Part shown: positions 1 through 64,000 of the stretch, one piece after another | How positions within the stretch are numbered: the stretch's first letter is position 1 | Layout: every line of letters begins with the position of its first letter | Assembly: GCA_903900155.1 (NCBI GenBank) | Contig: CAIUMD010000025.1 | Location: 22,458 to 86,457 of the forward strand | DNA length: 64,000 bases | Source: an uncultured Caulobacterales bacterium | Lineage (GTDB): Bacteria; Pseudomonadota; Alphaproteobacteria; Caulobacterales; Caulobacteraceae | Reading direction: 5' to 3' | Made by a program: the position numbers and the translations under genes | Notes under the pieces: model-generated | Seen by the model: only the letters and a program-made list of their open reading frames with translations | What the model was told of the DNA's origin: nothing | The model's database searches: none

Positions 1-34
1 ACCTGCCGCCGCCGCGCCCGACCAAGGCCAAGGA

Positions 35-62
35 CCCCTCACCCGCCATGCCGGGCGAGGGG
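35..62 (-). terminator. GC-rich stem-loop 3' of the Cys/Met PLP-enzyme gene
   Basis: Imperfect inverted repeat cccctc(a)cccg / cggg(c)gagggg read directly. It lies just downstream of the minus-strand CDS ending at 79. No clear T-run. Confidence 0.4.
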
Positions 63-78
63 TCGAACCATCACCTGT

Positions 79-1254
79 TCAAGCTGCCAGTGCCGCGTCG
101 AGGTCGGAAATCAGGTCCCGGCAAGACTCAATCCCCACCGAAAGCCTGATCAGGCCATCGGAGATGCCGAGAGCCGCGCGCTGATCGGCGGGGATCGAGG
201 CGTGGGTCATGATCGCCGGATGCTCGATCAGGCTCTCGACCCCGCCCAGGCTCTCGGCCAGCGTGAACAGGCGCGTGCGCTCCAGCATCTTGCGGGCCGG
301 GGCGAGGCCGCCCTTCACGTCGGCCGAGATGATGCCGCCGAAGCCGCCGACCATCTGGCGCTTGGCCAGGTCGTGCTGGGGATGGCTCGCCAGGCCCGGA
401 TAGATCACCCGCTCGACGGCCGGATGCTGTTCCAGCCATTGGGCGATCTCCAGGGCGCTGTCGCAGGCCCGCTGCATGCGCAGGGCCAGGGTCTTGACGC
501 CACGCAGGGCCAGGAAGCTGTCGAACGGGCCCAACACCCCGCCGACGGCGTTCTGCAGGAACTTCATCCTATCGGCGACCTCGGCGTTGTCGCCGACCAC
601 CGCCACGCCGGCGACGACGTCGGAGTGACCGTTCAGGTACTTGGTCGCCGAGTGCATGACCACGTCGAAACCCAGTTCCAGCGGCCGCTGGATATAGGGA
701 CTGGCGAAGGTGTTGTCGGCGACGGTGACCAGCTTGTGCGTCTTGGCCAGGGCGGCGATGGCGGCGAGATCAGCCAGGCGCAGCATCGGGTTGGTGGGCG
801 TCTCGACCCAGATCATCCGCGTCGCTGGCGTAATGGCCGCCTCGACGGCCGCGAGATCCGCCATGTCGACGAAGCTGAAGGTCAGGCCGGCCGAGCGTTT
901 GCGCACCTTGTCGAACAGCCGGAACGAGCCGCCATAGAGGTCGTCGCTGGCGATCACGTGCGCGCCGCTGTCCAGCGTCTCCAGGATCGTCGAGGCCGCC
1001 GCCAGGCCCGAGGAGAAGGCGAAGCCCGCCGCGCCGCTCTCCAGGTCGGCGATGCAGCGCTCGAAAGCGAAGCGGGTCGGGTTGTGGCTGCGGCTGTACT
1101 CGAAGCCTTTGTGCTCGCCGGGGCTGGCCTGGGCGTAAGTGGAAGTCGCGTAGATGGGCACCATGACGGCGCCCGTGGTCGGGTCGGGATATTGGCCGCC
1201 GTGGATGGTCCGCGTGGCGAAGTCCAGGCGGTTCTTGCCGGGGATGTCGGTCAT
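79..1254 (-). CDS. Cystathionine gamma-lyase / gamma-synthase family PLP enzyme (Cys/Met metabolism)
   Basis: 391-aa ORF. The N-terminus TRTIHGG...PIYATSTY...YSRSHNPTR and the SATKYLNGHSD PLP-lysine motif are typical of the MetB/MetC/CGL family. It lies directly downstream of the CBS gene. Confidence 0.9.
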   Translation of the reverse strand: MTDIPGKNRLDFATRTIHGGQYPDPTTGAVMVPIYATSTYAQASPGEHKGFEYSRSHNPTRFAFERCIADLESGAAGFAFSSGLAAASTILETLDSGAHVIASDDLYGGSFRLFDKVRKRSAGLTFSFVDMADLAAVEAAITPATRMIWVETPTNPMLRLADLAAIAALAKTHKLVTVADNTFASPYIQRPLELGFDVVMHSATKYLNGHSDVVAGVAVVGDNAEVADRMKFLQNAVGGVLGPFDSFLALRGVKTLALRMQRACDSALEIAQWLEQHPAVERVIYPGLASHPQHDLAKRQMVGGFGGIISADVKGGLAPARKMLERTRLFTLAESLGGVESLIEHPAIMTHASIPADQRAALGISDGLIRLSVGIESCRDLISDLDAALAA

Positions 1255-1290
1255 GCGTGGTCCTGGAAAATCCTGTGGAGCCGCCCTCGG

Positions 1291-1369
1291 CCTTCGACAA
1301 GCTCAGGATGAGGGCGGCTGAGTATCATTCAACAACCTCAGCCTGAGCTTGTCGAAGGACGAGGTTGTT
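1291..1369. repeat. REP-like nested inverted repeats in the CBS-CGL intergenic region
   Basis: ccttcgacaagctcagg (1291-1307) is the exact reverse complement of cctgagcttgtcgaagg (1342-1358). A second pair, aacaacctc (1331-1339) / gaggttgtt (1361-1369), brackets the 3' arm. Confidence 0.6.
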
Positions 1370-1380
1370 GTGGCAGGGCG

Positions 1381-2790
1381 TTAAGCGCTCAGGCGCAGGT
1401 GGTTGATCAGGTCCACGCGGGTGATGACACCCAGGAACTCCTCCCCGTCGCAGACAAGGGCCACCTCGTCGCGATCGAACACCTCGGGCAGGGCGTCGAC
1501 CGGCTGGTGGGCCTGCAAGGTGTTGACCGCCCGGGTCATGGCGGCGCCGACCAGGGTCTTGAAGCGCGGGGCCTCGTCGCCCGCCTCGACCGCGGCCAGC
1601 AGGTCGCTTTCGTCCAGGATGCCGACCAGGCGGCCGCGATCGACCACCGGCAGCTGGCTGATGTCGGACGAACGCATGCGGTTGTAGGCGGTCAGCAGGG
1701 TGTCCTCGGGCCCGATGGCGATCACCCCGCCCTCGGCGTAGCGCTTGGCGATCAGGTCGCGCAGGTCGCCGTGCAGTTCGCGGCCGTCGAAGCCGTGGGC
1801 CGCCAGCCAGAAGTCGTTGAACATCTTGGTCAGGTACTTCGACCCGGTGTCGCAGACGAGGGTCACGACACGCTTCGGCTCGGTCTGCTCGCGGCAGTAT
1901 TTCAGCGCCGCGGCCAGCAGGCAGCCGGAGGACGAGCCCGCGAGAATGCCTTCCTTCTTCAGCAGCATCCGGGCGGTGTCGACGCTCTCGCGGTCGCTGA
2001 TCGAATAGGCTTTGGAGACCAGGTCCATCTGGGCGTTGTCGGGGATGAAGTCCTCGCCGATGCCCTCGACGATCCACGAGCCGGCCTCGCCGAAGGCGCC
2101 GGTCTCGACATAGTCGCGCAGGATCGAGCCTTCCGGGTCGGCCAGCACCATCTTGGTCTTCGGCGAGTTGGCCTTCATGTAGCGGCCGACGCCCGTCAGG
2201 GTGCCGCCCGAGCCGACGCCGACGACGATGGCGTCGATGTCGCCGTCCATCTGGGCCAGGATCTCGGGACCCGTCGTGGTCTCATGGGCATAGGGATTGG
2301 CCGGGTTCTCGAACTGGTTGGCGTAGAGCGCGCCGGGGATCGACTGGGCCAGGCTCTGGGCCATGTCCTGGTAGTATTCCGGATGGCCCTTGCCGACGTC
2401 GCTGCGGGTCAGGCGCACATCCACGCCCATGGCCCGCAGATGCAGGATCTTTTCCCGCGCCATCTTGTCGGGAACGATCAGGATCAGCTTGTAGCCCTTG
2501 AGGCTGGCCACCTGCGCCAGGCCCAGGCCGGTGTTGCCGGCCGTGGCCTCGATGATGGTCCCACCGGGCTTGAGCCGACCATCCGCTTCCGCGGCTTCGA
2601 TCATGGCGCGGGCGACGCGGTCCTTGATCGAGCCGCCGGGGTTCTGGTTTTCGAGCTTGAGGAACAGCCGGCACGGGCCGGTGTCGAGGTTCTTGACCTC
2701 GACCATCGGCGTGCGGCCGATCAGGTCCAGGGCAGAGCCAGCGATACCCGGTAAAGAGATTTCGGGAAGGCCGGTTTTGGGGTCGTTCAT
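1381..2790 (-). CDS. Cystathionine beta-synthase (CysK-like PLP domain plus C-terminal CBS pair)
   Basis: 469 aa. PLP-lysine motif NPGGSIKDRVA, ATAGNTGLGLA loop, and a C-terminal tandem CBS-domain region (...ISQLPVVDRGRLVGILDESDLL... / ...VALVCDGEEFLGVITRVDLINHL). Confidence 0.9.
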   Translation of the reverse strand: MNDPKTGLPEISLPGIAGSALDLIGRTPMVEVKNLDTGPCRLFLKLENQNPGGSIKDRVARAMIEAAEADGRLKPGGTIIEATAGNTGLGLAQVASLKGYKLILIVPDKMAREKILHLRAMGVDVRLTRSDVGKGHPEYYQDMAQSLAQSIPGALYANQFENPANPYAHETTTGPEILAQMDGDIDAIVVGVGSGGTLTGVGRYMKANSPKTKMVLADPEGSILRDYVETGAFGEAGSWIVEGIGEDFIPDNAQMDLVSKAYSISDRESVDTARMLLKKEGILAGSSSGCLLAAALKYCREQTEPKRVVTLVCDTGSKYLTKMFNDFWLAAHGFDGRELHGDLRDLIAKRYAEGGVIAIGPEDTLLTAYNRMRSSDISQLPVVDRGRLVGILDESDLLAAVEAGDEAPRFKTLVGAAMTRAVNTLQAHQPVDALPEVFDRDEVALVCDGEEFLGVITRVDLINHLRLSA

Positions 2791-2862
2791 GGCGCAGCTC
2801 CGCTGGCAGGTGAAACGATTTCCCCTAGGTAGGTCCGGTTCGTGGAATAAGGAAAGGGCCTC

Positions 2863-2905
2863 GGCGTGATAGCCGAAAGTGGAAGCCGGTTTCGGCTATC
2901 ACGCC
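2863..2905. repeat. Perfect 16-bp inverted repeat (REP-like hairpin)
   Basis: ggcgtgatagccgaaa (2863-2878) and tttcggctatcacgcc (2890-2905) are exact reverse complements with an 11-nt loop. Intergenic, upstream of the CBS gene. Confidence 0.7.
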
Positions 2906-2919
2906 GAAACTAAAAGACT

Positions 2920-2941
2920 GAAGCCTGCTCAGGCAGGCTTC
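2920..2941 (-). terminator. Rho-independent terminator candidate for the small ORF at 2940-3176
   Basis: 9-bp stem gaagcctgc/gcaggcttc with a 4-nt loop, followed on the minus strand by agtctttta. It overlaps the stop codon. Confidence 0.55.
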
Positions 2942-3176
2942 AGGCGGTTCCGGTTGCGACCGACCACTCGGCGGCGAACTTGCGGCTGAGGCAGACGTCC
3001 TCGAACACCACCTTGCGCAGCTGGCCCAGAAGCTCGGGCGTGTCGTGGACGATCACGAACGGAAAGTCGTTGGCCGACAGGAAGCCGTGCAGGAATCGCG
3101 AAAAGCGGTCGGCCTCTTCGGGGCCGTCCAGACGGACTTCGGTTTCGGCGCCCAATGGAGATGTCTGGGGAACCAT
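2940..3176 (-). CDS. Hypothetical small protein (78 aa from ATG; TTG alternative at 3203)
   Basis: ORF track only. GAGGG lies 8 nt upstream of the ATG at 3176 and a terminator hairpin sits at the 3' end. No family recognised. Confidence 0.4.
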   Translation of the reverse strand: MVPQTSPLGAETEVRLDGPEEADRFSRFLHGFLSANDFPFVIVHDTPELLGQLRKVVFEDVCLSRKFAAEWSVATGTA

Positions 3177-3314
3177 GAGCGTGGCCCTCTGTGAACGGAC
3201 CAAGCCTTAACGCATGAACTCGCATTTGCGAACCAGCTTCGCCAATGCGAAATAAACTGTGATCACCTATTCGCGTCCCAGGCGAGCGATTGCCCGCCCG
3301 GGAACATGCAATGC

Positions 3315-3968
3315 CTAGAGGATGGACTGACCCGTCGAGGCCCAATCCTTCAGGAACTGCTCCAAGCCCTTGTCGGTCAGCGGGTGCTTGTAGAGGTCGC
3401 TGAACACGGCCGGCGGGATGGTGACGACGTCGGCGCCGACGATCGCGGCTTCCTTGACGTGGGCGGCGTTGCGCACCGAAGCGGCCAGAATCTCGGTCTC
3501 ATAGCCGTAGTTGTCGTAGATCGCACGGATGTCGCGGATCAGGTCCATGCCGTCGAAGCCGTAGTCGTCCAGACGGCCGATGAACGGCGAGATGTAGGTC
3601 GCGCCCGCCTTGGCGGCCAGCAGGGCCTGGGTCGGCGAGAAGCACAGGGTGACGTTGGTCTTGATCTCTTCGTCGGCGAAGGCGGCGCAGGCGATCAGGC
3701 CGTCGCGGGTCAGCGGGATCTTCACGACCACGTTCGGGGCGATCTTGGCCAGCTTCTGGCCCTCGGCGATCATGGCGTCGGCCGTGGTGGCGGCCACTTC
3801 GGCGCTGATCGGGCCGGGGACGATGTCGCAGATCTCGGCGATGACCTCGAGCATCGGACGGCCCGACTTGGCGATCAGGGTCGGGTTGGTGGTGACGCCG
3901 TCGATCAGGCCGGTCGAGGCCAGGTCGGCGATGACCTTGGTGTCGGTGCTGTCGAGGAAGATCTGCAT
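3315..3968 (-). CDS. tal: Transaldolase / fructose-6-phosphate aldolase family (short type 3B)
   Basis: 217 aa. MQIFLDSTD...GVTTNPTLI... and the Schiff-base region VVVKIPLT are typical of short transaldolases. Confidence 0.9.
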
Positions 3969-4042
3969 GGTCGCTCGCGCTGGTTTGTTATGTCGGGAGT
4001 TGGCGTCGGTTTAGCCCGAGCGGCGGCGGCGCGCCAGACTCG

Positions 4043-4906
4043 TCATACCAGTCTGTCAGCGGTGCGTTCGACGGCCACGCGCCAGGGCTCGGGGGTGAAA
4101 CCGAACACGGCTTGGAGCTTGCTCGTATCCAGCGGCGTACGCGGCGGGCGCGGCGCGGGCTCGGCGAAGGCGGCCTGGGTGGTGGGCTCGAGGCGGGCCT
4201 TGGTCTGCGGATCACGATCGATCGCCGCCTTGGCGAACGCGAAGCGACTGGTCTCGCCGGCATTGGCGAAGTGGAAAAGGCCAAAGACCGGGTCGTCGGC
4301 CGAGGCGGCGGCCCAACGCGGGGCGGTCGAAACCAGGAAATCGGCCAGGGCCTCGCCGTCGGTCGGCGTGCCGAACTGGTCGGCCACCACCTTCAGCACC
4401 TCGCGCTCACGGGCCAGCTTCAGCATGAAACTGACATAACTTCGTCCATACCTGGAAAAGACCCACGAGATGCGCAGGACCACCGCCTTGGGATGGGCCA
4501 GCACCGCCTGCTCGCCGGCCCGCTTGGAGCGGCCGTAGACATTGATCGGCTTGGCTTCGTCGGTCTCCACATAGGCGTGGTCCGTCAGGCCGTCGAACAC
4601 CGCGTCGGTCGACAGATGCACGAACGGCAGGCCGCGCTCGGCGCAGGCCTTGGCCATCGCGCCCGGCGCGGTCGCATTGACCGCGAAGGCCTCGTCGGGC
4701 CGCGCCTCGGCCGGGTCGACATGGGTGAAGGCGGCGGTGTTGAGCACCAGGTCGCAGTCGGCGGCCAGGATGGCGGCGCGGATGCCTTCCGGGTTCTCCA
4801 GGTCGCAATCGGCGCGGGACAGGGCGATGACCTCGACACCCTCGCGCGCGGCGGCCTGGACGGCGGTGGCGACCTGACCGGTCTTGCCGAACTGCAGAAT
4901 CTTCAT
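4043..4906 (-). CDS. rfbD: dTDP-4-dehydrorhamnose reductase
   Basis: The internal ATG at 4906 gives MKILQFGKTGQVA... (Rossmann) and YGRSKRAGE (YxxxK). The 52-aa N-terminal extension in the ORF track overlaps gmhB and is rejected. The ATG overlaps the gmhB stop (ATGA). Confidence 0.85.
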   Translation of the reverse strand: MKILQFGKTGQVATAVQAAAREGVEVIALSRADCDLENPEGIRAAILAADCDLVLNTAAFTHVDPAEARPDEAFAVNATAPGAMAKACAERGLPFVHLSTDAVFDGLTDHAYVETDEAKPINVYGRSKRAGEQAVLAHPKAVVLRISWVFSRYGRSYVSFMLKLAREREVLKVVADQFGTPTDGEALADFLVSTAPRWAAASADDPVFGLFHFANAGETSRFAFAKAAIDRDPQTKARLEPTTQAAFAEPAPRPPRTPLDTSKLQAVFGFTPEPWRVAVERTADRLV

Positions 4907-5448
4907 TTCAGCGCGGGAACCCGATCGCCCAGCACCTGGCCGACAAAGGCCCGCAGATTGCCGCCCTTGAACAGATAGCCCGGCATGCCCGCCCGGTTGC
5001 CGGCCTCGACGTCGATATGGCGGTCGCCGATGATCACGGCCTCTTCCGGCTTCAGGTTCCACTCGGCCAGGCCGCGCAGGACCATGCCGGGATTGGGCTT
5101 GCGATCCGGATGGTCGGCGACGCGATAGGCGTCGATCACGGCCGCCTCGTGGAACGGCGAGTAGTAGAAGGCGTCGATGCGACCGCCCAGTTCGGCAAGC
5201 TGGTCCTGCATGGCGTCATGGAAGCGATCCATGGCCGCCTCGTCGAAATAGCCCCGGCCGATGCCCGACTGGTTGGTGACCACTAGGACCTTCAGCCCCG
5301 CCTTGGTCATCGCCGCCACCGCCTCGCGCGCGCCGTCGATCCAGTTCAGCTTGGCCGGATCGGAGACATAGCCGTGGTCGATGTTGAGCACGCCGTCTCG
5401 ATCGAGAAACACGGCCTTCAGGGGAGGAAGAGCAGCGGCGTCGGTCAT
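4903..5448 (-). CDS. gmhB: D,D-heptose 1,7-bisphosphate phosphatase (HAD, histidinol-phosphatase-like)
   Basis: 181 aa. HAD motif I FLDRDGVLN, VVTNQSGIGRGYF, and a C-terminal IGDRHIDVEAG. Confidence 0.85.
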   Translation of the reverse strand: MTDAAALPPLKAVFLDRDGVLNIDHGYVSDPAKLNWIDGAREAVAAMTKAGLKVLVVTNQSGIGRGYFDEAAMDRFHDAMQDQLAELGGRIDAFYYSPFHEAAVIDAYRVADHPDRKPNPGMVLRGLAEWNLKPEEAVIIGDRHIDVEAGNRAGMPGYLFKGGNLRAFVGQVLGDRVPALK

Positions 5449-5523
5449 GGCGCGAGCACTACCCTGAGCCGCCGCGAAATACCACGACCCGCGTCTTGGC
5501 CTCGTCGCTTAAGCTCCCTAGAA

Positions 5524-6693
5524 ATGCCGCCCATGACCAACGCCCTCGCCGACGCCGCCCGCCTGCGCGACCGCCTCAAGACCTGGGCGACGGAGGCGGC
5601 CTATCCGCTGTGGTGGGAAACCGGCGCGGATCACGTGAAGGGCGGCTTCTTCGAGAAGCTGGACCTGGAGGGCGCGCCCGTCGACGGCCCGCGTCGCGGC
5701 CGGGTGCTGCCGCGCCAGATCTATTCCTACGCCATCGCCGGCGAGCTGGGCTGGACCGGTCCGTGGAGGGCGGCGGTCGAGCACGGCCTCGCCTTCTATC
5801 TGGAGCGCTATCGCCGTCCCGACGGCCTGTTCCGCACCCTGGTGGGCCCGAGCGGCGAGAGCCTGGACGAGACCGCCGACCTCTATGACCAGGCCTTCGC
5901 CATGTTCGCCCTGGCGGCGGTCGCCGAGGTGCTGCCGGCCCGCGCCGAGGAGGCCAAGCAAATCGCGACTGCGGTGCGTGAAAAGCTGATCGCCGAGCGC
6001 AAACATCCGCTCGCCGGCTTCCACAACTTCAACCCGCCGACCGCGCCGCTGCAATCCAACCCCCACATGCATCTGTTCGAGGCCATGCTGGCGTGGAACG
6101 AGATCGACGGCGACCCGGCCTGGCGCGCGCTGGCGGACGAGATCGCGCAGTTGGCGCTGAGCAAGTTCATCCAGCCCGAAAGCGGCCAGCTGCGCGAATT
6201 CTTCGACCTCGACTGGAACGCCGCCCCCGGCGTCGAGGGCCGGATCTGCGAGCCGGGCCACCAGTTCGAATGGGGCTGGCTGTTGCTGCGCTGGGGCCAG
6301 CTGGCCGGCCGCGCGGACGCCACGGCCGCCGCCCTGCGCATGATCGACGACGCCGAGGCCAAGGGCGTCGACCTGGCGCGTGGCGTGGCGATCAACGCCC
6401 TGCTGGACGACTTCTCCATCCACGACAACGGCGCGCGCCTTTGGCCGCAGACCGAACGGATCAAGGCCGCCGTCCTGGCCGCCGAGATCACCGGCGAGCC
6501 CAAGTACTGGGACATGGCCGCCGCCGGCGCCGAGGGCTTGATGACCTATCTGCGCACCCCGATCTGGGGCCTGTGGCGCGACAAGTACCAGCCTGACGAA
6601 ACCTTCGTGGACGAGCCGGCCCCGGCCAGCTCGTTCTACCACATCGTGCTGTCGATCCTGGAAATGGACCGGGCCGTCAGCGCGGCTTCGTAA
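5524..6693 (+). CDS. AGE (N-acylglucosamine 2-epimerase / mannose-6-P isomerase-like) family protein
   Basis: Start moved to the ATG at 5524 (MPPMTNALAD...). Alpha/alpha-barrel-type repeats include ...EPGHQFEWGWLL.... It converges on manC with a 17-bp overlap. Confidence 0.75.
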   Translation: MPPMTNALADAARLRDRLKTWATEAAYPLWWETGADHVKGGFFEKLDLEGAPVDGPRRGRVLPRQIYSYAIAGELGWTGPWRAAVEHGLAFYLERYRRPDGLFRTLVGPSGESLDETADLYDQAFAMFALAAVAEVLPARAEEAKQIATAVREKLIAERKHPLAGFHNFNPPTAPLQSNPHMHLFEAMLAWNEIDGDPAWRALADEIAQLALSKFIQPESGQLREFFDLDWNAAPGVEGRICEPGHQFEWGWLLLRWGQLAGRADATAAALRMIDDAEAKGVDLARGVAINALLDDFSIHDNGARLWPQTERIKAAVLAAEITGEPKYWDMAAAGAEGLMTYLRTPIWGLWRDKYQPDETFVDEPAPASSFYHIVLSILEMDRAVSAAS

Positions 6694-8011
6694 GCAGAAG
6701 CGTGGCGGCCCCGATGGCCCGCGCCCGCACCTCGAACTCCAGCGGGATGATCGCGCCGGCGGCATAGGCCTCGCCGTCCATCTCCAGCACGCCTTCCAGC
6801 AGCTGCACGGTCGAGACGGGCAGGACCACGGTCTCGCCGGCCGGCGCTCGGCGCAGTTCGACGTCGAAGCCGTCGGTGCTGACCAGGGTCTCGGACCCGC
6901 CCGGCGAGGCGCTCTTGCGCGAGGCGATCGAACGGCCCTTGGCCTTGAGGCCATCGACCAGGGTCTTCACCGCCTGGCTGTCCTTGCGGTGGCAGACCAG
7001 CACCGCGTCCGGCTCGGCCACCACCACGATGTCGCTGACCCCGATCACGCCGACATAGGGCCCGGTCGAACGCACCAGGACGTTCGAGGCCTGATGCAAG
7101 TCGACATCGCCGTCGCGGGCGTTGCCGTCGTCGTCGCGGGCCGAGGCTTCCCAGATCGCGTCCCAGGCGCCCAGGTCAGACCAGGCGAAGGTCGCCGGAA
7201 CCACCGCGGCCTTGGCCGTCCGCTCCATGACCGCATAGTCCAGGCTGATCTTGGCCGCGTCGGCGAAGGCCTCGCGGTCCAGGCGGCCGATGCCGGCTTC
7301 CAGCTTCAGCTTCTCCGCGCAGGCCTTGGCGGCGGCGGCCACCGACGGCTCGAACGCCTCGAACTCGCCCAGCAGGGTCGCGGCCTTGAAGGCGAAATTG
7401 CCGCTGTTCCACAGATAGCCGTCCAGCAGATAACGCTCGGCGGTCTCCTGGTCGGGCTTCTCGACGAAGGCGGCGACCGCGCGCACCGAGCCGTCCAGCA
7501 GCGGCGCGCCGGGGCGGATGTAGCCGAAGCCCGTGGCCGGCACGGTCGGCTGCACGCCGAAGGTGACGATCAGGTCGTGCTCGGCGGCCTTGGCGGCGGT
7601 GACGGCGGCGTCTCGGAACACTTCGGGGTCGGCCACGTGATGGTCGGCGGCCAGCATCAGCACCACGCCATTAGGATCCAGCGTCTGGACATAGGCGGCG
7701 GCCGCGGCGACGGCCGGGGCGCTGTCGCGGGCCTCGGGCTCGACCAGAATCGTCGCCCAGGTCTCGATCTGCGCGGTCTGCTCGGAAACGAAGCCGACCA
7801 TGGCCTCGCCGGTGACGATGACGATCTCGGCGACGCCCGGGATGTCCTTCACCCGCAGCACGGTTTCCTGGAACGACGAGCGGTCACCGACCAGCTTCAG
7901 GAATTGCTTGGGCTGGTCGCTGCGCGAGGCGGGCCACAGGCGCGTGCCCGAGCCGCCGCAAAGGATAACCGGATAGATCGAAGCCAAGAGCAACCCCAGA
8001 CTGACAAGCAC
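6677..8011 (-). CDS. manC: Mannose-1-phosphate guanylyltransferase (GDP-mannose pyrophosphorylase) with C-terminal cupin-like domain
   Basis: Pyrophosphorylase signature PVILCGGSGTRLWPASR. 444 aa. GTG start at 8011; the start is uncertain. Confidence 0.85.
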   Translation of the reverse strand: MLVSLGLLLASIYPVILCGGSGTRLWPASRSDQPKQFLKLVGDRSSFQETVLRVKDIPGVAEIVIVTGEAMVGFVSEQTAQIETWATILVEPEARDSAPAVAAAAAYVQTLDPNGVVLMLAADHHVADPEVFRDAAVTAAKAAEHDLIVTFGVQPTVPATGFGYIRPGAPLLDGSVRAVAAFVEKPDQETAERYLLDGYLWNSGNFAFKAATLLGEFEAFEPSVAAAAKACAEKLKLEAGIGRLDREAFADAAKISLDYAVMERTAKAAVVPATFAWSDLGAWDAIWEASARDDDGNARDGDVDLHQASNVLVRSTGPYVGVIGVSDIVVVAEPDAVLVCHRKDSQAVKTLVDGLKAKGRSIASRKSASPGGSETLVSTDGFDVELRRAPAGETVVLPVSTVQLLEGVLEMDGEAYAAGAIIPLEFEVRARAIGAATLLLTKPR

Positions 8012-8073
8012 CCCTGCTTGGGCGTGGGGATATCGCGAAGCAGGCGCGAGGCGAAGAGCTTATTGCCCCCTCC

Positions 8074-10110
8074 TTAGTTGGGGACGTTCGCCTTCAGTTC
8101 GGCCAGCCACGTATCGGCCGTGGCGTCCGACGGCATCCGCCAGTCGCCGCGCGGCGACAGCGCCCCGCCCGACGAGATCTTGGGCCCGTTCGGCACGGCC
8201 GAGCGCTTGAACTGGTTGGCGAAGAACCGCTTGAGGAACAGCTCCAGCCACTTGCGGATCTCGGCCAGGTCGTAGGCGCGGCGGCCGCTGCCCGGCAGAC
8301 CGACCGGCCAGCCGCCCGCCTCCGCGTCATGCCAGGCGCTCCAGGCCAGGAAGGCGATCTTGGACGGCGCCATGCCGTAGCGGGTCATGTAGAAGAGGTT
8401 GAAGTCCTGCAGAGCGTAGGGCCCGACGAAGCTCTCGGTGGCCTGGGTCTGCTCGCCCGGCACCAGCTCCGGCGAGATCTCGGTGGCCAGGATGTCCTCC
8501 AGCAGCGCCGTCGTGGCCGCATCGACATCGCCCGAATGGGCCACGAAGCGGATCAGGTGCTGGATCAGCGTCTTGGGCGCCCCGCAATTGGGGTTGTAGT
8601 GGCTCATATGGTCGCCGACGCCATAGGTGCACCAGCCCAAGGCCAGCTCCGACAGGTCGCCGGTGCCCACGACCAGCGCGCCATTGTGGTTGGCCAGCCG
8701 GAACAGATAGTCCGTCCGCAGGCCCGCCTGCACGTTCTCGAAGGTCACGTCATAGACCGGCTCGCCGCGCCCGAACGGGTGGTCCAGGTCCTTCAGCATC
8801 TGGGTCGCGGCCGGACGGATGTCGAGCTCGGCGGCGGCTGCGCCCATGGCCCGCATCAGGGCCCAGGCGTTGTCCTTGGTGCGGTCGGAAGTGGCGAAGC
8901 CCGGCAGGGTGTAGGCCAGGATGTTGGTCCGCGGCAGGGCCAGCTGGTCCATCGCCTTGGCCGCCACCAGCAGGGCCTGGGTCGAGTCGAGCCCGCCCGA
9001 AATGCCGATCACCAGCTTCTTCAGGCCCGAAGCCTCAAGCCGCCGCGCCAGGCCCTGGACCTGGATGTTGTAGGCCTCGTAGCAGTTCTCGCGCAGCTTG
9101 GCGGGATCCGACGGCGTGAACGGGAAACGCTCGATCGGCCGGTGCAGGGCCAGGTCGCCGGCCGGCGCTTCGAACCCGAACGGGACCACACGGAACGGGA
9201 CCTTGGGCGGCGACAGCGCCATGGCGTCGCCGAAGCTGCCGACTCGCATGCGCTCCTGGCGGATCCGCTCGACGTCGATGTCGGCGAAGGTCCAGGCCGG
9301 ACCGGTCGAGAAACGCGGGCTCTCGGCCAACAGGGCGCCCATCTCGTGGATGTCGACATGGCCGTCCCAGGCGAGATCCGTCGAGCTCTCGCCCGCGCCG
9401 GCGGCGGCATAGACATAGGCCGCAACCATCCGCGACGACTGGCTGGCGCACAGCATCCGGCGGGTCTCGGACTTGCCGATGGTGATGTTGCTGGCCGACA
9501 GGTTCAGCAGGATCTCGGCCCCGGCCATGGCCTGGGCGGTGCTGGGCGGGGTGGGCGTCCAGACGTCCTCGCAGATCTCGACGCCGACGGTGAAGGGCGT
9601 GGGCGCGTCGGCCTTGAACAGCACGTCCGTTCCGAACGGGACGCTCTGGCCGGCCAGGGTCAGGGTCCTGCCCGTGACGCCCGCGCCGGGCGTGAACCAG
9701 CGGCGCTCGTAGAACTCGCGGTAGTTGGGCAGGAAGCTCTTGGGCGTGACGCCCAGCACCTTGCCGGCATGGATGGCCACGGCGGTGTTGTAGAGCCGGC
9801 CGCCGTCACGCAGCGGCGCGCCAACCACGATCATCGGGGCCAGCTTGGCGCTTTCCTCGACCAAGGTCGTGATCGCCGCCTCGACGGCGTCCAGCAAGGC
9901 TTCCTGCTGCAGCAGGTCGTCGATCGTGTAGCCGGTCAGGCCCAGCTCCGGGAACACGATCACCGCCACGCCGGCCTCGTGCGCCTCGCGGGCCAGGGCC
10001 AGGACGCTCTGGGCATTCGCCGCCGGATCGGCCAGCTTCACCTTAGGGACAGCGGTCGCCACGCGGACGAAACCATGGCGGTAGGGCGAGAAGAACGACG
10101 GACTACCCAA
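8074..10110 (-). CDS. nadE: Glutamine-dependent NAD+ synthetase (large form)
   Basis: 678 aa. N-terminal CN-hydrolase domain (YRHGFVRVA..., VEICED) plus a C-terminal ATP-PPase motif [12 protein letters not shown] start. Confidence 0.9.
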
Positions 10111-10289
10111 GGAACCGGCCTTTCAGGGTTATGCTACAAGTGAGCATAAGTCTGTATCCAGCTATAACGCCTGCGGACGATGTTGCATAGCGGTCAAGAA
10201 GCGTGTCCACGCGGGTTGACCCCCGGGGCCTCGCATGCGAGTGCGCCCCTCGCGCAGCCCCGCAAAACCTAGACAAGACGGAAGCCCTC

Positions 10290-12248
10290 ATGCCCGTTTC
10301 GCCCATCAAGATGGCCGACGCGATCCGCGTCCTTTCCATGGACGCCGTGCACAAGGCCAAGTCCGGCCACCAAGGCATGCCGATGGGCATGGCCGACGTC
10401 GCCACCGTCCTGTGGGGCAAGTTCCTGAAGTTCGACGCCAGCCAGCCCAACTGGCACGACCGCGACCGCTTCGTGCTGTCGGCCGGCCACGGCTCGATGC
10501 TGCTCTATTCCCTGCTTCACCTGACCGGCTTCAAGGCCGTGACGATGAAGGAGATCGAGAACTTCCGTCAGTGGGGCTCGCTGACCCCCGGCCACCCGGA
10601 AGTGCGCCACACTCCCGGCGTCGAGACCACCACCGGTCCGTTGGGCCAGGGCCTGGCCACCGCCGTCGGCATGGCCATGGCCGAGGCGCACCTGGCCTCG
10701 CGCTTCGGCGCGGACCTGGTCGACCACCGCACCTGGGTGATCGCCGGCGACGGCTGCCTGATGGAAGGCGTCAGCCACGAGGCCATCAGCATCGCCGGCC
10801 GCCTGAAGCTGTCGAAGCTGACGGTGCTGTTCGACGACAACAACACCACCATCGACGGCGAGGCCACGATCGCCGAGACCGGCGACCAGGTCGCTCGCTT
10901 CAAGGCCGCCGGCTGGGGCGTGAAGGTCGTCGACGGGCACGACCACGGCAAGATCGCCGCCGCCCTGCGCTGGGCGACCAAGCAGGACCGCCCGACCATG
11001 ATCGCGTGCAAGACGCTGATCTCGAAGGGCGCGGGTCCGAAAGAAGGCGACCCCCACAGCCACGGCTACACCCTGTTCGACGACCAGATCCGCGACGCCC
11101 GCGTCGCCATGGGCTGGGACGCCGAGCCGTTCACCGTGCCGGGCGACATCGCCACGGCCTGGAAGAGCGTCGGCCGCCGCGGCGCCAAGGTCCGCAAGGC
11201 CTGGGAAGCCAAGCTGGCCGCCTCGACCCATGCCTCGGACTTCAAGCGCGCGATGGCTGGTGAACTGCCGGCAGGCGCCTTCGAAGCCGTCGACGCTCAC
11301 ATCGCCAAGGCCCTGGAATCCAAGCCGGTCAACGCCACCCGCGTCCACTCCGGCGCGGCCCTGGATCATCTGATCCCGGCCATTCCGGAAATGATCGGCG
11401 GCTCGGCCGACCTGACCGGCTCGAACAACACCCTGGTCAAGGGCATGGGCGCGTTCGACGCGCCTGAGTACACGGGCCGCTACGTCCACTACGGCGTGCG
11501 GGAGTTCGGCATGGCCGCGGCCATGAACGGCATGGCGCTGCACGGCGGCGTGATCCCCTATTCGGGCACCTTCCTGGCCTTCGCCGACTACAGCCGCGCC
11601 GCCATCCGCCTGGGCGCGCTGATGGAAGCTCGTGTCATCCACGTGATGACCCACGACTCCATCGGCCTGGGCGAAGACGGCCCGACCCACCAGCCGGTGG
11701 AACAGGTCGCCAGCTTGCGCGCCATCCCCAACCTGCTGGTCTTCCGTCCGGCCGACGCGGTGGAAGCCGCCGAGTGCTGGAAGGTCGCCCTGCAAAGCGC
11801 CCGCACCCCGTCGGTCATGACCCTGTCGCGCCAGAAGACCCCGCACGTGCGCACCGCCGGCGGCGACCTGTCGGCCAAGGGCGCCTATGAGCTGCTGGCC
11901 GCCGAGGGCGGTGAGGCAGCTGTGACCATCTTCGCCTCGGGCACCGAGGTCGGCGTCGCCGTGGCCGCCCGCGACATCCTGCAGGCCAAGGGCAAGCCGA
12001 CTCGCGTCGTCTCGACCCCCTGCTGGGAACTGTTCGACAAGCAGGACGCCGCCTACCAGGCCTCGGTCATTGGCCAAGCCCCGGTGCGCGTGGCCGTCGA
12101 AGCCGGCGTCCGCATGGGCTGGGAGCGCTTCATCGGCGAGGACGGCAAGTTCGTCGGCATGAAGAGCTTCGGCGCCTCGGCCCCGTTCGAGCGCCTCTAC
12201 AAGGAATTCGGCATCACCGCCGAAGCCGTCGCGCAAGCGGCTCAATAA
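10290..12248 (+). CDS. tkt: Transketolase
   Basis: The ATG at 10290 gives MPVSPIKMADAIRVLSMDAVHKAKSGHQGMPMGMADV.... GDGCLMEGVSHEA ThDP motif. About 650 aa. Confidence 0.93.
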   Translation: MPVSPIKMADAIRVLSMDAVHKAKSGHQGMPMGMADVATVLWGKFLKFDASQPNWHDRDRFVLSAGHGSMLLYSLLHLTGFKAVTMKEIENFRQWGSLTPGHPEVRHTPGVETTTGPLGQGLATAVGMAMAEAHLASRFGADLVDHRTWVIAGDGCLMEGVSHEAISIAGRLKLSKLTVLFDDNNTTIDGEATIAETGDQVARFKAAGWGVKVVDGHDHGKIAAALRWATKQDRPTMIACKTLISKGAGPKEGDPHSHGYTLFDDQIRDARVAMGWDAEPFTVPGDIATAWKSVGRRGAKVRKAWEAKLAASTHASDFKRAMAGELPAGAFEAVDAHIAKALESKPVNATRVHSGAALDHLIPAIPEMIGGSADLTGSNNTLVKGMGAFDAPEYTGRYVHYGVREFGMAAAMNGMALHGGVIPYSGTFLAFADYSRAAIRLGALMEARVIHVMTHDSIGLGEDGPTHQPVEQVASLRAIPNLLVFRPADAVEAAECWKVALQSARTPSVMTLSRQKTPHVRTAGGDLSAKGAYELLAAEGGEAAVTIFASGTEVGVAVAARDILQAKGKPTRVVSTPCWELFDKQDAAYQASVIGQAPVRVAVEAGVRMGWERFIGEDGKFVGMKSFGASAPFERLYKEFGITAEAVAQAAQ

Positions 12249-12257
12249 AAACTGTCA

Positions 12258-12284
12258 TCCCGGGCGCGCTTTTGCGACCCGGGA
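12258..12284 (+). terminator. Stem-loop 3' of tkt (REP/terminator-like)
   Basis: tcccggg ... cccggga: 7-bp stem with a 13-nt loop, 10 nt after the tkt stop. No T-run. Confidence 0.4.
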
Positions 12285-12468
12285 CCGCCGGAAACTCGGC
12301 GCTCTCGGCGCGTTGCAGGCGCTGGACGCCGTCGCAGCCAGGGCTGCCGAGACGGTGATTCTTCTCCACTGCGGCGAGATGACGCTGTCGGACGCGGAAG
12401 GGGCACGAACGTGCAAGGCCGAGCTCGCACCGGGCGAAGCGTTCACTTGCACGTGTCGGGAAGGTCCT

Positions 12469-12544
12469 TGGTGGAGCCGAGGGGAATCGAACCCCTGACC
12501 TCCTCATTGCGAACGAGGCGCTCTACCATCTGAGCTACGGCCCC
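12469..12544 (-). tRNA. tRNA-Ala (anticodon CGC), CCA encoded
   Basis: The reverse complement folds by hand into a cloverleaf: acceptor GGGGCCG/CGGCTCC with the G3:U70 alanine identity pair, anticodon loop TTCGCAA, T-arm AGGGG-TTCGATT-CCCCT, 3' ACCA. Confidence 0.9.
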
Positions 12545-12656
12545 AAGGAGCGGCGGAGATACGGCCCTTGGGCGCGTACGTCAAGCGGGGTTCTTAACCC
12601 GCCTTGCCAGCAACCGTCAGGCGCGGCAAGAAGCTGAAGCGTCCGGACGGAAACCC

Positions 12657-12971
12657 ATGGCCCCCATCATCAATCTCGTCTTCTTTATCCTCAACGCCCT
12701 GCTGAACCTGCTCTGGTGGGCGATCATCATCTCGGCGGTGCTGAGCTGGCTGTTCGCGTTCGACGTGATCAACCGCCGAAACCAGTTCGTCTATAACGTC
12801 GCCACCTTCCTGGACCGAGTCACGGACCCGATTCTGGCGCCTTTCCGCCGGATCATCCCGTCGATCGGCGGCGTCGACATCAGCCCGATCATCGTGCTGC
12901 TGCTGCTGCAAGGCATTCAGATCTTCATCCTGCCAGCGCTTCAGAACACCCTGCTGAACGTTCTTGGCTGA
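12657..12971 (+). CDS. YggT family membrane protein
   Basis: 104 aa with two hydrophobic segments. ...LSWLFAFDVIN...DPILAPFRRIIP..GGVDISPI... is typical of YggT. Confidence 0.8.
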   Translation: MAPIINLVFFILNALLNLLWWAIIISAVLSWLFAFDVINRRNQFVYNVATFLDRVTDPILAPFRRIIPSIGGVDISPIIVLLLLQGIQIFILPALQNTLLNVLG

Positions 12972-13254
12972 GGTCCTGGCCGTCCGCCTGACGCCCCGCG
13001 GCGGCCGCGATGCGGTCGACGGCTGGGCCAGCGACGCGGACGGCCGACCCTATCTGAAGGTCCGCGTGGCCAGCCCGCCGGTCGACGGCGCGGCCAATGC
13101 GGCCCTTCTGGCCTTCCTGGCCAAGACCCTGAAGATTCCGCGCTCGGCCGTCCGCCTGGCGGCCGGCGACACGGCCCGGCTCAAGCGGCTGGAGCTGGAC
13201 GGCGTCACCGCCGACGACCTGGCCAAGGCCTTCGGCGCGCGCCCACAAGCTTGA
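12964..13254 (+). CDS. DUF167 (YggU-like) protein
   Basis: 96 aa, TTG start overlapping the yggT end. ...LKVRVASPPVDGAANAALLAFLAKTLKIPRSAV... matches the DUF167 pattern. The yggT-yggU pairing is classic. Confidence 0.75.
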   Translation: MAEVLAVRLTPRGGRDAVDGWASDADGRPYLKVRVASPPVDGAANAALLAFLAKTLKIPRSAVRLAAGDTARLKRLELDGVTADDLAKAFGARPQA

Positions 13255-13429
13255 CCACAAAAGGCAAATCCTTGCCGAGGCGGCCGCGGGAGAGCATCGC
13301 CACGCACGATCATGCCCGAAGCCGATGAAGGTCCAACCCATTGACTAGGCGGCGTTCTTTGACTTCCATCTACCCCATCGCGGCTGGCCTGGCCGGGATG
13401 GGGACCGGGGGGTCTCAGGGGGCAAGGGC

Positions 13430-15166
13430 GTGACCGGGACCGAAATGCAAAAGGACGTGGCTCGCGCCGCCGCCTCACGGCGCGCGAACACCTATCTGCG
13501 CATCGGCGCCACCTTGGCCATCGCCCTGTTGCTGCAGGTCTATCTGCATCCCGTCTGGGGTTGGGTGTGGGCCCTGACCTATATGCTCTGCTACGCCTTC
13601 GAGAACTGGGTGCGACGTCCGCGGGAAACCGCGCCCACTTGGCGCAAGCTGACCGCCGTCGTTGCGCCATTCATCACCTCGGCGGCGTTCGGCGCGCTGT
13701 CGATCGCCCTGTTCGCCTCGCATATCCGTTTCGCGCCGACGCTGGGCGGCATGCTGCTGGCCGGCGCCCTGCTGAACGTCGTGGTCGTCAATGCCGGCAA
13801 CCGCCTGGCCACCCTGATGGCCGCCGCGCCGCACGCGCTCTACCTGCTGATCGCCCCGTTCGTGGCCAAGGCGGCCAATCCCGGCGCCCCCCTGGCCGAC
13901 GTGCTGTGGTTCGGCGCCCTCTTGATGATCGTCTCGGTCACCGTCGCCAGCCGCACCCTCACCGCCGCCCTCAAGGCCGAGGCGGACGCCAAGGCCGAGG
14001 CCGAACGCCGTCGCCACGAGGCGGAAGAAGCCGTGGCCGCCAAGTCCGCCTTCGTCGCCATGATCAGCCACGAACTGCGCACTCCGATCAGCGCCATCCT
14101 GGCCGGCGCGGCTCGCCTGCACAGCGAGGTCCCCGAGGCCGGCCAGAAGATCCACGCCCAGCTGATCGCCGACGCCGGCGGGCTGATGCGCACCCTTTTG
14201 AACGACCTATTGGACTTCTCGCGGCTGGAGGCGGGCCGGATGACGGTCGAGCAGTCGGCCTTCAACCTGCGCCAGTCGCTGTCGGACACCTTGCGCCTCT
14301 GGAGGCCCGAGATCGCCCGCAAGGGGCTGAAGCTGCGGATCAAGGGCGCGGCCAGCCTGCCGCGCTGGGTGGCCGGCGACGCCATGCGCCTGAAGCAGGT
14401 GCTCAACAACCTGCTCAGCAACGCCATCAAGTTCACCGAGCGTGGCGAGATCACCGTCGTCCTGCACGCCCAGCCCTCGCCCCATCAGGTGTTGCTGTCC
14501 ATCGAGGTGATCGACACCGGCCCCGGCATCCCCGAGGCCGCCCTGCCGCGCCTGTTCACGCCGTTCGACCAGTTGAACGCCGCCGTCGTGCGCCAGCATG
14601 GCGGCTCGGGCCTGGGCCTGGCGATCAGCCGCGAGCTGGCCCGGCTGATGGGCGGCGATCTGACGGCCAGCAGCGCGCCCGGGCATGGGGCCCACTTCAC
14701 CCTGACCACGGTCTTCGAAACCGCCGAGGCCCCGCGCGCCGAGGAGGAAGGGCGCTCGATCACCGGTCTCCGAGTGCTGGTGGTCGACGACCACGTGGTC
14801 AACCGCCGGGCCATCGAGCTGGTGCTCCAGCCGTTCGGCGTCGACGCCACCCTGGCCGAGTCCGGCGAGGAAGCGCTGGAACTGCTCAACGCCGAGGTCT
14901 TCGACGCAGTGCTGATGGACGTCTACATGCCCGGCATGGACGGCCGCGAGGCCACGCGCGTGCTGCGCGCCGGGTCGGGTCCGAACCGCGCGACCCCGGT
15001 GATCGCCGTCACCGCCTCGGCCACGCCCAAGGACTGGGAGGCGTGCGTCGCCGCCGGCATGAACGGCCACGTGGCCAAGCCGATCGACCCGGTGGAGCTG
15101 TTCGGCGCCCTGGCTCAGGTGCTGGCGGACGTGTCCGAGGTCTCGGCCGACGAAGCCGTCGCCTGA
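13430..15166 (+). CDS. Hybrid sensor histidine kinase / response regulator
   Basis: N-terminal hydrophobic segments, H-box SHELRTPISAI, HATPase GGSGLGLAISRELARLMGG, and a C-terminal receiver (VLVVDDHVVNRR...VLMDVYMPGMDG...K). Confidence 0.85.
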   Translation: MTGTEMQKDVARAAASRRANTYLRIGATLAIALLLQVYLHPVWGWVWALTYMLCYAFENWVRRPRETAPTWRKLTAVVAPFITSAAFGALSIALFASHIRFAPTLGGMLLAGALLNVVVVNAGNRLATLMAAAPHALYLLIAPFVAKAANPGAPLADVLWFGALLMIVSVTVASRTLTAALKAEADAKAEAERRRHEAEEAVAAKSAFVAMISHELRTPISAILAGAARLHSEVPEAGQKIHAQLIADAGGLMRTLLNDLLDFSRLEAGRMTVEQSAFNLRQSLSDTLRLWRPEIARKGLKLRIKGAASLPRWVAGDAMRLKQVLNNLLSNAIKFTERGEITVVLHAQPSPHQVLLSIEVIDTGPGIPEAALPRLFTPFDQLNAAVVRQHGGSGLGLAISRELARLMGGDLTASSAPGHGAHFTLTTVFETAEAPRAEEEGRSITGLRVLVVDDHVVNRRAIELVLQPFGVDATLAESGEEALELLNAEVFDAVLMDVYMPGMDGREATRVLRAGSGPNRATPVIAVTASATPKDWEACVAAGMNGHVAKPIDPVELFGALAQVLADVSEVSADEAVA

Positions 15167-15570
15167 TCCAGCAGGGTCTGGAGCCGCGCCGCCAGGGTCG
15201 CCTCGTCCTTCATGGCGCACTCCCAGACCACCTCGACCCGCCAGCCGGCCGCCTTCAGCGCGGCTTGCGAGCGTTCGTCGCGGGCGACATTGCGGGCCAC
15301 CTTGGCCAGCCAGTAGTCGCGATTGGTCTTCGGCACGCGGGACCCCCGCGCGCAGTCGTGCCCGTGCCAGAAGCAACCATGGACGAAGAAGGCCAGCTTC
15401 CGGCCGGGCATGACCAGGTCCGGATTGCCCGGCAGGTCCTTGCGATGCAGGCGATAGCGCGCGCCCAGACCGGTCAGGATCCGGCGCAGGGTCTTCTCGG
15501 GCGTCGTATCCTTGCTCTTCACCCGGGCCATGACGGCCGAGCGCTTGGCCTGGTCATAGACGTCGGTCAC
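15115..15570 (-). CDS. vsr: Very-short-patch repair endonuclease
   Basis: 151 aa with a full-length Vsr pattern (MTDVYDQAKRSAVMARVKSKDT..EK...PGNPDLV....FVHGCFWHGH....VVWEC). Confidence 0.9.
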   Translation of the reverse strand: MTDVYDQAKRSAVMARVKSKDTTPEKTLRRILTGLGARYRLHRKDLPGNPDLVMPGRKLAFFVHGCFWHGHDCARGSRVPKTNRDYWLAKVARNVARDERSQAALKAAGWRVEVVWECAMKDEATLAARLQTLLDQATASSAETSDTSAST

Positions 15571-15588
15571 TGCGCCCGGCCCCGCGGC

Positions 15589-16575
15589 CTAGAGGCCCTC
15601 GAACAGCGCCGTGGACAGGTAGCGCTCGGCGAAGCTGGGGATGATCGCCACGATCAGCTTGCCGGCATATTCGTCGCGCAGAGCCAGGTCGAAGGCGGCG
15701 GTCAGGGCCGCGCCCGAGCTGATGCCGACCGGCAGGCCCTCGGTGGACGCCGCGCGGCGGGCCATGGCGAAGCTGTCATCATTGCCGACCTGGACGATCT
15801 CGTCGATCACCGAGCGATCCAGGATGCCCGGCACGAAGCCGGCCCCGATGCCCTGGATCTTGTGCGGACCGGGCGCGCCGCCCGACAGCACCGGCGAAGC
15901 CTCGGGCTCGACCGCGACCATCTTCAGCGACGGCTTGCGGGCCTTCAGCACCTGGCCGACGCCGGTGATCGTGCCGCCCGTGCCGACGCCCGAGACCACG
16001 GCGTCCACGGCGCCGGCCGTGTCGTTCCAGATTTCCTCGGCGGTCGAGACGCGGTGGATCAGCGGGTTGGCGCCGTTCTCGAACTGCTGGGGCATCACCG
16101 CGCCCGGCGTCGCGTCGATCAGTTCCTGGGCGCGCGAGACGGCGCCGCGCATGCCCTTCTCGGCCGGGGTCAGCTCCAGCTTGGCGCCCAGCAGCAGCAG
16201 CATCTTGCGGCGCTCGATCGACATGCTTTCGGGCATGACCAGGATCAGCTTGTAGCCCTTGGCGGCGGCCACGAAGGCCAGGGCGATGCCGGTATTGCCC
16301 GAGGTCGGCTCGATGATCGTCGCGCCGGGCTTCAGGATCCCTTGCGCTTCCAGCGACTCGATCATGGCCACGCCGATGCGGTCCTTGACCGAGGCGATCG
16401 GGTTGAAGAATTCGAGCTTGGCGACGACCTCGCCCTTGGGCTTCAGCTCGGCGGTGAGGCGCGGCAGGCGGACGATCGGAGTGTCGCCGATCGTATCGAT
16501 GATCGAGTCGTAGATCTTGCCGCGACCGGCGCGCTTGAAGCGCGAAGCGTCGTAGAGGGAGGAAGCGTCGTCCAT
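15589..16575 (-). CDS. cysK: Cysteine synthase A (O-acetylserine sulfhydrylase)
   Basis: 328 aa. PLP lysine in [23 protein letters not shown] loop, [10 protein letters not shown]. Confidence 0.92.
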
Positions 16576-16647
16576 CGGAGCACCCTGGAGCCTAAGGTTG
16601 CGGTAAGCGGGCGCACCCTAGACCTCCAAACCCCAGCTGTCAGGAGG

Positions 16648-17772
16648 TCATTCGGCGGCGAGGCTTGCAGTTTTGCTATCGAGCAGCGGCTCCAGCAGGG
16701 TTTGGGCCAGCCAGCGCACGGCCGGAACCGCCACCCCGTCGCCGATCACCTGCAGGCCCGCCGTCTGCGAGCGCGGCAGCAGATAGCTGTCGGGCAGGCC
16801 CATCAGGCGCGCGCCCTCCCGCGGCGTGACCAGGCGTGAGCGGACCTGGCCGTTCTCGATGACCAGCAGCGTCTGGCGCGAGGAGCCGCCGCGCGGCGTG
16901 CGCAGGCAGCCGGCGACGCCGTCGAAGCGCACCTCGGCCCGTTGATCGCCGCCGCGCATCCGGCGGAACACCGCGCCGACCGCGCGCTCGCCCGACTTCA
17001 CCCGACGCTCGACGGCCTCGCGGTGACTGTCGGCCATCAGGGCCAGCAGGGCGTCGGTGCGCTCCTGCGGGTTCCAGGTCACGGCCGCGTCGGGCTCCAG
17101 CACGACCGAGAGGTCGGTGTTGCGGGCCGGCGGCGCGGGGGCGCCCCACCAGATCCAGCGGTCCTTGAGATCGTCGGGCAGTCGGGCGGCGGCCTCGCGC
17201 ACGGCGCGGCTGTGGAAGCCGCTGGTCCCTTCCAGGCCATCGGTCGGCAGGCGGGTGGCGACCACGAACACGCGAGGCCGCGACTGCGGGACGAAGGCGC
17301 TGGCGTCGATCTCCAGCGCCCCGAAGCGGTAGCCCTCTTCCGAGAGCGCGCCGCACAGGGCGGTGAAGTCGTCGCCGTGGTGCGAGGTCAGGAGGCCCAC
17401 CACGTTCTCGATCACGATCACCGGCGGGGCGCGATCCTGCGCCGACATCGCCTTCATCAGGGTCCAGAAGCCGAAGAAGGCCGACGACTTGCCGCCGGCC
17501 AGGCCCGCGCGGGCCCCGGCCAGGCTGAAGTCCTGGCAGGGGCTGGAGGCCCAGGCCAGATCGGCCGTCGGGATGTCGCCGGCCTCCAGGGCGAAGACGT
17601 CGCCGGCGTGGAAGTGCTCCGCAGCGTCGGCGAAGTTGGCGCGATAGACGTCGGCCTTCACCGCGTCGAAGTCGTTGGCGAACGCGCAGGTCCAGCCGTC
17701 TCCCAGGCCGACGCGGGCCATGCCGCCGCCGGCGAAGAACTCAAGGAAGGAGGGAGAGGCGTTCCGATTCAT
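16648..17772 (-). CDS. dcm: DNA (cytosine-5)-methyltransferase
   Basis: Motif I FFAGGGM, motif IV SSPCQDFSLAG, motif VI VIVIENVVGL, and a C-terminal GDGVAVP. I prefer the ATG at 17772 over the GTG at 17793. Confidence 0.9.
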   Translation of the reverse strand: MNRNASPSFLEFFAGGGMARVGLGDGWTCAFANDFDAVKADVYRANFADAAEHFHAGDVFALEAGDIPTADLAWASSPCQDFSLAGARAGLAGGKSSAFFGFWTLMKAMSAQDRAPPVIVIENVVGLLTSHHGDDFTALCGALSEEGYRFGALEIDASAFVPQSRPRVFVVATRLPTDGLEGTSGFHSRAVREAAARLPDDLKDRWIWWGAPAPPARNTDLSVVLEPDAAVTWNPQERTDALLALMADSHREAVERRVKSGERAVGAVFRRMRGGDQRAEVRFDGVAGCLRTPRGGSSRQTLLVIENGQVRSRLVTPREGARLMGLPDSYLLPRSQTAGLQVIGDGVAVPAVRWLAQTLLEPLLDSKTASLAAE

Positions 17773-17819
17773 CGCCCGTGAGTCTAGCCTCACCGGACCT
17801 GGAGGGGATAGTCAAAGAC

Positions 17820-18257
17820 ATGCGTACCGTCGTCCTGATCGCCGCCGCCCTGTTGATAACGGCCTGCGGACAGTCGCCCATGGGCTCGGCCGAGGAGGCC
17901 CCGCCGCCGGCCGATGCGCCGATCACCGTCGGCCCGGACTATTCCGGCGACTTCGACGCGGTCGGGACCGAGCCGTTCTGGAACGTGAAGGTCCGCGCGG
18001 ACGGCATGACCCTAGCCCGCCCCGACCATCCAGACGTCGTCACCGGCAATTCCGGCGTGCGCATCGACGGCGAGCAGGGCGTGTTCGACACCACCGCCGG
18101 CGAGACGCGCCTCGTCCTGCGCCTGACGCCTGGCGAGTGCTCGGACGGCATGTCCGACCGCCGCTACGGCTATCTGGCCGAGGTCTGGATCGACGGCGAA
18201 ACCCTTAAGGGCTGCGCCTCGAAGACCCAGGACCTGGCGGCCCAGCCGAAGCCCTAG
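17820..18257 (+). CDS. Putative lipoprotein
   Basis: The ATG at 17820 gives MRTVVLIAAALLITAC (lipobox L-I-T-A-C). Two further Cys residues (GECSDG...KGC). No confident family assignment. Confidence 0.6.
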   Translation: MRTVVLIAAALLITACGQSPMGSAEEAPPPADAPITVGPDYSGDFDAVGTEPFWNVKVRADGMTLARPDHPDVVTGNSGVRIDGEQGVFDTTAGETRLVLRLTPGECSDGMSDRRYGYLAEVWIDGETLKGCASKTQDLAAQPKP

Positions 18258-19531
18258 TCGCCCTTGGGTCCAAGGTAGTCCTTGCCATACACGGCCTCGC
18301 GGAAGTCGTGGTGCAGCGTGCCGTCGAACGGAAAGGTCTGGACGAAGAACACCGCCGTCAGGTGGTTGGCCGGATCGACCCAGAACAGCGTCGACTCGCG
18401 GCCGTCCCAGAAGAATTCGCCGACCGCGCCGCGGTTCTCGGCCGCCGTCTGGGCCTGGCTCTTGCGGACCGTAAAGTCGAAGCCGAAACCCACCGCGCCC
18501 TTGCTGGGCAGCCAGCTGCGGCGGGTCACCCGGGCGTCCAGGTGGTCGGTGGCCATCAGGCTCACAGTCGAGGGTTTCAGGATCCGCACCCCGTCCAGCT
18601 CGCCCTCGTTCAGCAGCATGCGCGAGAAGCGGGCATAATCGTCGATCGGCGCGACGATGCCGGCCCCGCCCATGGTCAGGCGGCGGCTGGGATCGAAGTT
18701 CAGGCGGCGGGTCTCGGCGTCGCCCTGGCGCACCAGCTTGCCGTCGGGGCCCTTGTTGTAGGTGGCGGCCAGACGCGCGAAGGCGGCCTCCGGCTGGGTC
18801 CAGGCCGCTTCCTTCATGCCTAGCGGCTGCAGGATGTGGGCCTTCACATAGGCCTCGAACGGCTGGCCGGTCAGCTTCTCGACCAGCACGGCCTGGACGT
18901 CGACGGCGGCGCTGTAGCTCCACTGCTCGCCCGGATCGAACAGCAGCGGCGCCTTGGCGATGCGGCGGCCGAATTCGGTCAGGTCGTTGCCCTGGTTCAT
19001 CGGATCGAGCGCCGAGAACGCCGCGTCGGCCGGGGTGGCGGTCCCGCCGTACGAAAAGCCGGCCGTGTGGCGCAGGATGTCGCGGATCAGGATCGGCCGC
19101 GCCGCCGGACGGGTCTGCCCTTGCGCGTCCATCACCTTCATGTCGGCGAATTCGGGCAGGTAGCGCGAGAGCGGGTCGTCCAGGCCGAACTTGCCCTGCT
19201 CCCACAGCTGCATGAGGGCGACGCCGGTGACCGGCTTGGTCATCGAGAAGATCTGCACCAAGGTGTCGCGCCGCATCGGCTTGCCGCCTTCGCGGTCGGC
19301 CATGCCGGCGGTTCCGAAATAACGTTCCTGGCCGTCCCTCCAGACCATCGCCGAGACCCCGACGGCGCGGCCGCTGTCGACCATGGCCTTCAAGGCCGCG
19401 TCGATGCGCTGCTTGTCGATCTTGACCGGATCGGGCGCCGAGGCAACCGGCGCAGCGCGCGCGAAGGCCGGAGCGGCTGGCGCGACCAGCAGCGTCGCCG
19501 CGACGGCGGCGAGGGTGATCTTCTTGGACAC
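18254..19531 (-). CDS. Serine hydrolase, beta-lactamase (class C / PBP4*-like) family, secreted
   Basis: S-x-x-K motif SMTK. GTG start at 19531, preceded by GGAG 6 nt upstream, gives the signal peptide VSKKITLAAVAATLLVAPAAPAFA. Confidence 0.8.
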   Translation of the reverse strand: MSKKITLAAVAATLLVAPAAPAFARAAPVASAPDPVKIDKQRIDAALKAMVDSGRAVGVSAMVWRDGQERYFGTAGMADREGGKPMRRDTLVQIFSMTKPVTGVALMQLWEQGKFGLDDPLSRYLPEFADMKVMDAQGQTRPAARPILIRDILRHTAGFSYGGTATPADAAFSALDPMNQGNDLTEFGRRIAKAPLLFDPGEQWSYSAAVDVQAVLVEKLTGQPFEAYVKAHILQPLGMKEAAWTQPEAAFARLAATYNKGPDGKLVRQGDAETRRLNFDPSRRLTMGGAGIVAPIDDYARFSRMLLNEGELDGVRILKPSTVSLMATDHLDARVTRRSWLPSKGAVGFGFDFTVRKSQAQTAAENRGAVGEFFWDGRESTLFWVDPANHLTAVFFVQTFPFDGTLHHDFREAVYGKDYLGPKGD

Positions 19532-19608
19532 GGGAGGCTCCCCAACGCTTTTGTCGGACTGTCGCTTAAGGCGCGTCCGTTTGCCAAGGGCGTCGAGGTC
19601 GTAGACGG

Positions 19609-20670
19609 CTACTTCAGGCCCAGCCGCTGGCCGGCGTAACGCTCGCGCAGCGGGGTCCACCAAGCCTCGTTGTCCAGGTACCACTGGATGGTCTTGCGCA
19701 GGCCGGTGTCGAAGGTCTCCTGCGCCTGCCAGCCCAGCTCCGTCTCCAGCTTGGTCGCGTCGATGGCGTAGCGGGCGTCGTGGCCCGGACGGTCGGTGAC
19801 AAAGGTGATCAGGTCGCGGCGGCTCTGGCCGGCGATCGGGCGCAGCTCATCGAGCACGTCGCAGATGGCCTCGACCACCTGGAGGTTGGTGCGCTCGTTG
19901 CGGCCGCCGACATTGTAGCTCTCGCCCGGGACGCCCTTCGTGGCGATCAGGTGCAGGGCGCGGGCGTGGTCCTCGACATGCAGCCAGTCGCGGACATTGT
20001 CGCCCTTGCCGTAGACCGGCAGCGGCTTGCCCTCGAGGGCGTTCAGCGTGACCAGCGGGATCAGCTTCTCGGGGAAGTGATACGGGCCGTAGTTGTTCGA
20101 GCAGTTCGAGACCACCACCGGCAGGCCGTAGGTGTGACGCCAGGCGCGGGCCAGGTGGTCGGACGAGGCCTTGGAGGCCGAATAGGGCGAGCGCGGATCG
20201 TAGGGCGTGGTCTCGCTGAACAGGCCCGTAGGACCCAGGCTGCCGAACACCTCGTCGGTCGAGATGTGGTGGAAGCGGAAGGCGTCCTTCTCGGCCCCCT
20301 CCAGCGTGCGCCAGTGCTCCAGCGCCGCCTGCAGCATGACGTACGTGCCGACGATGTTGGTCTGGACGAAGTCGCCCGGGCCGGTGATCGAGCGGTCGAC
20401 ATGGCTCTCGGCGGCCAGGTGCATGACCACGTTCGGGCGGAAGGCCTTGATCGTGGCCGAGACGGCCGCCGCGTCGGCCACGTCGCCCTGCACGAACTGG
20501 TAGTCGGCCTTGCCCGCCAGCATCGCCAGGCTAGCCGGCGAGGCGGCATAGGTCAGCTTGTCGAAGTTGAGGATCGCCACATCGTTCTGGCCGGCCAGGT
20601 GACGGCACACGGCCGAGCCGATGAAGCCCGACCCGCCGGTCACCATCACGCGGAGATTTTGCTGCGACAT
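19609..20670 (-). CDS. rfbB: dTDP-glucose 4,6-dehydratase
   Basis: 353 aa. [10 protein letters not shown], catalytic [10 protein letters not shown], and full-length RmlB-like sequence. Confidence 0.93.
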
Positions 20671-20735
20671 GCGCTGGTCAGCCTCGGCCGGAAACAGAGC
20701 CGGGTCCGTACTCCAGTTTTTAGTGTACGCGCAAC

Positions 20736-21578
20736 TTAGTCGGTGAAGACCACCGTCTTGCGGCCGTTCAGCAGCACGCGGTCTTCCAGGCGGTAGCGCA
20801 GGGCGCGCGCCAGGACGCGGCGCTCGATGTCGCGGCCCTTGCGGACCAGGTCTTCCGGCGTATCGCGGTGGCTGATGCGCTCGACGTCCTGCTCGATGAT
20901 CGGGCCTTCGTCCAGGTCGCCGGTCACGTAGTGGGCCGAGGCGCCGATCAGCTTTACGCCGCGCGCATGGGCCTGGTGATAGGGCTTGGCGCCCTTGAAG
21001 CCCGGCAGGAACGAGTGGTGGATGTTGATGCAGCGGCCCTGCAGCTTGGCCGACAGGCCGTCCGACAGCACCTGCATGTAGCGGGCGAGCACGACGATGT
21101 CGGTCTTGGTCTCCTGGATCAGCTTCCAGAGGTCGGCTTCCTGCTCGAACTTGGTCTCCTTGGTCACCGGCAAGTGATGGAAAGGCAGGTCCGACAGGTC
21201 GATGTGCTCATAGGTCTCGGCGGGGTGGTTGGAGACCACGCCGGTGATGTCCATCGGCAGCTCGCCGATCCGCCAGCGATAGACGAGGTCCGCCAGGCAG
21301 TGGTCGAACTTGCTGGCCAGCAGCAGCACGCGATAACGCTCGGCGCGGTCGCGCAGGGACCACTTCATCTTCAGCGTATCGGCCAGGGCGCCGAACTCGC
21401 CACGCACGGCGGCCCGGTCGGCGCCGTCGGCGTCGAACACGACCCGCATGAAGAACTGACCGGTCTCCTGGTCGTCGAACTGCTGGGCGTCCAGGATGTT
21501 GCAGCCGCGCTCGAAGAGGAAGGCGGACACCTTGGCGACGATGCCGCGCTGGTCGGGGCAGGAGAGGGTCAGGATCAT
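20736..21578 (-). CDS. purU: Formyltetrahydrofolate deformylase
   Basis: 280 aa. N-terminal ACT domain ([17 protein letters not shown]) plus a formyltransferase core [20 protein letters not shown]. Confidence 0.92.
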
Positions 21579-21725
21579 GGTCCGTCCCCTCTAGAGAACC
21601 GCGCGCGCGAAGAAAAGCGGCTGAACGCCAGAAGCGAGACGGGTTTTTGCCCGCATGGCCCGAGTTTTCCTAAAGCGGCGGCCTGCGGGTAGGCGGCGCG
21701 GGGAGAACGGGTCTAGGCTCGGAGC

Positions 21726-22901
21726 ATGGTTTCCTCCTCCGAAGTGTTGTCCGATCGCGCGATCGACCTCCTGGCCAAGCTGGTGGCGTTCGACACCACC
21801 TCGCGGCGCTCCAATCTGGAGCTGATCCAGTGGGTCGAGGGGTATTTGGCCGAGCTCGATGTCCCGACCCGCCGGGTGCCGAACGCCGACGGGACCAAGG
21901 CGAACCTGATGGCCACCATCGGCCCGGCGGTCGAGGGCGGGGTGGTGCTGTCGGGCCATACCGACGTGGTGCCGGTCGACGGCCAGCCGTGGTCCAGCGA
22001 TCCGTGGGTGTTGACCGAGCGGGATGGCCGCCTCTATGGCCGCGGGACTTGCGACATGAAGGGCTTCCTGGCTCTCGCGCTGGCCGCCGCGCCGGACCTG
22101 GCCAAGGCGACGCTGAAGAAGCCGGTGCACCTGGCCTTCTCCTACGATGAAGAAGTCGGCTGCCTCGGCGCGCCCGACATGATCGAGGTCATCGCGACCG
22201 AGGTCCCCAAACCGGCCCTCGTCGTGGTCGGCGAACCCACCGACATGGTCGCCGTGCGCGGCCACAAGGGCATCGCCACCTTCACGGTCACCGTCACCGG
22301 CCGCGAGGCCCATTCCAGCCTCACCCACCTGGGCGTCTCGGCCAACACCGTGGCGATCAAGCTGATGGCGATGCTGGTGGAGCTCTCCGAAAAGCTCGAG
22401 CGCGAGGCTGATCCCAACTCGCCGTTCACGCCCAAGGGCGCGACCTTGACTGTCGGCATGGTCCATGGCGGCACGGCCGGCAACATCCTGGCGCGCGAGT
22501 GCAAGTTCCTGTTCGACCTGCGCACCCCCGCCGGCCAGGACCCGATGGCGCTGCTGACCGACTTCCTCGCCGCCTGCGACGCCATGGACGCGCAGATCAA
22601 GGCCAAGGCTCGGGAAGGCGGGGTCAAGGTCGAACGCCGCTCGCTGACCCCGGCCTTCGCGCCCGAGGAGGACGGCGTCGCCGAGGCCTTCGCCCGCAAG
22701 TTGGCCGGCGACAACGGTCCGGCCCGGGTCGTGCCCTACGCCGCCGAGGCCGGGCAGTTCCAGGGCGCGGGCTTCTCGACCGTGATCTGCGGTCCCGGCT
22801 CGATCGACCAGGCCCACCAGCCCGACGAATTTGTCGAGATCAGCCAGATGCAGCGCGGCGCGGCCTTCATGAGAAGGTTGATTGAAGACCTTTCGACCTA
22901 A
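21726..22901 (+). CDS. argE: Acetylornithine deacetylase (M20 peptidase family)
   Basis: 391 aa. LSGHTDVVPV, SYDEEVGCLG, and a C-terminal ...GPGSIDQAHQPDEFV. Confidence 0.8.
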   Translation: MVSSSEVLSDRAIDLLAKLVAFDTTSRRSNLELIQWVEGYLAELDVPTRRVPNADGTKANLMATIGPAVEGGVVLSGHTDVVPVDGQPWSSDPWVLTERDGRLYGRGTCDMKGFLALALAAAPDLAKATLKKPVHLAFSYDEEVGCLGAPDMIEVIATEVPKPALVVVGEPTDMVAVRGHKGIATFTVTVTGREAHSSLTHLGVSANTVAIKLMAMLVELSEKLEREADPNSPFTPKGATLTVGMVHGGTAGNILARECKFLFDLRTPAGQDPMALLTDFLAACDAMDAQIKAKAREGGVKVERRSLTPAFAPEEDGVAEAFARKLAGDNGPARVVPYAAEAGQFQGAGFSTVICGPGSIDQAHQPDEFVEISQMQRGAAFMRRLIEDLST

Positions 22902-22941
22902 CCCGTTTCCACGTCGAACGCCTGGAAGATCGGGGTTGAGG

Positions 22942-23967
22942 CTAGGCGCCTCGCCACTTCCGGATCACGAAGCGCCTTCCCACGAACGCCGCCGGGTCGA
23001 ACGACATCACCCGCAGGATCTGACCCGGCGAAGCCTTGCGCCTGGCCTGGATCGCACGGCGGTCGGCCCAGACCTGATCGAGGTCTTCCTTCTTCAGCGC
23101 CGCCTTGACGCCCCGGATCGCCGGCCCGACATCGCCGCGCCGCCAGTGCAGCAGCAGCAGGCCAGAAGTCACCGCCACGTGCAGCGGCAGGGTGACCGGC
23201 AGCAGCCAGCCGGGCGTGTTCTTCAGGAAGGTCCAGATCCGGTTGCGCGAGCCGTGGAAGATCGCGAAGTCCGACCGCACCCCGGTGCTGGCCGAGCCGA
23301 CGTGGGCGACCTTGGCCTTTGGGAGGAGCAGCGTCGGCTGGCCGTAGAGACGCAGGCGGTAGCCCAGGTCGACGTCCTCGCAGTAGCAGAAATAGCGTTC
23401 GTCGAAGCCGCCGACCTCAAGGAACAGGTCGCGGTCGATCAGCATGGCCGCGCCACAGGCCGAGAACACCTCGCCCTCGGGTAGGACCGCCGGCTCGCGA
23501 CGGCCATACCCGCCTCGGAACGGTATGCCCGCGCTGGTGACATTGTCGCCGGCCCCGTCCAGCAGGCCCGGCCGATCCGCCGACAGCTGCAAGGAGGCGA
23601 AGCTCTTCACGGTGGGATGGCGGAGGGCGCCGGCCATCAGTTGGGCCAGCCAGTCGGGCTCGGCATAGGCGTCCGGATTGAGCAGGACGAGCCAGTGGCC
23701 CTTGGCCCGCCGGGCCGCGAAGTTGTTGCCGGCCGCGAAGCCCAGATTGGCGCCGGCCTCGACGAAATCGACCCACGGATGGGCCTTGGCCGCCGCCTGC
23801 GGGGCGCCGTCGGTCGAGGCGTTGTCGATCAGGATCGTCTCGAAGTCACGGAAGGTCTGGGCCGCCAGCCGCTCCAGGCACGGCGCCAGGGTCGGACCGC
23901 TCTGGTAGGAGACGATGATCACGCTCACCGCCGGGTTGGTCTTGTTTTCGGTCGCTTCAGGCGGCAT
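22942..23967 (-). CDS. Family-2 glycosyltransferase (possible rhamnosyltransferase)
   Basis: The ATG at 23967 gives MPPEATENKTNPAVSVIIVSYQSG...DNASTDG. The 130-aa upstream extension in the ORF track runs antisense through rfbC and is rejected. Confidence 0.8.
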   Translation of the reverse strand: MPPEATENKTNPAVSVIIVSYQSGPTLAPCLERLAAQTFRDFETILIDNASTDGAPQAAAKAHPWVDFVEAGANLGFAAGNNFAARRAKGHWLVLLNPDAYAEPDWLAQLMAGALRHPTVKSFASLQLSADRPGLLDGAGDNVTSAGIPFRGGYGRREPAVLPEGEVFSACGAAMLIDRDLFLEVGGFDERYFCYCEDVDLGYRLRLYGQPTLLLPKAKVAHVGSASTGVRSDFAIFHGSRNRIWTFLKNTPGWLLPVTLPLHVAVTSGLLLLHWRRGDVGPAIRGVKAALKKEDLDQVWADRRAIQARRKASPGQILRVMSFDPAAFVGRRFVIRKWRGA

Positions 23968-24000
23968 CGGTGGCGAAATTCGTTTCTCTAGGTACGCGTC

Positions 24001-24558
24001 ATGAAGATCACGCCGCTGGCGATCCCCGAAGTGCTGCTTATCACGCCCGCGCGCCATGGCGATGAGCGTGGCTGGTTTTCCGAGACCTTCCGCCAGGCGG
24101 CGCTGGAGGAAGCCGGATTTAAGGCCGCTTTCGTCCAGGACAACCATGTGCGCTCCACCACGCGCGGCATCCAGCGCGGCCTGCACTACCAGAAGCCGCC
24201 CCACGCCCAGGACAAGCTGCTGCGCTGCGTGGTCGGGTCGATCTTCGACGTGGCGGTCGATATCCGCCAAGGCTCGCCGACCTACGGCCAGTGGGTCGGG
24301 GCCGAACTGTCGGCCGAGAACCGCCAGCAGTTGCTGGTCCCGAAAGGCTTCGCCCACGGCTACGTCACCCTGACCGACGCCTGCGAGGTGCTCTACAAGG
24401 TTACCGACTACTACGCGCCGCAGGCCGAGGGCGCGGTGCGCTGGAGCGATCCGGCCATCGGCATCGACTGGCCGATCCCGGTCGCCGAGATCACCGCCAA
24501 CGACCGCGACAACGCCGCGCCGCTGCTGGCGGATATCGAGACGCCCTTCGAATATTAG
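24001..24558 (+). CDS. rfbC: dTDP-4-dehydrorhamnose 3,5-epimerase
   Basis: 185 aa. MKITPLAIPEVLLITP..HGDERGWFSETF and RGLHYQ cupin motifs. Confidence 0.93.
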   Translation: MKITPLAIPEVLLITPARHGDERGWFSETFRQAALEEAGFKAAFVQDNHVRSTTRGIQRGLHYQKPPHAQDKLLRCVVGSIFDVAVDIRQGSPTYGQWVGAELSAENRQQLLVPKGFAHGYVTLTDACEVLYKVTDYYAPQAEGAVRWSDPAIGIDWPIPVAEITANDRDNAAPLLADIETPFEY

Positions 24559-24559
24559 A

Positions 24560-24674
24560 CCCTCCCCTTAGCGGGGGGGGGGGTGTCCGCGAAGCGGACG
24601 GAGGGGGAAGTTCTGCCGCACCGGCCACTTCCCTCGCCGTCGCCTTTCGGCGACACCTCTCCCCTGGGGAGAGG
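24560..24674. repeat. Cluster of GC-rich palindromic (REP-like) units including a G11 homopolymer
   Basis: Read directly: ccctcccc...G11 (24573-24583); gtccgc-gaa-gcggac (24584-24598); gtcgcc-tttc-ggcgac (24639-24654); cctctcccc-tg-gggagagg (24656-24674). Confidence 0.6.
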
Positions 24675-24681
24675 ATTTGAG

Positions 24682-25584
24682 ATGACCGCTTTCACCGACT
24701 TCTTCTGGACCTCGCACGAAGGCCTGCCGCTGCACGCCCGCGACTACGCGCCGACCGGCGAGAGCCGGAAGTCGCCGGTGATCTGCATCCACGGCCTGAC
24801 CCGCAACGCTCGCGACTTCGAAGACTTGGCCCCGAAGATCGCCGCCACGGGCCGCCGGGTGCTGGCGGTCGACGTGCGCGGCCGGGGGCTGTCGGCCCGT
24901 GATCCGAACCCGATGAACTACCACCCGGGGACCTATGCCGCCGACGTCGTGTCGCTGCTGCAGGCGGCCGGAATCGAGCGGGCGGTATTTGTCGGCACAA
25001 GCATGGGCGGGCTGATCACCATGGTGCTGACCTCGATCATGCCCCAGGCGATCGCGGCCGCGGTGCTGAACGATGTCGGCCCCGAGCTGTCGCCCGTCGG
25101 CCTGGCCCGCATCGCCGGCTATACCGGTATGGCCAGCCGGTTCGAGACCTGGGACGCAGCGGTCGCCTACGCCAAAGCGATCAACGCGGCCGCCTTCCCG
25201 GCCTACGGCCCCGAAGACTGGGATGTCTTCGCCCGCCGGCTGTTCGACGCGCAGGACGACGGTTACGTCCTGGCCTACGACCCCGATATCTCGGCCCCGA
25301 TCAAGGCCGCCGCCGAAGCCGCGGCCAGGACCCAGGCCGAGGGCGGCGCGGCGCTGGCCCCGCCGGACATGTATCCGCTGTTCCGGGCGCTCGCGAAGGA
25401 CCGCCCGCTGCTGCTGGTGCGTGGCGGAATCTCCGACCTGATCGACCCCGCCATCGCCGAGCGCATGCAGGCCGCCGCGCCGCACATGGCCTATGCCGAG
25501 GTCCCCGGCGTCGGCCACGCCCCGATGCTGACCGAGCCGCAAGCGTGGGCCGCAATAGAAAACCTGCTGGAGACCGCGTCCTAA
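24682..25584 (+). CDS. Alpha/beta-fold hydrolase
   Basis: The ATG at 24682 follows GGGGAGAGGA. HGLTRNARDF oxyanion region and nucleophile elbow GTSMGG. C-terminal GVGHAP. Confidence 0.8.
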   Translation: MTAFTDFFWTSHEGLPLHARDYAPTGESRKSPVICIHGLTRNARDFEDLAPKIAATGRRVLAVDVRGRGLSARDPNPMNYHPGTYAADVVSLLQAAGIERAVFVGTSMGGLITMVLTSIMPQAIAAAVLNDVGPELSPVGLARIAGYTGMASRFETWDAAVAYAKAINAAAFPAYGPEDWDVFARRLFDAQDDGYVLAYDPDISAPIKAAAEAAARTQAEGGAALAPPDMYPLFRALAKDRPLLLVRGGISDLIDPAIAERMQAAAPHMAYAEVPGVGHAPMLTEPQAWAAIENLLETAS

Positions 25585-25646
25585 AGGGGTGTGCCCGGAT
25601 CGTCCAGCCATGCTAGAGCCCCGGCAGTTCTCGTGCTGGAGCGCCT

Positions 25647-26849
25647 ATGACCCTCGACCTCGCCGCCATCCAAGCCGCCGCCGGCCGCCTGAAGGGTCAG
25701 ATCGAGCGCACGCCGTGCCGCCACTCCAAGACGCTGTCGAAGATTACCGGCGCCGAAGTCTGGGTGAAGTTCGAGAACCTGCAGTTCACCGCCGCCTACA
25801 AGGAGCGCGGCGCGCTGAATAAGCTGATGCTGCTCTCGGACGCCGAGAAGGCCAAGGGCGTCATCGCCGCCAGCGCCGGCAACCACGCCCAGGGTCTGGC
25901 CTATCATGGCGCCCGCCTGGGCGTGCCCGTCACCATCGTCATGCCCAAGACCACGCCGTTCGTGAAGGTGCAGCACACCCGCGACTTCGGCGCCGACGTG
26001 GTCATCGAGGGCGAGACCTATGACGACGCCAACGCCCACGCCCGCAAGCTGCGCGAAGAGCAGGGCCTGACCTTCGTCCACCCGTTCGACGACTACGACA
26101 TCATGGCCGGTCAAGGCACGATCGCCCTGGAAATGCTGGAGGACGTGCCCGACCTTGAGGTCCTGCCCGTGCCGATCGGCGGCGGCGGCCTGATCAGCGG
26201 CGTGGCCACGGCGGCCAAGGCCCTGAAGGGCGACATCCACATCATCGGCTGCGAGCCGGCCATGTACCCCTCGTTTACCGCCAAGATGCGCGGCGTCGCG
26301 GCGCACTGCGGCGGCCAGACCATTGCCGAGGGCGTCGCGGTCAAGCAGGTCGGCGAGCTGACCTACGGCGTCACCCGCCCGCTGATCGATGACGTGCTGT
26401 TGCTGGAAGAGCCGCACATCGAGCAGGCCGTGGCCCTGTACTGCAATGTCGAGAAGACCATCGCCGAGGGCGCCGGCGCGGCCTCGCTGGCGGCGCTGCT
26501 GGCCTATCCGGAACGCTTCCGGGGCAAGAAGTGCGGCCTGATCCTGTGCGGCGGCAATATCGATACGCGCCTGCTGGCCTCGGTGCTGACCCGCGAACTG
26601 GTCCGCGCCCAGCGCCTGGTGTCCCTGCGCATCATCGGCGACGACCGCCCGGGCCTGCTGTCGACCGTCTCGCACGAGATCGGCGCGATGGGCGCCAACA
26701 TCATCGAGGTCAACCACAACCGCCTGGCCCTGGACGTGCCGGCCAAGGGCGCGGAGTTCGACATCACCATCGAAACCCGCGACGCCCAGCACACCCAGGA
26801 GGTCATGAACGCCCTGCGTGACAAGGGTTACCCGCCGCGGGTGGTTTGA
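25647..26849 (+). CDS. ilvA: Threonine ammonia-lyase (threonine dehydratase), short form with one ACT-like domain
   Basis: 400 aa. PLP lysine in ENLQFTAAYKERGA, SAGNHAQG, and a C-terminal regulatory domain (LRIIGDDRPGLLSTVS...). Confidence 0.88.
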   Translation: MTLDLAAIQAAAGRLKGQIERTPCRHSKTLSKITGAEVWVKFENLQFTAAYKERGALNKLMLLSDAEKAKGVIAASAGNHAQGLAYHGARLGVPVTIVMPKTTPFVKVQHTRDFGADVVIEGETYDDANAHARKLREEQGLTFVHPFDDYDIMAGQGTIALEMLEDVPDLEVLPVPIGGGGLISGVATAAKALKGDIHIIGCEPAMYPSFTAKMRGVAAHCGGQTIAEGVAVKQVGELTYGVTRPLIDDVLLLEEPHIEQAVALYCNVEKTIAEGAGAASLAALLAYPERFRGKKCGLILCGGNIDTRLLASVLTRELVRAQRLVSLRIIGDDRPGLLSTVSHEIGAMGANIIEVNHNRLALDVPAKGAEFDITIETRDAQHTQEVMNALRDKGYPPRVV

Positions 26850-26853
26850 TGAT

Positions 26854-27180
26854 CTAGCAGGCTGTTGAAGAAGGCTCTCGACGTGCGATGAAGTTGGCCT
26901 CGTCGCCGCCATGGAAGCAGATCTGGCCCTCTAGAGAGCCGTTGGGCTGGAGTTGCGCCCATCCGTCGCCACAGACCTCGTCCATCTCGTCGCTGCCAGA
27001 CCATTGGAACGCGACGGCGTCTGTGTCGCCGCCACCGAAGATCTGGCCGGTGACGCAGCCGAAGGCGAACTCGCCGGAGCCGTGGTCGTCAAAGAGGATG
27101 TAGGCGGGCTCGACCATGTCCGGATAGTCGTCGGTATAGTCGGGCATCTCGACGATGCGCCAGCGGCCCAGCAGGTTCAT
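26854..27180 (-). CDS. Hypothetical 108-aa protein encoded inside the IS-bounded element
   Basis: The ATG at 27180 (MNLLGRWRIVEMPDYTDDYPDMVEPAYILFDDHGSGEFAFGC...) overlaps the stop of the transposase fragment. The last codons and stop lie in the left inverted repeat. No family recognised, and expression is uncertain. Confidence 0.4.
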   Translation of the reverse strand: MNLLGRWRIVEMPDYTDDYPDMVEPAYILFDDHGSGEFAFGCVTGQIFGGGDTDAVAFQWSGSDEMDEVCGDGWAQLQPNGSLEGQICFHGGDEANFIARREPSSTAC

Positions 27181-27383
27181 GCCGACACCGCCAGCAGCCG
27201 CTCCAGCGGGACCGACGGCCGCCCCAGCTTCGGCGGATAGAGCGCCGCGAAGTCCTCGCTCAGGTCCCAAAGCGCAGCGTTTGCGATCTCCCGGATCGGC
27301 CGCAGCGGATGATCCCGCCGCACCCGCGCTTCCAGATCCACGGACGAGAACAGCGGACCCTTCCATTCGTCAGACCCACGCAT
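27177..27383 (-). pseudogene. IS5/IS1182-type transposase, N-terminal (DUF772/InsH-N-like) fragment only
   Basis: MRGSDEWKGPLFSSVDLEARVRRDHPLRPIREIANAALWDLSEDFAALYPPKLGRPSVPLERLL matches the conserved N-terminus of this transposase type. It stops after about 68 aa with no DDE domain. Confidence 0.7.
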
Positions 27384-27520
27384 CCTTCCCCCTCCCCCAA
27401 GCCGGCGCTCAAGTAGAGTGAATCATGCCAAGTCCCGCGCCGCTACGGACTTCTTCAACAGCCTGCTAGACGACAGAATCGCTAGTCAGACTCGACCCCC
27501 ATGCCCGCCCTTCCCGGTCC

Positions 27521-27616
27521 TGGCCGATCGGACCGTTGGCGCAGAACGGTGCGAGCGTGGCGGCGGGGCGCTTCATAACCGGGGCGATGATCCCGATCGA
27601 CGGCGGCGCGACCTGT
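27521..27616 (+). pseudogene. Possible 3' remnant of a short-chain dehydrogenase gene
   Basis: The frame reads ...LAQNGASVAAGRFITGAMIPIDGGATC, resembling the typical SDR C-terminus (..ASxITGxxIxVDGG..). No N-terminal part is present, and it abuts the IS element. Confidence 0.35.
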
Positions 27617-27750
27617 CTCGACACGCGGAAACTGCGCGGTCTTGGCGGCGTCCTAAGGACCGTGCGGCGGAAAAGGTCGTGCCGCTGCGAGCAAGTGCTG
27701 GTGAGTATCCCTGCGTAACCCTACCGCTACACATAAAAAGGGAGGGGAAG

Positions 27751-30708
27751 TTGCCTAGGATTACGAGTCTCGTTTCCACGTCTCTGTTCGCCTTGATGGC
27801 GGCCGGGGCCGTCTCGGCCCAGACCACGACGTCCGATGACGCGGCCAAGACCCCAGAGGCCGTTTCGGTCGAGGAGGTGGTCGTCACCGGGTCGCGGGTG
27901 CGCACGACCTATAATTCGCCCACGCCGGTCAATGTGGTCGGCGCTGAGCGCATGCAGCAGCTGGCGATCCCGGACGTGGCCACGGCGCTGAACCAGATCC
28001 CGTCGTTCCGCGCAACGGCCTCGTCCTCGACGATCCTGTTCCGCGTGAACGGGGCGATCGGCGGCAATACGCCGGATCTGCGCGGCCTGGGGACCAGTCG
28101 CACCCTGGTGCTGGTCGACGGCCGCCGCTTCGTTCCCAGCCTCGACTCCGGCGGCGTGGACCTCAACAGCGTGCCCAACGCCCTGGTCAAGCGCTCGGAA
28201 GTCGTGACCGGCGGCGCCTCGGCCGCCTACGGGGCCGACGCCGTGGCCGGCGTGGTCAACCTGATCCTCGACACCAAGTTCAACGGCTTCAAGGCCGACG
28301 CCAGCATCGGCCGCAGCGAGCACGGCGACGGCGAGAACTATTTCTTCTCGGCCGCGGGCGGCAAAGGCTTCGCCGGCGATCGCGGCCACATCGTCGGCGG
28401 CTTCGAGTACCGGAAGGACATGGGCGTCGGCAACTGCTTCACCCGTGACTGGTGCGCCAAGCTGACCAACTTCGTGCCCAATCCGGGCTATATCGGCGGC
28501 GTCAGCACCAATGGCCTTCCCGCCACCCTGGTGCTGGACAATGTCTATTTCGTCTATGCCCCGACCGGGGTGCTGCTCAGCGCCGTCCAGACCGTGGGCG
28601 GGGTCAAGACGACCCTTGGCCAGCAGGTCAACAACACCGGCGCCACCGCGCTTCCGGCCGCCCTGCGCGGCCTGCAGTTCAACACCGCCGGTGACGCCCT
28701 CGTGCCGTTCCAGTTCGGCAACTATCTCTCCGGAACCTTCATGCAGGGGGGCGACGCGGCCGCCAGCAACAACTGGGGCTGGGGCAACCCGCCGCTGGTC
28801 GCGCCGACCTCGCACGCCTCGGGGATGGTCCATGTCGACTACGACCTGACCCCCAAGACCCAGGCGTTCGGCGAGTTCATCTACAGCCAGACCAAGGGTG
28901 GTCCGGTGCGCACCTCGGTGCTGCTGCAGGCCCCGGCCGGCGGCGCCAATGGCATCGACATCAATAACCCGTTCATCTCGCCGGCGGTGCGGGCTCAGAT
29001 CCTGGCGGCCAATCCCAACATCACGGCGATCAATGTCAACACCGCCGTGGCCCAGGGCGGCGACACGGTGGTGGCGTCCAGCACCAACGACATCTATCGT
29101 TTCGTCGCCGGCGTGAAGGGCGAGCTGTTCAAGGACTGGCGTTGGGACGCGTCGTACGAGTACGGCCAGACCGATAGCGAGACGGTGGTCAAGAACACCC
29201 GCCTGGCCTCGTTCGACACCCAGGCGACCAACGCCATCACCCCGCCGGCGGGCTATGCGGGCACGATCTACCGCACGCCCTGGGGCGCGCCGGTGATCTG
29301 CGCGTCGTCGGTCGCCAACCCGGGCGACGGCTGCCTGCCGGTCGACCTGTTCGGCGCGAACCTGAGCCCCGACGCCAAGGCCAAATACTTCAAAGACGAA
29401 TGGATGACCCGCAAGATCACCCAGCATGACGTCATGCTGAACGTGCGCGGTTCGCTGTTCAGCTTGCCGGCCGGCCCGGTCCAGGTGGCGTTCGGCGGCG
29501 AGTTCCGTCGCGACGAGGTGTCGGGCGACGTTGACACGCTGACCAAGACCGGACAGTTCGCCGCGCCGCAGGTCACGGCCTTGCCGACGGTGCTGAACAA
29601 GGTCACTGAAGGCTATGTGGAGGCCAATATCCCGCTGCTGGCGGACCTTCCCCTGGCCAAGACCCTGTCGATCGACCTGACCGGTCGCGCCACTCGCTAC
29701 AGCCGGTTCGGCAACGCCAAGCCCTGGAAGGTCGGCGTCGAGTACCAGCCCAATGACCAGATCTTGGTGCGGGTCACGCGCTCGGCCGACATCCGGGCGC
29801 CGTCCGCGGCGGAGTCGAACCCCAATACGGTGCAGACCTTCCTGCCGCTCAACGATCCGTTCAGCGGGACCAACCACCTGATCGGCGCCCTGGCCGGCGG
29901 CAACCCCAACCTGCAGCTGGAACGCGCCAAGACGACCACGGCCGGCGTGGTGCTCAAGCCCAGCTTCCTGTCGGGCTTCCACGCGTCGGTGGACTGGTAC
30001 GACATTGCGGTCCGCAACGCGATCGACTCGGTCTCGGCGCCGAACATCCTGTCGGCCTGCGCGACCAAGAACCTGCTCTGCAACCTGATCACCTTCAGCG
30101 GCGTGGCGAAGGCCAGCCCGGTGACGTCGGTGCTGTCCAACTTCCAGAACGTCGCCGAACTGCACGCCGAGGGTTACGAGTTCCAGTCCGACTATACGAT
30201 CCCGGACGTCATGGGCGGCGTGATGACGTTCCAGCTCAACGCCAACTACGTGAAGGATCTGAAGTCGATCGGCGGCACGGGCCTGGTCACGCGCATGAAC
30301 GGCGTCACCGGCAACGCCGGCTCGCTGGCGGGCATCGCCGGCGTGCCGAAGTACAAGCTGGACGGCGTGGTCGCCTACAGCCGTCCGGGCTGGGGCTTGG
30401 CCGCGCACCTGCGCTACATCCCCAAGAGCATCCTGGATCCGACCAAGATCGGGCCCGAGGACGCCGGCTACAACATCAATCTGCCGACCAGCGTCACCAC
30501 CAACCGGGTCAGCTCGCGGTTCTATCTAGACCTGTCCGGTTCGGCCCAGCTGCCGTCGCTGTTCGGCAGCAGCAAGACCGAACTCTACGGCGGGATCACC
30601 AACGTGCTCGACGAGGCCCAGCCGCCTCAACTGCGCCTGTTCGGCAACCCGCTGCAGTACGACACCGTCGGTCGCGCGTTCCGCATCGGCGTCCGGGCCG
30701 CCTGGTAG
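27751..30708 (+). CDS. TonB-dependent receptor
   Basis: TTG at 27751 after GGGAGGGG. Signal peptide ...LMAAGAVSAQ, plug region EEVVVTGSRV / DLRGLGTSRTLVLVDGRR, and a C-terminal ...GRAFRIGVRAAW. Confidence 0.9.
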   Translation: MPRITSLVSTSLFALMAAGAVSAQTTTSDDAAKTPEAVSVEEVVVTGSRVRTTYNSPTPVNVVGAERMQQLAIPDVATALNQIPSFRATASSSTILFRVNGAIGGNTPDLRGLGTSRTLVLVDGRRFVPSLDSGGVDLNSVPNALVKRSEVVTGGASAAYGADAVAGVVNLILDTKFNGFKADASIGRSEHGDGENYFFSAAGGKGFAGDRGHIVGGFEYRKDMGVGNCFTRDWCAKLTNFVPNPGYIGGVSTNGLPATLVLDNVYFVYAPTGVLLSAVQTVGGVKTTLGQQVNNTGATALPAALRGLQFNTAGDALVPFQFGNYLSGTFMQGGDAAASNNWGWGNPPLVAPTSHASGMVHVDYDLTPKTQAFGEFIYSQTKGGPVRTSVLLQAPAGGANGIDINNPFISPAVRAQILAANPNITAINVNTAVAQGGDTVVASSTNDIYRFVAGVKGELFKDWRWDASYEYGQTDSETVVKNTRLASFDTQATNAITPPAGYAGTIYRTPWGAPVICASSVANPGDGCLPVDLFGANLSPDAKAKYFKDEWMTRKITQHDVMLNVRGSLFSLPAGPVQVAFGGEFRRDEVSGDVDTLTKTGQFAAPQVTALPTVLNKVTEGYVEANIPLLADLPLAKTLSIDLTGRATRYSRFGNAKPWKVGVEYQPNDQILVRVTRSADIRAPSAAESNPNTVQTFLPLNDPFSGTNHLIGALAGGNPNLQLERAKTTTAGVVLKPSFLSGFHASVDWYDIAVRNAIDSVSAPNILSACATKNLLCNLITFSGVAKASPVTSVLSNFQNVAELHAEGYEFQSDYTIPDVMGGVMTFQLNANYVKDLKSIGGTGLVTRMNGVTGNAGSLAGIAGVPKYKLDGVVAYSRPGWGLAAHLRYIPKSILDPTKIGPEDAGYNINLPTSVTTNRVSSRFYLDLSGSAQLPSLFGSSKTELYGGITNVLDEAQPPQLRLFGNPLQYDTVGRAFRIGVRAAW

Positions 30709-30775
30709 GCGCCGGCCCGTTTGAAGACGGCGCCGCTCTCCTTCCTCCTCGGGCGGCGCTGCTCTTCTCTTCCAA

Positions 30776-30809
30776 CCCCGATGCGGCGCTCTCGCATCGG
30801 GGTTTCTTT
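30776..30809 (+). terminator. Rho-independent terminator of the TonB-dependent receptor gene
   Basis: 10-bp stem ccccgatgcg/cgcatcgggg with a 7-nt loop, followed by tttcttt. Confidence 0.7.
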
Positions 30810-30832
30810 GTACGGTGGCGGATGCGAACAAC

Positions 30833-30861
30833 AAAAAAGAGCACCCGCCGGCGAGGGCGGG
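30833..30861 (-). terminator. Rho-independent terminator of the Fe-ADH gene
   Basis: Minus strand reads cccgcc-ctcgcc-ggcggg then tgctctttttt. It lies 33 nt after the stop at 30894. Confidence 0.6.
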
Positions 30862-30893
30862 CGCTGGGAGCGGGACGTTGGGACCCGGCGCGG

Positions 30894-32057
30894 CTACCAG
30901 GCCCCTTCGTAGATGGCCCGCACATCCGCTTCGGTGAGAACCCGGGGGTTGCGATCCAGCAGGCGGGTGACCTTCATGGCCGCCGTGGCCATGCGCGGGA
31001 TGGCGTCGCGCGCGATCCCGAAGTCCGACAGTCGGCGCTTGATCCCGCAGGCGTCGGCCAGGGCGATGACGCGCTCGACGCCGGCCAAGGCGTCGGCCAT
31101 CGCATCGCCGGAGGGCTCGACGCCCAGCGCCTGGGCGATCACGGCGTAGCGGGCGGGCGAGGCCTCGATGTTCAGGCGCAGGACGTGCGGCAGCAGCAGG
31201 GCGTTGGCCACGCCGTGGGCGATGTGGAACTCGCCGCCCAGCGGATAGGCCAGGGCGTGCACCGCCGCGGTGTTGACCGGGCCCAGGCACAGGCCGCCGT
31301 AGTAGCTGGCGATCATCATCGCCGAGCGGGCCGCCAGATCGTCGCCCTGCTTGCAGGCGCGTTCCAGGTTTTCAGCGATCAGCCGAATGCCGCCCAGCGC
31401 GTAGACGTCGACCATCGGGTGGGCGAAGCGATTGGCATAGGCCTCGATGCAGTGGGTGAGGGCGTCCAGGCCCGTCGCCGCCGTCACCGAGGGCGGCATG
31501 GTCACGGTCAGGGCCGGATCCAGATAGGCTGCGTCGGGCACCAGGTGCGGGCTGACGACGCCCTTCTTCAGGTCCTCGTCCTCGTCGCCCAGTATGGCGA
31601 TCGGCGTGACCTCGCTGCCGGTGCCGGCGGTGGTCGGCACGCAGGCCAGCCATAGGGACCGGCCCGCGACCAAGTCGGTCCCGAGCACGTCCATGATGCC
31701 CTGCCGGCCGTCGAACAGGGCCGCGACCAGCTTGGCCACGTCCATGGCGCTGCCGCCGCCCAGGCCGACGACGGCGTCGGCCGCGCAGGCGCGGGCGGCC
31801 GCCAGGGCCGCGTCGAAGTCCTTGAGGGTCGGTTCGCCCGCCAGGTCATGCCAGAGCGTGGCGGAGACGCCTTCGGCTTCCAGGGCATCTACCAGCGGCC
31901 GGCACAGGAACAGGGTGGGCTCGGTGGTGACGATGAACACCGATCGCGCGCCGCGGCCCACCAGGTCGGCCGCGCATTTCGCCAAGGCGCCGGGGCCGAA
32001 TGTGAGCGCACCCACATTGACCATGCTTACGAGCCTCTGTTCCCCCGACTCCATCAC
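30894..32057 (-). CDS. Iron-containing (group III) alcohol dehydrogenase
   Basis: 387 aa. GLGGGSAMDVAK nucleotide motif and His-rich metal site (...HALAYPLGGEFHIAHG...). Confidence 0.88.
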   Translation of the reverse strand: MMESGEQRLVSMVNVGALTFGPGALAKCAADLVGRGARSVFIVTTEPTLFLCRPLVDALEAEGVSATLWHDLAGEPTLKDFDAALAAARACAADAVVGLGGGSAMDVAKLVAALFDGRQGIMDVLGTDLVAGRSLWLACVPTTAGTGSEVTPIAILGDEDEDLKKGVVSPHLVPDAAYLDPALTVTMPPSVTAATGLDALTHCIEAYANRFAHPMVDVYALGGIRLIAENLERACKQGDDLAARSAMMIASYYGGLCLGPVNTAAVHALAYPLGGEFHIAHGVANALLLPHVLRLNIEASPARYAVIAQALGVEPSGDAMADALAGVERVIALADACGIKRRLSDFGIARDAIPRMATAAMKVTRLLDRNPRVLTEADVRAIYEGAW

Positions 32058-32309
32058 GCACGCCTTCCTGTTGTCTGTTTGGAAAAGGAGTAGGACCGGC
32101 CAGGAGCGGGGACTTGCTCATAGAGGCAGACCGACTTGCACCGGGCTGGGCCAACGCCTTGAAAAACCATCGGTGTCGCCGCGCGAAAAGATTGGCGCCG
32201 CTGAGGGCAAGGCCGGGCTCGCAAAGCGGTCTAAGAGGAGCCGCTGTTCTCTCGCGAGGACGCTGCAGGCATGATACGCAGCGTAGCGCGATCTCTTGAG
32301 GAGGCCCGA

Positions 32310-33038
32310 GTGGCTCGCCGATCTTCTGTCCGGCAAGGTGACGACGCGGCGCCCGAAGGCGACGTGCTGGATCGGGCCGAGATGGGGCAAGGGCGCATCA
32401 AGCGGGCGCCGGGCTATGTCGAGGAGGTCTTCGAGGTCATCCGCGCCGACATCATGTCGCTGGCCATCCCGCCGGACACGCGGATCTCGATCGACAGCCT
32501 GGCCCGCCGACTTGGAGTCTCCCAGACGCCGATCCGCGAGGCGCTCAGCATGCTGGAAGCCATCGGCCTGGTCACCAAGCGCCACTTCGTCGGCTATTGC
32601 AGCGCGCCGCAGCTGAACCGCCGCCAGCTGGACCAGCTCTACGAGGCGCGCCTGCTGATCGAGCCCTTCGCCGCCCGTCGCGCCGCCGAGCAGATGGACG
32701 ACCAGGCGATGGCCGAACTGGTCACCCTGGCCGACGCCATGACGCCGGGCGAGTCGCGCCAGTCCTACGACAAGTTCGCCGACCAGGATTCGGAGCTGCA
32801 CGACCTGATCGCGACCGGCAGCGGCAATCCGATCATCCGCGAGACTTTGTCGCGGCTGCATTCGCACCTGCACATCTTCCGCCTGCGCTTCCACAGCGAG
32901 GTGACGACCGAGGCGGTCAACGAGCACGCGGACCTGATCGCGGCCTTGACGGCTCGCGATCCCGACGCGGCCGAAAAGGCGATGCGCGAGCACATCCAGC
33001 GCTCCTACGCCCGGGTGGTGCCGTTCGCGGACGAATAG
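32310..33038 (+). CDS. GntR family (FadR/FCD subfamily) transcriptional regulator
   Basis: GTG at 32310, 5 nt after GAGGAGG. The ATGs at 32271 and 32382 are alternatives. wHTH SIDSLARRLGVSQTPIREAL plus a C-terminal FCD-like helical domain. Confidence 0.85.
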   Translation: MARRSSVRQGDDAAPEGDVLDRAEMGQGRIKRAPGYVEEVFEVIRADIMSLAIPPDTRISIDSLARRLGVSQTPIREALSMLEAIGLVTKRHFVGYCSAPQLNRRQLDQLYEARLLIEPFAARRAAEQMDDQAMAELVTLADAMTPGESRQSYDKFADQDSELHDLIATGSGNPIIRETLSRLHSHLHIFRLRFHSEVTTEAVNEHADLIAALTARDPDAAEKAMREHIQRSYARVVPFADE

Positions 33039-33174
33039 GTCCCGAGCCGCCCAAATTCCAATGGATTAGCACGCGCTCTGGCGGGCCCTGCGGCTCGCCA
33101 GAGCGCGTGCGCACCTGCCTGTAGCGGCACAAAAAACGCCTCAAGGCGCCAACACCAAAATACCGCTTTTCATA

Positions 33175-33195
33175 TTTCCTATATGATATAGGAAA
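33175..33195. promoter_or_regulatory. Perfect 10-1-10 AT-rich palindrome (candidate operator) upstream of the AraC-family gene
   Basis: tttcctatat-g-atataggaaa read directly. It lies 42 bp upstream of the ATG at 33237, in a locally AT-rich stretch. Confidence 0.5.
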
Positions 33196-33236
33196 GTGGT
33201 CAGGGAGGGCACACTCCCGGCTAGGGGAGGCGCTGG

Positions 33237-34229
33237 ATGCACGTCTTCAACACCAACGATCTGACGGGGCGCAGCGCGCCAGGCGGCTGGGCGGGGCTTT
33301 TCGCCAGCCAGATCGAGGCCATGGATTTCAGGCCGGTCAAGCCTGACGCCTTCATGGCCCAGCTGGCGGGCAGCGACCTGGGGCCGCTGCACATCGCGCG
33401 GCTGATCTGTGGTCGCGCAACGGTCGAGCGCGGCGCCACGCAAATCGCCCACAAGGGCGTCTCGACCTACCTGTTGATGCTGCAGGTACGCGGCGAGGCC
33501 GAGGTCAGCCATTACGGTAACACCCCTACCCTGGCGGAGGGCGATTTCGTCCTCTGCGACAGCGGCGCGCCGCTGAAGATCCGTTTCTCTGGCGATGTCG
33601 AGACCCTGATCCTTAAGGTCGCGGCCTCGACCCTGCGAGACTACCTGCCTTCGCCCGAAGGGTTCTGCGGACGCGCGCTGCGGGCCGGCGAAGGATTGAC
33701 CGCCGCCGCCGCCGCCATGGCGCTGAACCTGTTCGGCCGCCTGGAGGCGGGTCTGTCGCTGCATTACCAGGACCGCGTCGCGCGCCAGCTGCTGGACATC
33801 GTCGCCACCGCCTACGCCCTGGCCTTCGACACCTCTAACGCCCGCTCGTCGGTGGTCAGCGGCCGCTGCGCCGCGGTGAAGCTCTATATCGAGCAGCACC
33901 TGCGCGACCCCGAGTTGACGCCCTGCGGGGTGGCGGCCGGCACGAAGCTTTCGACGCGCTATCTGCGGATGATCTTCGCCAGCGAGAACGAGACGGTGTC
34001 GGCCTACATCCTGCGCCGGCGGCTGGAGCAATGCGCCCGCCAGATCGCCGATCCGGCCTGGCGAGGCCATTCGATGACCGAGATCGCCTTTGGCTGGGGC
34101 TTCAACAGCGCCCCGCACTTCACCCGCACCTTCCGCGACCGCTTCGGCCTCCCGCCGCGCGAGTATCGGCGGCTGAAGCTGGAGGAAGAGGGCGGCGCCT
34201 TCGGCGCGCGGAGGCGTCGCGCGGCCTGA
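33237..34229 (+). CDS. AraC family transcriptional regulator
   Basis: 330 aa. C-terminal double HTH ...LSTRYLRMIF... / IAFGWGFNSAPHFTRTFRDRFGLPPREYR. GGGGAGG SD. Confidence 0.85.
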   Translation: MHVFNTNDLTGRSAPGGWAGLFASQIEAMDFRPVKPDAFMAQLAGSDLGPLHIARLICGRATVERGATQIAHKGVSTYLLMLQVRGEAEVSHYGNTPTLAEGDFVLCDSGAPLKIRFSGDVETLILKVAASTLRDYLPSPEGFCGRALRAGEGLTAAAAAMALNLFGRLEAGLSLHYQDRVARQLLDIVATAYALAFDTSNARSSVVSGRCAAVKLYIEQHLRDPELTPCGVAAGTKLSTRYLRMIFASENETVSAYILRRRLEQCARQIADPAWRGHSMTEIAFGWGFNSAPHFTRTFRDRFGLPPREYRRLKLEEEGGAFGARRRRAA

Positions 34230-35725
34230 TGCAACGGACAGACATGGGGTTGAGCTTGACCACGATGGAAACCCGCCGGGCGGCTCTTGCGCGACCGGAA
34301 CTGCTCCGTTCGCAGGCCTATTATGCGGGCGCATGGCGCAGCGCCGAAAGCGGCGAGACGGTCGCGGTGATCGATCCGTTCTCCGGCGAGACCCTGGCCG
34401 ACGTGGCTTCGATGGACGAGCAGGAGATCCGGGCCGCCATCGCCGCGGCGGAGACGGCGTTCGTCACCTGGTCCCGGACCCTGAACCGCGATCGCGGCCT
34501 GCTGCTACGTCGCTGGCTGGAACTGATCGAGCGCGACAAGGAGGACCTGGCCCGCCTGATCACCCTGGAGAACGGCAAGCCCCTGAAAGAGGCCCGGGCC
34601 GAGGTCGCCTACGGCTCCAGCTTCATCGAGGTCTATGCCGACATGGCGGCGGGCGTCCTGGGCGAGATTCTCCCGCCCAACGCCCCCGGCCGCCGGCTGA
34701 TGGCCGAGCGCGAGCCGGTCGGGGTGTGCGCGGCGATCACGCCGTGGAACTTCCCGATGGCCATGCTGACGCGCAAGATCGCGCCGGCCCTGGCGGCGGG
34801 CTGCACGATGGTCTGCAAGCCGGCCAGCGAGACGCCGCTGACCGCTCTGGCCCTGGCGACCCTGGCCGAGGAGGCGGGGATCCCGCCGGGCGTGCTCAGC
34901 GTGCTGGTCAGCGCCCCGGCCCTGTTCGGCGACATCGTCACCAGTTCGAGCGTGGTGCGGAAGATCACCTTCACCGGCTCCACGCCGGTGGGGGCCAAGC
35001 TGATGGCGGCCTCGGCCCCGACCATCAAACGCCTGTCGCTGGAGCTGGGCGGCAACGCGCCGCTGCTGGTCTTCGACGACGCCGACCTCGACGCGGCCGT
35101 CGAGACGGCCATGGTCGCCAAGTTCCGCAATGGCGGCCAGAGCTGCATCGCCGCCAACCGGATCTACGTCCAGCGCGGGATCTACGACGCCTTCCTGTCG
35201 GCCTTTCAGGCACGGATCGCGGCGATGACGGTCGGCGACGGTCTCGACCCGGCCACCGACATCGGGCCGCTGATCAGCGCCCGCGCGGTCGAGAAGGTCG
35301 AACGCCATCTTGATGAAGCGGTGGCCGGCGGCGCGCGCCTCGTCACGGGCGGCAAGGCCCAGGGCGGTCTGCTCTCGCCGCCGACCCTGGTCGCCGATGT
35401 CGCCAGCGACGCCCTGCTGACCCGCGAGGAGACCTTTGGTCCGCTGGCCGGAGTAATCCCGTTTCAGACCTACGACCAGGCCATCGCCCAGGCCAACGAC
35501 ACTCCGTTCGGCCTGGCGGCCTATGTCTGCTCGACCCGGCCCGAGACCATCGCCCGGGCCGGGCGCGATCTGGAGACCGGCATGGTCGGCATCAACACCG
35601 GCCTGATCTCGACGGCTGCCGCGCCGTTCGGCGGGGTCAAGTCGTCGGGGATCGGCCGTGAGGGCTCGCACCACGGCCTCTCGGAGTATCTGAACTACAA
35701 GTATCTGTGCCAGGCTGGCCTCTAG
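34229..35725 (+). CDS. NAD(P)+-dependent aldehyde dehydrogenase (succinate-semialdehyde dehydrogenase-like)
   Basis: LELGGNAP (Glu) and FRNGGQSCIAANR (Cys) catalytic motifs. The ATG at 34229 overlaps the AraC stop; ATGs at 34244 and 34265 are alternatives. The upstream part of the ORF-track entry is rejected. Confidence 0.88.
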   Translation: MQRTDMGLSLTTMETRRAALARPELLRSQAYYAGAWRSAESGETVAVIDPFSGETLADVASMDEQEIRAAIAAAETAFVTWSRTLNRDRGLLLRRWLELIERDKEDLARLITLENGKPLKEARAEVAYGSSFIEVYADMAAGVLGEILPPNAPGRRLMAEREPVGVCAAITPWNFPMAMLTRKIAPALAAGCTMVCKPASETPLTALALATLAEEAGIPPGVLSVLVSAPALFGDIVTSSSVVRKITFTGSTPVGAKLMAASAPTIKRLSLELGGNAPLLVFDDADLDAAVETAMVAKFRNGGQSCIAANRIYVQRGIYDAFLSAFQARIAAMTVGDGLDPATDIGPLISARAVEKVERHLDEAVAGGARLVTGGKAQGGLLSPPTLVADVASDALLTREETFGPLAGVIPFQTYDQAIAQANDTPFGLAAYVCSTRPETIARAGRDLETGMVGINTGLISTAAAPFGGVKSSGIGREGSHHGLSEYLNYKYLCQAGL

Positions 35726-35744
35726 GGGCAGGGGAGCGTCGACG

Positions 35745-36680
35745 ATGCGTCACAGCAAGAAGATCATCATCACCTGCGCGCCGACCGGCTCGATCCACAC
35801 GCCGTCGATGTCGCCGCATCTGCCGATCACGCCGGACCAGATCGCCGACGCGGCCATCGAGGCGGCCGCGGCCGGCGCCTCGATCCTGCACCTGCATGCG
35901 CGGAATCCGGTCGACGGCCGCCCCAGCCCTTCGGCCGAGCACTTCGGGGCCTTCCTGCCGAGGATCAAGCAGGCCACCGACGCGGTGATCAACATCTCGA
36001 CCGGCGGCAGTTCGACCATGACACTGGATGCACGGCTCGAAGCGGCCTTCGCGTTCAAGCCGGAGGTCTGCTCGCTGAACATGGGCCCGCTGATCTTCGA
36101 CTTCAGCGGCGCCGGCGCGCGGGTCGAGAGCTGGCAGCATCCGTGGGAACGCGAGTACGTCGAAACTTCGCGTGGCCGGATCATGTACAATGACAACAGC
36201 TATATCGAGCGCATCATGCGCGAGATCGGCCAGGGTCTGGGCACGCGCTTCGAGTTCGAGTGCTACGACATCGGTCACCTCTACACCCTGTCGCACTTCG
36301 CCGAGCGAGAGCTGATCAAGCCGCCGTTCCTGATCCAGGGCGTGTTCGGCATCCTGGGCGGCATCGGGCCGGACGTGCGCAACCTGGCCCACATGGTCAC
36401 GGTGGCCGACAGCCTGTTCGGTGACGACTACGTGTTCTCCGCCTTCGCCGCCGGCCGCCACCAGATGCCGTTCTGCACCCAGAGCGCGCTGCTGGGCGGC
36501 AACGTCCGGGTCGGTCTGGAGGACAGCCTCTATATCGGCCGCGGCGAGCTGGCCAAGTCCAATGCCGAGCAGGTCACCAAGATCCGCACGATCATCGAGG
36601 CCCTGGGCCTGGATGTCGCCAAGCCCGACGAGGCCCGCCAGATGCTGGACCTCAAGGGCGGCGACGCGGTCGGCTTCTAG
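35745..36680 (+). CDS. BKACE family enzyme (3-keto-5-aminohexanoate cleavage enzyme-like, DUF849)
   Basis: 311 aa. KIIITCAPTGS...TP.QIA..A...AGA.ILHLHARN is the family N-terminal signature. Confidence 0.85.
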   Translation: MRHSKKIIITCAPTGSIHTPSMSPHLPITPDQIADAAIEAAAAGASILHLHARNPVDGRPSPSAEHFGAFLPRIKQATDAVINISTGGSSTMTLDARLEAAFAFKPEVCSLNMGPLIFDFSGAGARVESWQHPWEREYVETSRGRIMYNDNSYIERIMREIGQGLGTRFEFECYDIGHLYTLSHFAERELIKPPFLIQGVFGILGGIGPDVRNLAHMVTVADSLFGDDYVFSAFAAGRHQMPFCTQSALLGGNVRVGLEDSLYIGRGELAKSNAEQVTKIRTIIEALGLDVAKPDEARQMLDLKGGDAVGF

Positions 36681-36695
36681 GAAGGAAACCAAGAC

Positions 36696-37433
36696 ATGAC
36701 GGACAAGGGCGTCTTCCTGGTGACGGGCGGCAGCCGCGGGATCGGCGAGGCGATCGCCCGCTCGGCGGCGGCGGAGGGCTATTTCGTGCTGCTGACCTAT
36801 GTCGGCCAGGCCGACCTGGCGCGGGGCGTTGTCGAGGCGATCCAGACCGCGGGCGGCCGGGCCGACGCCGTGCAGGCCGACACCGGCGTCCCGGCCGACG
36901 TGGCCCGGATGTTCGAGGCGGCCGACCAGCACGGACAACTCTCGGCCCTGGTCTACAACGGCGGCATCACCGGCGGCGTCGGCCTGCTCGCCGACCAGAC
37001 CGACGAGACCTTGGCCCAGGTCATCGCGGTGAACCTGACTGGCGCCCTGATCAGCTGCCGCGAGGCGGTCAAGCGGATGTCGACGCGGTTGGGCGGGCGG
37101 GGCGGTTCGATCGTCCTGCTCTCGTCGCGCGCCGCGACCCTGGGCTCGCCAAACCAGCACCTGTGGTACGCGGCCTCGAAGGGCGGGGTCGATAGTCTCA
37201 ATCTGGGTCTGGCCCGCGAGGTGGCTGGCGAGGGGATCCGGGTCAACTGCGTCTCGCCTGGCCCGATCGCCACCGAGATCCACGCCCCCGGCCGCCTGGA
37301 GGCGATCCGGGCCTCCCTGCCGATGAAGCGCGAGGGCACGCCGGAAGAAGTGGCGGCGGCCGTGATGTTCCTGGTGTCGGATGCGGCCTCGTACGTCGCC
37401 GCCGCCAATATCGAAGTCGCTGGCGCGCGCTGA
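36696..37433 (+). CDS. Short-chain dehydrogenase/reductase
   Basis: 245 aa. VTGGSRGIGEA cofactor motif, catalytic YAASKGG, C-terminal ASYV. Confidence 0.88.
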   Translation: MTDKGVFLVTGGSRGIGEAIARSAAAEGYFVLLTYVGQADLARGVVEAIQTAGGRADAVQADTGVPADVARMFEAADQHGQLSALVYNGGITGGVGLLADQTDETLAQVIAVNLTGALISCREAVKRMSTRLGGRGGSIVLLSSRAATLGSPNQHLWYAASKGGVDSLNLGLAREVAGEGIRVNCVSPGPIATEIHAPGRLEAIRASLPMKREGTPEEVAAAVMFLVSDAASYVAAANIEVAGAR

Positions 37434-37434
37434 A

Positions 37435-38271
37435 ATGGCGGTGGAAGCGCCCATCGTCGACTGCCACGCGCATGTCTTCACGCGGGACCTGCCGCTGATC
37501 GCCGACGCCTGGAACGCGCCGGCCTACGACTACACCCCCCAGGACTATCTGGCCGCGCTGGACCGCCAGGGCATCCATTTCGGCGTCCTGTCAGGTCTGA
37601 GCATTTCGGGGACCTACAACGAGTACACGATCGCGGCCGCCAGGCTGAGCCCGCGCCTGCGCGCCACGGCCATCGTCGCGCCGAGCGCCGACATCCACAC
37701 GCTGCGCCAGATGCGCGACGACGGGGTGGTCGGGATCCGCTTCCAGCTGGTCCGCAAGGCCGTGCTGCCGGACTTTACCGACGAGGCCCACCGCCTGCTG
37801 CTGCGTCGCGTGCGCGATCTGGACTGGCATGTCCATGTGGCGATCGAGGGCGAGCGGATGCAGCCGACCCTGGCGGCGCTGGAGGCCTCCGGCGTCAAGC
37901 TGGTGCTGGACCATTTCGCCCATCCCGAACCCGACAAGGGCGTCGCCTGTCCGGGCTTCCAGTCGGCCATCGACGCCGTGCAGCGCGGCAAGGCCTGGAT
38001 CAAGCTGGCGGCCGGCTTCCGCCTGGGCGGCCCCGACACCTGGCGAGACCCCGACCTGCCGCGCGCCGAGGCCATCGCGAACGCCGCCGCCGCCGAGCTG
38101 ATGGCCCGCGTCGGGCCCGAGCGTCTGCTGTGGGGCAGCGACGCGCCGTTCGTCGGCTACGAGGGCTGCATGACCTACGACCGCGCCCTGGCGCAGCTTC
38201 AGGCCTGGGCGCCCGACCCGGCGACGCGGCGGGCGCTGTCGGACACGGCGCTGCGGTTCTACTTCGCCTGA
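37435..38271 (+). CDS. Amidohydrolase_2 family protein (LigI / lactonase / decarboxylase-type metal hydrolase)
   Basis: ATG at 37435, 2 nt after the SDR stop. IVDCHAHVF His pair, ...LVLDHFAHP..., ...LLWGSDAPF. Confidence 0.8.
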   Translation: MAVEAPIVDCHAHVFTRDLPLIADAWNAPAYDYTPQDYLAALDRQGIHFGVLSGLSISGTYNEYTIAAARLSPRLRATAIVAPSADIHTLRQMRDDGVVGIRFQLVRKAVLPDFTDEAHRLLLRRVRDLDWHVHVAIEGERMQPTLAALEASGVKLVLDHFAHPEPDKGVACPGFQSAIDAVQRGKAWIKLAAGFRLGGPDTWRDPDLPRAEAIANAAAAELMARVGPERLLWGSDAPFVGYEGCMTYDRALAQLQAWAPDPATRRALSDTALRFYFA

Positions 38272-38395
38272 GGCGGCAAATTTCGGCGCCCGTCGGGACA
38301 AGTCCCCGGACGCTCGCGCGATACGCTGGATCGGATACGGTCCTGACCAACAAGAGACGCGGGACCTCCCGCGCGGAGCATAGGATGGAACGCCC

Positions 38396-39724
38396 ATGAT
38401 GGCCTGGTACCGCGAGGCGGACCGCAAGACCCGTCGCGTCTTCTGGACATGCGGCGCCGGCTGGGCGATGGACAGCGCCGACGGCCTGGTCTTCCAGTAC
38501 ATGATCCCGGTCCTGGTCGCCGCCTTCGGCATGACCCTGACCGAGGCCAGCTACATCGCCTCGGCCAACTACATCGCCGCCGCCCTGGGCGGCTGGCTGG
38601 GCGGCTGGCTCAGCGACCGGTTCGGCCGGGCCCGCATCCTGCAGCTGACCATCCTGTGGTTCTCGTTCTTCTCGTTCGTCTCGGGCTTCGCCCAGAACTA
38701 CGAGCAGCTGTTCGCCGCGCGGATTCTGCAGGGGATCGGCTTCGGGGCCGAGTGGGCGGTCGGGGCCGTGCTGCTGGGTGAGATGATCGCGCCCAAGCAT
38801 CGCGGCAAGGCGCTGGGCGTCGTCCACAGCGGGGCCGCGATCGGCTCGGGGATCGCGGCCCTGCTGGCCGGCCCGTTCGCCGCCCTGTTCCCGGCCGACA
38901 TCGGCTGGCGGGCGGTGTTCTGGATCGGCCTCTTGCCGGCGCTGCTGGTGTTCTTCGTGCGCCGGGGCTCGGACGATCCCGAGATCTACCGCGCCGCCCA
39001 GCAGCGCGCCGCCGAAACCGGCCGCAGGCCGATGATCGCCGACATCTTCGGCAAGCGCATCCTGCGCACCACCGTCCTGGCCTCGCTGCTGTCGCTGGGT
39101 ACGCAAGGCGCGGCCTTCGCCATCAGCGCCTACCTGACCAGCTTCCTGACCCTGGAGCGCCACATGAGCGTCTCCTTGGCCGGGACCTGCGTGATGATCA
39201 ACAGCGCCGGCGGCTTCTTCGGCTTCCTGGTCAACGCCTACATCTCCGACCGCATCGGACGGCGCGGTGCGTTCCGCCTGTTCGGCGCCGGCTTCATCCT
39301 GTCGGCGGCGATCTACCTGTTCGCTCCGGTCGGCGACTCCGCCGTCTTCCTGATCCCGGCCGGCTTCGTCTACGGCTTCTTCCAGTTCGGCATCTACGCC
39401 TCGTTCGGCCCGTACTTCACCGAGCTCTTCCCGACCGAGGTGCGCGCGACGGGCCAGGCCTTCGCCTACAACCTGGGCCGCGGCGGCAGCGCGCTGCTGA
39501 TCACCGGCGTGGCCCTCCTGGCCAAGACCCTGCCGCTGAGCGTGGCCATGGCGGCGCTGGCGATCCTGGCCATGACCGGCTCGTTCCTGACCACCCTGCT
39601 GCTGCCCGAGACGGTCGGCCGCGAACTGCACAGCCTGGGCGACGATCCCGCCGCCGAGACGGCGGGCAAGCAACAGCGCCCCGTCGAGCAAGACGCCGTC
39701 GGCGCGGCCAATACGGTCGGCTGA
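38396..39724 (+). CDS. MFS transporter
   Basis: 442 aa with about 12 hydrophobic segments. The LSDRFGRAR loop 2-3 motif is typical of MFS. Confidence 0.88.
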   Translation: MMAWYREADRKTRRVFWTCGAGWAMDSADGLVFQYMIPVLVAAFGMTLTEASYIASANYIAAALGGWLGGWLSDRFGRARILQLTILWFSFFSFVSGFAQNYEQLFAARILQGIGFGAEWAVGAVLLGEMIAPKHRGKALGVVHSGAAIGSGIAALLAGPFAALFPADIGWRAVFWIGLLPALLVFFVRRGSDDPEIYRAAQQRAAETGRRPMIADIFGKRILRTTVLASLLSLGTQGAAFAISAYLTSFLTLERHMSVSLAGTCVMINSAGGFFGFLVNAYISDRIGRRGAFRLFGAGFILSAAIYLFAPVGDSAVFLIPAGFVYGFFQFGIYASFGPYFTELFPTEVRATGQAFAYNLGRGGSALLITGVALLAKTLPLSVAMAALAILAMTGSFLTTLLLPETVGRELHSLGDDPAAETAGKQQRPVEQDAVGAANTVG

Positions 39725-39746
39725 GACCTTTTCGAGGACCCGATAG

Positions 39747-40193
39747 ATGTACAATCCCAAGCTTGCCGAACTGACTTTCGAGCTGCAGCAGCAGCTGGCC
39801 GACTACTGGCACGAAATCGACACCAACGGCGGCCGTGAGGCCCATGGCTATTATACCGACGACGCCGTTTTCCATGGCCAGAAGGCCTCGTACGAGGGCA
39901 AGGCCAAGATCCAGGCGTTCTACGACTGGCGCATCGCCCAGGGGCCGCGCCTGGCCGTGCACAGCTTCACCAATTTCCGCGCCTGGTTCACCGGCGAGGA
40001 TACGGCCGAGAGCAGCTGCTACCTGTTCCTGTACGCCGCAAACGGCGAGAAGATCCTGCGCAGCGAGCCGCCGATCTCGATCTCGATGGCCACCGACAAG
40101 CACCAGCGCGTCGGCGACCGCTGGCTGTGCACTTACCGCCGGTTCGAGCACTGGTTCGAGGGCGACACGCCCATCACCAATCCCAAGCTCTGA
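39747..40193 (+). CDS. SnoaL-like / NTF2-superfamily protein
   Basis: 148 aa. Its size and pattern (..YWHEID......YYTDDAVF.......G...I..FY...) resemble SnoaL-like or ring-hydroxylating-dioxygenase-beta-like folds. The assignment is tentative. Confidence 0.55.
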   Translation: MYNPKLAELTFELQQQLADYWHEIDTNGGREAHGYYTDDAVFHGQKASYEGKAKIQAFYDWRIAQGPRLAVHSFTNFRAWFTGEDTAESSCYLFLYAANGEKILRSEPPISISMATDKHQRVGDRWLCTYRRFEHWFEGDTPITNPKL

Positions 40194-40220
40194 TCCGCGC
40201 TCCAGAAGAGAGGTCGACCG

Positions 40221-41147
40221 ATGTCCACGATGTATGCCGACGCGGATCCCCGCTCGAAGCTGGCGACCGCCACGGCCGCCGCCACCCCGACCGTCACCGA
40301 CGGCTTCGGCGCCTCGTCCTACGCCCTGTTCGGCGAGAGCCCGCCGCAGATCGACGACGAGACCGGCCGCACCTGGCTGACCCGCGGGGCCAACTTCATC
40401 GTCGCTTACACCCTGGCCAAGCCGGGCGCGACGCTGGAGCGCAAGGGCCAGATCGACGAGTACGTCCTGCTGATCGAGTCCCCGGAACCATGGGCGCTGA
40501 TCAAGGCCGGCGGTGAGACAGTCGAGATGACCGGCGAGCACATCGCCTTCATTCCGCCGGGCGACAGCCGCATCGAGCTGCCCGACGGCGGCGAGATCGT
40601 GCGCCTGTTCACCACCGCCTCAGAGGACCTCGTGGCCCTCTGCTCGAACGTCGAGACCTACGCCGGCGGCGCGCCGCACATCCCGCCGCTGGTCCGCTGG
40701 CCCGATCCGCCGGGCGGCTTCAAGGTCCGCAAATATGCGCTGAACGTGCCCGCCCAGGACGGGCGTTTCGGCCGGATCTGGCGCTGCACGACCTTCATGA
40801 TCAACGTGTTCGAGCCGGCCGCGCCGCGCGATCCCAACAAGCTGTCGCCGCACTTCCACGACGACTTCGAGCAGGGGTCGTTGGCCATGGGCGGCAGCTT
40901 CGTCCACCACCTGCGCTGGCCCTGGACGGCCAAGCTGTCGGACTGGCGCGACGACGAGCACGTGACCTGCCCGGCGCCGTCGATCGCGGTGATCCCGGCC
41001 AGGGCGATCCACACCTCGGCCTCGGTCGCGCCGGGCATGGGCAACCTGCTGGTCGACATCTTCTCGCCGCCGCGCAAGGACTTCTCGGACATGGCCGGAT
41101 GGGTGCTGAACGCCGACGACTATCCGGCTCCCTCGGCGGAGGCGTGA
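40221..41147 (+). CDS. Hypothetical 308-aa protein (possibly a two-cupin fold)
   Basis: ORF with an AGAGAGG SD-like sequence, translationally coupled to the next gene (ATGA-type overlap). Two beta-rich halves, with His-containing segment SPHFHDDFEQGS. No confident family. Confidence 0.5.
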   Translation: MSTMYADADPRSKLATATAAATPTVTDGFGASSYALFGESPPQIDDETGRTWLTRGANFIVAYTLAKPGATLERKGQIDEYVLLIESPEPWALIKAGGETVEMTGEHIAFIPPGDSRIELPDGGEIVRLFTTASEDLVALCSNVETYAGGAPHIPPLVRWPDPPGGFKVRKYALNVPAQDGRFGRIWRCTTFMINVFEPAAPRDPNKLSPHFHDDFEQGSLAMGGSFVHHLRWPWTAKLSDWRDDEHVTCPAPSIAVIPARAIHTSASVAPGMGNLLVDIFSPPRKDFSDMAGWVLNADDYPAPSAEA

Positions 41148-41932
41148 TGCACCCTCACAGTGAAATCCAGCGTCGGTTCCGCCAGCGTCTCGAGGGCCGT
41201 GAACGGCTGCTGGGCACGTTCCTGAAGACCGCCACCGGCCACGCGACCGAGATCCTCGGCGGGGCGGGCTTCGACTTCGTGGTGGTCGACGCCGAGCACG
41301 CGCCGTTCTCGACGAGCGACATCGACCTCATGATGCTGGCCGCTCGCGCGGCCGGTATCCCCAGCGTGGTCCGTGTCGCGTCCAGCGACGAGCACCACCT
41401 GCTGCAGGCCCTGGACTGCGGCGCGGCCGGCGTGCTGACGCCGCACGTGACCAGCGCCGCCAAGCTGCGCGAGATCGTCTCGGCCTGCCGCTATCGCGGC
41501 GGCGCGCGAGGCTTTTCCAACTCGCCACGGGCGGGGGAATACGGGGCGCGTGGTTTCGCCGACCACATGGCCAATGCCGACGCCTCGACCGCGATCATCG
41601 CCATGATCGAGGACCCGGAAGCCATCGACCAGCTGGACGCGATCTTCACGGTCGAGGGACTGACGGCCGCCTTCATCGGCCGCGGCGACCTCTCGGCGCG
41701 GCTGGGCGCGCCCAATGTCAGTGATCCGATGATCGCCGAGGTGGTGGCGCGGATCACCGAAGCCGCCCGCAGGCACGGCGTGCCGCTGATCGCCCACGTC
41801 GGCTCAGGCGCCGATCCCGACGTGGCGCGGTTGGGGGAGGCGGGCGTGACCGGCTTCCTGGTCTCGTCCGATCAGGGCCTGCTGCGCCAGGGCGCCTTGG
41901 CCGCCCGCAAGGCGTTCGACAGTCAAGGGTGA
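41147..41932 (+). CDS. HpcH/HpaI family aldolase (2-keto-3-deoxy-acid aldolase type)
   Basis: The ATG at 41147 overlaps the preceding stop. ...GFDFVVVDAEHAPF... and ...MIEDPEA... motifs. Confidence 0.85.
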   Translation: MHPHSEIQRRFRQRLEGRERLLGTFLKTATGHATEILGGAGFDFVVVDAEHAPFSTSDIDLMMLAARAAGIPSVVRVASSDEHHLLQALDCGAAGVLTPHVTSAAKLREIVSACRYRGGARGFSNSPRAGEYGARGFADHMANADASTAIIAMIEDPEAIDQLDAIFTVEGLTAAFIGRGDLSARLGAPNVSDPMIAEVVARITEAARRHGVPLIAHVGSGADPDVARLGEAGVTGFLVSSDQGLLRQGALAARKAFDSQG

Positions 41933-41933
41933 C

Positions 41934-42848
41934 ATGGACAAGCTTTTCGACACCCACGCCCACCTGATCGCCGACGACTGGGAGCGCTACAGGGCGCGGC
42001 CGTTCACGCCCGATCTGCCGGTCCCCGACCGCCCGAACTACAGCGTCACGGCCGACGCCCTGATCGGCATGATGGACACGCATCACGTCGAACGCGCCTG
42101 CCTCGTCCAGCGCGGCCACGTGTACGGCTACGACAACAGCTACATCCTGGACGCCGCGCACGAATATCCTGGGCGGCTGCATCCCGTCGTCATCCTGGAT
42201 GCGCAGGACCCCCAGACCCCGGCGCTTTATCGCGAGATGGTCCGCGACCACCACTGCCGGGGCTTCCGGATGGCCAACGCCCGGCCCTGGCTGCTGGACA
42301 CCGCCTGGATGAGCTCGCCGGCGGCCATGGAGGTCTGGAAAGCCTGCGCCGATCTCGGCACGCCGATGACCATGATCATGTTCATGAACCAGTTGCCGTA
42401 TCTGCTGCCGCTGGTGAAGATCATCGCCAGGCAGTTCCCGGACCTGCCGATCCTCCTCGATCACGGCGCCATGCCGTTCGGCATGACCCAGTACGAGGTC
42501 AAGCTGGCGGAAGAGGCGGGCGAGACGGTGGTCATGCCACCGGCCCCGGACTTTGGCGTCGACCGCACGATCAAGATCTTCGAGGACGTCCCGAACGTCC
42601 ATTTCAAGATCACCGAGATCAATTTCGAGCGCTGCGTCGCCGCCGACGTGCGCGCCGCGCGGATCGTTCGCCGCATGGTCGACAGCTTCGGCCCAGATCG
42701 CTTGATATGGGGCTCCGACATCGGCCAGAGCATGCGATGGACCTATCGAGAGAAGACGCGAATGGCCCGAGAAGCGACCGACTTCCTGAGTCTGGACGAA
42801 CGTCGCAAAGTCCTACACGACAACGCTGCACGTCTTTACGATCTCTAG
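41934..42848 (+). CDS. Amidohydrolase_2 family protein (second copy in the cluster)
   Basis: 304 aa. LFDTHAHLI His pair, ...ILLDHGAMP..., ...LIWGSDIGQ. Starts 2 nt after the aldolase stop. Confidence 0.8.
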   Translation: MDKLFDTHAHLIADDWERYRARPFTPDLPVPDRPNYSVTADALIGMMDTHHVERACLVQRGHVYGYDNSYILDAAHEYPGRLHPVVILDAQDPQTPALYREMVRDHHCRGFRMANARPWLLDTAWMSSPAAMEVWKACADLGTPMTMIMFMNQLPYLLPLVKIIARQFPDLPILLDHGAMPFGMTQYEVKLAEEAGETVVMPPAPDFGVDRTIKIFEDVPNVHFKITEINFERCVAADVRAARIVRRMVDSFGPDRLIWGSDIGQSMRWTYREKTRMAREATDFLSLDERRKVLHDNAARLYDL

Positions 42849-43188
42849 GCCCCCATCGTCATTGGACTCCGAATTGCGCTAAGTGTTCAGCCCCGAAGTC
42901 AAGTGGACAGGGTCGGATGTGAAGCGGTTTGGTTGTCCGCGCCGGCCTTGATCCTACTGTGGCGATACCAAGCCGCTGGCCACTCCTGTGTTGGGAATTG
43001 CCGATCATCCTCGAGCGGATCAGCGACGATGCAGAAGGCCATGCGTGTGCGGAGAAGCCGCGCATCGGCCTGTCTCGGCGGGGGCCGGCCGACCGCCTTC
43101 TCAGGGGCCTGGGCCGGGGGCGGACGCTGGTCGACGTCAATCGATAGCCTTCAGCGACGAGGCCCGTGAAAATAAATCCGCGGCTCTG

Positions 43189-43217
43189 GGAATGAAGCCG
43201 TCCCGCGCGGTGTCTCA
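43189..43217 (+). promoter_or_regulatory. Candidate ECF-type promoter (GGAATGA-N17-TCTCA)
   Basis: Read directly, about 27-55 nt upstream of the DUF305 start. It resembles GGAAC-N16/17-TCT/CGT ECF promoters. Weak evidence. Confidence 0.3.
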
Positions 43218-43243
43218 CCCATACCCATCGAGGAATAGAACCC

Positions 43244-43624
43244 ATGCCTCCCGCCAGATTCCTGATCCCCGGACTGTTGCTGCTGACCGCCGCCGGCCCG
43301 GCCCCTCTCCCTGCTGAGCGGTTCACCAAGGCCATGGACGCAGCCATGGGCCGGATGATGACCGACATGCATGTCCCGTCCTCCGGCGATGTCGACCGCG
43401 ACTTCGTGGCGATGATGATCCCCCATCACCAGGGCGCGATCGACATGGCGGTTGCGCAGATCCAGTACGGCAAGGATCCTGTTCTCAAGCGCATCGCCCA
43501 GGAGATCATCGTCGAGCAGCAGCAGGAGATCGCCGCCATGCGCATGGCGGTCGGCCAGCCCCTCCCCCCTTCCGTCCCCGTACCGACCCAGCCGGCCCTT
43601 TCGCACCAGGACCACCGCCCATGA
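43244..43624 (+). CDS. DUF305 family protein (secreted, four-helix-bundle, metal-associated)
   Basis: 126 aa. Signal-like N-terminus, DRDFVAMMIPHHQGAIDMA and ...AQEIIVEQQQEIAAM, typical of DUF305. Confidence 0.8.
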   Translation: MPPARFLIPGLLLLTAAGPAPLPAERFTKAMDAAMGRMMTDMHVPSSGDVDRDFVAMMIPHHQGAIDMAVAQIQYGKDPVLKRIAQEIIVEQQQEIAAMRMAVGQPLPPSVPVPTQPALSHQDHRP

Positions 43625-45063
43625 GAAAGCTGCTCGCTATCGCCACAGTCGCAGGCGTGGCCATCGCGGGACCAGTCCTCGCGCAGAGCGCCCAGGCGCC
43701 CTGGGGGCGGACGATCCCCACCGGCCCCGGCGACCGCGTCTACACCGCCGATCAGTTCTCCAACACCGTCTCGGTCGTCGATCCGACCGCGGGAAAGCTG
43801 CTGGGCGTCATCAGGCTGGGCGACACCCAGCCGACCACCTTCAGCCCGCTCTACAAGGGCCAGGTGCTCGTGCACGGCCTGGGGGCATCGCCCGACGGAA
43901 AGACCCTGGCCGTTATCTCGATCGGGTCCAACGCCGTGTCGTTCATCGATACGGAGACCAACACGGTCAAGCACACCACCTATATCGGCCGCAGCCCGCA
44001 CGAGGCGTTCTTCACGCCCGACGGCAAGGCGCTGTGGGTGACGGTGCGCGGCGAGGACTACGTCTCGGTGCTGGACCCCGTCACCTACCAGGAGACGGCC
44101 CGGCTGAAGACCCCGGCCGGTCCCGGCATGACGATCTTCTCGCCGGACGGCAAGTACGGCTATGTCTGCTCGTCCTTCAATCCCGAGCTGACCGTGTTCG
44201 ACGTCGCCACCCACGCCGTCGCCGGCAAGGTCGCGCAACCCAGCCCCTTCTGCCCCAACATCGCGGCCACGGCCGACGGCAAGCAGGTCTGGTACACGCT
44301 CAAGGACATCGGCAAGACGGTGGTCATCGACGCCAGGCCGCCGTTCGCCACGCTGAAGGTGCTCGACACCGGGCCGATCACCAACCACGTCAACTTCGCC
44401 GCCACGCCCAAGGGCCAGTTCGCCTATGTGACCGTCGGCGGCCTGGGCGAGATCCAAGTCTATCGCACCGACACCTTCGAGAAGACGGCCACGATCCCCG
44501 TCGGCCGCCTGCCGCATGGAACCTGGCCTTCCAGCGACGGTCGCACCCTCTTCGTCGGGCTCGAGAACGACGACGAGCTGGCGGTGATCGACACCCGGAC
44601 CAACACGGTCGTGCAAAAGATCCCGGTGGGCCAGGCGCCCCAGGCGATCACCTTCGTGGCCGGCGCTGTCGGCGCGGACGTGAAAGGCGCCGACCAGGCC
44701 CATCTCCAGCCGTTGGGCGCGGCGGCCAACACCACCAAGCTCAGCCTGACCGCGGACGGCAAGGCGGTCTCGACGATCACCCTGTTCGACCAGGGTGTAA
44801 TCCAGATCCTGCAGGGCGGCGTCGCCGGCCTCAAGCCCAAACAGGCCTATCAGCTGGTCCTGACCAGCCAGCCCGACGGCGGCGGCGAGGTCGAGCCCCT
44901 GGCCAACTTCACCACGAACCCCGCCGGCGGGGCCGTGGTCAGCGCCTCTGGCCCCATTCGCCAGATCGTCCAGGACCGCGCCCCCGCCTTCCGCCGCTAT
45001 CTCGCCATCCGCGAGGGCGCCCCGGACGCTCCGGGGCCCATCGTCCAGGCGCAGCAGCGTTAG
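43621..45063 (+). CDS. Secreted YVTN/YncE-like beta-propeller protein with extra C-terminal domain
   Basis: 480 aa. Signal peptide MRKLLAIATVAGVAIAGPVLAQS. Repeated ...P.G...SPDGK..YV... blades. About 110 aa of C-terminal beta-rich extension. The ATG overlaps the DUF305 stop (ATGA). Confidence 0.75.
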   Translation: MRKLLAIATVAGVAIAGPVLAQSAQAPWGRTIPTGPGDRVYTADQFSNTVSVVDPTAGKLLGVIRLGDTQPTTFSPLYKGQVLVHGLGASPDGKTLAVISIGSNAVSFIDTETNTVKHTTYIGRSPHEAFFTPDGKALWVTVRGEDYVSVLDPVTYQETARLKTPAGPGMTIFSPDGKYGYVCSSFNPELTVFDVATHAVAGKVAQPSPFCPNIAATADGKQVWYTLKDIGKTVVIDARPPFATLKVLDTGPITNHVNFAATPKGQFAYVTVGGLGEIQVYRTDTFEKTATIPVGRLPHGTWPSSDGRTLFVGLENDDELAVIDTRTNTVVQKIPVGQAPQAITFVAGAVGADVKGADQAHLQPLGAAANTTKLSLTADGKAVSTITLFDQGVIQILQGGVAGLKPKQAYQLVLTSQPDGGGEVEPLANFTTNPAGGAVVSASGPIRQIVQDRAPAFRRYLAIREGAPDAPGPIVQAQQR

Positions 45064-45068
45064 AGCCG

Positions 45069-45593
45069 ATGCGCGACATGATGGTCATCGTCGAGCCTGT
45101 CATCCCGCGTCTGCGGCGCTACGCGCGCGCGCTGATGCGGGATGCGGCGCTGGCCGATGATCTCGTGCAGGACTGCCTTGAACGGGCGATCACCCGCTGG
45201 CATCAGCGGCGAAGCGACGGCGACGCCCAGACCTGGCTTTTCACCATCCTGCACAACCTGGCCAGCAACCAGAGACGCCAGTGGGCCAGACGAGGCCCCC
45301 ATGTGCCGATCGACGAGATTTCACAGGACGGTCTGGCCAGCCCAGCCGAGCAGGAAGCCGGCCTCGAGCAGACCGCGGTTCTGGCGGCTCTGGATCGGCT
45401 GCCGGAGGATCAGCGCGCGGTTGTGCTCCTGATCAGCATCGAGGACCTCAGCTACGCCGAAGCCGCGCGCGTGCTTGGCGTGCCGGTCGGCACCGTCATG
45501 TCGCGGCTTTCGCGCGCCCGGCAAAGGCTTCGGGAAGACCTGGCCGGCCAGGTCGCGCCCTCGGCGCCCCCGCATCTCAGGAGGATCAAGTGA
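45069..45593 (+). CDS. ECF (group IV) sigma-70 family sigma factor
   Basis: 175 aa from the ATG at 45069. Region 2 DLVQDCLERA...WLFTILHN, region 4 LSYAEAARVLGVPVGTVMSRLSRAR. Confidence 0.9.
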   Translation: MRDMMVIVEPVIPRLRRYARALMRDAALADDLVQDCLERAITRWHQRRSDGDAQTWLFTILHNLASNQRRQWARRGPHVPIDEISQDGLASPAEQEAGLEQTAVLAALDRLPEDQRAVVLLISIEDLSYAEAARVLGVPVGTVMSRLSRARQRLREDLAGQVAPSAPPHLRRIK

Positions 45594-46378
45594 CGACCGG
45601 TCGACCGATCACCGAGGATGACCTGCAGGCCTATGTCGACGACGCGCTCGATCACCGTCGCCGCGTCGAGATCGAACAATGGTTGTCGTCTCACCCCGAA
45701 ACGGCTCAACGCCTGACGCACGACATCGCGATCAGGGGACAGCTGAGAGCCGCCCTCGCCCCAATCGCCGACGAGCCAACACCCGCCGAGCTCAACCTCG
45801 ACCGGCTGATCGAGCGCCATGGCCGTCCCATCGCCCGGCGCCGTGTCTGGTCCGCCCAGCTCGCGGCCGCCGTGGCGCTCGCCATCATTGGGACCGGCGC
45901 GGGCTGGGTTTTGCGCGGCGCAAGCCAGCCCAAGGACTACGGCGTCGTCGCCCTGACGCGGGAGGCGGTCGACAGCTACGCGGTGTTCGCGCCCGACACC
46001 GGTCGCCCCGTCGAGATCTCCGCTTCGGACGCGCCCCAGTTCATCGATTGGGCGTCGCGTCGCCTGGACCGTCCGGTGTCGATCCCGGACCTGTCGCCCT
46101 CGGGCTTCACGTTCATCGGCGGCCGGGTCGTGCCGACGTCCCACGGCCCCGCGGCGCTCTATCTCTTCGACAACGGCAAAGGGACCCGCCTGGCGCTGCT
46201 GACCCGAAACATGGCCCGCGACCAGAACGCGCCGATGTCGTCGTCGGACCGCGGCGCGGTCAACGCCATGACCTGGGCTGTCGATGGTCTGGGCTACAGC
46301 CTGGTGGGCCCACTCAAGCCGTCGACCTTGAGGCCGATCGCGAACGAGGCCCGAGCGCAATTCAGCGCCAGCATCTAG
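45590..46378 (+). CDS. Transmembrane anti-sigma factor
   Basis: GTG at 45590 overlaps the sigma stop (GTGA). N-terminal anti-sigma domain ITEDDLQAYVDDALD, one TM segment (LAAAVALAIIGTGAGWVL), and a periplasmic C-terminal domain of about 150 aa. Confidence 0.75.
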   Translation: MTTGRPITEDDLQAYVDDALDHRRRVEIEQWLSSHPETAQRLTHDIAIRGQLRAALAPIADEPTPAELNLDRLIERHGRPIARRRVWSAQLAAAVALAIIGTGAGWVLRGASQPKDYGVVALTREAVDSYAVFAPDTGRPVEISASDAPQFIDWASRRLDRPVSIPDLSPSGFTFIGGRVVPTSHGPAALYLFDNGKGTRLALLTRNMARDQNAPMSSSDRGAVNAMTWAVDGLGYSLVGPLKPSTLRPIANEARAQFSASI

Positions 46379-46480
46379 ATGTGCTTGTCGTCCAGGCCTG
46401 TCTCAAAGGCGCCAATAACGGTCCTTGGCCTGTTTCTGGGAACTGTACGTTCGGCGCAACGCAGCGACACGCTCGTCGTC

Positions 46481-46720
46481 TCAGCGTGAAAGCACCTTCA
46501 ATTCTCCCTGAATCGCACTGCCATCCGTAATCCGCCAGCGCGCGCACTTTTCCCGCGCGCGATCAAGGGTTGCGCGCTTGACGGGGATCCCTTTGCGGAA
46601 CTTGTTCCATGTCGTCTCGCTGATGCCCAGCACATCGAAGAGATACCGATCGGTGATGGCGGGAAGGCTTTCGCGCAGACGATCGAATTCCTCACGCGAA
46701 ATCGTGACCATCTCGACCAT
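46481..46720 (-). CDS. Hypothetical small protein with HTH-like segment
   Basis: 79 aa. LFDVLGISETTWNKFRKG resembles an XRE/Cro-type helix-turn-helix. It sits in a lower-GC noncoding stretch. Weak support. Confidence 0.4.
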   Translation of the reverse strand: MVEMVTISREEFDRLRESLPAITDRYLFDVLGISETTWNKFRKGIPVKRATLDRAREKCARWRITDGSAIQGELKVLSR

Positions 46721-46760
46721 TGACGGACAACTCCATTCATGACGCGACGAGGCGCGTGGA

Positions 46761-46793
46761 GCTCCGCCTTCGCGGGGAGAACGAAGGCGGAGC
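46761..46793 (-). terminator. Strong stem-loop 3' of the second ADC-like gene
   Basis: 12-bp stem gctccgccttcg/cgaaggcggagc with a 9-nt loop. A second 8-bp hairpin (gggacagg...cctgtccc) follows at about 46798-46836. No T-run. Confidence 0.45.
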
Positions 46794-46889
46794 GATAGGG
46801 ACAGGCCCGCAAAGGGGTGAGCGGCGTCCTGTCCCGCGAACTTCCGCGCCTGCTGGCGGCATTAGGGCGTCACTCGGACGCCATCCAGG

Positions 46890-47729
46890 TCAGGCGGCCG
46901 GCAACGCCTTGCGAACAGTCTCGAACTCCGTACCGTAGGATCGCGTGAACGCCATGTCCTGGAAGATGCAGCCTTCGACCGTGATGTCCTTGAGCAGGGT
47001 GGATGGCCACCCCTTGCCGGGCCCCGCCGGAGCGCGCTCGATCGGGATCGATCCGAAACTCAGGGTCCCCGTTCCGTGGATCGGACGGGAGAAATCGGTG
47101 TCGTCGAAGGTCAGGGACAACAGGTCCGCGCCGGGCTCGCCGCCGACGTACATCCCGGTGTAGGGCGCGTCCTCCACGCGTTTCACGCCATCCAGCACGC
47201 CCTGGAAACTCAACAGCGAAAAGCCGTACTGCTGGACGTCGAGATGGAACGGCACCGGCGAGCCCTCCGCCACCAACTTGCGGTCCTGCTCGAACATGTA
47301 GGTCATTTCGGCGTCGGCCCATCGCTTGACGCCGACCAGGGTCGAGCCGATCCCCCAGGGGAGGCTTTCCCACATCAGGATATTGCGCTGGCGCGGACCG
47401 AACTTTGGCGTGGTGGCCATGGTCGATATGCCGATCTGCAGGCCGCTGGCGTGAGGCCCCGCAGGCGGATAGCCCTTCGACGTTCCTCCCTTTTTACGCT
47501 GGGCCTTGATGAAGGCGCGGTGCGGATTCACGGCGGTCAGTCCCGGCGGCATGAAGGCGTTCAGGTCGGTCGAGGTCGTGAACATGATGTTCATCGTCTC
47601 CCCATACTCGCCAGGAACCTTCAGAGGGACCGCGTCCGAGGCCGGAGCCCGGTCCGCCGGGATCTGCGCCGAAGCGCGCGCGGCCGCGAGGCCGAAGACT
47701 CCGCCCAGGATGAGATCACGTCGCTGCAT
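46890..47729 (-). CDS. Tat-signal protein, acetoacetate-decarboxylase-family-like (paralogue 2)
   Basis: 279 aa. MQRRDLILGGVFGLAAARASAQ twin-arginine signal. The block order resembles the ADC beta-cone family (tentative). About 60-65% identical to the upstream ORF by hand alignment. Confidence 0.6.
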   Translation of the reverse strand: MQRRDLILGGVFGLAAARASAQIPADRAPASDAVPLKVPGEYGETMNIMFTTSTDLNAFMPPGLTAVNPHRAFIKAQRKKGGTSKGYPPAGPHASGLQIGISTMATTPKFGPRQRNILMWESLPWGIGSTLVGVKRWADAEMTYMFEQDRKLVAEGSPVPFHLDVQQYGFSLLSFQGVLDGVKRVEDAPYTGMYVGGEPGADLLSLTFDDTDFSRPIHGTGTLSFGSIPIERAPAGPGKGWPSTLLKDITVEGCIFQDMAFTRSYGTEFETVRKALPAA

Positions 47730-47849
47730 GATGGTCGCTCGCCTGTCCTTGCGTGTTTTCAGAAGCCCGAAGGCAGACTACGTCGTGGCGGCCTGACCGC
47801 ACGGCTTGCGCGGCCCATGACCGCCTGGCGGACGAACAGCCCCCCGCCC

Positions 47850-48701
47850 TCACAGCCGTGAACGCCCGTTGCCCGGCAGAGCCTTGCGCACGGTCTTCAT
47901 CTCGCCGCCGTATGTCCGGGTGAACGAGAAGTCCTGGAAGACGCATCCTTCGACGTGGATGTCTTTCAGCAGCGAGGCCGACCAGCCCTTGCCAGGTCCG
48001 GGGGGCCCTCGATCGGCCGGATTATCGCCAAAGCTCAGCGTTCCGGAGCCGTACACCGGATGGGAAAACTCGGAGGCGTCCAGGGTCAGGGCCGTGAGAT
48101 CCTGACCAGGATCGCCGCCCACGTAGAAGCCCGGATAGGCCGGATGCTCAACCCGCTTCACCCCGTCGAGCGCGCCGGCGAAGCTCATCAGCGAATGACC
48201 GTCCTGCTCGACGGTGATGTAGATCGGAACCGGCGTGCCCTGCGCGACGAGCTTGTGGTCCAGCTCGAAGACCTGCGTCATCTCCACCTTGCCCCATCGC
48301 TTGACGGCGAGCAGCGTCGAGCCGACCGCCCAGGCGCGATTTTCCCACATCAGGATGTTGCGATGGCGCGGCCCGAACTCCGGCGTGGTGGCCATGGTGG
48401 TGATGCAGATCTGATCGTACTGGGCGAAGGCCGCCGGCATCTGATCAGCCTCCGGCGAGCGCAGCTTTACGCGCTCGGCCTTGATGAAGGCGCGATGAGG
48501 ATCCACGGCCGTCAGCCCCGGCGGCATGAAGGCGTTCAGGTCCGTCGACGTGGTGAACAGGATCTCCATCGTCTGACCGTAGTTGCTCGGGATGTAGGGC
48601 TTGGACGCCTTGGCTGGAGCGCCGGCGTAGGCGTTCTGAGCCGCAGCGCCGGCCGCGGCGAGACCGAGCGCGCCGCCCAGAACCAGATCGCGTCTATTCA
48701 T
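47850..48701 (-). CDS. Tat-signal protein, acetoacetate-decarboxylase-family-like (paralogue 1)
   Basis: 283 aa. MNRRDLVLGGALGLAAAGAAAQ signal. Shares FTTSTDLNAFMPPGLTAV.PHRAFIKA, TMATTP.FGPR.RNILMWE and GTLSFG...GPGKGW..LLKDI.VEGC.FQD with the downstream paralogue. Confidence 0.6.
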   Translation of the reverse strand: MNRRDLVLGGALGLAAAGAAAQNAYAGAPAKASKPYIPSNYGQTMEILFTTSTDLNAFMPPGLTAVDPHRAFIKAERVKLRSPEADQMPAAFAQYDQICITTMATTPEFGPRHRNILMWENRAWAVGSTLLAVKRWGKVEMTQVFELDHKLVAQGTPVPIYITVEQDGHSLMSFAGALDGVKRVEHPAYPGFYVGGDPGQDLTALTLDASEFSHPVYGSGTLSFGDNPADRGPPGPGKGWSASLLKDIHVEGCVFQDFSFTRTYGGEMKTVRKALPGNGRSRL

Positions 48702-48746
48702 GGTGCTTACTCGCCTGTGCTTGAGATAAAATGGGTCCGGACCCGA

Positions 48747-50015
48747 CTAGGCCTCGACGGCCGAGGACGACGCCAGTGAACCCGGGATCGAAGGCGTCGC
48801 GGGCCAGACAGGACGCCAGGCCAGCGACGCGAACAGCGCCGCGCCGCCGGCGAACAGCACCGCGCCTCCCCAAAGGGCTGGCTGATAGGCGCCGGTCCGG
48901 TCGTAGATCGCGCCCATGATCGGCGCGCCCAATCCATTGCCCAGGCTGAACATGGCGAAGAGGCAGCCATAGATCTGGCCATAGGCTCGCAGTCCGAAAT
49001 GACGCGCGGCGAAATAGGACAGGAAGTCGATCTCGGCGCCGGCGGCTAGGCCCAGGAGCAGCACCGCGACGGTCAGCGCCGCGCGATCGGCGCCGCAGGT
49101 CGCCAGGATCACCGCGGCCGCCACGGGCGCGATCAGGGTCAGCCCCGCCACCAGCGCGGGCGGGAAACGATCGAGCAGCGCCCCGACCACGATCCGGCTC
49201 ACGAAGACGGCCAGACCCATCGTTCCGGCGATCCCCGCCGCCTGCGCGGGGGCCAGTCCCCGGTCGGTGAGCATGGGGACTAGGTGGATGATGGTCCCGC
49301 TCTGCGCGGTGATCAAAAGCAGGACCCCGATCGCCAAGGTCCAGAAGGCGCCGGTGCGAAGCGCCTCGGCCAAGGTCAGGCCCGACAGCGCCAATTTCGG
49401 GCCTTCGCCGCCATGTTTCGGCGCGCGCCCTAGCAGCAGGATGACCGCCGGGAAGACAACCAGGGCGGAAAATCCCGCTATGCCCAGATAACCGGCGCTC
49501 CATCCCCGGTGCGTGATCAGCCACTGAACCGCCGGCACGCCGACGACGCCGGCCGTCGCGCTTCCCAGCAGCGTCAGGCCCAGCGCCAGGCCGCGGGCCT
49601 TGACGAACCGCTGGCTAACCGCGCGGGTCCAGCTGACGGGCGCGGTCGCGCATCCCAGCACGGCCACGCCCAGGCATCCGGCATAGAAGGTCCAGACGTC
49701 CGGCCCGACCCGCGACATCAGGACGAAAGCGAGCGCCGCCCCGATCAGCGACGGACCCGCCACGCGCCGCACGCCCCACCGATCGATCATCCACCCGACC
49801 AGGGGCGCGCACACGACGGTGCCCAAGGTGATGAAGCTCATCCCCAGCGTAATCTCGCCCCGCGTCCATCCGAACGCGGCGTTCAGAGGCTTCACGAACA
49901 GGCCGAAGGTATAGAAAGCCAAGCCCGTGAGACCGGCGCAGGCGCCGAGCGCGCTGGCTAGGATCGTCGTCCAACCCGATCGAAATTCGCTGCTGGCGGT
50001 CGTCATCAAACGCAT
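48747..50015 (-). CDS. MFS transporter
   Basis: 422 aa with about 12 hydrophobic segments. It lies 45 bp upstream of the ADC-like pair on the same strand. Confidence 0.88.
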   Translation of the reverse strand: MRLMTTASSEFRSGWTTILASALGACAGLTGLAFYTFGLFVKPLNAAFGWTRGEITLGMSFITLGTVVCAPLVGWMIDRWGVRRVAGPSLIGAALAFVLMSRVGPDVWTFYAGCLGVAVLGCATAPVSWTRAVSQRFVKARGLALGLTLLGSATAGVVGVPAVQWLITHRGWSAGYLGIAGFSALVVFPAVILLLGRAPKHGGEGPKLALSGLTLAEALRTGAFWTLAIGVLLLITAQSGTIIHLVPMLTDRGLAPAQAAGIAGTMGLAVFVSRIVVGALLDRFPPALVAGLTLIAPVAAAVILATCGADRAALTVAVLLLGLAAGAEIDFLSYFAARHFGLRAYGQIYGCLFAMFSLGNGLGAPIMGAIYDRTGAYQPALWGGAVLFAGGAALFASLAWRPVWPATPSIPGSLASSSAVEA

Positions 50016-50236
50016 CTCCGAAGGCGACGAATGATCGCCCGTTCACTGACGCTCCATTCCGGCGCCGCAACGGCACTTTGGGGGAGTGTTTTCTGGTTTT
50101 GATCACCTTGCGGATAAAAGCTTCGCCTCAATCGACATCCCGCACGCCTGCGAGCGACGGGATGTCCGACGCCGCTCAAATGTCGGGCATCCGGTCTCCC
50201 GTTCCCCATAGAGGGGGCAGCTTGCACCCTAAGTTG

Positions 50237-50254
50237 TTGACAGGGTTACGTAAC
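50237..50254 (+). promoter_or_regulatory. TTGACA -35-like hexamer immediately followed by the 10-bp perfect palindrome GTTACGTAAC
   Basis: ttgaca (50237-50242) and gttacgtaac (50245-50254) read directly. They lie about 50 nt upstream of the IclR-family start, in the divergent MFS/IclR intergenic region. Confidence 0.35.
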
Positions 50255-50304
50255 ACCGCGTTCGATGACTCACGCGAAGTCGATTTTTCTCATGGGGTGA
50301 CGAC

Positions 50305-51129
50305 ATGGAGAGAGGTGTTCCGATCCGCTCGGTCAGCCGTAGCTTGGCGGTTCTTCAGGTCATCAACGCAGCCGGCTCGATGTCGCTGATGGAGATCGCG
50401 CGGGCCGTGAAGGTGCCCTACGCGACCGCGGCGCGTCTTGTGCTCACCCTGCTGCATGAAGGGATGATCGAGAAGGAGCCCGGCCGGAAGAACTACCGGC
50501 CGACCATGCTCGTGCAATCCCTGGCCAGCGGCTACAATGACCATAGCCACTTGGGCGCGGTCGCCCGCCAGCACATCGTGGACCTGACCAACAAACATGG
50601 CTGGCCGGTGGCGGTTTCGACCCGGTTCGGCATGAACATGATCGTGCGCGAATGTACGCACACGCTCTCGCCCTACACCTTGTCGACCTACTATCCGGGC
50701 TTCGTCTATCCCCTCCTGCAGTCCGCCGCCGGCCTTGTCCACCTGGCCTTCTCCAGTGAGCGTGAGCGGGACCTGAGCCTGCTGGATCTGACGGCTTCGG
50801 GCGATCATGACCGCACGGCGCTGGGCGCCTCGGAGGCCGCCTTGGAGGACATCCGCGCCAAGGGCTACGCCACGCGCGGGCGCAACCGCTTCACGGTGCC
50901 CGAGGGCAAGAACTCGGCGATCGCGGCGCCGATCTTCCACCAGGGCCGCCTGTGCGGCACGCTGGCCCTCATCTTCCTGGCGTCGGCGACGCGGATGGAC
51001 AAGGCCGTCGAGCTCTGCGCGCAGGACGTCGTCGACACGGCCCGCGCCGTCAGCCAGGACCTCGATCGCCTCGATGCGAACGCAGGCCGGCGCGGCCCCT
51101 TCGAGGAGAACATCCGCGCCGTCGGCTAG
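50305..51129 (+). CDS. IclR family transcriptional regulator
   Basis: 274 aa. N-terminal wHTH SVSRSLAVLQVINAAGSMSLMEIARAVKVPYATAARLVLTL and a C-terminal effector domain. Confidence 0.88.
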   Translation: MERGVPIRSVSRSLAVLQVINAAGSMSLMEIARAVKVPYATAARLVLTLLHEGMIEKEPGRKNYRPTMLVQSLASGYNDHSHLGAVARQHIVDLTNKHGWPVAVSTRFGMNMIVRECTHTLSPYTLSTYYPGFVYPLLQSAAGLVHLAFSSERERDLSLLDLTASGDHDRTALGASEAALEDIRAKGYATRGRNRFTVPEGKNSAIAAPIFHQGRLCGTLALIFLASATRMDKAVELCAQDVVDTARAVSQDLDRLDANAGRRGPFEENIRAVG

Positions 51130-51162
51130 AGGTCTTTATGGATGTCGGACGCGCCGGGAACG

Positions 51163-52092
51163 CTATGCGTCCCCGGCGGCCTTTTTCCAGGCGTCCGCGA
51201 TCTGGCTTGCGGTGGCCGACCAGACCCCAGCATCCGCGCCCAGGGCGCCGAGCGCCCCGCGCAGGGCCCAGATGCGGAAAGGCTGCCCCGAGACATAGGG
51301 CGTCAGGCTGAAGCCCAGCACCTGTCCCCCGAAACGGGGCGCCTCTTCCTTGGTGAACCGCATGGCTTCCAGAATCTGATCGGCCCATTCGGCTTCGGTC
51401 TGACGCCGGTCGCTCAGCAGGACCCGGTCGTCCAGCTCCGTCGACAACGGTACGGCGATCACTTCGCGCGAAGCGGTCTTCATCGGCACGGGCAGGCTGT
51501 CCTGCTCCCAGTCCAGGCAGACGTCGAAACCGGCTTCGGCGATCAAGTCGAGCGTTTCGAACGACTGTTGTCGCGCGGGGCTCATCCAGGTGCGCGGCGT
51601 CAAGCCGGCCTTGTCGAAGGCCGTCCGCGTCTGCTCGACCCATTGGCGCTCGACGCCGGCGTCCAGGCCCGACCAGTGGATGTGATCGGTGTCGACGCCA
51701 TAGGCGGCGATCTCGTGCCCGTCCTCGATCAGCGCCTCGATCAAAGGCCGCACGCGCTCCAGCAGGACCGCGTTGATCGGAACGGTCGCCTTCAGACCCG
51801 CCGCCTTTAGTTCGCGCAGGATGCGGAAGATCCCGACACGGTTGCCGTAGTCCCGCGTCGTGAAATGACGCAGGTCCGGATAGGGCGTCACCATGGCGCC
51901 GGGATGCTTGAAGGGCTTGCCCGCCGGATTGAGCATATGGAACTCGAGCGGCGTGACGATCAGACAGGCTGCGGCCGCCCGTCCCGGCCAGGCGATCGGC
52001 GCGCGTTCACACGACGACCGCCAGGGATAGCGCGGCTGGTCGGCGCCGTAGGCGCGATGCGGATAGGCCAGGTATTCGTCAGGAACCGGCAT
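51163..52092 (-). CDS. Polysaccharide deacetylase-fold hydrolase (PuuE/allantoinase-like)
   Basis: The ATG at 52092 (MPVPDEYLAYPHRAYG...) overlaps the upstream gene by 14 bp; TTG at 52119 is an alternative. ...RDYGNRVGIFRIL... resembles the PuuE-like family. Confidence 0.8.
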   Translation of the reverse strand: MPVPDEYLAYPHRAYGADQPRYPWRSSCERAPIAWPGRAAAACLIVTPLEFHMLNPAGKPFKHPGAMVTPYPDLRHFTTRDYGNRVGIFRILRELKAAGLKATVPINAVLLERVRPLIEALIEDGHEIAAYGVDTDHIHWSGLDAGVERQWVEQTRTAFDKAGLTPRTWMSPARQQSFETLDLIAEAGFDVCLDWEQDSLPVPMKTASREVIAVPLSTELDDRVLLSDRRQTEAEWADQILEAMRFTKEEAPRFGGQVLGFSLTPYVSGQPFRIWALRGALGALGADAGVWSATASQIADAWKKAAGDA

Positions 52093-53041
52093 GGGCGGCC
52101 TCGGTTGATGTGAACCCAAAGCCGCCGGTGGCGAGGCCGCGGGCGGCCACGTCGTCGAGGGTCTGGTCGAAAAACTGCTCGCGGTAGACTCCGGCGATCT
52201 CCGAGGCCGTGGTGATCCACACGTCGTCGCTGTTCTCGGAGATGTACTTCAGCGCCTCGGCGAACGGGCCCAGGCGATGCGGCTGGCTGACCAGGTACGC
52301 ATGCAGCGGAATGCACATGACCACGCCGCTCTGCTGACTTTCCTCGAGCAGTTGATCGAAGTGCCGCTTCAGCACGTCGGCGTAGCGCTGCGGCGCCATG
52401 GCCAGCGAGCCGTAGGTGATCACGTCATTGACCTCGAGCGAATAGGGCATCGAGATCAGCTTCCCGGTCCGGGTCTTCACCGGCTGGGGCTGGTCGTCCT
52501 GAAAGAGGTCGCAGGTGTACCAGAAATCGTACTCCGCCAGCAGGTCCAGGGTGCGTTCGGTATGGGTCAGGGCCGGCGCCAGATAGCCTCGGATGCGCTG
52601 GCCGGTGGCCGATTGGATCGAGCGGATCGAATCCTCGATGATCGCCCGCTCCTGGGCCTCGTCCATGTTGTACGAGTAGCGCGTGTTGTAGATGCCGTGG
52701 GAGAAGAACTCCCAATCGCGCGCGACGCACGCCTCGATGATCTCTGGATGATGGTCGATCAAAGCCGTCGACAGCGAGATCGAACCGCGCATGCCGTATT
52801 TGTCCATCAACTCCATCAGCCGCCAATGTCCGACGCGGTTTCCCCAGTCGCGCTGGGAGTAGCCGACGACGTCGGGGGACGGCCGAGGCCAGCCCGGACG
52901 CGAGACGTTCCTGGGCGGATCGAATTCATAGAACTCGATATTGGGCGCGATCCAGAACGCCAGCTTCTTGCCGCCCGGCCAAACGATGGGCGGACGGTCC
53001 TTGTAGGGCCAATAATCGTAAAGGTTGGGATCGGCGAGCAT
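52079..53041 (-). CDS. Polysaccharide deacetylase-fold hydrolase (PuuE/allantoinase-like), second copy
   Basis: 320 aa. ...RPPIVWPGGKKLAFWIAPNIEFYE...RDWGNRVGHWRLMELMD.... Paralogous to the downstream gene. Confidence 0.8.
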   Translation of the reverse strand: MLADPNLYDYWPYKDRPPIVWPGGKKLAFWIAPNIEFYEFDPPRNVSRPGWPRPSPDVVGYSQRDWGNRVGHWRLMELMDKYGMRGSISLSTALIDHHPEIIEACVARDWEFFSHGIYNTRYSYNMDEAQERAIIEDSIRSIQSATGQRIRGYLAPALTHTERTLDLLAEYDFWYTCDLFQDDQPQPVKTRTGKLISMPYSLEVNDVITYGSLAMAPQRYADVLKRHFDQLLEESQQSGVVMCIPLHAYLVSQPHRLGPFAEALKYISENSDDVWITTASEIAGVYREQFFDQTLDDVAARGLATGGFGFTSTEAAHAGS

Positions 53042-53917
53042 CTATTGCGCGGCCTCTAGCGTAGGTGAAAAACGTTGCCCCTGGCGGACGATGTCGTCCA
53101 AGCCGATGCGCGCGTTCACGCCCCTCAGGTCCGTCATCGGTCCGGCGAACGCGGCCGTCGAGCCGGTGGCCTTCAGCGTCGCCAGCAGCGCCTCCAGGTG
53201 TGGGACCAGGGCGCGAACGAGCGCGCCGGGCGTGATGACCAGCGCAAAGCCCAGGGCCGTGAGGTCTTCGGCCGTGCGGATCGGCGTCGAGCCCCCCTCG
53301 ACCATGTTGGCCAGAAGCGGAATCCGCTTGCTGAATTGGACCGCGACCTGGCGCATCTGCGCCTCGGACTGCGGCGCCTCGACGAACAGCACGTCGGCGC
53401 CGGCTTCGCGGTAGAGCTCCGCCCGCGCCAGGGCGGCCTCGAAGCCCTCCACGGCGATGGCGTCGGTGCGGGCGACGATCAGGGTTTCCGACGACAGACG
53501 GGCGTCGACGGCGGCCTTGATCTTGCCGACCATGACCTCAGCCGGTTCGACAGTCTTGCCCAGTAGGTGGCCGCAGCGCTTGGGCGAGGTCTGATCCTCG
53601 AGCTGGATGGCGTTCGCCCCTGCACGCTCCAGGACGCGCACCGTCCGCTGCACGTTCAGGGCGTTGCCGAAGCCGGTGTCTGCGTCAACGATGAGCTTGA
53701 GGCCCACGCGATCCCGGATGCGCGCGGTCACGTCGGCGACCTGCTCCAGGCCCAGCAGGCCGATGTCGGGCCGCCCCAGCTGGGTGTAGGCGATCGAGGC
53801 GCCGGATAGAAAGGCCGCCTCGAACCCGGCCTGCTCGACCAGCAGCGCCGTCAGCGGGTCGTAGACGCCCGGCGCGACAAGGGCGGGGCCCGTACTCAGG
53901 CGGTGCTTCAAACTCAT
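53042..53917 (-). CDS. Isocitrate lyase / PEP mutase superfamily lyase (methylisocitrate-lyase / dimethylmalate-lyase-like)
   Basis: 291 aa. Signature IQLEDQTSPKRCGHLLGK (K-R-C-G-H), ...DADTGFGN.... Its stop abuts the next gene's start. Confidence 0.85.
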   Translation of the reverse strand: MSLKHRLSTGPALVAPGVYDPLTALLVEQAGFEAAFLSGASIAYTQLGRPDIGLLGLEQVADVTARIRDRVGLKLIVDADTGFGNALNVQRTVRVLERAGANAIQLEDQTSPKRCGHLLGKTVEPAEVMVGKIKAAVDARLSSETLIVARTDAIAVEGFEAALARAELYREAGADVLFVEAPQSEAQMRQVAVQFSKRIPLLANMVEGGSTPIRTAEDLTALGFALVITPGALVRALVPHLEALLATLKATGSTAAFAGPMTDLRGVNARIGLDDIVRQGQRFSPTLEAAQ

Positions 53918-54405
53918 GCTCGGGTCCCGTTGAAACGGCGCTTCAGATGCTCGGTCAGCCCGCCATCGCGGATTACCGCCAACAGGTGCGGCGGGAGCGC
54001 TTGGAAGGCGTAGGCGCGGCCTTGCGTGCGATTGTCCGCCCGCCCCTGTTCGAGATCGAAGCCGATCTCGTCGCCGGCCGCGATCTCGCCGGCCTCGGGC
54101 AGCACCAGCGCCGGCAGGCCGATATTGATGGCGTTGCGATAGAAGATGCGCGCGAACGACTGGGCGAAGACCGCCGCCACGCCCAGCAGCTTCAGCGAGA
54201 TCGCCGCCTGCTCGCGAGACGACCCCATGCCGAAGTTCGCCCCCGCGACGACGATGTCCCCTCGCCTCACCACGGAAGCAAACTGAGGATCGACGGCCTC
54301 AAGGCAGAAGCGCGCCATCTCGCGAGGCTCCAGCTTCATGGCGTGCCCCGGCGCCAGCAGATCCGTGTCGATATTGTCACCGAAGACGAAGGCCCGCCCC
54401 ATCAT
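53914..54405 (-). CDS. Aconitase-family hydratase small subunit (LeuD type 2-like)
   Basis: 163 aa. GDNIDTD and GANFGMGSSREQA motifs. 4-bp overlaps on both sides. Confidence 0.85.
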   Translation of the reverse strand: MMGRAFVFGDNIDTDLLAPGHAMKLEPREMARFCLEAVDPQFASVVRRGDIVVAGANFGMGSSREQAAISLKLLGVAAVFAQSFARIFYRNAINIGLPALVLPEAGEIAAGDEIGFDLEQGRADNRTQGRAYAFQALPPHLLAVIRDGGLTEHLKRRFNGTRA

Positions 54406-55691
54406 CGCGCTCCTTGCGTCATCAGCAGACGAGGATCGACGATGGATCCGGCCACAGCGGCGGCGGCGACCGAATAGGGCGATCCCAGATAGACCTGGGC
54501 CTCCCCGCTTCCCATCCGCCCCTTGAAATTGCGGTTGGTCGAGGAGATGCAGATCTCACCGTCCGCGAGAACGCCGCCGCCATAGCCAGCGCAGGCCCCG
54601 CATCCGGAAGGCATCATCAAGGCGCCTGCGGTGATCAGGTCGCTCAGGACGCCTTCACGCGAGGCCGTCTCGAAAGTCTCCCGCGACGCGGGCGCGATCA
54701 GCAACCGCACGCCGGGCGCCACCTTGCGACCGCGCAGGACTTCGGCCGCCATGCGCAGGTCGTCGACCTTGGCCCCCATGCAGGCCCCGATATAGGCCTG
54801 GTCGATCCTGACGCCCGAATAGTCGCCGACCGGGCCGGTGTTGCCGGGCGAGTGCGGCGCCGCGATCTGCGGTCCCAGGTCCTCAGCCCGAAACCGCCAG
54901 ACCCGCTCGAACACGGCGTCCGGGTCAGAGGCCAGGGCCCGCGCGGCGCTTTCGTTCTCGACCGGACGCCCCACCCTGGCCAGATAGTTGAAGGTCACCG
55001 CGTCGGGCGCGACCACGCCGGTCTCGGCGCCCAACTCGGCGGCCATGTTGCACAGCACCATGCGGGCGTGCATCGACATCGCTTCCACGGCGTCGCCGGC
55101 GAATTCCACGGCGCGGAAGCCGTTGTCCATCCCGACCTCGCGGGTCAGGTGCAGCATGACATCCTTGGCGACCACGAAGGGCGCGAAGGCGCCGGACCAT
55201 TCGATACGGATCGTCGAGGGAACCGACAGCCAAGTCTCGCCCGTCGCCACGATGGCCGCCATGTCCGTGGCCCCGTAGCCGGCGGCGTAGGCGCCGAACG
55301 CGCCGGCCATCGGCGTGTGACTGTCGCCGCCCGCGATGAACGCCCCAGGCCGGATCAGGCCGGCGTCGGGCAGCACCAAATGGCTGATGCCGACCATATC
55401 GAACAGGTTCTCAATGCCCTGTTCGCGAGCGAAATCGCGGGTGAGCTTCAGGAAACCAGCCGTCTCGGCGTCGGCGGCCGGCGCATAGTGGTCGTTGACC
55501 AGGGCGACCTTGTCGGGATCCCAGACCCCTACCCCCAGCGCGTCGAGGATCGGCTTCCACCGCCTGGCCCCGGAGGAGTCGTGGGCGAAGGCCAGGTCCA
55601 CCTTGGCGACGACCAGCTGCCCAGGCGTCACGCCAGGCAGGCCAGCCGCGCGGGCGATCACCTTCTCCACCAATGTCGCGCCGCGTGTCAT
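54402..55691 (-). CDS. Aconitase-family hydratase large subunit (LeuC type 2-like)
   Basis: ATG at 55691 after GGAAGG. About 429 aa. Fe-S cysteine regions IGACMGA and MPSGCGACAG. Confidence 0.85.
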   Translation of the reverse strand: MTRGATLVEKVIARAAGLPGVTPGQLVVAKVDLAFAHDSSGARRWKPILDALGVGVWDPDKVALVNDHYAPAADAETAGFLKLTRDFAREQGIENLFDMVGISHLVLPDAGLIRPGAFIAGGDSHTPMAGAFGAYAAGYGATDMAAIVATGETWLSVPSTIRIEWSGAFAPFVVAKDVMLHLTREVGMDNGFRAVEFAGDAVEAMSMHARMVLCNMAAELGAETGVVAPDAVTFNYLARVGRPVENESAARALASDPDAVFERVWRFRAEDLGPQIAAPHSPGNTGPVGDYSGVRIDQAYIGACMGAKVDDLRMAAEVLRGRKVAPGVRLLIAPASRETFETASREGVLSDLITAGALMMPSGCGACAGYGGGVLADGEICISSTNRNFKGRMGSGEAQVYLGSPYSVAAAAVAGSIVDPRLLMTQGAR

Positions 55692-55754
55692 CCGCCCGCC
55701 TTCCGCCTTTGTCGTGAATTGCGCGCGGCTCACTCGCAGAGCCGCGTCCGGCGC

Positions 55755-56450
55755 TCAGCGCCGTTCGAGCCAGTCGATGACGTCCTGGGCCGTGACCACG
55801 TCCGCGTACTTGAGCTGGAGGTCGGTGAGGTTGGCGTAGTGATAGCTCTCATGCTTGTCGGCGACGCATTCCTCGGGAACGATCGTGCGATAGCCGTGCG
55901 AAAGGCTGTCGACGCCGCTGGCGCGGATACAGCCGGACGTCGAGCCGCCGGTGAGCACCACGGTGTCGATCTTGTGCCAGGTGAGATAGCTGGGCAGCGG
56001 CGTCTCGAAGAACACCGACGGCATGCGCTTGGTGAACACTAGGTCGACCGCGTGGTCGATCTCGACGCGCGGATCGAAGGCGTGGCGCTCGCTGTCGTAC
56101 TTGATGTTCTGCAGGCTGTCGGGCGTGTCGGTGCGCGCGCCCCAGACGCCCGCGTCGCCGCCGTCGGCCTTGTAGGCGACCCGAGTCCAGATCACGGGCA
56201 TGCCCTTGCTGCGCGCCAGGGCCGACAATTGGTTGGTGAACGCGATCTGCCGCGGATCGGTGACGTAGGCGCTCTTTGGAAAGAGGTCCGGCCGCGTGTA
56301 GGCCTGCTGGAAGTCGATATTGACGATGGCCAGCTTCTGGCCAAATCCGAACCGGGCGCGCGCGGGATTGGCCTTGACCGCCTCATAGAGTTCGCGAGCG
56401 GTCTTGTTCTCCCGGACCATGGTCGGCTCGAATTTCAGGTCTGTCGTCAC
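55755..56450 (-). CDS. Isochorismatase-family amidohydrolase (carbamoylsarcosine/maleamate amidase-like)
   Basis: GTG at 56450 with GGAG 6 nt upstream. ...LAIVNIDFQ... (Asp), catalytic Cys in LTGGSTSGCIRASGVDS. Confidence 0.85.
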   Translation of the reverse strand: MTTDLKFEPTMVRENKTARELYEAVKANPARARFGFGQKLAIVNIDFQQAYTRPDLFPKSAYVTDPRQIAFTNQLSALARSKGMPVIWTRVAYKADGGDAGVWGARTDTPDSLQNIKYDSERHAFDPRVEIDHAVDLVFTKRMPSVFFETPLPSYLTWHKIDTVVLTGGSTSGCIRASGVDSLSHGYRTIVPEECVADKHESYHYANLTDLQLKYADVVTAQDVIDWLERR

Positions 56451-56522
56451 GACGTACTCCGGGATTGAGATTCATGGGCAGGATAGAAAATCGCCCCACC
56501 GCCGAGGGGGCCGTTCACCGGC

Positions 56523-56541
56523 CTATCCGTTACGCGGATAG
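56523..56541. promoter_or_regulatory. Palindrome ctatccg-N5-cggatag upstream of the amidase-hydratase-lyase operon
   Basis: Read directly. A further GGATAG half-site lies at 56481-56486. All are 30-90 nt upstream of the GTG at 56450. Confidence 0.3.
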
Positions 56542-56570
56542 ACCGGCGTCGATGGACCGCGCTTTGCAGC

Positions 56571-57665
56571 TCAATGACCGGGCGGGGATTTCCGACGAAG
56601 GAAGGCCTGAGCCCTGAGGTCGGCGTTTTCGCGAACGTCCTCATAGAACAGGCCGACGTCATGCATGTGCATGCTGCCGTTCATGTGAGGGCTGGACGCC
56701 GTCAGCGGTTTGAGACCGAGCGCCGCCGAGGGCTCAACAGTGAGCACCCCGTCTTCGCAGCGCGCGCTCACCGCATGGGGAACGATCGCCTGCATGGGGC
56801 CGGCGTCGGGCGCGCCCGGAACAGCGCCCTTGGCGACGCTCGACGACGCGGCGGGGCGAGACCGGTCGAACGTCAGCGGATTGATGCAGAGCAGCGCCTT
56901 GCCGGCGTTGTCGCCCCAGCGCTGGATATAGCTCCTCTGGCTGAAGGCGGCGAAATCCGAGCGGTCGCCGATCGGCAGCATGGAGTTCCACTGCACGACG
57001 CAGCCGGTCTGGCTGGGCGTGTCGCAGATCTTCACCGACTTGAAGGTGCGGCCGAAATCGCCCTCGGTCAGACCCATGCCGATGACATAGGCGGCCACCA
57101 GGCGCTTCTGCAGCGGCGTGCCGTCGATACGGTCCTCGAGCAGCTTCCTGACGTGATACGCGCCCTGGCTATGGCCGACCAGAATGAACGGTCGCCCCCC
57201 GTTGTCGTGCGCCAGATAGTGGTCAAAGGCGGCCAGAACGTCCTTGTAGGCGAAGTCGATGGCCACCTGCCGCGCAGCGGGATCGCCAGGTCCGGCCGCC
57301 GCCTGGCGATAGCGTGGCGCGTAGATCCGGCAACAGCGATTGAAAGCGCCGGCCTGTCTGGCGACGACGCTGCCGTCGGTCCAGGCCTGAAGCTTCGGAT
57401 CGAAGACCTCTCCCGTGGCGTGTTCGCGGCTGAAGTCGGTCGTCGGATGGACGTAGAAGACGTCCGCCTGCCGCAACTCCCGCCGGGGCGAGGCCCCGGG
57501 CGCCACGACAGCCGCCGCGCTCTCGGCCCGCGCCGTCGCGGCCCAGTTGGCGGGATCCTTGTAGTCGAGCGCTGACTGCGCCGTCGCGACCGTCGGCGCA
57601 ACGATCGAGAACACCGCCCCGATCGCCGCCAGCCCGCGCCAAGGAGTGGGGTTCATCGTGTTCAT
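56571..57665 (-). CDS. Secreted alpha/beta hydrolase, DUF3089-like (lipase/esterase-type)
   Basis: 364 aa. Signal peptide ...VAPTVATAQS, nucleophile elbow VGHSQGA. The family assignment comes from overall pattern and is moderate. Confidence 0.7.
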   Translation of the reverse strand: MNTMNPTPWRGLAAIGAVFSIVAPTVATAQSALDYKDPANWAATARAESAAAVVAPGASPRRELRQADVFYVHPTTDFSREHATGEVFDPKLQAWTDGSVVARQAGAFNRCCRIYAPRYRQAAAGPGDPAARQVAIDFAYKDVLAAFDHYLAHDNGGRPFILVGHSQGAYHVRKLLEDRIDGTPLQKRLVAAYVIGMGLTEGDFGRTFKSVKICDTPSQTGCVVQWNSMLPIGDRSDFAAFSQRSYIQRWGDNAGKALLCINPLTFDRSRPAASSSVAKGAVPGAPDAGPMQAIVPHAVSARCEDGVLTVEPSAALGLKPLTASSPHMNGSMHMHDVGLFYEDVRENADLRAQAFLRRKSPPGH

Positions 57666-57740
57666 TCCAAGCTTTCCCTTAGCGCGGCTTCGCGGAGGCT
57701 TTCGCTCCTCCGGCCGCCAGACGGAGGAGCGCTGCCCTGG

Positions 57741-60170
57741 CTAGTAGGCCGTGTGGAAGCGCACACCGATGCGGCGGGGCGTCGGCAACACCGCCGCGAC
57801 GATCGGCCGGTTGTTGTTGGCCTGATCGAAGGCCGGCGAGGTGCTGAGATATGCGCGATTGTCGAACAGGTTCTCGACGAAGAACTCGACCTTCGACTGC
57901 TCGTACTGCGCGCCGATCCGCAGGTTCACGCGCTTGGTGTCCGGCGTCTTGTAGAGGTTGGCCGGCTCGCCGTACTGACCGCTCTTGTAGAAGGCGTCCG
58001 CATGGAAATAGCCGTCCACCTTGGCGCTGAGCTGACGCGTGTAGTCCATGCTGATGTTGGCGCTATACTTGGAGCCGTAGGCCAACTGGTTGCCCTTGAA
58101 CAGGTCGAGCGGCGCCGTCCCAGGCGCATAGCCCAACAAGGTCGCGCTGTTGGTGTTGGTGTATTTGAGAATCTTGGTGTCGTTGATCGAACCGCCGCCG
58201 CTAAAGGTCAGGGATGGCGAGACGCGAAGATAGAGATTGCCTTCGACGCCCTTCAGGTCGGTGGCGCCGTTGTTGCTATACATGTTGGTCGCCAGCGTGC
58301 CGGGAATGCCGGTCAGCGCCGGGTTGACGATGAACAGGCTCTGCAGAATCAGCTGGTCGCGCCACTGAGCGTAATAGGCGCCGATGTCGAGCTGCAGACG
58401 CCCGTTGAACAGTTCGCCCTTATAGCCGACGTCGTAGCTGGTGATACGCTCGGGCCGCGTCCCGACCCCGCCGTCGAGCGTCGAGCTGAGATAGTTCTGC
58501 AGCGCGGGCGAATAGCTCACATAGGCGGTATTGAAGAGGCCGGGATTGGAGCCCTTGGCGAAGGTCGCGAAGACCTGATGGTGCGGGGCGAACTTGTACT
58601 GGATGATCGCCCGGGGCAGGAATTCCTTGGTCTTGTCCTTGAGGCCGGCGATCGGCGCTTCAACGGGTTCGTTCGAGGCGTCGAGCTTGCGGCTGTAGCC
58701 GATGGTCGTGGAGTCCTGGTAGCGGACTTCGGCGTTCAGAATGATCTGGGACGTCAGGTCGAAACTGGCGCTGGCGAAGGCCGCGTAGGTGTTGTTGCGA
58801 TAGGTCGGACCGGTCGGCGAGACCGTGAAGACGTAGCTCGGAGCGGAGATGCCCATGCCGGTGTAGCCCCGGCGGGAATATGAATAGTTCACCCCGACGA
58901 CGCCGCGCAGCCGCTTGGACTGATCGCTGGAGACGCGGAACTCCTGGTTGAAGGCCATGCCATAGCCGTAGACATCGTTGGGCTGGCGCAGCGCCGGCGC
59001 GGTGCCGGGATTGGAGTTGTCGGTGATGACGTCGACACGGGAGTCGTTGGCCGCCGTCACCGAGCTGAAGGTCAGCCCCGTGTCCGGCATGGCGTAGCTA
59101 ATGTTCAGCGTGCCGACCCGAACCTCCGTGGCCGAGCCCCCGTGATCCAGGCCCAGGTCCTTGTAGCGGACCCCCGCCGCGGGTGAGTGAAGCGAGTCGA
59201 GGAAGGACTTCGGCAGAGGATCGGGATTGGGACTGTTGGGATAGGCCAACGGCAGGGTGCCGCAGATCAGCCGGGTCGCCGGGGATGGGCTGCAGTTGAA
59301 GGTCGACGCCGGGAATTTGACGAAGGACTGGTAGCCGTCGTCCATCTTCACATAGGCGCCGAACGCACGGACGGTCAGGTCTTCGGTCGGGGTGAACGCC
59401 AGCTCGCCAAGAACATTCTTCGAAGACTGGGCGCCGTACTTGTAGCCCGGCGAAAGCGGCGAACTGTAGTAGCCGTCCGTATCGTAGACGCGGCCGGTGA
59501 TACGGCCCGAGAGCTTTCCGGGGATGATCGGTCCTTCGACCGTCGCCTTAAGGTCGGTCCAGTTGTTGGAGCCATAGAGCGCGTCCACCGACACCTTGAA
59601 CTCGTCGCCCGGCGCCTTGGTGATGATGTTCACCGCGCCGCCAAAGGTCGCGCGGCCGAAATAGGCGCTCTGCGGCCCCTTGATGATTTCGACCTGGGCC
59701 ACGTCGGAAATGCCGTCGATCAGGCCCGAGGCGGCCAGCGGCGCGCCGTTGATGAAGACCGTGGTGGTCTGGCTATAGGTGGAGCCGGGCACCATCCCGC
59801 GAATGATGACGGTCTGCTGGGCGCGGTTCGTCGTGCTGTTGCCGAAGCTCGTGATGTTCAGCGACGGGGTGTAGTTGGCGACGGCGATCAGGCTGTCGAC
59901 GCCCTTCTTCTCCATCGAGGCTGCGGACATGGCGGTGATGGCCAGCGGCACGTCCAGCAGGGTTTCGGATCGCTTGCGGGCGGTCACGACGATTTCCGAC
60001 ATGTCCGTCGCGCCCGAATTGACCGACTGGCCGGAGTTGTCCGCGGGCGCGGCCTGTGTGGGCGCCGTTTGGGCCAGAGCCGTTTCGGGCGAAGCGGCCA
60101 TCAAGGCGACGAACATCACCGCCGGAGCAGCTGAACAGAACAGTCCTTGACGCTTGGAACGCGAATGCAT
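57741..60170 (-). CDS. TonB-dependent receptor
   Basis: The ATG at 60170 gives MHSRSKRQGLFCSAAPAVMFVALMAASPETALAQ. Plug SEIVVTARKR...IIKGPQSAYFGRATFGGAVN. C-terminal ...RRIGVRFHTAY. Confidence 0.9.
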   Translation of the reverse strand: MHSRSKRQGLFCSAAPAVMFVALMAASPETALAQTAPTQAAPADNSGQSVNSGATDMSEIVVTARKRSETLLDVPLAITAMSAASMEKKGVDSLIAVANYTPSLNITSFGNSTTNRAQQTVIIRGMVPGSTYSQTTTVFINGAPLAASGLIDGISDVAQVEIIKGPQSAYFGRATFGGAVNIITKAPGDEFKVSVDALYGSNNWTDLKATVEGPIIPGKLSGRITGRVYDTDGYYSSPLSPGYKYGAQSSKNVLGELAFTPTEDLTVRAFGAYVKMDDGYQSFVKFPASTFNCSPSPATRLICGTLPLAYPNSPNPDPLPKSFLDSLHSPAAGVRYKDLGLDHGGSATEVRVGTLNISYAMPDTGLTFSSVTAANDSRVDVITDNSNPGTAPALRQPNDVYGYGMAFNQEFRVSSDQSKRLRGVVGVNYSYSRRGYTGMGISAPSYVFTVSPTGPTYRNNTYAAFASASFDLTSQIILNAEVRYQDSTTIGYSRKLDASNEPVEAPIAGLKDKTKEFLPRAIIQYKFAPHHQVFATFAKGSNPGLFNTAYVSYSPALQNYLSSTLDGGVGTRPERITSYDVGYKGELFNGRLQLDIGAYYAQWRDQLILQSLFIVNPALTGIPGTLATNMYSNNGATDLKGVEGNLYLRVSPSLTFSGGGSINDTKILKYTNTNSATLLGYAPGTAPLDLFKGNQLAYGSKYSANISMDYTRQLSAKVDGYFHADAFYKSGQYGEPANLYKTPDTKRVNLRIGAQYEQSKVEFFVENLFDNRAYLSTSPAFDQANNNRPIVAAVLPTPRRIGVRFHTAY

Positions 60171-60432
60171 GGTGACGACCCCCTCAGTGTGTCTCGAGAA
60201 AGCAATGGGTGACGCCGCCGGGCAGTCACAAAAACAACATCCCGACAAACGAGGAGCCGTGGTCACGGAATAGCGCCGCCCACCGCACAGCGGTTAAATG
60301 CCGCTTGGAGGCCGCTGGCGAAGACGCCACAGCAACGCCCCGGCGCCCGCGCGGGCGGCTCCAGGCGCGCAGATGCACTCAAAACGATCAGCAGATGCCG
60401 ATCACCGCACACTCGCATATGAGCTGTAGTTG

Positions 60433-60459
60433 CCCCCTCGCGACCTTGGCGCGAGGGGG
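60433..60459 (-). terminator. Stem-loop 3' of lhgO
   Basis: 10-bp stem ccccctcgcg/cgcgaggggg with a 7-nt loop, 12 nt after the stop at 60471. No T-run. Confidence 0.5.
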
Positions 60460-60470
60460 GCGGCGCGGCG

Positions 60471-61697
60471 CTAGTGCGCGGCGCGAAGGGGCGAGCCGAA
60501 AGCATCCTCGAACAGGCCGAGGAGATAGCCGCCGATCGGGATGGCGGAGGTCGCCGCCGGTGACGGGGCGTTGCAGACATGAAGACTACGCAGGCCGCGA
60601 TGCACCAGGAAATCGTGCACTAGGGCTCCATCCTTCGAGACAGCCTGGGCGCGCACGCCGGCGGGATAGGGTTGCAGGTCCTTGAGGCTCAGCTCGGGAC
60701 AATATTTCCGACATTCGGCGAGATAGCCGGATTTGAAGATGGAGTTCTCCATCTCCTTCAGCCCCGAGCGGGCGTTCGCGGCGATCACCTTCCAGAAGCC
60801 CGGGAACGCCGCCATCTCGGCCAGGTCCCGCAGGTTGACGTTTGCCCAGCCATAGCCCTCGCGGGCCAGCGCCAGCACCGCGTTCGGGCCCACCGTCACG
60901 TAGCCGCCGATCATGCGCGTCAAATGCACGCCCAGGAACGGCAGGTCCGGATCCGGGACCGGGTAGACGAGATGGCGGACGATGTCGTCCTTCGATGCTG
61001 GCAGGCGGAAATACTCGCCGCGGAACGGAATGATCTGGAAGTCGGGATCCAGGCCGCACATCCGCATCAGACGATCCGCCATCAGTCCGCCGCAGACGAT
61101 CGCGCGCCCGGCGCGAACCACGCCGCGTGTGGTCTCGACGACGACCTCGTCAGCGGTTTCCCGCATCCCGACCACTTCGCTGCCGCAGAGGATCGTCCCG
61201 CCCTTGTCGCTCACGATCCCGGCCATCTTGCGCGTGATCGCCGGATAGTCGGCGATGCCGCTGGATCGGACCAGGATCGCCGCGTCGCCGACGATGCGCG
61301 GCTCCAGGCGATTGAGCTCGGCTCGGTCCAACCGCTCCGGCGCCAAGCCATTTTCGACGCAGCGCGCCTGCAGGGCGTCCAGCCGCGTGACCTCCAGATC
61401 GTTGGTGGCGACGATCAACTTGCCGCACTGGTCGAAGGGCAGGTCGTGCTCACGGCAGAACGCGATGGTCGCCGCCGCGCCCTCCCGGCAGAACCTGGCC
61501 TTCAGGCTGCCAGGCGCGTAGTAGACGCCGGCGTGGATCACGCCGCTGTTGTGCCCCGTCTGGTGGGTCGCGAGCGCGGCTTCCTTTTCCAGGACGGTCA
61601 CCGAGACGCCAGGAAAACGCTCGACCAACTGCATCGCGGTCGACACGCCGACAATGCCGCCGCCGATGATGACGATGTCCGTCTTCAGATCGTTCAC
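60471..61697 (-). CDS. lhgO: L-2-hydroxyglutarate oxidase/dehydrogenase (FAD)
   Basis: 408 aa. DIVIIGGGIVGVSTA FAD motif, ...HQTGHNSGVIHAGVYY.... GTG start overlaps the csiD stop (GTGA). Confidence 0.88.
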   Translation of the reverse strand: MNDLKTDIVIIGGGIVGVSTAMQLVERFPGVSVTVLEKEAALATHQTGHNSGVIHAGVYYAPGSLKARFCREGAAATIAFCREHDLPFDQCGKLIVATNDLEVTRLDALQARCVENGLAPERLDRAELNRLEPRIVGDAAILVRSSGIADYPAITRKMAGIVSDKGGTILCGSEVVGMRETADEVVVETTRGVVRAGRAIVCGGLMADRLMRMCGLDPDFQIIPFRGEYFRLPASKDDIVRHLVYPVPDPDLPFLGVHLTRMIGGYVTVGPNAVLALAREGYGWANVNLRDLAEMAAFPGFWKVIAANARSGLKEMENSIFKSGYLAECRKYCPELSLKDLQPYPAGVRAQAVSKDGALVHDFLVHRGLRSLHVCNAPSPAATSAIPIGGYLLGLFEDAFGSPLRAAH

Positions 61698-62629
61698 CGG
61701 GCGAACATCCCGCGCTGGCGCATCAGTTCACGATGCAACGCCGGATTTTTCTCGAACGGGGCCCGGCCGTGAAGCCAGAAATAGTTGTTCAGGACGACGA
61801 GATCGCCGACCGGCAACGGCACCTCGCGGGTCCCGGGAGATCGCTCCATCGAGCTGGACAGGTCATGCAGATAAAGGGCCTCTTCCATCGATCGCGGCTG
61901 CACGAACTGGTCGATGAACGACATCGACAGGCCAAATTCGCTGTCGAAGAAGACGGGTCGTTCGATGTGCTCATCGACGTTCTTGGACCCTGGGGCCTTA
62001 TAGGCAAAGGGAAGCCGCCCCATCGGGTGGGACACGAAGCTGTCCCGCTCCGCCCAGTCATCGATGTGCAGGAAACGTGACTCACCGCCCACGGCGTTGT
62101 CCTCGGCGAATTTCATCATCAGCAGCCAGTCCGTCGCTTCGCTGACGAAGGTCCCGTCGGTATGCAGGGTGAAGAGCCTGTAGGCTTGGCGCAGATAGGA
62201 ATCGCTATTGTCGGTGTCCTTGACCAGGAAGCGGGCGAAGTAGGTCCCCGACATCGCATCGTGATTGCTCGGACCCAGCAGGTGTCCGATGGCCGTGCCC
62301 ATTCTGACATAGTCATCGCGCCGATCGGTAACCGCCCCGACGCCCAGGGTGAAACCGCCCGTTTCGCGATCCGCCGTCAGCTGACGCAACGTCGAGGCGA
62401 AGCGCCCCCCGAAAGCTTTCTGCAGTTCTTCCGCCACCTTGTAACGCATGAACGGCACGTACTGCAGGTTCTGGACGTCGACCTGGGCGACACTCTCGAC
62501 AAACGCCGCCAAGACCGACGGCTTCAGCTCGATGTGACGCAGGCGCGGGTGATGCGGATGCGGTCCAACCACGAAGGCGGTTTCTTCAGCCTGGCTGAAC
62601 GGAGGAGAGATGGCGCTTGGGGCGTTCAT
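61694..62629 (-). CDS. csiD: Glutarate 2-hydroxylase (CsiD/GlaH, Fe(II)/2-oxoglutarate dioxygenase)
   Basis: 311 aa. Long collinear matches to the E. coli CsiD pattern: DAMSG.Y.ARF.VK..DNSDSYLRQ, LH.DGT.V.E.TD..LMMK, IDQFVQP, LHGR..F......L.RELMRQRG.F. Confidence 0.85.
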   Translation of the reverse strand: MNAPSAISPPFSQAEETAFVVGPHPHHPRLRHIELKPSVLAAFVESVAQVDVQNLQYVPFMRYKVAEELQKAFGGRFASTLRQLTADRETGGFTLGVGAVTDRRDDYVRMGTAIGHLLGPSNHDAMSGTYFARFLVKDTDNSDSYLRQAYRLFTLHTDGTFVSEATDWLLMMKFAEDNAVGGESRFLHIDDWAERDSFVSHPMGRLPFAYKAPGSKNVDEHIERPVFFDSEFGLSMSFIDQFVQPRSMEEALYLHDLSSSMERSPGTREVPLPVGDLVVLNNYFWLHGRAPFEKNPALHRELMRQRGMFAR

Positions 62630-62673
62630 GTCGGCGGTTCCAGATTTGACGCCGGTTCATTTGCCTCAACTCG

Positions 62674-62712
62674 TTTAATCTGATCAAATAAGATATTTGG
62701 ATATTTTAATCT
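62674..62712. promoter_or_regulatory. AT-rich divergent promoter region with direct repeat TTTAATCT x2
   Basis: tttaatct occurs at 62674-62681 and 62705-62712, with starts 31 bp apart. The csiD-LysR intergenic region is only 100 bp. Confidence 0.3.
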
Positions 62713-62729
62713 AATAGAGTGATCATAAC

Positions 62730-63620
62730 ATGCTTGAGGCGCGCCAACTTCGTTATTTCGTCGCGGTCGCGGAACATCGGCATTTTGGTCGCGCCGCAGA
62801 CAGCTTGAACGTCGTCCAGTCCGCCGTCAGCGCCCAGATCAGCCAGCTCGAGGATCGTTTCGGCGTGCGGCTGCTGACCCGGGGCAAGCGCGCCGCCGTC
62901 GGTCTTACGGAGGCTGGCCGTCTCTTCCTGACCGAAGCCAAGGCAGCGTTGCAGTCGCTCGAGCGCGCGGAACAGATCGGCCGCCTGGCGGGACGCGGAG
63001 AGGTCGGCCGGGTCGAGATCGCCTATGTGGCGTCCGTCGCCATGACCGGTTCACTCGCCCGAATTCTCCGGCAGTTTCGACTGTCGCACCCCTTGGTCGA
63101 ACTAAGGGTGACGCCCATGGACACGCCCTCGCAGTTGGCCGCCCTGGCCCAGGGGCGCATAGACGTGGGCTTGATCCGGCCGCGCCTGGACTATCCGGCC
63201 GGCCTAGTGACGCAGGTGTTCCATGAGGAGCGACTGAGTATCGCCCTGGCGACCGGCCATCCGCTGACCGCCCATGCGCAGCTGACGGCGGCGGCGCTCG
63301 AAGGACAAGCGTTCATTATCCCGCAATTCGCCGAGGACGAGGGCTTCGCCGGCCATCTTTTGCACTTGGCTCAGGTGGGCGGCTTCGAGACACACACCGT
63401 CCATCGCGTGGGCGATTTCATAACCGCGCTCAGCATGGCCGCGGGCGGTTATGGCGTCGTCCTGGGTCCGGCTTCGATGGAGCGGTTCGCCATCGGCGGC
63501 CTCGTTTTCCGGGAGGCGTCGGATTTTACCGACCGCGTACAGTTGGCGGCGGCCTGGCGATCGGACGGCGCCTCGCCGAGCACTCGGGCCTTCGTCGAGG
63601 CCGCGATGCGTGAACCGTGA
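62730..63620 (+). CDS. LysR family transcriptional regulator
   Basis: 296 aa. N-terminal [38 protein letters not shown] plus a LysR substrate-binding domain. Confidence 0.9.
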
Positions 63621-63746
63621 TTCTAGCTCCCTCGAAGCCTCGGCAAATTTCCCTGCCGTTCCGAGCGGCCGCCATGGAACGCCTGCAACCACATCGCGCC
63701 GAGCACCACTCCGGGTGAACAACCTTCTTGGAAACGACACCTAGAT

Positions 63747-63769
63747 CCTCCCCCGCGATGCGGGGGAGG
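63747..63769. repeat. GC-rich REP-like hairpin
   Basis: 10-bp stem cctcccccgc/gcgggggagg with a 3-nt loop. Same sequence style as the units at 24560-24674. Confidence 0.6.
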
Positions 63770-63900
63770 CGGCCCAGAGGGCCGGAGCGGGCTAATGCGG
63801 CAGGCGTCCAGTTCGCCCCCTCTGTCGCGGAGTTTATCCTCGGGCCGGCGACGCCGGACCCGGGGGCGACAGCTCTCCCGTATCACAGGGGAGCATCTAC

Positions 63901-64000
63901 CTACTGTTTCGGCTTGCCTGACCCGATGCGGTTCACGTCCAAGAGCTCGATGCGGAAGATCATCACGCTGTTGGCCGGGATCGGGCCCTTGTCCTGAGCG
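63901..64000 (-). CDS. FKBP-type peptidyl-prolyl isomerase, C-terminal end (partial at window edge)
   Basis: The minus strand reads ...AQDKGPIPANSVMIFRIELLDVNRIGSGKPKQ*. IP.NS...F.IELLDV is the typical FKBP C-terminus. Confidence 0.7.
   Translation of the reverse strand, partial: AQDKGPIPANSVMIFRIELLDVNRIGSGKPKQ

What the first reader, a model, noticed from the sequence alone, without database searches (positions are those of the whole stretch)
32310..42848. Eleven-gene catabolic island built around a BKACE enzyme, with two regulators and two uncharacterised proteins
Seen: the same-strand run is GntR, AraC, ALDH, BKACE, SDR, amidohydrolase_2, MFS, SnoaL-like, an unknown 308-aa protein, an HpcH/HpaI aldolase and a second amidohydrolase_2. 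Several junctions are translationally coupled: 34229, 37433/37435, 41147 and 41932/41934. Established: BKACE enzymes condense a beta-keto acid with acetyl-CoA, as in 3-keto-5-aminohexanoate or dehydrocarnitine cleavage. Amidohydrolase_2 members include LigI, sugar-acid lactonases and non-oxidative decarboxylases. HpcH aldolases split 2-keto-3-deoxy or 4-hydroxy-2-oxo acids. Inference: the SDR could generate the beta-keto acid for BKACE, while lactonase plus aldolase plus ALDH resembles a non-phosphorylative deoxy-sugar-acid or meta-cleavage-type route. No dehydratase or CoA-transferase gene is visible, so the chemistry does not map onto a known pathway.
Basis: partly seen in the sequence, partly recalled or inferred. 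Interest (0 to 1): 0.65.

Follow-up and report, generated by a model that had tools for sequence, protein, structure and literature searches.

The report
Uncharacterised catabolic cluster around BKACE
A real, conserved 12-13-gene degradation cluster in a Caulobacter-like genome that no paper found here describes. It pairs a hydrolase, hydratase-like and aldolase module (including a protein family with no name) with an enzyme that splits beta-keto acids, and its growth substrate is still unknown.

Summary
The eleven same-strand genes are real, and their family calls and tight junctions are correct. The unit is larger than reported. A divergent iron-type alcohol dehydrogenase (30894-32057, minus strand) is co-conserved with it, and so, in the closest relatives, is an upstream TonB-dependent receptor. 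Caulobacter sp. K31 has the identical gene order.

The BKACE passes NCBIfam's curated cut-off for "3,5-dioxohexanoate:acetyl-CoA acetone transferase" and keeps the catalytic residues of BKACE15, whose physiological role is unknown.

The "unknown 308-aa protein" is a confidently modelled bicupin with no Pfam family. Its C-terminal barrel keeps the metal motif and the Asp/Phe/Arg catalytic trio of KdgF. Relatives sit beside an HpcH aldolase, an amidohydrolase-type hydrolase and often a BKACE in two phyla. In three actinobacterial loci they lie beside an extradiol dioxygenase, an alpha/beta hydrolase and an NTF2 protein, with no FAH-type hydratase in the operon.

My reading is as follows:
- A lactone or ring-fission-type intermediate is hydrolysed.
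- The bicupin and the SnoaL protein tautomerise and hydrate it.
- The aldolase splits it into pyruvate plus a carbonyl fragment.
- The fragment is oxidised to a beta-keto acid.
- BKACE cleaves that acid to acetoacetate plus an acyl-CoA.

The substrate is not identified. I found no published homologous cluster.

The parts
27418..30708 (+). TonB-dependent outer-membrane receptor; probable uptake component. The true start may lie downstream of 27418.
   Evidence: Plug and TonB_dep_Rec_b-barrel domains. Orthologue next to the cluster in L001 (84% identical) and L002 (66%). TonB receptors lie beside the cluster in several other loci. A + strand terminator-like hairpin follows at 30774-30804.
30894..32057 (-). 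Iron-containing (group III) alcohol dehydrogenase, divergent from the GntR gene.
   Evidence: Fe-ADH and ADH_Fe_C domains. Below every NCBIfam cut-off: ErcA 290 bits, lactaldehyde reductase 250 bits, 4-hydroxybutyrate dehydrogenase 217 bits. Co-conserved at 59-87% identity in 11 of the 14 closest BKACE loci, and in the operon in Actinobacteria. Its own minus-strand terminator-like hairpin lies at 30865-30840.
32310..33038 (+). GntR/FadR-type regulator with an FCD ligand domain
   Evidence: FCD 97 bits and GntR 52 bits. GTG start at 32310 with a GAGGAGG ribosome-binding site. Present only in the closest relatives.
33175..33195 (.). Perfect 10+1+10 palindrome TTTCCTATAT-G-ATATAGGAAA, 42 nt upstream of araC; candidate operator
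   Evidence: Inverted repeat I14. Unique in the window, with 0 matches expected by chance. Conserved at the same place in K31, UC70_42 and the Caulobacter MAG.
33237..34229 (+). AraC-family regulator, FeaR-like
   Evidence: AraC_binding_2 and HTH_18. FeaR model 141 bits against a cut-off of 199. Conserved at 43-80% identity in most close relatives, usually directly upstream of SnoaL-ALDH-BKACE.
34229..35725 (+). NAD(P)-dependent aldehyde dehydrogenase, closest to succinate-semialdehyde dehydrogenases. The start overlaps the araC stop.
   Evidence: Aldedh 543 bits. SSADH subfamily 592 bits against a cut-off of 646. Always directly upstream of the BKACE gene in window-type clusters.
35745..36680 (+). 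Beta-keto acid cleavage enzyme (Zn-dependent)
   Evidence: PF05853 329 bits. NF053538 '3,5-dioxohexanoate:acetyl-CoA acetone transferase' 484 bits against a cut-off of 430, aligned end to end. 332 bits to BKACE15 (8RIO). The LHLHAR, FEFECYD (E171) and VRVGLED (R254) motifs are conserved.
36696..37433 (+). Short-chain dehydrogenase/reductase
   Evidence: adh_short_C2 171 bits. Orthologues at 58-60% identity in SYK-6, L089 and, fused to a triple SnoaL_4 protein, in Brevundimonas.
37435..38271 (+). Amidohydrolase_2 'a', LigI/COG3618-type probable lactonase. One base separates it from the SDR stop codon.
   Evidence: PF04909 100 bits. PDB 2ffi 'putative 2-pyrone-4,6-dicarboxylate hydrolase' E 7e-39; LigI (4d8l) E 4e-13. 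4-sulfomuconolactone hydrolase model 83 bits against a cut-off of 500.
38396..39724 (+). MFS transporter
   Evidence: MFS_1 169 bits. Best NCBIfam hit is the aromatic acid/H+ symporter family, 179 bits against a cut-off of 419. Orthologues at 57-84% identity in most relatives.
39747..40193 (+). SnoaL_4/NTF2-like protein, probable hydratase or isomerase
   Evidence: SnoaL_4 32 bits. Invariant W21, D25, R62, R68, H72, N76, D117, W126 and R131 across 17 homologues, including those of the actinobacterial dioxygenase loci. Sits directly before ALDH-BKACE in most close relatives and is a neighbour of the bicupin in other clusters.
40221..41147 (+).
   Evidence: No Pfam or NCBIfam family. AlphaFold model with alignment A1: pLDDT 91, pTM 0.88, two beta-barrels. 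Only generic bicupin matches, TM about 0.5. The profile's best PDB hit is KdgF (E 0.007), with H211, H213, Q218, H264, D279, F281 and R285 invariant.
41147..41932 (+). HpcH/HpaI-type class II pyruvate aldolase. The start overlaps the bicupin stop codon.
   Evidence: PF03328 95 bits. GarL, HpaI and RhmA models 103-129 bits, all far below their cut-offs. PDB GarL, YfaU and HpaI E 1e-24 to 2e-30. An HpcH gene lies within 8 kb of the bicupin in 54 of 80 loci.
41934..42848 (+). Amidohydrolase_2 'b', a distant paralogue of 'a'; probable lactonase or C-C hydrolase
   Evidence: PF04909 105 bits. Its profile hits the COG3618 lactonases 2ffi, 4i6k and 4dlf and, weakly, LigY. Only motif-level similarity to 'a'. 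In 9 of the 14 closest loci only one of 'a' and 'b' appears near the BKACE gene; four loci carry both. Synteny with Caulobacter sp. UC70_42 ends right after this gene.

Best explanation
This is a substrate-inducible catabolic cluster for a still unidentified, probably plant- or lignin-derived compound. It is built from two conserved enzyme modules plus uptake and regulation.

Module 1 consists of Amidohydro_2 a and/or b, the SnoaL protein, the bicupin and the HpcH aldolase. It works like the lower part of an aromatic ring-fission pathway:
- A hydrolase opens a lactone, a pyrone or a ring-fission-type intermediate to a 2-hydroxy-dienoate or 2-oxo-enoate.
- The KdgF-like bicupin ketonises it, using a metal plus Arg to hold the 2-oxo/enol carboxylate and Asp as the base.
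- The SnoaL protein adds water. This split of roles between the two proteins is my assignment and is not tested.
- The aldolase splits the resulting 4-hydroxy-2-oxo acid into pyruvate plus a carbonyl fragment.

Module 2 consists of the Fe-ADH, the ALDH, the SDR and the BKACE:
- It brings that fragment, or an alcohol or aldehyde form of the substrate, to a beta-keto acid.
- BKACE cleaves this acid with acetyl-CoA into acetoacetate plus an acyl-CoA, so no CoA-transferase or thiolase is needed.

Uptake runs through the TonB-dependent receptor and the MFS permease. Control lies with the AraC-type regulator and the GntR/FCD regulator, probably acting at the conserved palindrome before araC.

Shown here: the genes, their families, conserved catalytic residues and co-conservation.
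Inferred: the order of steps, the hydratase/tautomerase roles and all chemistry of the substrate.
For: (1) Family assignments and intact catalytic motifs.

(2) The BKACE meets the NF053538 cut-off, 484 bits against 430. BKACE15 of the same type takes small neutral beta-keto acids, and its gene context was already read as aromatic degradation.

(3) A seven-enzyme core recurs in two phyla: amidohydrolase-type hydrolase, BKACE, bicupin, HpcH, SDR, Fe-ADH and ALDH. It occurs in Alphaproteobacteria and as one operon in Actinobacteria.

(4) Among 80 genomes with a bicupin relative, the following lie within 8 kb: HpcH in 54, an Amidohydro_2 or DUF6282 hydrolase in 61, and BKACE in 34.

(5) In a Microvirga plasmid, HpcH, the bicupin and DUF6282 are followed by a 3-oxoacid CoA-transferase instead of a BKACE. 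This fits a beta-keto acid as the product of module 1.

(6) In Rhodococcus opacus, Nocardia aurea and a Nocardioides strain, the bicupin and HpcH sit with an extradiol dioxygenase, an alpha/beta hydrolase and an NTF2 protein. These loci lack a canonical FAH-type hydratase and a DmpG-type aldolase in the operon.

(7) The bicupin's invariant D279/F281/R285 and its H-x-H...Q...H motif align with the catalytic Asp/Phe/Arg and the metal motif of KdgF. KdgF opens an enol-ether carboxylate to a 2-oxo acid.

(8) The SnoaL protein keeps invariant Asp25/His72/Arg131.

(9) Amidohydro_2 'a' resembles LigI-type pyrone/lactone hydrolases. The profile of 'b' touches COG3618 lactonases and LigY.
Against: - No ring-cleavage dioxygenase lies in the cluster or anywhere in the 64 kb. 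The entering compound must therefore already be non-aromatic, or ring cleavage is encoded elsewhere, or the bicupin is itself the oxygenase.
- The KdgF match is weak (E 0.007), and Foldseek gives only generic bicupin hits.
- The dioxygenase context rests on three actinobacterial loci at 41-47% identity. One of them (L182) has an FAA_hydrolase gene about 9 kb away on the other strand.
- One Sphingomonas cluster lacks HpcH within 10 kb.
- HpcH lies directly beside the bicupin in only 19 of 80 loci.
- The roles of the Fe-ADH and of the two paralogous amidohydrolases are not pinned down.
- The BKACE subfamily name comes from an in-vitro screen, not from physiology.
Confidence: 0.45

Rival explanations
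1. Sugar-acid route (deoxy-sugar or uronate-type). The SDR and Amidohydro_2 'a' act as sugar 1-dehydrogenase and lactonase. The KdgF-like bicupin opens or isomerises an unsaturated or keto sugar acid. HpcH cleaves a 2-keto-3-deoxy acid. The ALDH oxidises the aldehyde. The BKACE acts as in the oxidative deoxyribose pathway.
For: - The SDR and lactonase genes are one base apart.
- COG3618 contains L-fucono-1,5-lactonase, and the profile of 'b' hits 4dlf.
- The aldolase is closest to GarL and to the 2-keto-3-deoxy-sugar aldolase YfaU.
- KdgF is a uronate enzyme.
- A BKACE is used in deoxyribonate catabolism (abstract listed).
- The Brevundimonas cluster lies near GH2 and GH53 genes. BNR_2 proteins occur near the cluster in about 7 loci.
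Against: - No sugar-acid dehydratase, kinase or sugar-type binding protein is present.
- The regulator is FeaR-like.
- The transporters in relatives are TRAP, TTT, LIV-type ABC or MFS of the aromatic-acid symporter type.
- Relatives of the bicupin-HpcH pair sit beside extradiol dioxygenase genes.
- The fuconolactonase, GarL and RhmA models are all far below their cut-offs.
Confidence: 0.18
2. Aerobic phloroglucinol or triacetate(-lactone) route. The SDR reduces phloroglucinol (or a lactonase opens triacetic acid lactone). An amidohydrolase opens the ring to 3-hydroxy-5-oxohexanoate. A dehydrogenase makes 3,5-dioxohexanoate. The BKACE acts as triacetate acetoacetate-lyase.
For: - The BKACE passes the cut-off of the 3,5-dioxohexanoate model.
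- The Clostridium pathway uses SDR, ring hydrolase, dehydrogenase and BKACE in that order.
- The actinobacterial clusters have a Cyclase (PF04199) gene about 7 kb away.
- Amidohydro_2 'a' is related to a 2-pyrone hydrolase.
Against: - The window has no cyclase-family hydrolase and no 3-hydroxyacyl-CoA-dehydrogenase-type TfD.
- This route leaves the bicupin, HpcH aldolase, SnoaL protein, ALDH and Fe-ADH without a role, although they are the most consistently co-conserved genes.
Confidence: 0.12
3. The bicupin is itself the ring-cleaving dioxygenase (gentisate or hydroquinone type). The cluster would then be a complete pathway for a hydroxylated aromatic alcohol or acid: Fe-ADH and ALDH make the aromatic acid, the bicupin opens the ring, and hydrolase, aldolase and BKACE finish the job.
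For: - A His-rich cupin metal motif is invariant.
- The structural neighbours include quercetin dioxygenases.
- No other oxygenase is in the window-type or the TRAP-type clusters.
- Flavodoxin_2-type quinone reductases accompany 11 related clusters.
- The transporters are of types used for aromatic acids (my knowledge).
Against: - The invariant Asp/Phe/Arg tail matches a non-oxidative enzyme, KdgF.
- Three actinobacterial loci already carry an extradiol dioxygenase next to the bicupin.
- Frequent coupling to the aldolase suggests consecutive steps.
Confidence: 0.15
4. This is not one pathway. Several unrelated small operons happen to lie side by side.
For: Gaps of 198 nt before araC and 124 nt before the MFS gene. 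The modules are reshuffled between genomes, and some genomes carry module 1 without a BKACE.
Against: Seven enzyme genes stay together across two phyla in different orders. The closest relatives keep all twelve genes. The conserved block ends exactly at the last gene.
Confidence: 0.05

Closest known systems
Lower protocatechuate 4,5-cleavage pathway (LigC dehydrogenase, LigI pyrone hydrolase, LigU isomerase, LigJ hydratase, LigK aldolase). The pathway itself is cited from my knowledge.
   Same: Same logic: dehydrogenase, then lactone/pyrone hydrolase, isomerase and hydratase, then a class II aldolase that gives pyruvate plus a beta-keto acid (oxaloacetate). Amidohydro_2 'a' is a relative of LigI.
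   Different: None of the proteins is an orthologue. The SDR stands for a Gfo/Idh/MocA LigC, an NTF2 protein and a bicupin for LigU and LigJ, and HpcH for the RraA-type LigK. The beta-keto acid is then handled by a BKACE. No LigAB dioxygenase is nearby.
Canonical meta-cleavage lower pathway (MhpC/BphD hydrolase, MhpD/BphH hydratase, MhpE/BphI aldolase, acylating aldehyde dehydrogenase). Cited from my knowledge.
   Same: Hydrolase, hydratase, aldolase and aldehyde oxidation. Relatives of the bicupin-HpcH pair sit in actinobacterial loci beside an extradiol dioxygenase and an alpha/beta hydrolase.
   Different: The hydratase slot is filled by a bicupin and/or an NTF2 protein instead of a FAH-fold enzyme. 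The aldolase is HpcH-type. The aldehyde dehydrogenase is not assigned to any acylating type: its best NCBIfam matches are SSADH-type models. The window has an amidohydrolase-type hydrolase and no dioxygenase.
KdgF (cupin that linearises 4,5-unsaturated uronates; PDB 5FQ0)
   Same: The C-terminal barrel shares the H-x-H...Q...H motif and the D-x-F-S-P-x-R tail, which carries the catalytic Asp, Phe and Arg. The chemistry, enol(ether) carboxylate to 2-oxo acid, is what a dienol ketonase needs.
   Different: KdgF is a single cupin of about 110 aa in pectin and alginate loci. This protein is a 308-aa bicupin with a conserved N-terminal barrel that has no invariant histidine. The match is weak (E 0.007).
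BKACE15 of Paracoccus denitrificans (PDB 8RIO/8RIP) and triacetate acetoacetate-lyase of the Clostridium phloroglucinol pathway
   Same: Same enzyme family and the same NCBIfam-named reaction type. The catalytic E171, R254 and the HxH motif are conserved. BKACE15 takes 3,5-dioxohexanoate, 3-oxohexanoate, 5-hydroxy-3-oxohexanoate, 3-oxopentanoate and malonate semialdehyde.
   Different: The physiological role of BKACE15 is unknown. The Clostridium cluster uses a cyclase-family hydrolase and a 3HCDH-type dehydrogenase, and has no bicupin, aldolase or ALDH.
Oxidative deoxyribose/deoxyribonate pathway (Price et al.; bioRxiv 10.1101/205583)
   Same: Oxidation to a keto acid followed by BKACE cleavage to an acyl-CoA (abstract listed).
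   Different: No aldolase, bicupin or NTF2 protein is part of that pathway as described in the abstract. The BKACE subfamily of that pathway was not compared here.

Membership tests
BKACE (PF05853), 3,5-dioxohexanoate-type (NCBIfam NF053538) | Full-length match above the curated cut-offs | tested here: met
   PF05853 328.6 bits against 24.8. NF053538 483.9 bits against 430, residues 1-311 on profile 1-310.
BKACE (PF05853), 3,5-dioxohexanoate-type (NCBIfam NF053538) | Catalytic Glu (E171 of BKACE15), Arg (R254) and Zn site | tested here: met
   The alignment to 8RIO conserves FEFECYD and VRVGLED. The LHLHAR His-x-His motif is also conserved; calling it the Zn ligand set rests on my knowledge.
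BKACE (PF05853), 3,5-dioxohexanoate-type (NCBIfam NF053538) | Activity on 3,5-dioxohexanoate with acetyl-CoA | not testable with these tools
   Needs an enzyme assay. The model's name derives from in-vitro screening of relatives.
Anaerobic phloroglucinol pathway (PGR, DPGC, TfD, TAL) | Cyclase-family (PF04199) dihydrophloroglucinol cyclohydrolase and 3HCDH-type dehydrogenase next to the BKACE | tested here: not met
   Neither family is in the window cluster. A Cyclase gene occurs only near the actinobacterial versions.
LigI (2-pyrone-4,6-dicarboxylate lactonase) / COG3618 lactonases | Amidohydro_2 fold with sequence similarity to LigI-type enzymes | tested here: met
   'a': 2ffi E 7e-39, LigI 4d8l E 4e-13. 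Profile of 'b': 2ffi E 2e-10, 4dlf E 7e-7.
LigI (2-pyrone-4,6-dicarboxylate lactonase) / COG3618 lactonases | Orthology to a characterised lactonase (curated equivalog score) | tested here: not met
   4-sulfomuconolactone hydrolase 83 bits against 500. L-fucono-1,5-lactonase 19-26 bits against 400.
HpcH/HpaI class II pyruvate aldolases | PF03328 domain, aldolase branch rather than citrate-lyase/CoA-ester lyase branch | tested here: met
   95 bits. Best matches are GarL, HpaI and RhmA, with RipC/Ccl only at E 7.5e-5. PDB GarL and YfaU E about 1e-30.
HpcH/HpaI class II pyruvate aldolases | Orthology to GarL, HpaI or RhmA | tested here: not met
   103-129 bits against cut-offs of 369-441.
KdgF | Single-domain cupin of about 110 aa with the metal motif and catalytic Asp/Phe/Arg | tested here: inconclusive
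   The motif and the three catalytic residues align and are invariant. However, the protein is a 308-aa bicupin, the match is E 0.007, and the gene context differs. I treat it as resemblance, not membership.
Bicupin ring-cleaving dioxygenases (gentisate 1,2-dioxygenase, quercetinase) | Bicupin fold with a His-rich metal site | tested here: met
   AlphaFold model pLDDT 91. Quercetinase and oxalate decarboxylase hits at TM about 0.45-0.55. H211, H213 and H264 are invariant.
Bicupin ring-cleaving dioxygenases (gentisate 1,2-dioxygenase, quercetinase) | Detectable sequence membership or O2-dependent activity | tested here: inconclusive
   No sequence hit to these families in PDB or Pfam. Activity cannot be tested here.
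NTF2-like (de)hydratases and lyases (LinA, scytalone dehydratase, LdpA) | SnoaL/NTF2 fold with a conserved Asp-His dyad | tested here: inconclusive
   SnoaL_4 32 bits. D25, H72 and R131 are invariant. Their equivalence to LinA Asp25/His73/Arg129 is from memory and was not aligned here. No PDB sequence hit.
Succinate-semialdehyde dehydrogenase | Score above the SSADH subfamily or equivalog cut-off | tested here: not met
   591.6 bits against 646 (TIGR01780) and 580 bits against 828 (NF008415). It is the closest family, but the protein is not an assigned member.
Canonical meta-cleavage operon | Extradiol dioxygenase and FAH-type hydratase in the cluster | tested here: not met
   Neither is found in the cluster or in the 64-kb window.

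The most novel reading that the evidence does not exclude
A widespread, undescribed lower pathway for ring-fission-type or pyrone-type intermediates. In it, a new bicupin family (no Pfam model; about 2,800-3,300 hits per search) together with an NTF2 protein replaces the FAH-fold hydratase. An HpcH aldolase replaces the DmpG- or RraA-type aldolase. The resulting beta-keto acid is fed into central metabolism by a BKACE instead of a CoA-transferase plus thiolase. This would give the 3,5-dioxohexanoate-type BKACEs, including BKACE15, their first physiological role, possibly in the catabolism of lignin-derived compounds.
Probability: 0.35. Interest if true: 0.72.

Novelty: new variant of a known kind. 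Interest (0 to 1): 0.55.

Why it matters
- If the model holds, it assigns a function to a large unnamed bicupin family, to DUF6282 and to a SnoaL_4 subfamily.
- It gives a physiological context to a BKACE subfamily now used in synthetic CO2-fixation designs, whose natural role is unknown.
- It describes an alternative way in which soil and plant-associated bacteria (Caulobacter, sphingomonads including the lignin model strain SYK-6, rhizobia, Microbacteriaceae, Nocardia) turn ring-fission-type intermediates into pyruvate, acetoacetate and an acyl-CoA.
- It is directly testable. Caulobacter sp. K31 and Sphingobium sp. SYK-6 are cultured strains that carry the cluster.

Tried and rejected
- Single-sequence AlphaFold of the unknown protein failed (pLDDT 32). 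It succeeded only with a 73-sequence alignment.
- Foldseek against the PDB gave only generic bicupins and no functional lead.
- PDB sequence search for the SnoaL protein found nothing. The DUF6282 profile also found nothing.
- Literature searches found no paper on the cluster: BKACE/dioxohexanoate (8), SYK-6 locus tags SLG_12100-12260 (15, 105), BKACE+SnoaL+cupin+aldolase (44), DUF849+HpcH and related terms (60), DUF6282/DUF8021 (79). The Collinsella aldolase-dependent phloroglucinol paper is not in the library (43, 62).
- No supplements are held for the LdpA paper (106). The SYK-6 ldp genes are SLG_12600-12710, near but not part of the SLG_12170 cluster (107).
- I rejected the idea that the Fe-ADH is a maleylacetate reductase. 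Its best models are FucO/ErcA-type alcohol dehydrogenases.
- I rejected the idea that the HpcH protein is a CoA-ester lyase acting on the BKACE product. It falls in the GarL/HpaI/RhmA branch.
- The genome scan for relatives of the Rhodococcus-type bicupin found only two loci. Two plasmid hits had no annotation.
- Rfam gave only a sub-threshold ar14 match on the terminator hairpin after the receptor gene.
- I considered kojic/comenic acid, chelidonic acid, parasorbic acid, pinoresinol-derived lactones, polyvinyl-alcohol fragments and 4-alkylcatechol 4,5-cleavage products as substrates on paper. None accounts for all the genes, and none could be tested.

Full report
**Observation.** The window is high-GC (about 0.63-0.71).
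They have the GC3 signature of real genes (0.83-0.96).
- They carry the stated domains: GntR+FCD, AraC_binding_2+HTH_18, Aldedh, BKACE, SDR, Amidohydro_2, MFS_1, SnoaL_4, a 308-aa protein without any Pfam or NCBIfam hit, HpcH_HpaI and a second Amidohydro_2.
- The junctions are as described. There are TGATG overlaps at 34229 and 41147, and one-base gaps at 37433/37435 and 41932/41934.
- The GntR gene most likely starts at the GTG at 32310, which has a GAGGAGG ribosome-binding site.
- Larger gaps lie before araC (198 nt) and before the MFS gene (124 nt).

**Extent and origin.**
- The closest relative in the genome collection is Caulobacter sp. UC70_42. Window 30229-42839 is 91.4% identical to it in DNA, and the alignment stops right after the last gene.
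- Caulobacter sp. K31 has the same twelve genes in the same order. So does an uncultured Caulobacter MAG, which also has the upstream TonB-dependent receptor.
It lies in the operon in Actinobacteria.
- The receptor gene and the Fe-ADH gene each end in a terminator-like hairpin.
- The rest of the 64 kb is housekeeping or unrelated. It holds no ring-cleavage dioxygenase.

**The BKACE.**
- It scores 483.9 bits against NCBIfam NF053538, '3,5-dioxohexanoate:acetyl-CoA acetone transferase' (cut-off 430), aligned end to end.
- It aligns over its whole length with BKACE15 of Paracoccus denitrificans (8RIO, 332 bits). The alignment keeps the HxH motif, the catalytic Glu of FEFECYD (E171) and the Arg of VRVGLED (R254).
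- BKACE15 accepts 3-oxohexanoate, 3,5-dioxohexanoate, 5-hydroxy-3-oxohexanoate, 3-oxopentanoate and malonate semialdehyde. Its physiological role is stated to be unknown, with a gene context 'suggesting aromatic degradation' (PMC11961710).
- BKACE homologues at about 60% identity occur in many other contexts. Only those at 76% identity or more carry the window-type neighbours.

**The unknown protein.**
- Thousands of homologues exist (2,793 and 3,320 hits in two searches). Nearly all are called 'hypothetical', and precomputed Pfam domains are almost always absent.
- When 73 members were scanned at E up to 1, only weak cupin-type hits appeared.
- With an alignment (A1), AlphaFold gives a confident two-barrel model (pLDDT 91, pTM 0.88). 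Foldseek finds only generic bicupins: oxalate decarboxylase, quercetinase and BacB, at TM about 0.5.
- The A1 profile's best PDB hit is KdgF (5FQ0, E 0.007). The aligned stretch covers the P-H-x-H...Q motif and the tail D-x-F-S-P-x-R.
- In KdgF the Asp, Phe and Arg of that tail are the residues proposed for catalysis (YeKdgF D100/F102/R106, BeKdgF D102/F104/R108). Mutating the Asp to Ala abolishes activity (PMC11381880).
- The corresponding D279, F281 and R285, and also H211, H213, Q218 and H264, are invariant in A1.
- KdgF converts a cyclic enol-ether carboxylate to an open-chain 2-oxo acid. This chemistry is close to the ketonisation of 2-hydroxy-dienoates.

**Comparative context.**
- I fetched 80 genome loci with a bicupin relative at 51% identity or more and labelled the neighbours.
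- Within 8 kb of the bicupin: an HpcH aldolase in 54, an Amidohydro_2 or DUF6282 hydrolase in 61, a BKACE in 34, an SDR in 34 and an ALDH in 21.
- Two architectures dominate:
  - The window type occurs in Caulobacter and Sphingomonadales. It has AraC, SnoaL-ALDH-BKACE, Fe-ADH, MFS, a TonB receptor, Amidohydro_2 and often 700-aa proteins with three SnoaL_4 domains.
  - A rhizobial and rhodobacteral type has IclR, a TRAP, TTT or LIV-type ABC transporter, and HpcH-DUF6282-BKACE-Flavodoxin_2-SDR.
- Smaller versions exist:
  - Paracoccus plasmids: TRAP, a dihydroorotate-dehydrogenase-like protein, DUF6282, HpcH and the bicupin.
  - A Microvirga plasmid: HpcH, the bicupin, DUF6282, then a 3-oxoacid CoA-transferase.
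  - An Agrobacterium plasmid: an RraA-type protein, NTF2, ALDH and the bicupin.
- Actinobacteria (Herbiconiux, Cryptosporangium) have one operon: DUF6282-BKACE-bicupin-HpcH-SDR-FeADH-ALDH. Seven enzyme types therefore travel together in two phyla.
- The most informative loci are in Rhodococcus opacus, Nocardia aurea and a Nocardioides strain. There the bicupin and HpcH lie beside a two-domain extradiol dioxygenase, an alpha/beta hydrolase and an NTF2/SnoaL_4 protein.
  - In R. opacus these are preceded by an MhpA-like hydroxylase.
  - In the other two they are preceded by GcvT-like, PurU and FolD genes. I read that set, from my knowledge, as a tetrahydrofolate-dependent O-demethylation set.
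  - No FAH-type hydratase or DmpG-type aldolase is in the operon. L182 does have an FAA_hydrolase gene about 9 kb away on the other strand.
- In these loci the bicupin, NTF2 protein and HpcH occupy the hydratase and aldolase slots of a meta-cleavage pathway.

**Other proteins.**
- The window's SnoaL protein is a weak homologue of those actinobacterial NTF2 proteins (E 2e-8 to 2e-10).
- Across 17 sequences, D25, H72 and R131 (with W21, R62, R68, N76, D117 and W126) are invariant. From memory this mirrors the Asp25/His73/Arg129 set of LinA and the Asp-His dyad of scytalone dehydratase. I did not align them here.
- Amidohydro_2 'a' is close to a putative 2-pyrone-4,6-dicarboxylate hydrolase (2ffi, E 7e-39) and related to LigI (E 4e-13).
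- The profile of 'b' hits the same lactonase group and, weakly, the C-C hydrolase LigY. The two share only motifs.
- In 9 of the 14 closest loci only one of the two appears near the BKACE gene; four loci carry both.
- The aldolase is in the GarL/HpaI/RhmA branch but far below each equivalog cut-off.
- The ALDH is nearest to succinate-semialdehyde dehydrogenases but below their cut-offs.
- The Fe-ADH is a FucO/ErcA-like group III enzyme.

**Mechanism proposed.**
1. Uptake through the TonB-dependent receptor and the MFS permease.
2. Hydrolytic opening of a lactone, pyrone or ring-fission-type intermediate by Amidohydro_2. The SDR, one base upstream of 'a', possibly makes the lactone from a hemiacetal, as LigC does for LigI (inference).
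3. Ketonisation and hydration by the bicupin and the SnoaL protein.
4. Aldol cleavage by HpcH to pyruvate plus a carbonyl fragment.
5. Oxidation of that fragment, or of an alcohol or aldehyde precursor, by the Fe-ADH, ALDH and SDR to a beta-keto acid.
6. BKACE cleavage with acetyl-CoA to acetoacetate plus an acyl-CoA.

A chemical point supports the link between steps 4 and 6 (inference from textbook chemistry). In the protocatechuate 4,5-cleavage route the aldolase yields pyruvate plus oxaloacetate. If the ring carboxyl is replaced by a group R, the same steps yield R-CO-CH2-COOH, which is exactly a BKACE substrate. The Microvirga variant with a 3-oxoacid CoA-transferase fits a beta-keto acid as the product of module 1.

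Steps 1-6 are inferred. Only gene content, residue conservation and co-occurrence are shown. The growth substrate is not identified.

**Regulation.** A perfect 10+1+10 palindrome (33175-33195) lies 42 nt before araC. It is unique in the window and conserved in the three Caulobacter relatives. It is a candidate operator; I could not assign it to either regulator.

**Rivals.**
- A sugar-acid route (0.18) is suggested by the SDR-lactonase pair, the KdgF link and the GarL/YfaU-like aldolase. It lacks a dehydratase and does not fit the extradiol-dioxygenase contexts of the bicupin-HpcH pair.
- A phloroglucinol/triacetate route (0.12) fits the BKACE name and the Clostridium precedent. It leaves five conserved genes idle and lacks the cyclase-family hydrolase.
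- The bicupin as a ring-cleaving dioxygenase (0.15) would explain the missing oxygenase. It conflicts with the KdgF-type residues and with loci that already hold an extradiol dioxygenase.
- Unrelated neighbouring operons (0.05) conflict with the cross-phylum co-conservation.

**Novelty.** None of ten full-text searches found a paper on this cluster, on the SYK-6 genes SLG_12100-12260, on DUF6282 or on the bicupin family. The library does not cover subscription journals, so absence is not proof. The pieces belong to known kinds: a catabolic cluster, a lower ring-fission logic and a BKACE. The combination and the two substitute enzymes appear undescribed, so I rate it a new variant of a known kind.

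**Verdict.** Interest is moderate to fairly high (0.55): a coherent, testable, widespread pathway with an unnamed enzyme family, but the substrate is unknown and the mechanism rests on context.

Noticed in passing
window 33175-33195: Perfect palindrome TTTCCTATAT-G-ATATAGGAAA in an AT-rich patch 42 nt before araC. It is unique in the window and conserved in Caulobacter sp. K31, UC70_42 and a Caulobacter MAG. Probably an operator; the cognate regulator is not assigned.
   Followed up: partly
window 30722-30809: Sub-threshold Rfam match to the alphaproteobacterial sRNA ar14 (33 bits against a gathering score of 58.8). It overlaps the terminator-like hairpin after the TonB receptor gene and is most likely just the terminator.
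   Followed up: no
window 42839-42860 versus L132: DNA synteny with Caulobacter sp. UC70_42 (91% identity) ends within a few bases of the stop codon of the last cluster gene. The right-hand neighbours therefore differ between the two strains.
   Followed up: partly
L085 7368-9611; L081 1-2157 and 3717-5717; L008 15304-17433: Related clusters carry proteins of about 700 aa with three tandem SnoaL_4 domains. These hit the lignin diarylpropane lyase LdpA (8ABU, E 5e-25). In Brevundimonas such a protein is fused to the orthologue of the window's SDR. The window has no such protein. Function unknown.
   Followed up: partly
L081 (Sphingobium sp. SYK-6, SLG_12170-12200 and neighbours): The lignin model strain SYK-6 has bicupin-HpcH-ALDH-BKACE followed by two DUF8021 proteins, three single SnoaL_4 proteins and a PQQ quinohaemoprotein dehydrogenase. 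This lies a few dozen genes from the ldpA/ldpB/ldpC region (SLG_12600-12710). No paper found mentions these genes.
   Followed up: partly
L181 2320-12849 and L182 5780-12838: Nocardia and Nocardioides operons join GcvT-like, PurU and FolD genes to bicupin-HpcH-extradiol dioxygenase-SnoaL_4-alpha/beta hydrolase. This looks like an undescribed pathway for a methoxylated aromatic compound.
   Followed up: partly
L086 1358-7927 and L087 2318-7947: The actinobacterial versions of the cluster face an ABC transporter with a binding protein of about 360 aa (SBP_bac_1/8), IclR regulators and a Cyclase-family (PF04199) protein. That family includes dihydrophloroglucinol cyclohydrolase.
   Followed up: no
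window 37435-38271 and 41934-42848 versus L001-L014: In 9 of the 14 closest loci only one of the two Amidohydro_2 paralogues appears near the BKACE gene. L001, L002 and, more weakly, L013 have both, as does L089. They may be isofunctional, or specific for different isomers.
   Followed up: partly
window 43244-45063: Directly downstream lie a DUF305 protein and a YVTN-type beta-propeller protein. They are not conserved with the cluster.
   Followed up: no
window 46890-60266: A second group of possible catabolic or uptake genes: an MFS transporter, an IclR regulator, two polysaccharide-deacetylase-family proteins, an aconitase-family protein, an isochorismatase-family protein, DUF3089 and another TonB-dependent receptor.
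   Followed up: no

Follow-up and report, generated by a model that had tools for sequence, protein, structure and literature searches.

A conserved pair of acetoacetate decarboxylase-like proteins with twin-arginine signals, probably a two-subunit enzyme acting outside the cytoplasm, encoded beside an MFS transporter in an uncultured Caulobacterales bacterium

The window analysed here, a 64,000-nucleotide stretch of DNA from an uncultured Caulobacterales bacterium, carries two adjoining minus-strand genes, which we refer to as alpha and beta, together with a transporter gene and a divergent regulator. The features of this region are as follows.

46890..47729, minus strand: beta gene (clade A; 279 aa), predicted to have the same fold as alpha, with a twin-arginine signal of its own.
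47325-47327, minus strand: AAG codon of K135 (beta's own numbering), the lysine of the VKRW motif of beta.
47667..47729, minus strand: signal-peptide part of beta, residues 1 to about 21, MQRRDLILGGVFGLAAARASA, with an RRDLI motif and AxA sites; disordered in the model.
47730..47780, minus strand: leader of beta, conserved but unstructured (TAGTCTGCC...AGGCGAGCGACCATC), within the alpha-beta spacer of 120 nt.
47850..48701, minus strand: alpha gene (clade B; 283 aa), predicted beta-cone of ADC-like type, preceded by a twin-arginine signal at the N-terminus (ORF, AF2, Foldseek and clade assignment).
48300-48302, minus strand: AAG codon of K134 of alpha.
48411-48413, minus strand: CAG codon of Q97 of alpha.
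48624..48701, minus strand: signal-peptide part of alpha, residues 1 to about 26, MNRRDLVLGGALGLAAAGAAAQNAYA, with RRDLV from residue 3 and several AxA sites; disordered in the model.
48702..48746, minus strand: 45-nt MFS-alpha spacer, carrying the more diverged copy of the leader (AAGCACAGGCGAGTAAGCACC).
48747..50015, minus strand: MFS transporter (PF07690, E = 7e-33), opening the MFS-alpha-beta transcription unit.
50016..50304, no strand: control region between the divergent IclR and MFS genes, in which the blocks TGTCAAT, GACATTTGAGCG and CTTTTATCCGCA are conserved across loci.
50305..51129, plus strand: IclR-family regulator (HTH_IclR, PF09339, 4.8e-10; IclR_C, PF01614, 4.8e-6; both above cut-offs).

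The likeness of alpha and beta is far above chance: in BLASTP they share 62% identity and 75% positives over 277 residues (E = 6e-116), in keeping with an earlier note on this DNA, which had put these adjoining minus-strand ORFs at about 60-65% identity and had quoted identical blocks that we found in both. As that note had also observed, a twin-arginine motif stands at each N-terminus. Both proteins begin M-x-R-R-D-L-[IV]-L-G-G (MNRRDLVL in alpha and MQRRDLIL in beta; N-termini of the two ORFs, MNRRDLVLGGALGLAAAGAAAQ and MQRRDLILGGVFGLAAARASAQ), and the uncharged stretch of the signal spans 25 residues in alpha and 12 in beta. Since the invariant G42 and the first beta-strand both lie upstream of the next in-frame methionine of alpha, M45, a start at that position would cut into the fold.

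The earlier note had placed the pair in the acetoacetate decarboxylase (ADC) beta-cone family and had named PF06314 as the profile to search with, but neither paralogue matches that profile, even at E <= 1, in Pfam and NCBIfam scans that returned no match at this level for either protein; a PDB sequence search likewise gave no direct match. The family assignment is supported instead by predicted structures. AF2 models of alpha (pLDDT 85, pTM 0.82, residues 1-32 disordered) and beta (pLDDT 85.2, pTM 0.81, residues 1-33 disordered) were compared with the PDB using Foldseek, and all 24 matches with E <= 1e-3 were ADC-superfamily chains, Swit_4259-type structures among them, with a probability of 1.00 and TM values of 0.6-0.7; the next match had E > 5e-3. 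The best matches of the alpha model were 5upb, 4jmd and 6eej (E ~1e-12), and beta matched ADC-superfamily chains alone, again at E ~1e-12. At the level of sequence the tie to PF06314 is transitive only: a family profile retrieves distant relatives, 16 of the 20 scanned matching PF06314 at E <= 1e-3 and 13 of these exceeding the Pfam gathering score, and a bridging profile matches Sbi00515, MppR and Swit_4259 at E = 2e-8 to 2e-5.

Within this predicted fold, K134 of alpha and K135 of beta fall in the column of the first lysine of the PKK/PKQ motif of Sbi00515, MppR, Swit_4259 and the Legionella ADC, the Schiff-base position to which the V-K-R-W lysine had been assigned beforehand. The lysine at this position makes the Schiff base in ADC, MppR and Sbi00515; in ADC itself it is Lys115 (PMC11388336; PMC4520260). 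Among 51 family members K134 is kept in 48 and R135 in all. The column of ADC Glu76, which is occupied by Glu in all solved members in the alignments, aligns with Q97 and holds Gln in 48 of the 51. Furthermore, the three proteins that lack K134 are exactly the three that lack Q97, which argues that the two residues form one functional site. The lysine is lost solely in alpha subunits, and every beta keeps it. The family thus appears to have a Lys/Gln active site in place of the canonical Lys/Glu site of ADC, a change that had been overlooked; with the conserved glutamate absent, the chemistry may differ from that of all characterised members, or the site may merely bind a ligand. Many Arg, Lys and His residues are also invariant across the family.

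The closest structural relatives include the ADC-like aldolase-dehydratases Swit_4259 (5upb) and Sbi00515 (4zbo/4zbt/6eej; E ~1e-12, TM 0.64-0.70), which resemble alpha and beta in having the Schiff-base lysine in the same column (PKK versus VKR) and in needing no cofactor. They share only 14-19% sequence identity with the pair, however, and each, unlike alpha and beta, comes from a single gene, lacks a signal peptide and retains the active-site Glu (YRE, YNE). MppR of enduracididine biosynthesis (4jm3, 4jmc-e), whose active-site lysine acts on a 2-oxo acid (PMC10367076), is an equally good structural match, but is a cytoplasmic biosynthetic enzyme of an antibiotic gene cluster that keeps the Glu and is neither paired nor exported. 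The Clostridium and Chromobacterium ADCs (3bh2, 3bgt) have the same beta-cone (E 1e-7 to 1e-10) and are structurally less close than the aldolase-dehydratase group; Lys115 corresponds to K134, while Glu76 and Lys116 are replaced in alpha by Gln97 and Arg135. The locus has no solventogenesis context, and nothing points to acetoacetate as the substrate. A true acetoacetate decarboxylase (EC 4.1.1.4) was considered and rejected, given K-R in place of K-K, Gln in place of Glu, and neighbours that comprise a transporter, a regulator and amide-degrading enzymes, not genes of solvent production or ketone-body metabolism. The active-site set of the true decarboxylase also includes Arg29.

The wider family is very rare, with about 50 protein clusters and occurrence in 5 of 185,579 species genomes, and all relatives derive from metagenomes or MAGs. 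All 13 distinct cassettes, from 9 loci, read a gene of clade B or C followed by one of clade A or A2, and arrays reach six genes, growing in units of two. Distances between alphas correlate with those between betas (r = 0.88, Mantel p ~5e-5), although such partner co-evolution could simply reflect joint duplication of both genes. The pair is an ancient, ordered alpha-beta cassette and not the product of a recent or simple duplication, a feature that the earlier note had missed, along with the larger set of cytoplasmic enzymes described below. Signals are intact in 24 of 24 alphas, while those of beta comprise 9 RR, 7 KR and 5 degenerate or absent cases (5/21); these counts, like those for the lysine, come from phylogenetically related sequences and so overstate the number of independent events, which for signal loss in beta the family tree puts at about 3-4. 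One such loss was confirmed on DNA, and in locus L004 a signal-less beta sits beside a signal-bearing alpha. The losses are complementary, the signal going in beta alone and the lysine in alpha alone. Gene order, partner co-evolution and signal decay together suggest that alpha and beta probably form a two-subunit enzyme, which would act outside the cytoplasm.

Export of a signal-less protein with a signal-bearing partner is the established mechanism of Tat hitchhikers such as the small and large subunits of NiFe hydrogenase and PaoABC (PMC10924467; PMC4273604), and the retention of the signal in alpha together with its loss from some betas follows a similar pattern. The known hitchhikers are nevertheless cofactor-containing redox enzymes with unrelated subunits, whereas alpha and beta are paralogues for which we expect no cofactor, and both partners still carry signals in most genomes, the window included.

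The strongest alternative, which we regard as unlikely but worth serious weight, is that alpha and beta are separate exported homo-oligomeric ADC-like enzymes with different specificities for related compounds, involving neither a heteromer nor hitchhiking. Solved ADC-superfamily entries list one molecule each, both proteins of the window bear complete signals of their own, and arrays of up to six genes resemble a diversification of specificity. Tandem ADC-related genes are also found in the phenol-degradation cluster of Saccharolobus (PMC7820114). This last precedent, Sso1221/Sso1222 of Saccharolobus solfataricus, comprises two adjoining genes for proposed aldolases that, unlike alpha and beta, are archaeal, recognisable ADC-superfamily members with no export signal mentioned, and gives no evidence of an ordered two-subunit unit (PMC7820114). 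For independent enzymes, an invariant alpha-then-beta order and growth by twos would be unexpected, as would the complementary losses, and the two proteins of locus L004 would sit in different compartments. We therefore prefer the two-subunit reading.

The route of export was considered in a similar way. Across the family, residues 3-7 read [RK]R-[DE]-[LM]-[IV] in 43 of the 51 members; behind this motif come a Gly/Ala-rich stretch free of charged residues and AxA sites, and R4 is present in all 46 members that have an N-terminus. We consider it improbable, more so than the separate-enzyme alternative, that these are ordinary Sec signal peptides or membrane anchors in which two arginines occur by chance. 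In favour of such a reading, KR and even ER variants of the motif exist, the protein has no need of a cofactor, the feature that most often calls for Tat export, and none of the Tat models reaches its cut-off: TAT_signal (PF10518) scores 9.4 bits, and all curated Tat-signal HMMs remain below threshold (UCR_Fe-S_N TAT signal 0.013-0.11, formate_TAT 0.003-0.27, TAT_signal 1.5). Moreover, since both proteins of the window carry complete signals, a Sec signal is possible for these two. Even so, the weak HMM matches nearly all fall in Tat-signal regions belonging to other families, and the h-region, rich in Gly and Ala, is of only moderate hydrophobicity. The conservation of x-R-R-D-L-I-L-G-G among proteins that are 50-60% identical is unusual for Sec signals; the motif is conserved well beyond the need of a Sec signal. 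A signal-less beta beside a signal-bearing alpha, for its part, would be sensible only if a folded complex is exported. Our literature search turned up no publication that connects the ADC family with Tat or with export to the periplasm, which agrees with the remark in the earlier note that no such system had been described.

Least likely of all, and very improbable in our view, is a non-enzymatic role as a periplasmic ligand-binding or carrier beta-cone, for example one handing substrate to the MFS protein or to periplasmic redox proteins: the Schiff-base lysine is present in nearly all members and in every beta, the nearest structural relatives are all enzymes, and MFS transporters are not known to use binding proteins, which also counts against it. 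What speaks for such a role is the replacement of the conserved catalytic glutamate by Gln, the complete absence of the lysine from some alpha subunits, the invariant Arg, Lys and His residues, which could just bind an anionic ligand, and the precedent of DUF2071, another ADC-fold family without a catalytic lysine (PMC4520260).

The setting of the cassette matches the earlier description of an MFS gene 45 bp upstream on the same strand with an IclR gene divergent from it: the MFS stop lies 45 bp ahead of the alpha ATG, and the IclR and MFS genes diverge across 289 bp. The best NCBIfam matches of the MFS protein, all below equivalog cut-offs, are to the L-lactate MFS transporter SfMCT (1.6e-30) and the oxalate/formate antiporter family, which suggests a transporter of oxalate/formate or monocarboxylate type. 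Beyond the regulator lie the following minus-strand genes.

51163..53041, minus strand: two overlapping PuuE-allantoinase-like genes (polysaccharide-deacetylase fold, PF01522).
53042..53917, minus strand: PrpB-like C-C lyase of the PEP-mutase/isocitrate-lyase superfamily (PF13714, 5.6e-45).
53914..55691, minus strand: LeuCD/DmdAB-type Fe-S hydratase, small and large subunits (TIGR02087 LeuD/DmdB, 1.8e-53; NF001614 aconitase/IPM dehydratase large, 3e-151).
55755..56450, minus strand: isochorismatase-family cysteine amidohydrolase (PF00857).
56571..60266, minus strand: DUF3089 (alpha/beta-hydrolase-like; PF11288, 7.6e-63) and TonB-dependent outer-membrane receptor (Plug, TonB_dep_Rec_b-barrel) genes.

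The PuuE-like pair scores below cut-off against TIGR03212 PuuE (3e-32 and 6e-18) and matches the PDB entries 3cl6 (PuuE, 3e-25) and 3s6o. A PuuE-family protein, 91% identical to 3S6O, has been proven to be an imidase (PMC11424739). The two proteins of the window probably hydrolyse cyclic amides or imides, and neither was noted to carry a signal peptide. The lyase scores 266 bits against the TIGR02317 prpB cut-off of 354, its nearest PDB sequences being the petal death protein, methylisocitrate lyases and 2,3-dimethylmalate lyase, and the best PDB sequence match of the isochorismatase-family protein is N-carbamoylsarcosine amidohydrolase (7e-28). The DUF3089 and TonB-dependent receptor genes stand at the head of this upstream operon, and the latter gene shows the host to possess both an outer membrane and a periplasm. 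Genes for the IclR protein, the isochorismatase, the two PuuE-like proteins and the aconitase-like hydratase were found in all seven visible contexts. The MFS/IclR linkage that the earlier note had proposed to survey was also borne out, with the IclR gene adjacent to the cassettes in a divergent arrangement in 7/7 and an MFS gene in 5/7; the absence of the latter from two contexts indicates that it is not obligatory. Throughout, the cassette is linked to the regulator and to a set of predicted cytoplasmic cyclic-amide hydrolases, an amidase, a LeuCD-type hydratase and a C-C lyase. In other loci, periplasmic redox proteins are encoded downstream.

On balance, we think it fairly probable that alpha and beta are the two subunits of an exported periplasmic protein, a divergent representative of the ADC-like superfamily. 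From the complementary losses and the conserved motif we infer heteromer formation and dependence on Tat: the two proteins would fold and associate in the cytoplasm, and the Tat pathway would export them as a folded complex, with alpha as the obligatory signal carrier and beta as the obligatory catalytic subunit. A substrate that may enter via the TonB-dependent receptor of the adjacent upstream operon would form a lysine-keto imine in the periplasm, its keto group most likely belonging to a 2-oxo- or 3-oxo-acid moiety, and would undergo a lyase-type step, whether retro-aldol or hydratase-aldolase, decarboxylation, or ring chemistry. The carboxylate product would be imported by the MFS transporter and broken down in the cytoplasm, plausibly from cyclic amide or imide to half-amide, substituted maleate, substituted malate, and finally pyruvate and a short acid, with the IclR protein governing the MFS-alpha-beta unit. 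We infer this order of steps, in which the ADC-like step precedes uptake, as well as the nature of the substrate.

The ADC family is normally cytoplasmic, and work outside the cytoplasm has not been reported before. It is possible, though we hold this only tentatively, that the pair is the first extracytoplasmic ADC-fold enzyme, a cofactor-free heteromer of two ancient paralogues, exported folded by Tat, with divided labour and a Lys/Gln site that carries out C-C or ring cleavage in the periplasm. If so, alpha would carry the signal and be catalytically dead in some genomes, beta would bear the lysine and be signal-less in some, and the periplasmic step would open an otherwise unknown catabolic route for a nitrogen-containing cyclic compound.

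Finally, the earlier note had seen the duplication of alpha and beta extend into their 5' leaders (AAGCACAGGCGAGTAAGCACC-ATG and AAGGACAGGCGAGCGACCATC-ATG). In an alignment of 19 gene starts from 6 loci, the leader had no consensus RNA structure (-0.75 kcal/mol), and it had no Rfam match; no terminator-like site was found between the MFS gene and alpha. The shared leaders are indeed present, but they are not a trace of recent duplication, since in genomes whose proteins share only 50-60% identity almost all genes of the family are preceded by a longer leader, conserved over some 45-60 nt.

The window carries two adjacent, similar genes on the minus strand, as the earlier note had described, and we were able to find every sequence block that it quoted. 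Their products, here termed alpha (283 aa) and beta (279 aa), are 62% identical, with 75% positives, across 277 aligned residues (BLASTP, E = 6e-116). Both begin with a twin-arginine N-terminus, M-[NQ]-R-R-D-L-[VI]-L-G-G, after which comes a stretch rich in Gly and Ala, and in both genes the ATG is preceded by a shared 5' leader, AAG[CG]ACAGGCGAG. An MFS transporter gene 45 bp upstream on the same strand and an IclR gene divergent from it were likewise confirmed.

46890-47729, minus strand: beta ORF, 279 aa, adjoining alpha
47850-48701, minus strand: alpha ORF, 283 aa
48747-50015, minus strand: MFS transporter gene (PF07690, E = 7e-33), of the oxalate/formate or monocarboxylate type, ending 45 bp before the alpha gene
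50305-51129, plus strand: IclR gene, divergent from the MFS gene

Direct sequence annotation was insufficient to assign a fold to these proteins. Neither alpha nor beta matched any Pfam or NCBIfam family even at E <= 1, so that the proposed search with PF06314, the acetoacetate decarboxylase (ADC) profile, returned nothing directly, and a sequence search of the PDB gave a chance match alone (E = 0.3). The 52 relatives identified in a large protein database, all at least 50% identical, were all unnamed or ‘hypothetical’ and none had a Pfam domain; an exhaustive search of 1.84 billion representative proteins with a family profile yielded only 31 matches, the distant ones lacking the N-terminal extension. 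The fold was therefore assigned by structure prediction together with profile bridging. AlphaFold models of alpha and beta (pLDDT 85, pTM 0.81-0.82) were disordered only in the first ~32 residues, and with each model Foldseek retrieved the same 24 PDB chains at probability 1.00, all from the ADC superfamily (Swit_4259, MppR, Sbi00515, the Clostridium and Chromobacterium ADCs, and Legionella and Methanoculleus proteins), the next match being noise. PF06314 itself was matched by 16 of 20 scanned distant relatives at E <= 1e-3, 13 of them exceeding the Pfam gathering score (strongest values 4e-42, 5e-22 and 8.5e-22), and a bridging profile built from the family and these distant relatives matched the solved enzymes Sbi00515, MppR and Swit_4259 by sequence (E = 2e-8 to 2e-5). 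Since structure matches and profile bridging agree, the earlier suggestion of an ADC-type fold was correct, despite the empty direct PF06314 search.

The same bridging alignment bears out the proposal that the lysine of the V-K-R-W motif (K134 in alpha) lies at the Schiff-base position. K134 falls in the column of the leading lysine of the GWPKK motif in solid PF06314 members, and that lysine is in turn aligned with PKK/PKQ in Sbi00515, MppR, Swit_4259 and the Legionella ADC; in two of these the corresponding residues are taken to be K122 (Sbi00515) and K156 (MppR), partly from PDB titles. The Schiff-base lysine of ADC is Lys115, with Lys116 as its neighbour (PMC11388336; PMC4520260). The Glu and Lys aligned in the Legionella chain each differ in numbering by 11 from ADC Glu76 and Lys115, and with this common offset K134 maps to Lys115, R135 to Lys116 and Q97 to Glu76. 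Of 51 proteins in the family, 48 carry K134, all 51 carry R135 and 48 have Gln at position 97; the three members without K134 are exactly the three without Q97, and this joint loss is good evidence that both residues belong to one functional site. On these alignments, the family retains the imine-forming lysine, with Gln where all solved members have glutamate, and alpha and beta are ADC-fold proteins with a variant active site, not acetoacetate decarboxylases. All of their closest structural relatives work on 2-oxo acids via the lysine and, to our knowledge, every characterised enzyme of the superfamily, like all those returned by our searches, is cytoplasmic, encoded by a single gene and equipped with a Lys/Glu site.

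We then considered the N-terminal extension. The pattern [RK]R-[DE]-[LM]-[IV] occupies residues 3-7 in 43 of 51 members and is followed by 12-31 uncharged residues and AxA sites, with R4 invariant in all 46 members having an N-terminus. Curated Tat-signal profiles gave sub-threshold scores only on the isolated N-termini, nearly all of the weak matches being to Tat-signal regions of other families. A start codon downstream of the RR motif, which would remove the signal, was rejected: alpha has no further in-frame Met before M45, which is located past the invariant G42 and within the first beta-strand, and 46 homologues show conservation of the N-terminal block. The presence in the cluster of a gene for a TonB-dependent receptor shows that outer membrane and periplasm are both present in the host. 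Taken together, the sequences make export of alpha and beta well supported; for the proposed use of Tat in particular, the grounds are the motif, the unusually strong conservation of that motif, and the reasoning from signal loss and heteromer formation developed below. In keeping with the claim that an exported ADC-like version is undescribed, our literature search found no papers linking ADC-family proteins to Tat or periplasmic export.

A phylogenetic analysis of the mature domains revealed deep clades termed B (holding alpha), C, A (holding beta) and A2, together with an outgroup of single-copy genes in which the signal is present in some and absent in others; clade C resembles B but carries a ~16-residue insertion. 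When all family genes were mapped onto all fetched loci, a B or C gene was followed by an A or A2 gene in 13/13 distinct cassettes from nine loci, one of which holds three consecutive cassettes. The earlier note had read the duplication as extending into the 5' leaders. The pair is an ordered unit rather than a plain duplication, and a recent tandem duplication can be rejected, since alpha and beta fall in different deep clades, each with orthologues elsewhere. Distances among alphas track those among their beta partners (r = 0.88, Mantel p ~5e-5), and just two positions are invariant in each type yet distinguish alpha from beta: 76 (Glu in alpha, Gln in beta) and 192 (Phe in alpha, Met in beta).

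The two types also differ in what they have lost. The signal is kept in 24/24 alphas (23 RR, 1 KR), whereas the 21 beta signals comprise nine RR, seven KR and five degenerate or absent, counts that reflect few independent events because the sequences are related by descent (3 or 4 signal losses, as estimated from the tree). In the beta of locus L004 the loss is real, as the in-frame upstream sequence is hydrophilic junk. Conversely, the catalytic lysine has been lost in 3 of 24 alphas and in no beta. The simplest reading is that alpha and beta form a heteromer that is assembled in the cytoplasm and exported folded, in which case the signal of alpha would be obligatory and beta could be exported without one of its own. 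The proposed carriage of beta by alpha resembles Tat ‘hitchhiker’ complexes, an established mechanism in which a signal-bearing partner carries a signal-less one (PMC10924467; PMC4273604). Lacking a cofactor, alpha and beta would be unusual Tat substrates; export as a folded heteromer would explain this, the reason for folded export being the pre-assembly of paralogous subunits. The genomes would then show successive stages of the process, with the second signal peptide weakening and then gone.

In the three lysine-less alphas, all of C type (L001, 6309-7190, and the contigs of the family proteins P0036 and P0044), Q, N or S stands in place of the Schiff-base lysine, and Gln97 is also gone; their beta partners retain both residues. 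These alphas may be non-catalytic pseudo-enzyme subunits.

The 13-nt match first noticed ahead of the two genes proved to be part of a longer leader of about 45-60 nt, roughly TAGTCTGCC..GAGCTTCGGATTTCACATTCAGCCATAGGCGAGCGACCATC, which precedes nearly every alpha and beta gene across all loci.

47730-47780: leader copy in the window
48702-48746: leader copy in the window
L001, L004, L010, L016 and L017: leader copies at other loci with relatives

A structured RNA or riboswitch was rejected (RNAalifold, -0.75 kcal/mol with 4 weak pairs), and Rfam gave no match to the leader even at E <= 1. Nor are the leader and signal codons better conserved than the gene: identity over the first 30 nt is 79%, whereas the best core blocks reach 81-83%, and third-position identity is ordinary. 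The GC content of the first 24 coding nt is 0.38-0.54, compared with 0.62-0.68 in the rest of each gene. These data fit a reading of the leader as a translation-start region held open by selection, and not as a regulatory RNA.

Across homologues, the suggested linkage to a regulator was found in all seven independent visible contexts, each with a divergent IclR gene, and that to a transporter in five, the other two lacking an MFS gene. In all 7/7 the cassettes are also adjoined by a conserved gene block encoding an isochorismatase-family amidohydrolase, two overlapping PuuE-allantoinase-like proteins and a LeuCD/DmdAB-type Fe-S hydratase. The last module exists in two forms, a PrpB-like lyase (window, L017) or a family-III CoA-transferase with an HMG-CoA-lyase-like enzyme (L018, L019). 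Cyclic imide hydrolase activity has been proven for a PuuE-family protein (PMC11424739). Together these enzymes would be a coherent cytoplasmic route from a cyclic amide or imide via a half-amide, a substituted maleate and a substituted malate, ending in pyruvate together with either a short acid or acyl-CoA. In the mechanism we propose, the TonB-dependent receptor would admit a compound, the periplasmic alpha-beta enzyme would carry out an imine-based, lyase-type step, the MFS transporter would import the carboxylate product, and cytoplasmic enzymes under IclR control would complete its breakdown.

The two PuuE-allantoinase-like genes (51163-53041, minus strand) overlap by a few codons and are a conserved pair in every locus, an arrangement suggesting that the cluster encodes another enzyme built from two paralogous subunits. 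In five of the seven contexts (L001, L004, L016, L018 and L019), the window not being among them, the cassettes are followed by genes for PSCyt/PSD heme-type, HXXSHH (DUF1552), TPR, unannotated and Lipoprotein_15 proteins, with HiPIP, cytochrome c' and cytochrome b genes additionally found downstream in L018 and L019. This block resembles a periplasmic redox system and hints at further periplasmic chemistry.

The family is rare. It was found in five loci among 185,579 species-representative genomes, a rarity that limits its importance, and a large metagenome collection added only two further loci. Among the genomes, most carriers are Caulobacteraceae MAGs, and one Sphingobium MAG has a signal-less single-copy relative. 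Fold and lysine place the family in the ADC-like superfamily; what is new relative to everything characterised is the export signal, the obligatory two-gene architecture and Gln in place of Glu. If true, this would extend the ADC fold to a periplasmic location, to an enzyme of two subunits and to a Lys/Gln site, and would surprise specialists in both the ADC superfamily and Tat export. From the conserved neighbourhood, Caulobacteraceae-like bacteria of soil and water seem to possess a degradation pathway that has not been described. Neither Pfam nor NCBIfam recognises the family, whose only annotation is ‘hypothetical protein’, so that a profile derived from its members would allow these genes to be labelled.

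Several further observations concern the surroundings of the pair. The divergent IclR-MFS region (50016-50304) holds blocks shared across loci (TGTCAAT, GACATTTGAGCG and CTTTTATCCGCA..GT.ATCAAA) and is probably a common promoter and operator region; a comparison of this region across loci for an IclR operator gave conserved blocks only, without a clear palindrome, and a promoter and terminator scan found nothing useful between the genes. About 100 nt past the beta stop, at 46761-46793, lies a perfect 12-bp inverted repeat (GCTCCGCCTTCG / CGAAGGCGGAGC) with a 9-nt loop and no T-run after it, which may be a terminator of the MFS-alpha-beta unit lacking a U-tract. Directly downstream of the beta gene, a 79-aa ORF without a Pfam match (46481-46720, minus strand) is 75% identical to its L017 counterpart, compared with only ~55% between the ADC-like proteins of the window and L017. 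Its sequence resembles a helix-turn-helix (DVLGISETTWNKFRKG), and it may be a small regulator joined to the module in this lineage. On the opposite strand downstream of the module (43244-46378, plus strand) are genes for a DUF305 protein, a YNCE/lactonase-like beta-propeller, an ECF sigma factor and a probable anti-sigma factor without a Pfam match. A single tRNA gene (12472-12544, minus strand) is the sole Rfam match in the window at the gathering threshold. Finally, a separate module at 60471-63620 comprises a CsiD-family dioxygenase (PF08943, 8e-122), an FAD-dependent oxidoreductase and a divergent LysR regulator, a combination typical of glutarate hydroxylation and L-2-hydroxyglutarate oxidation.
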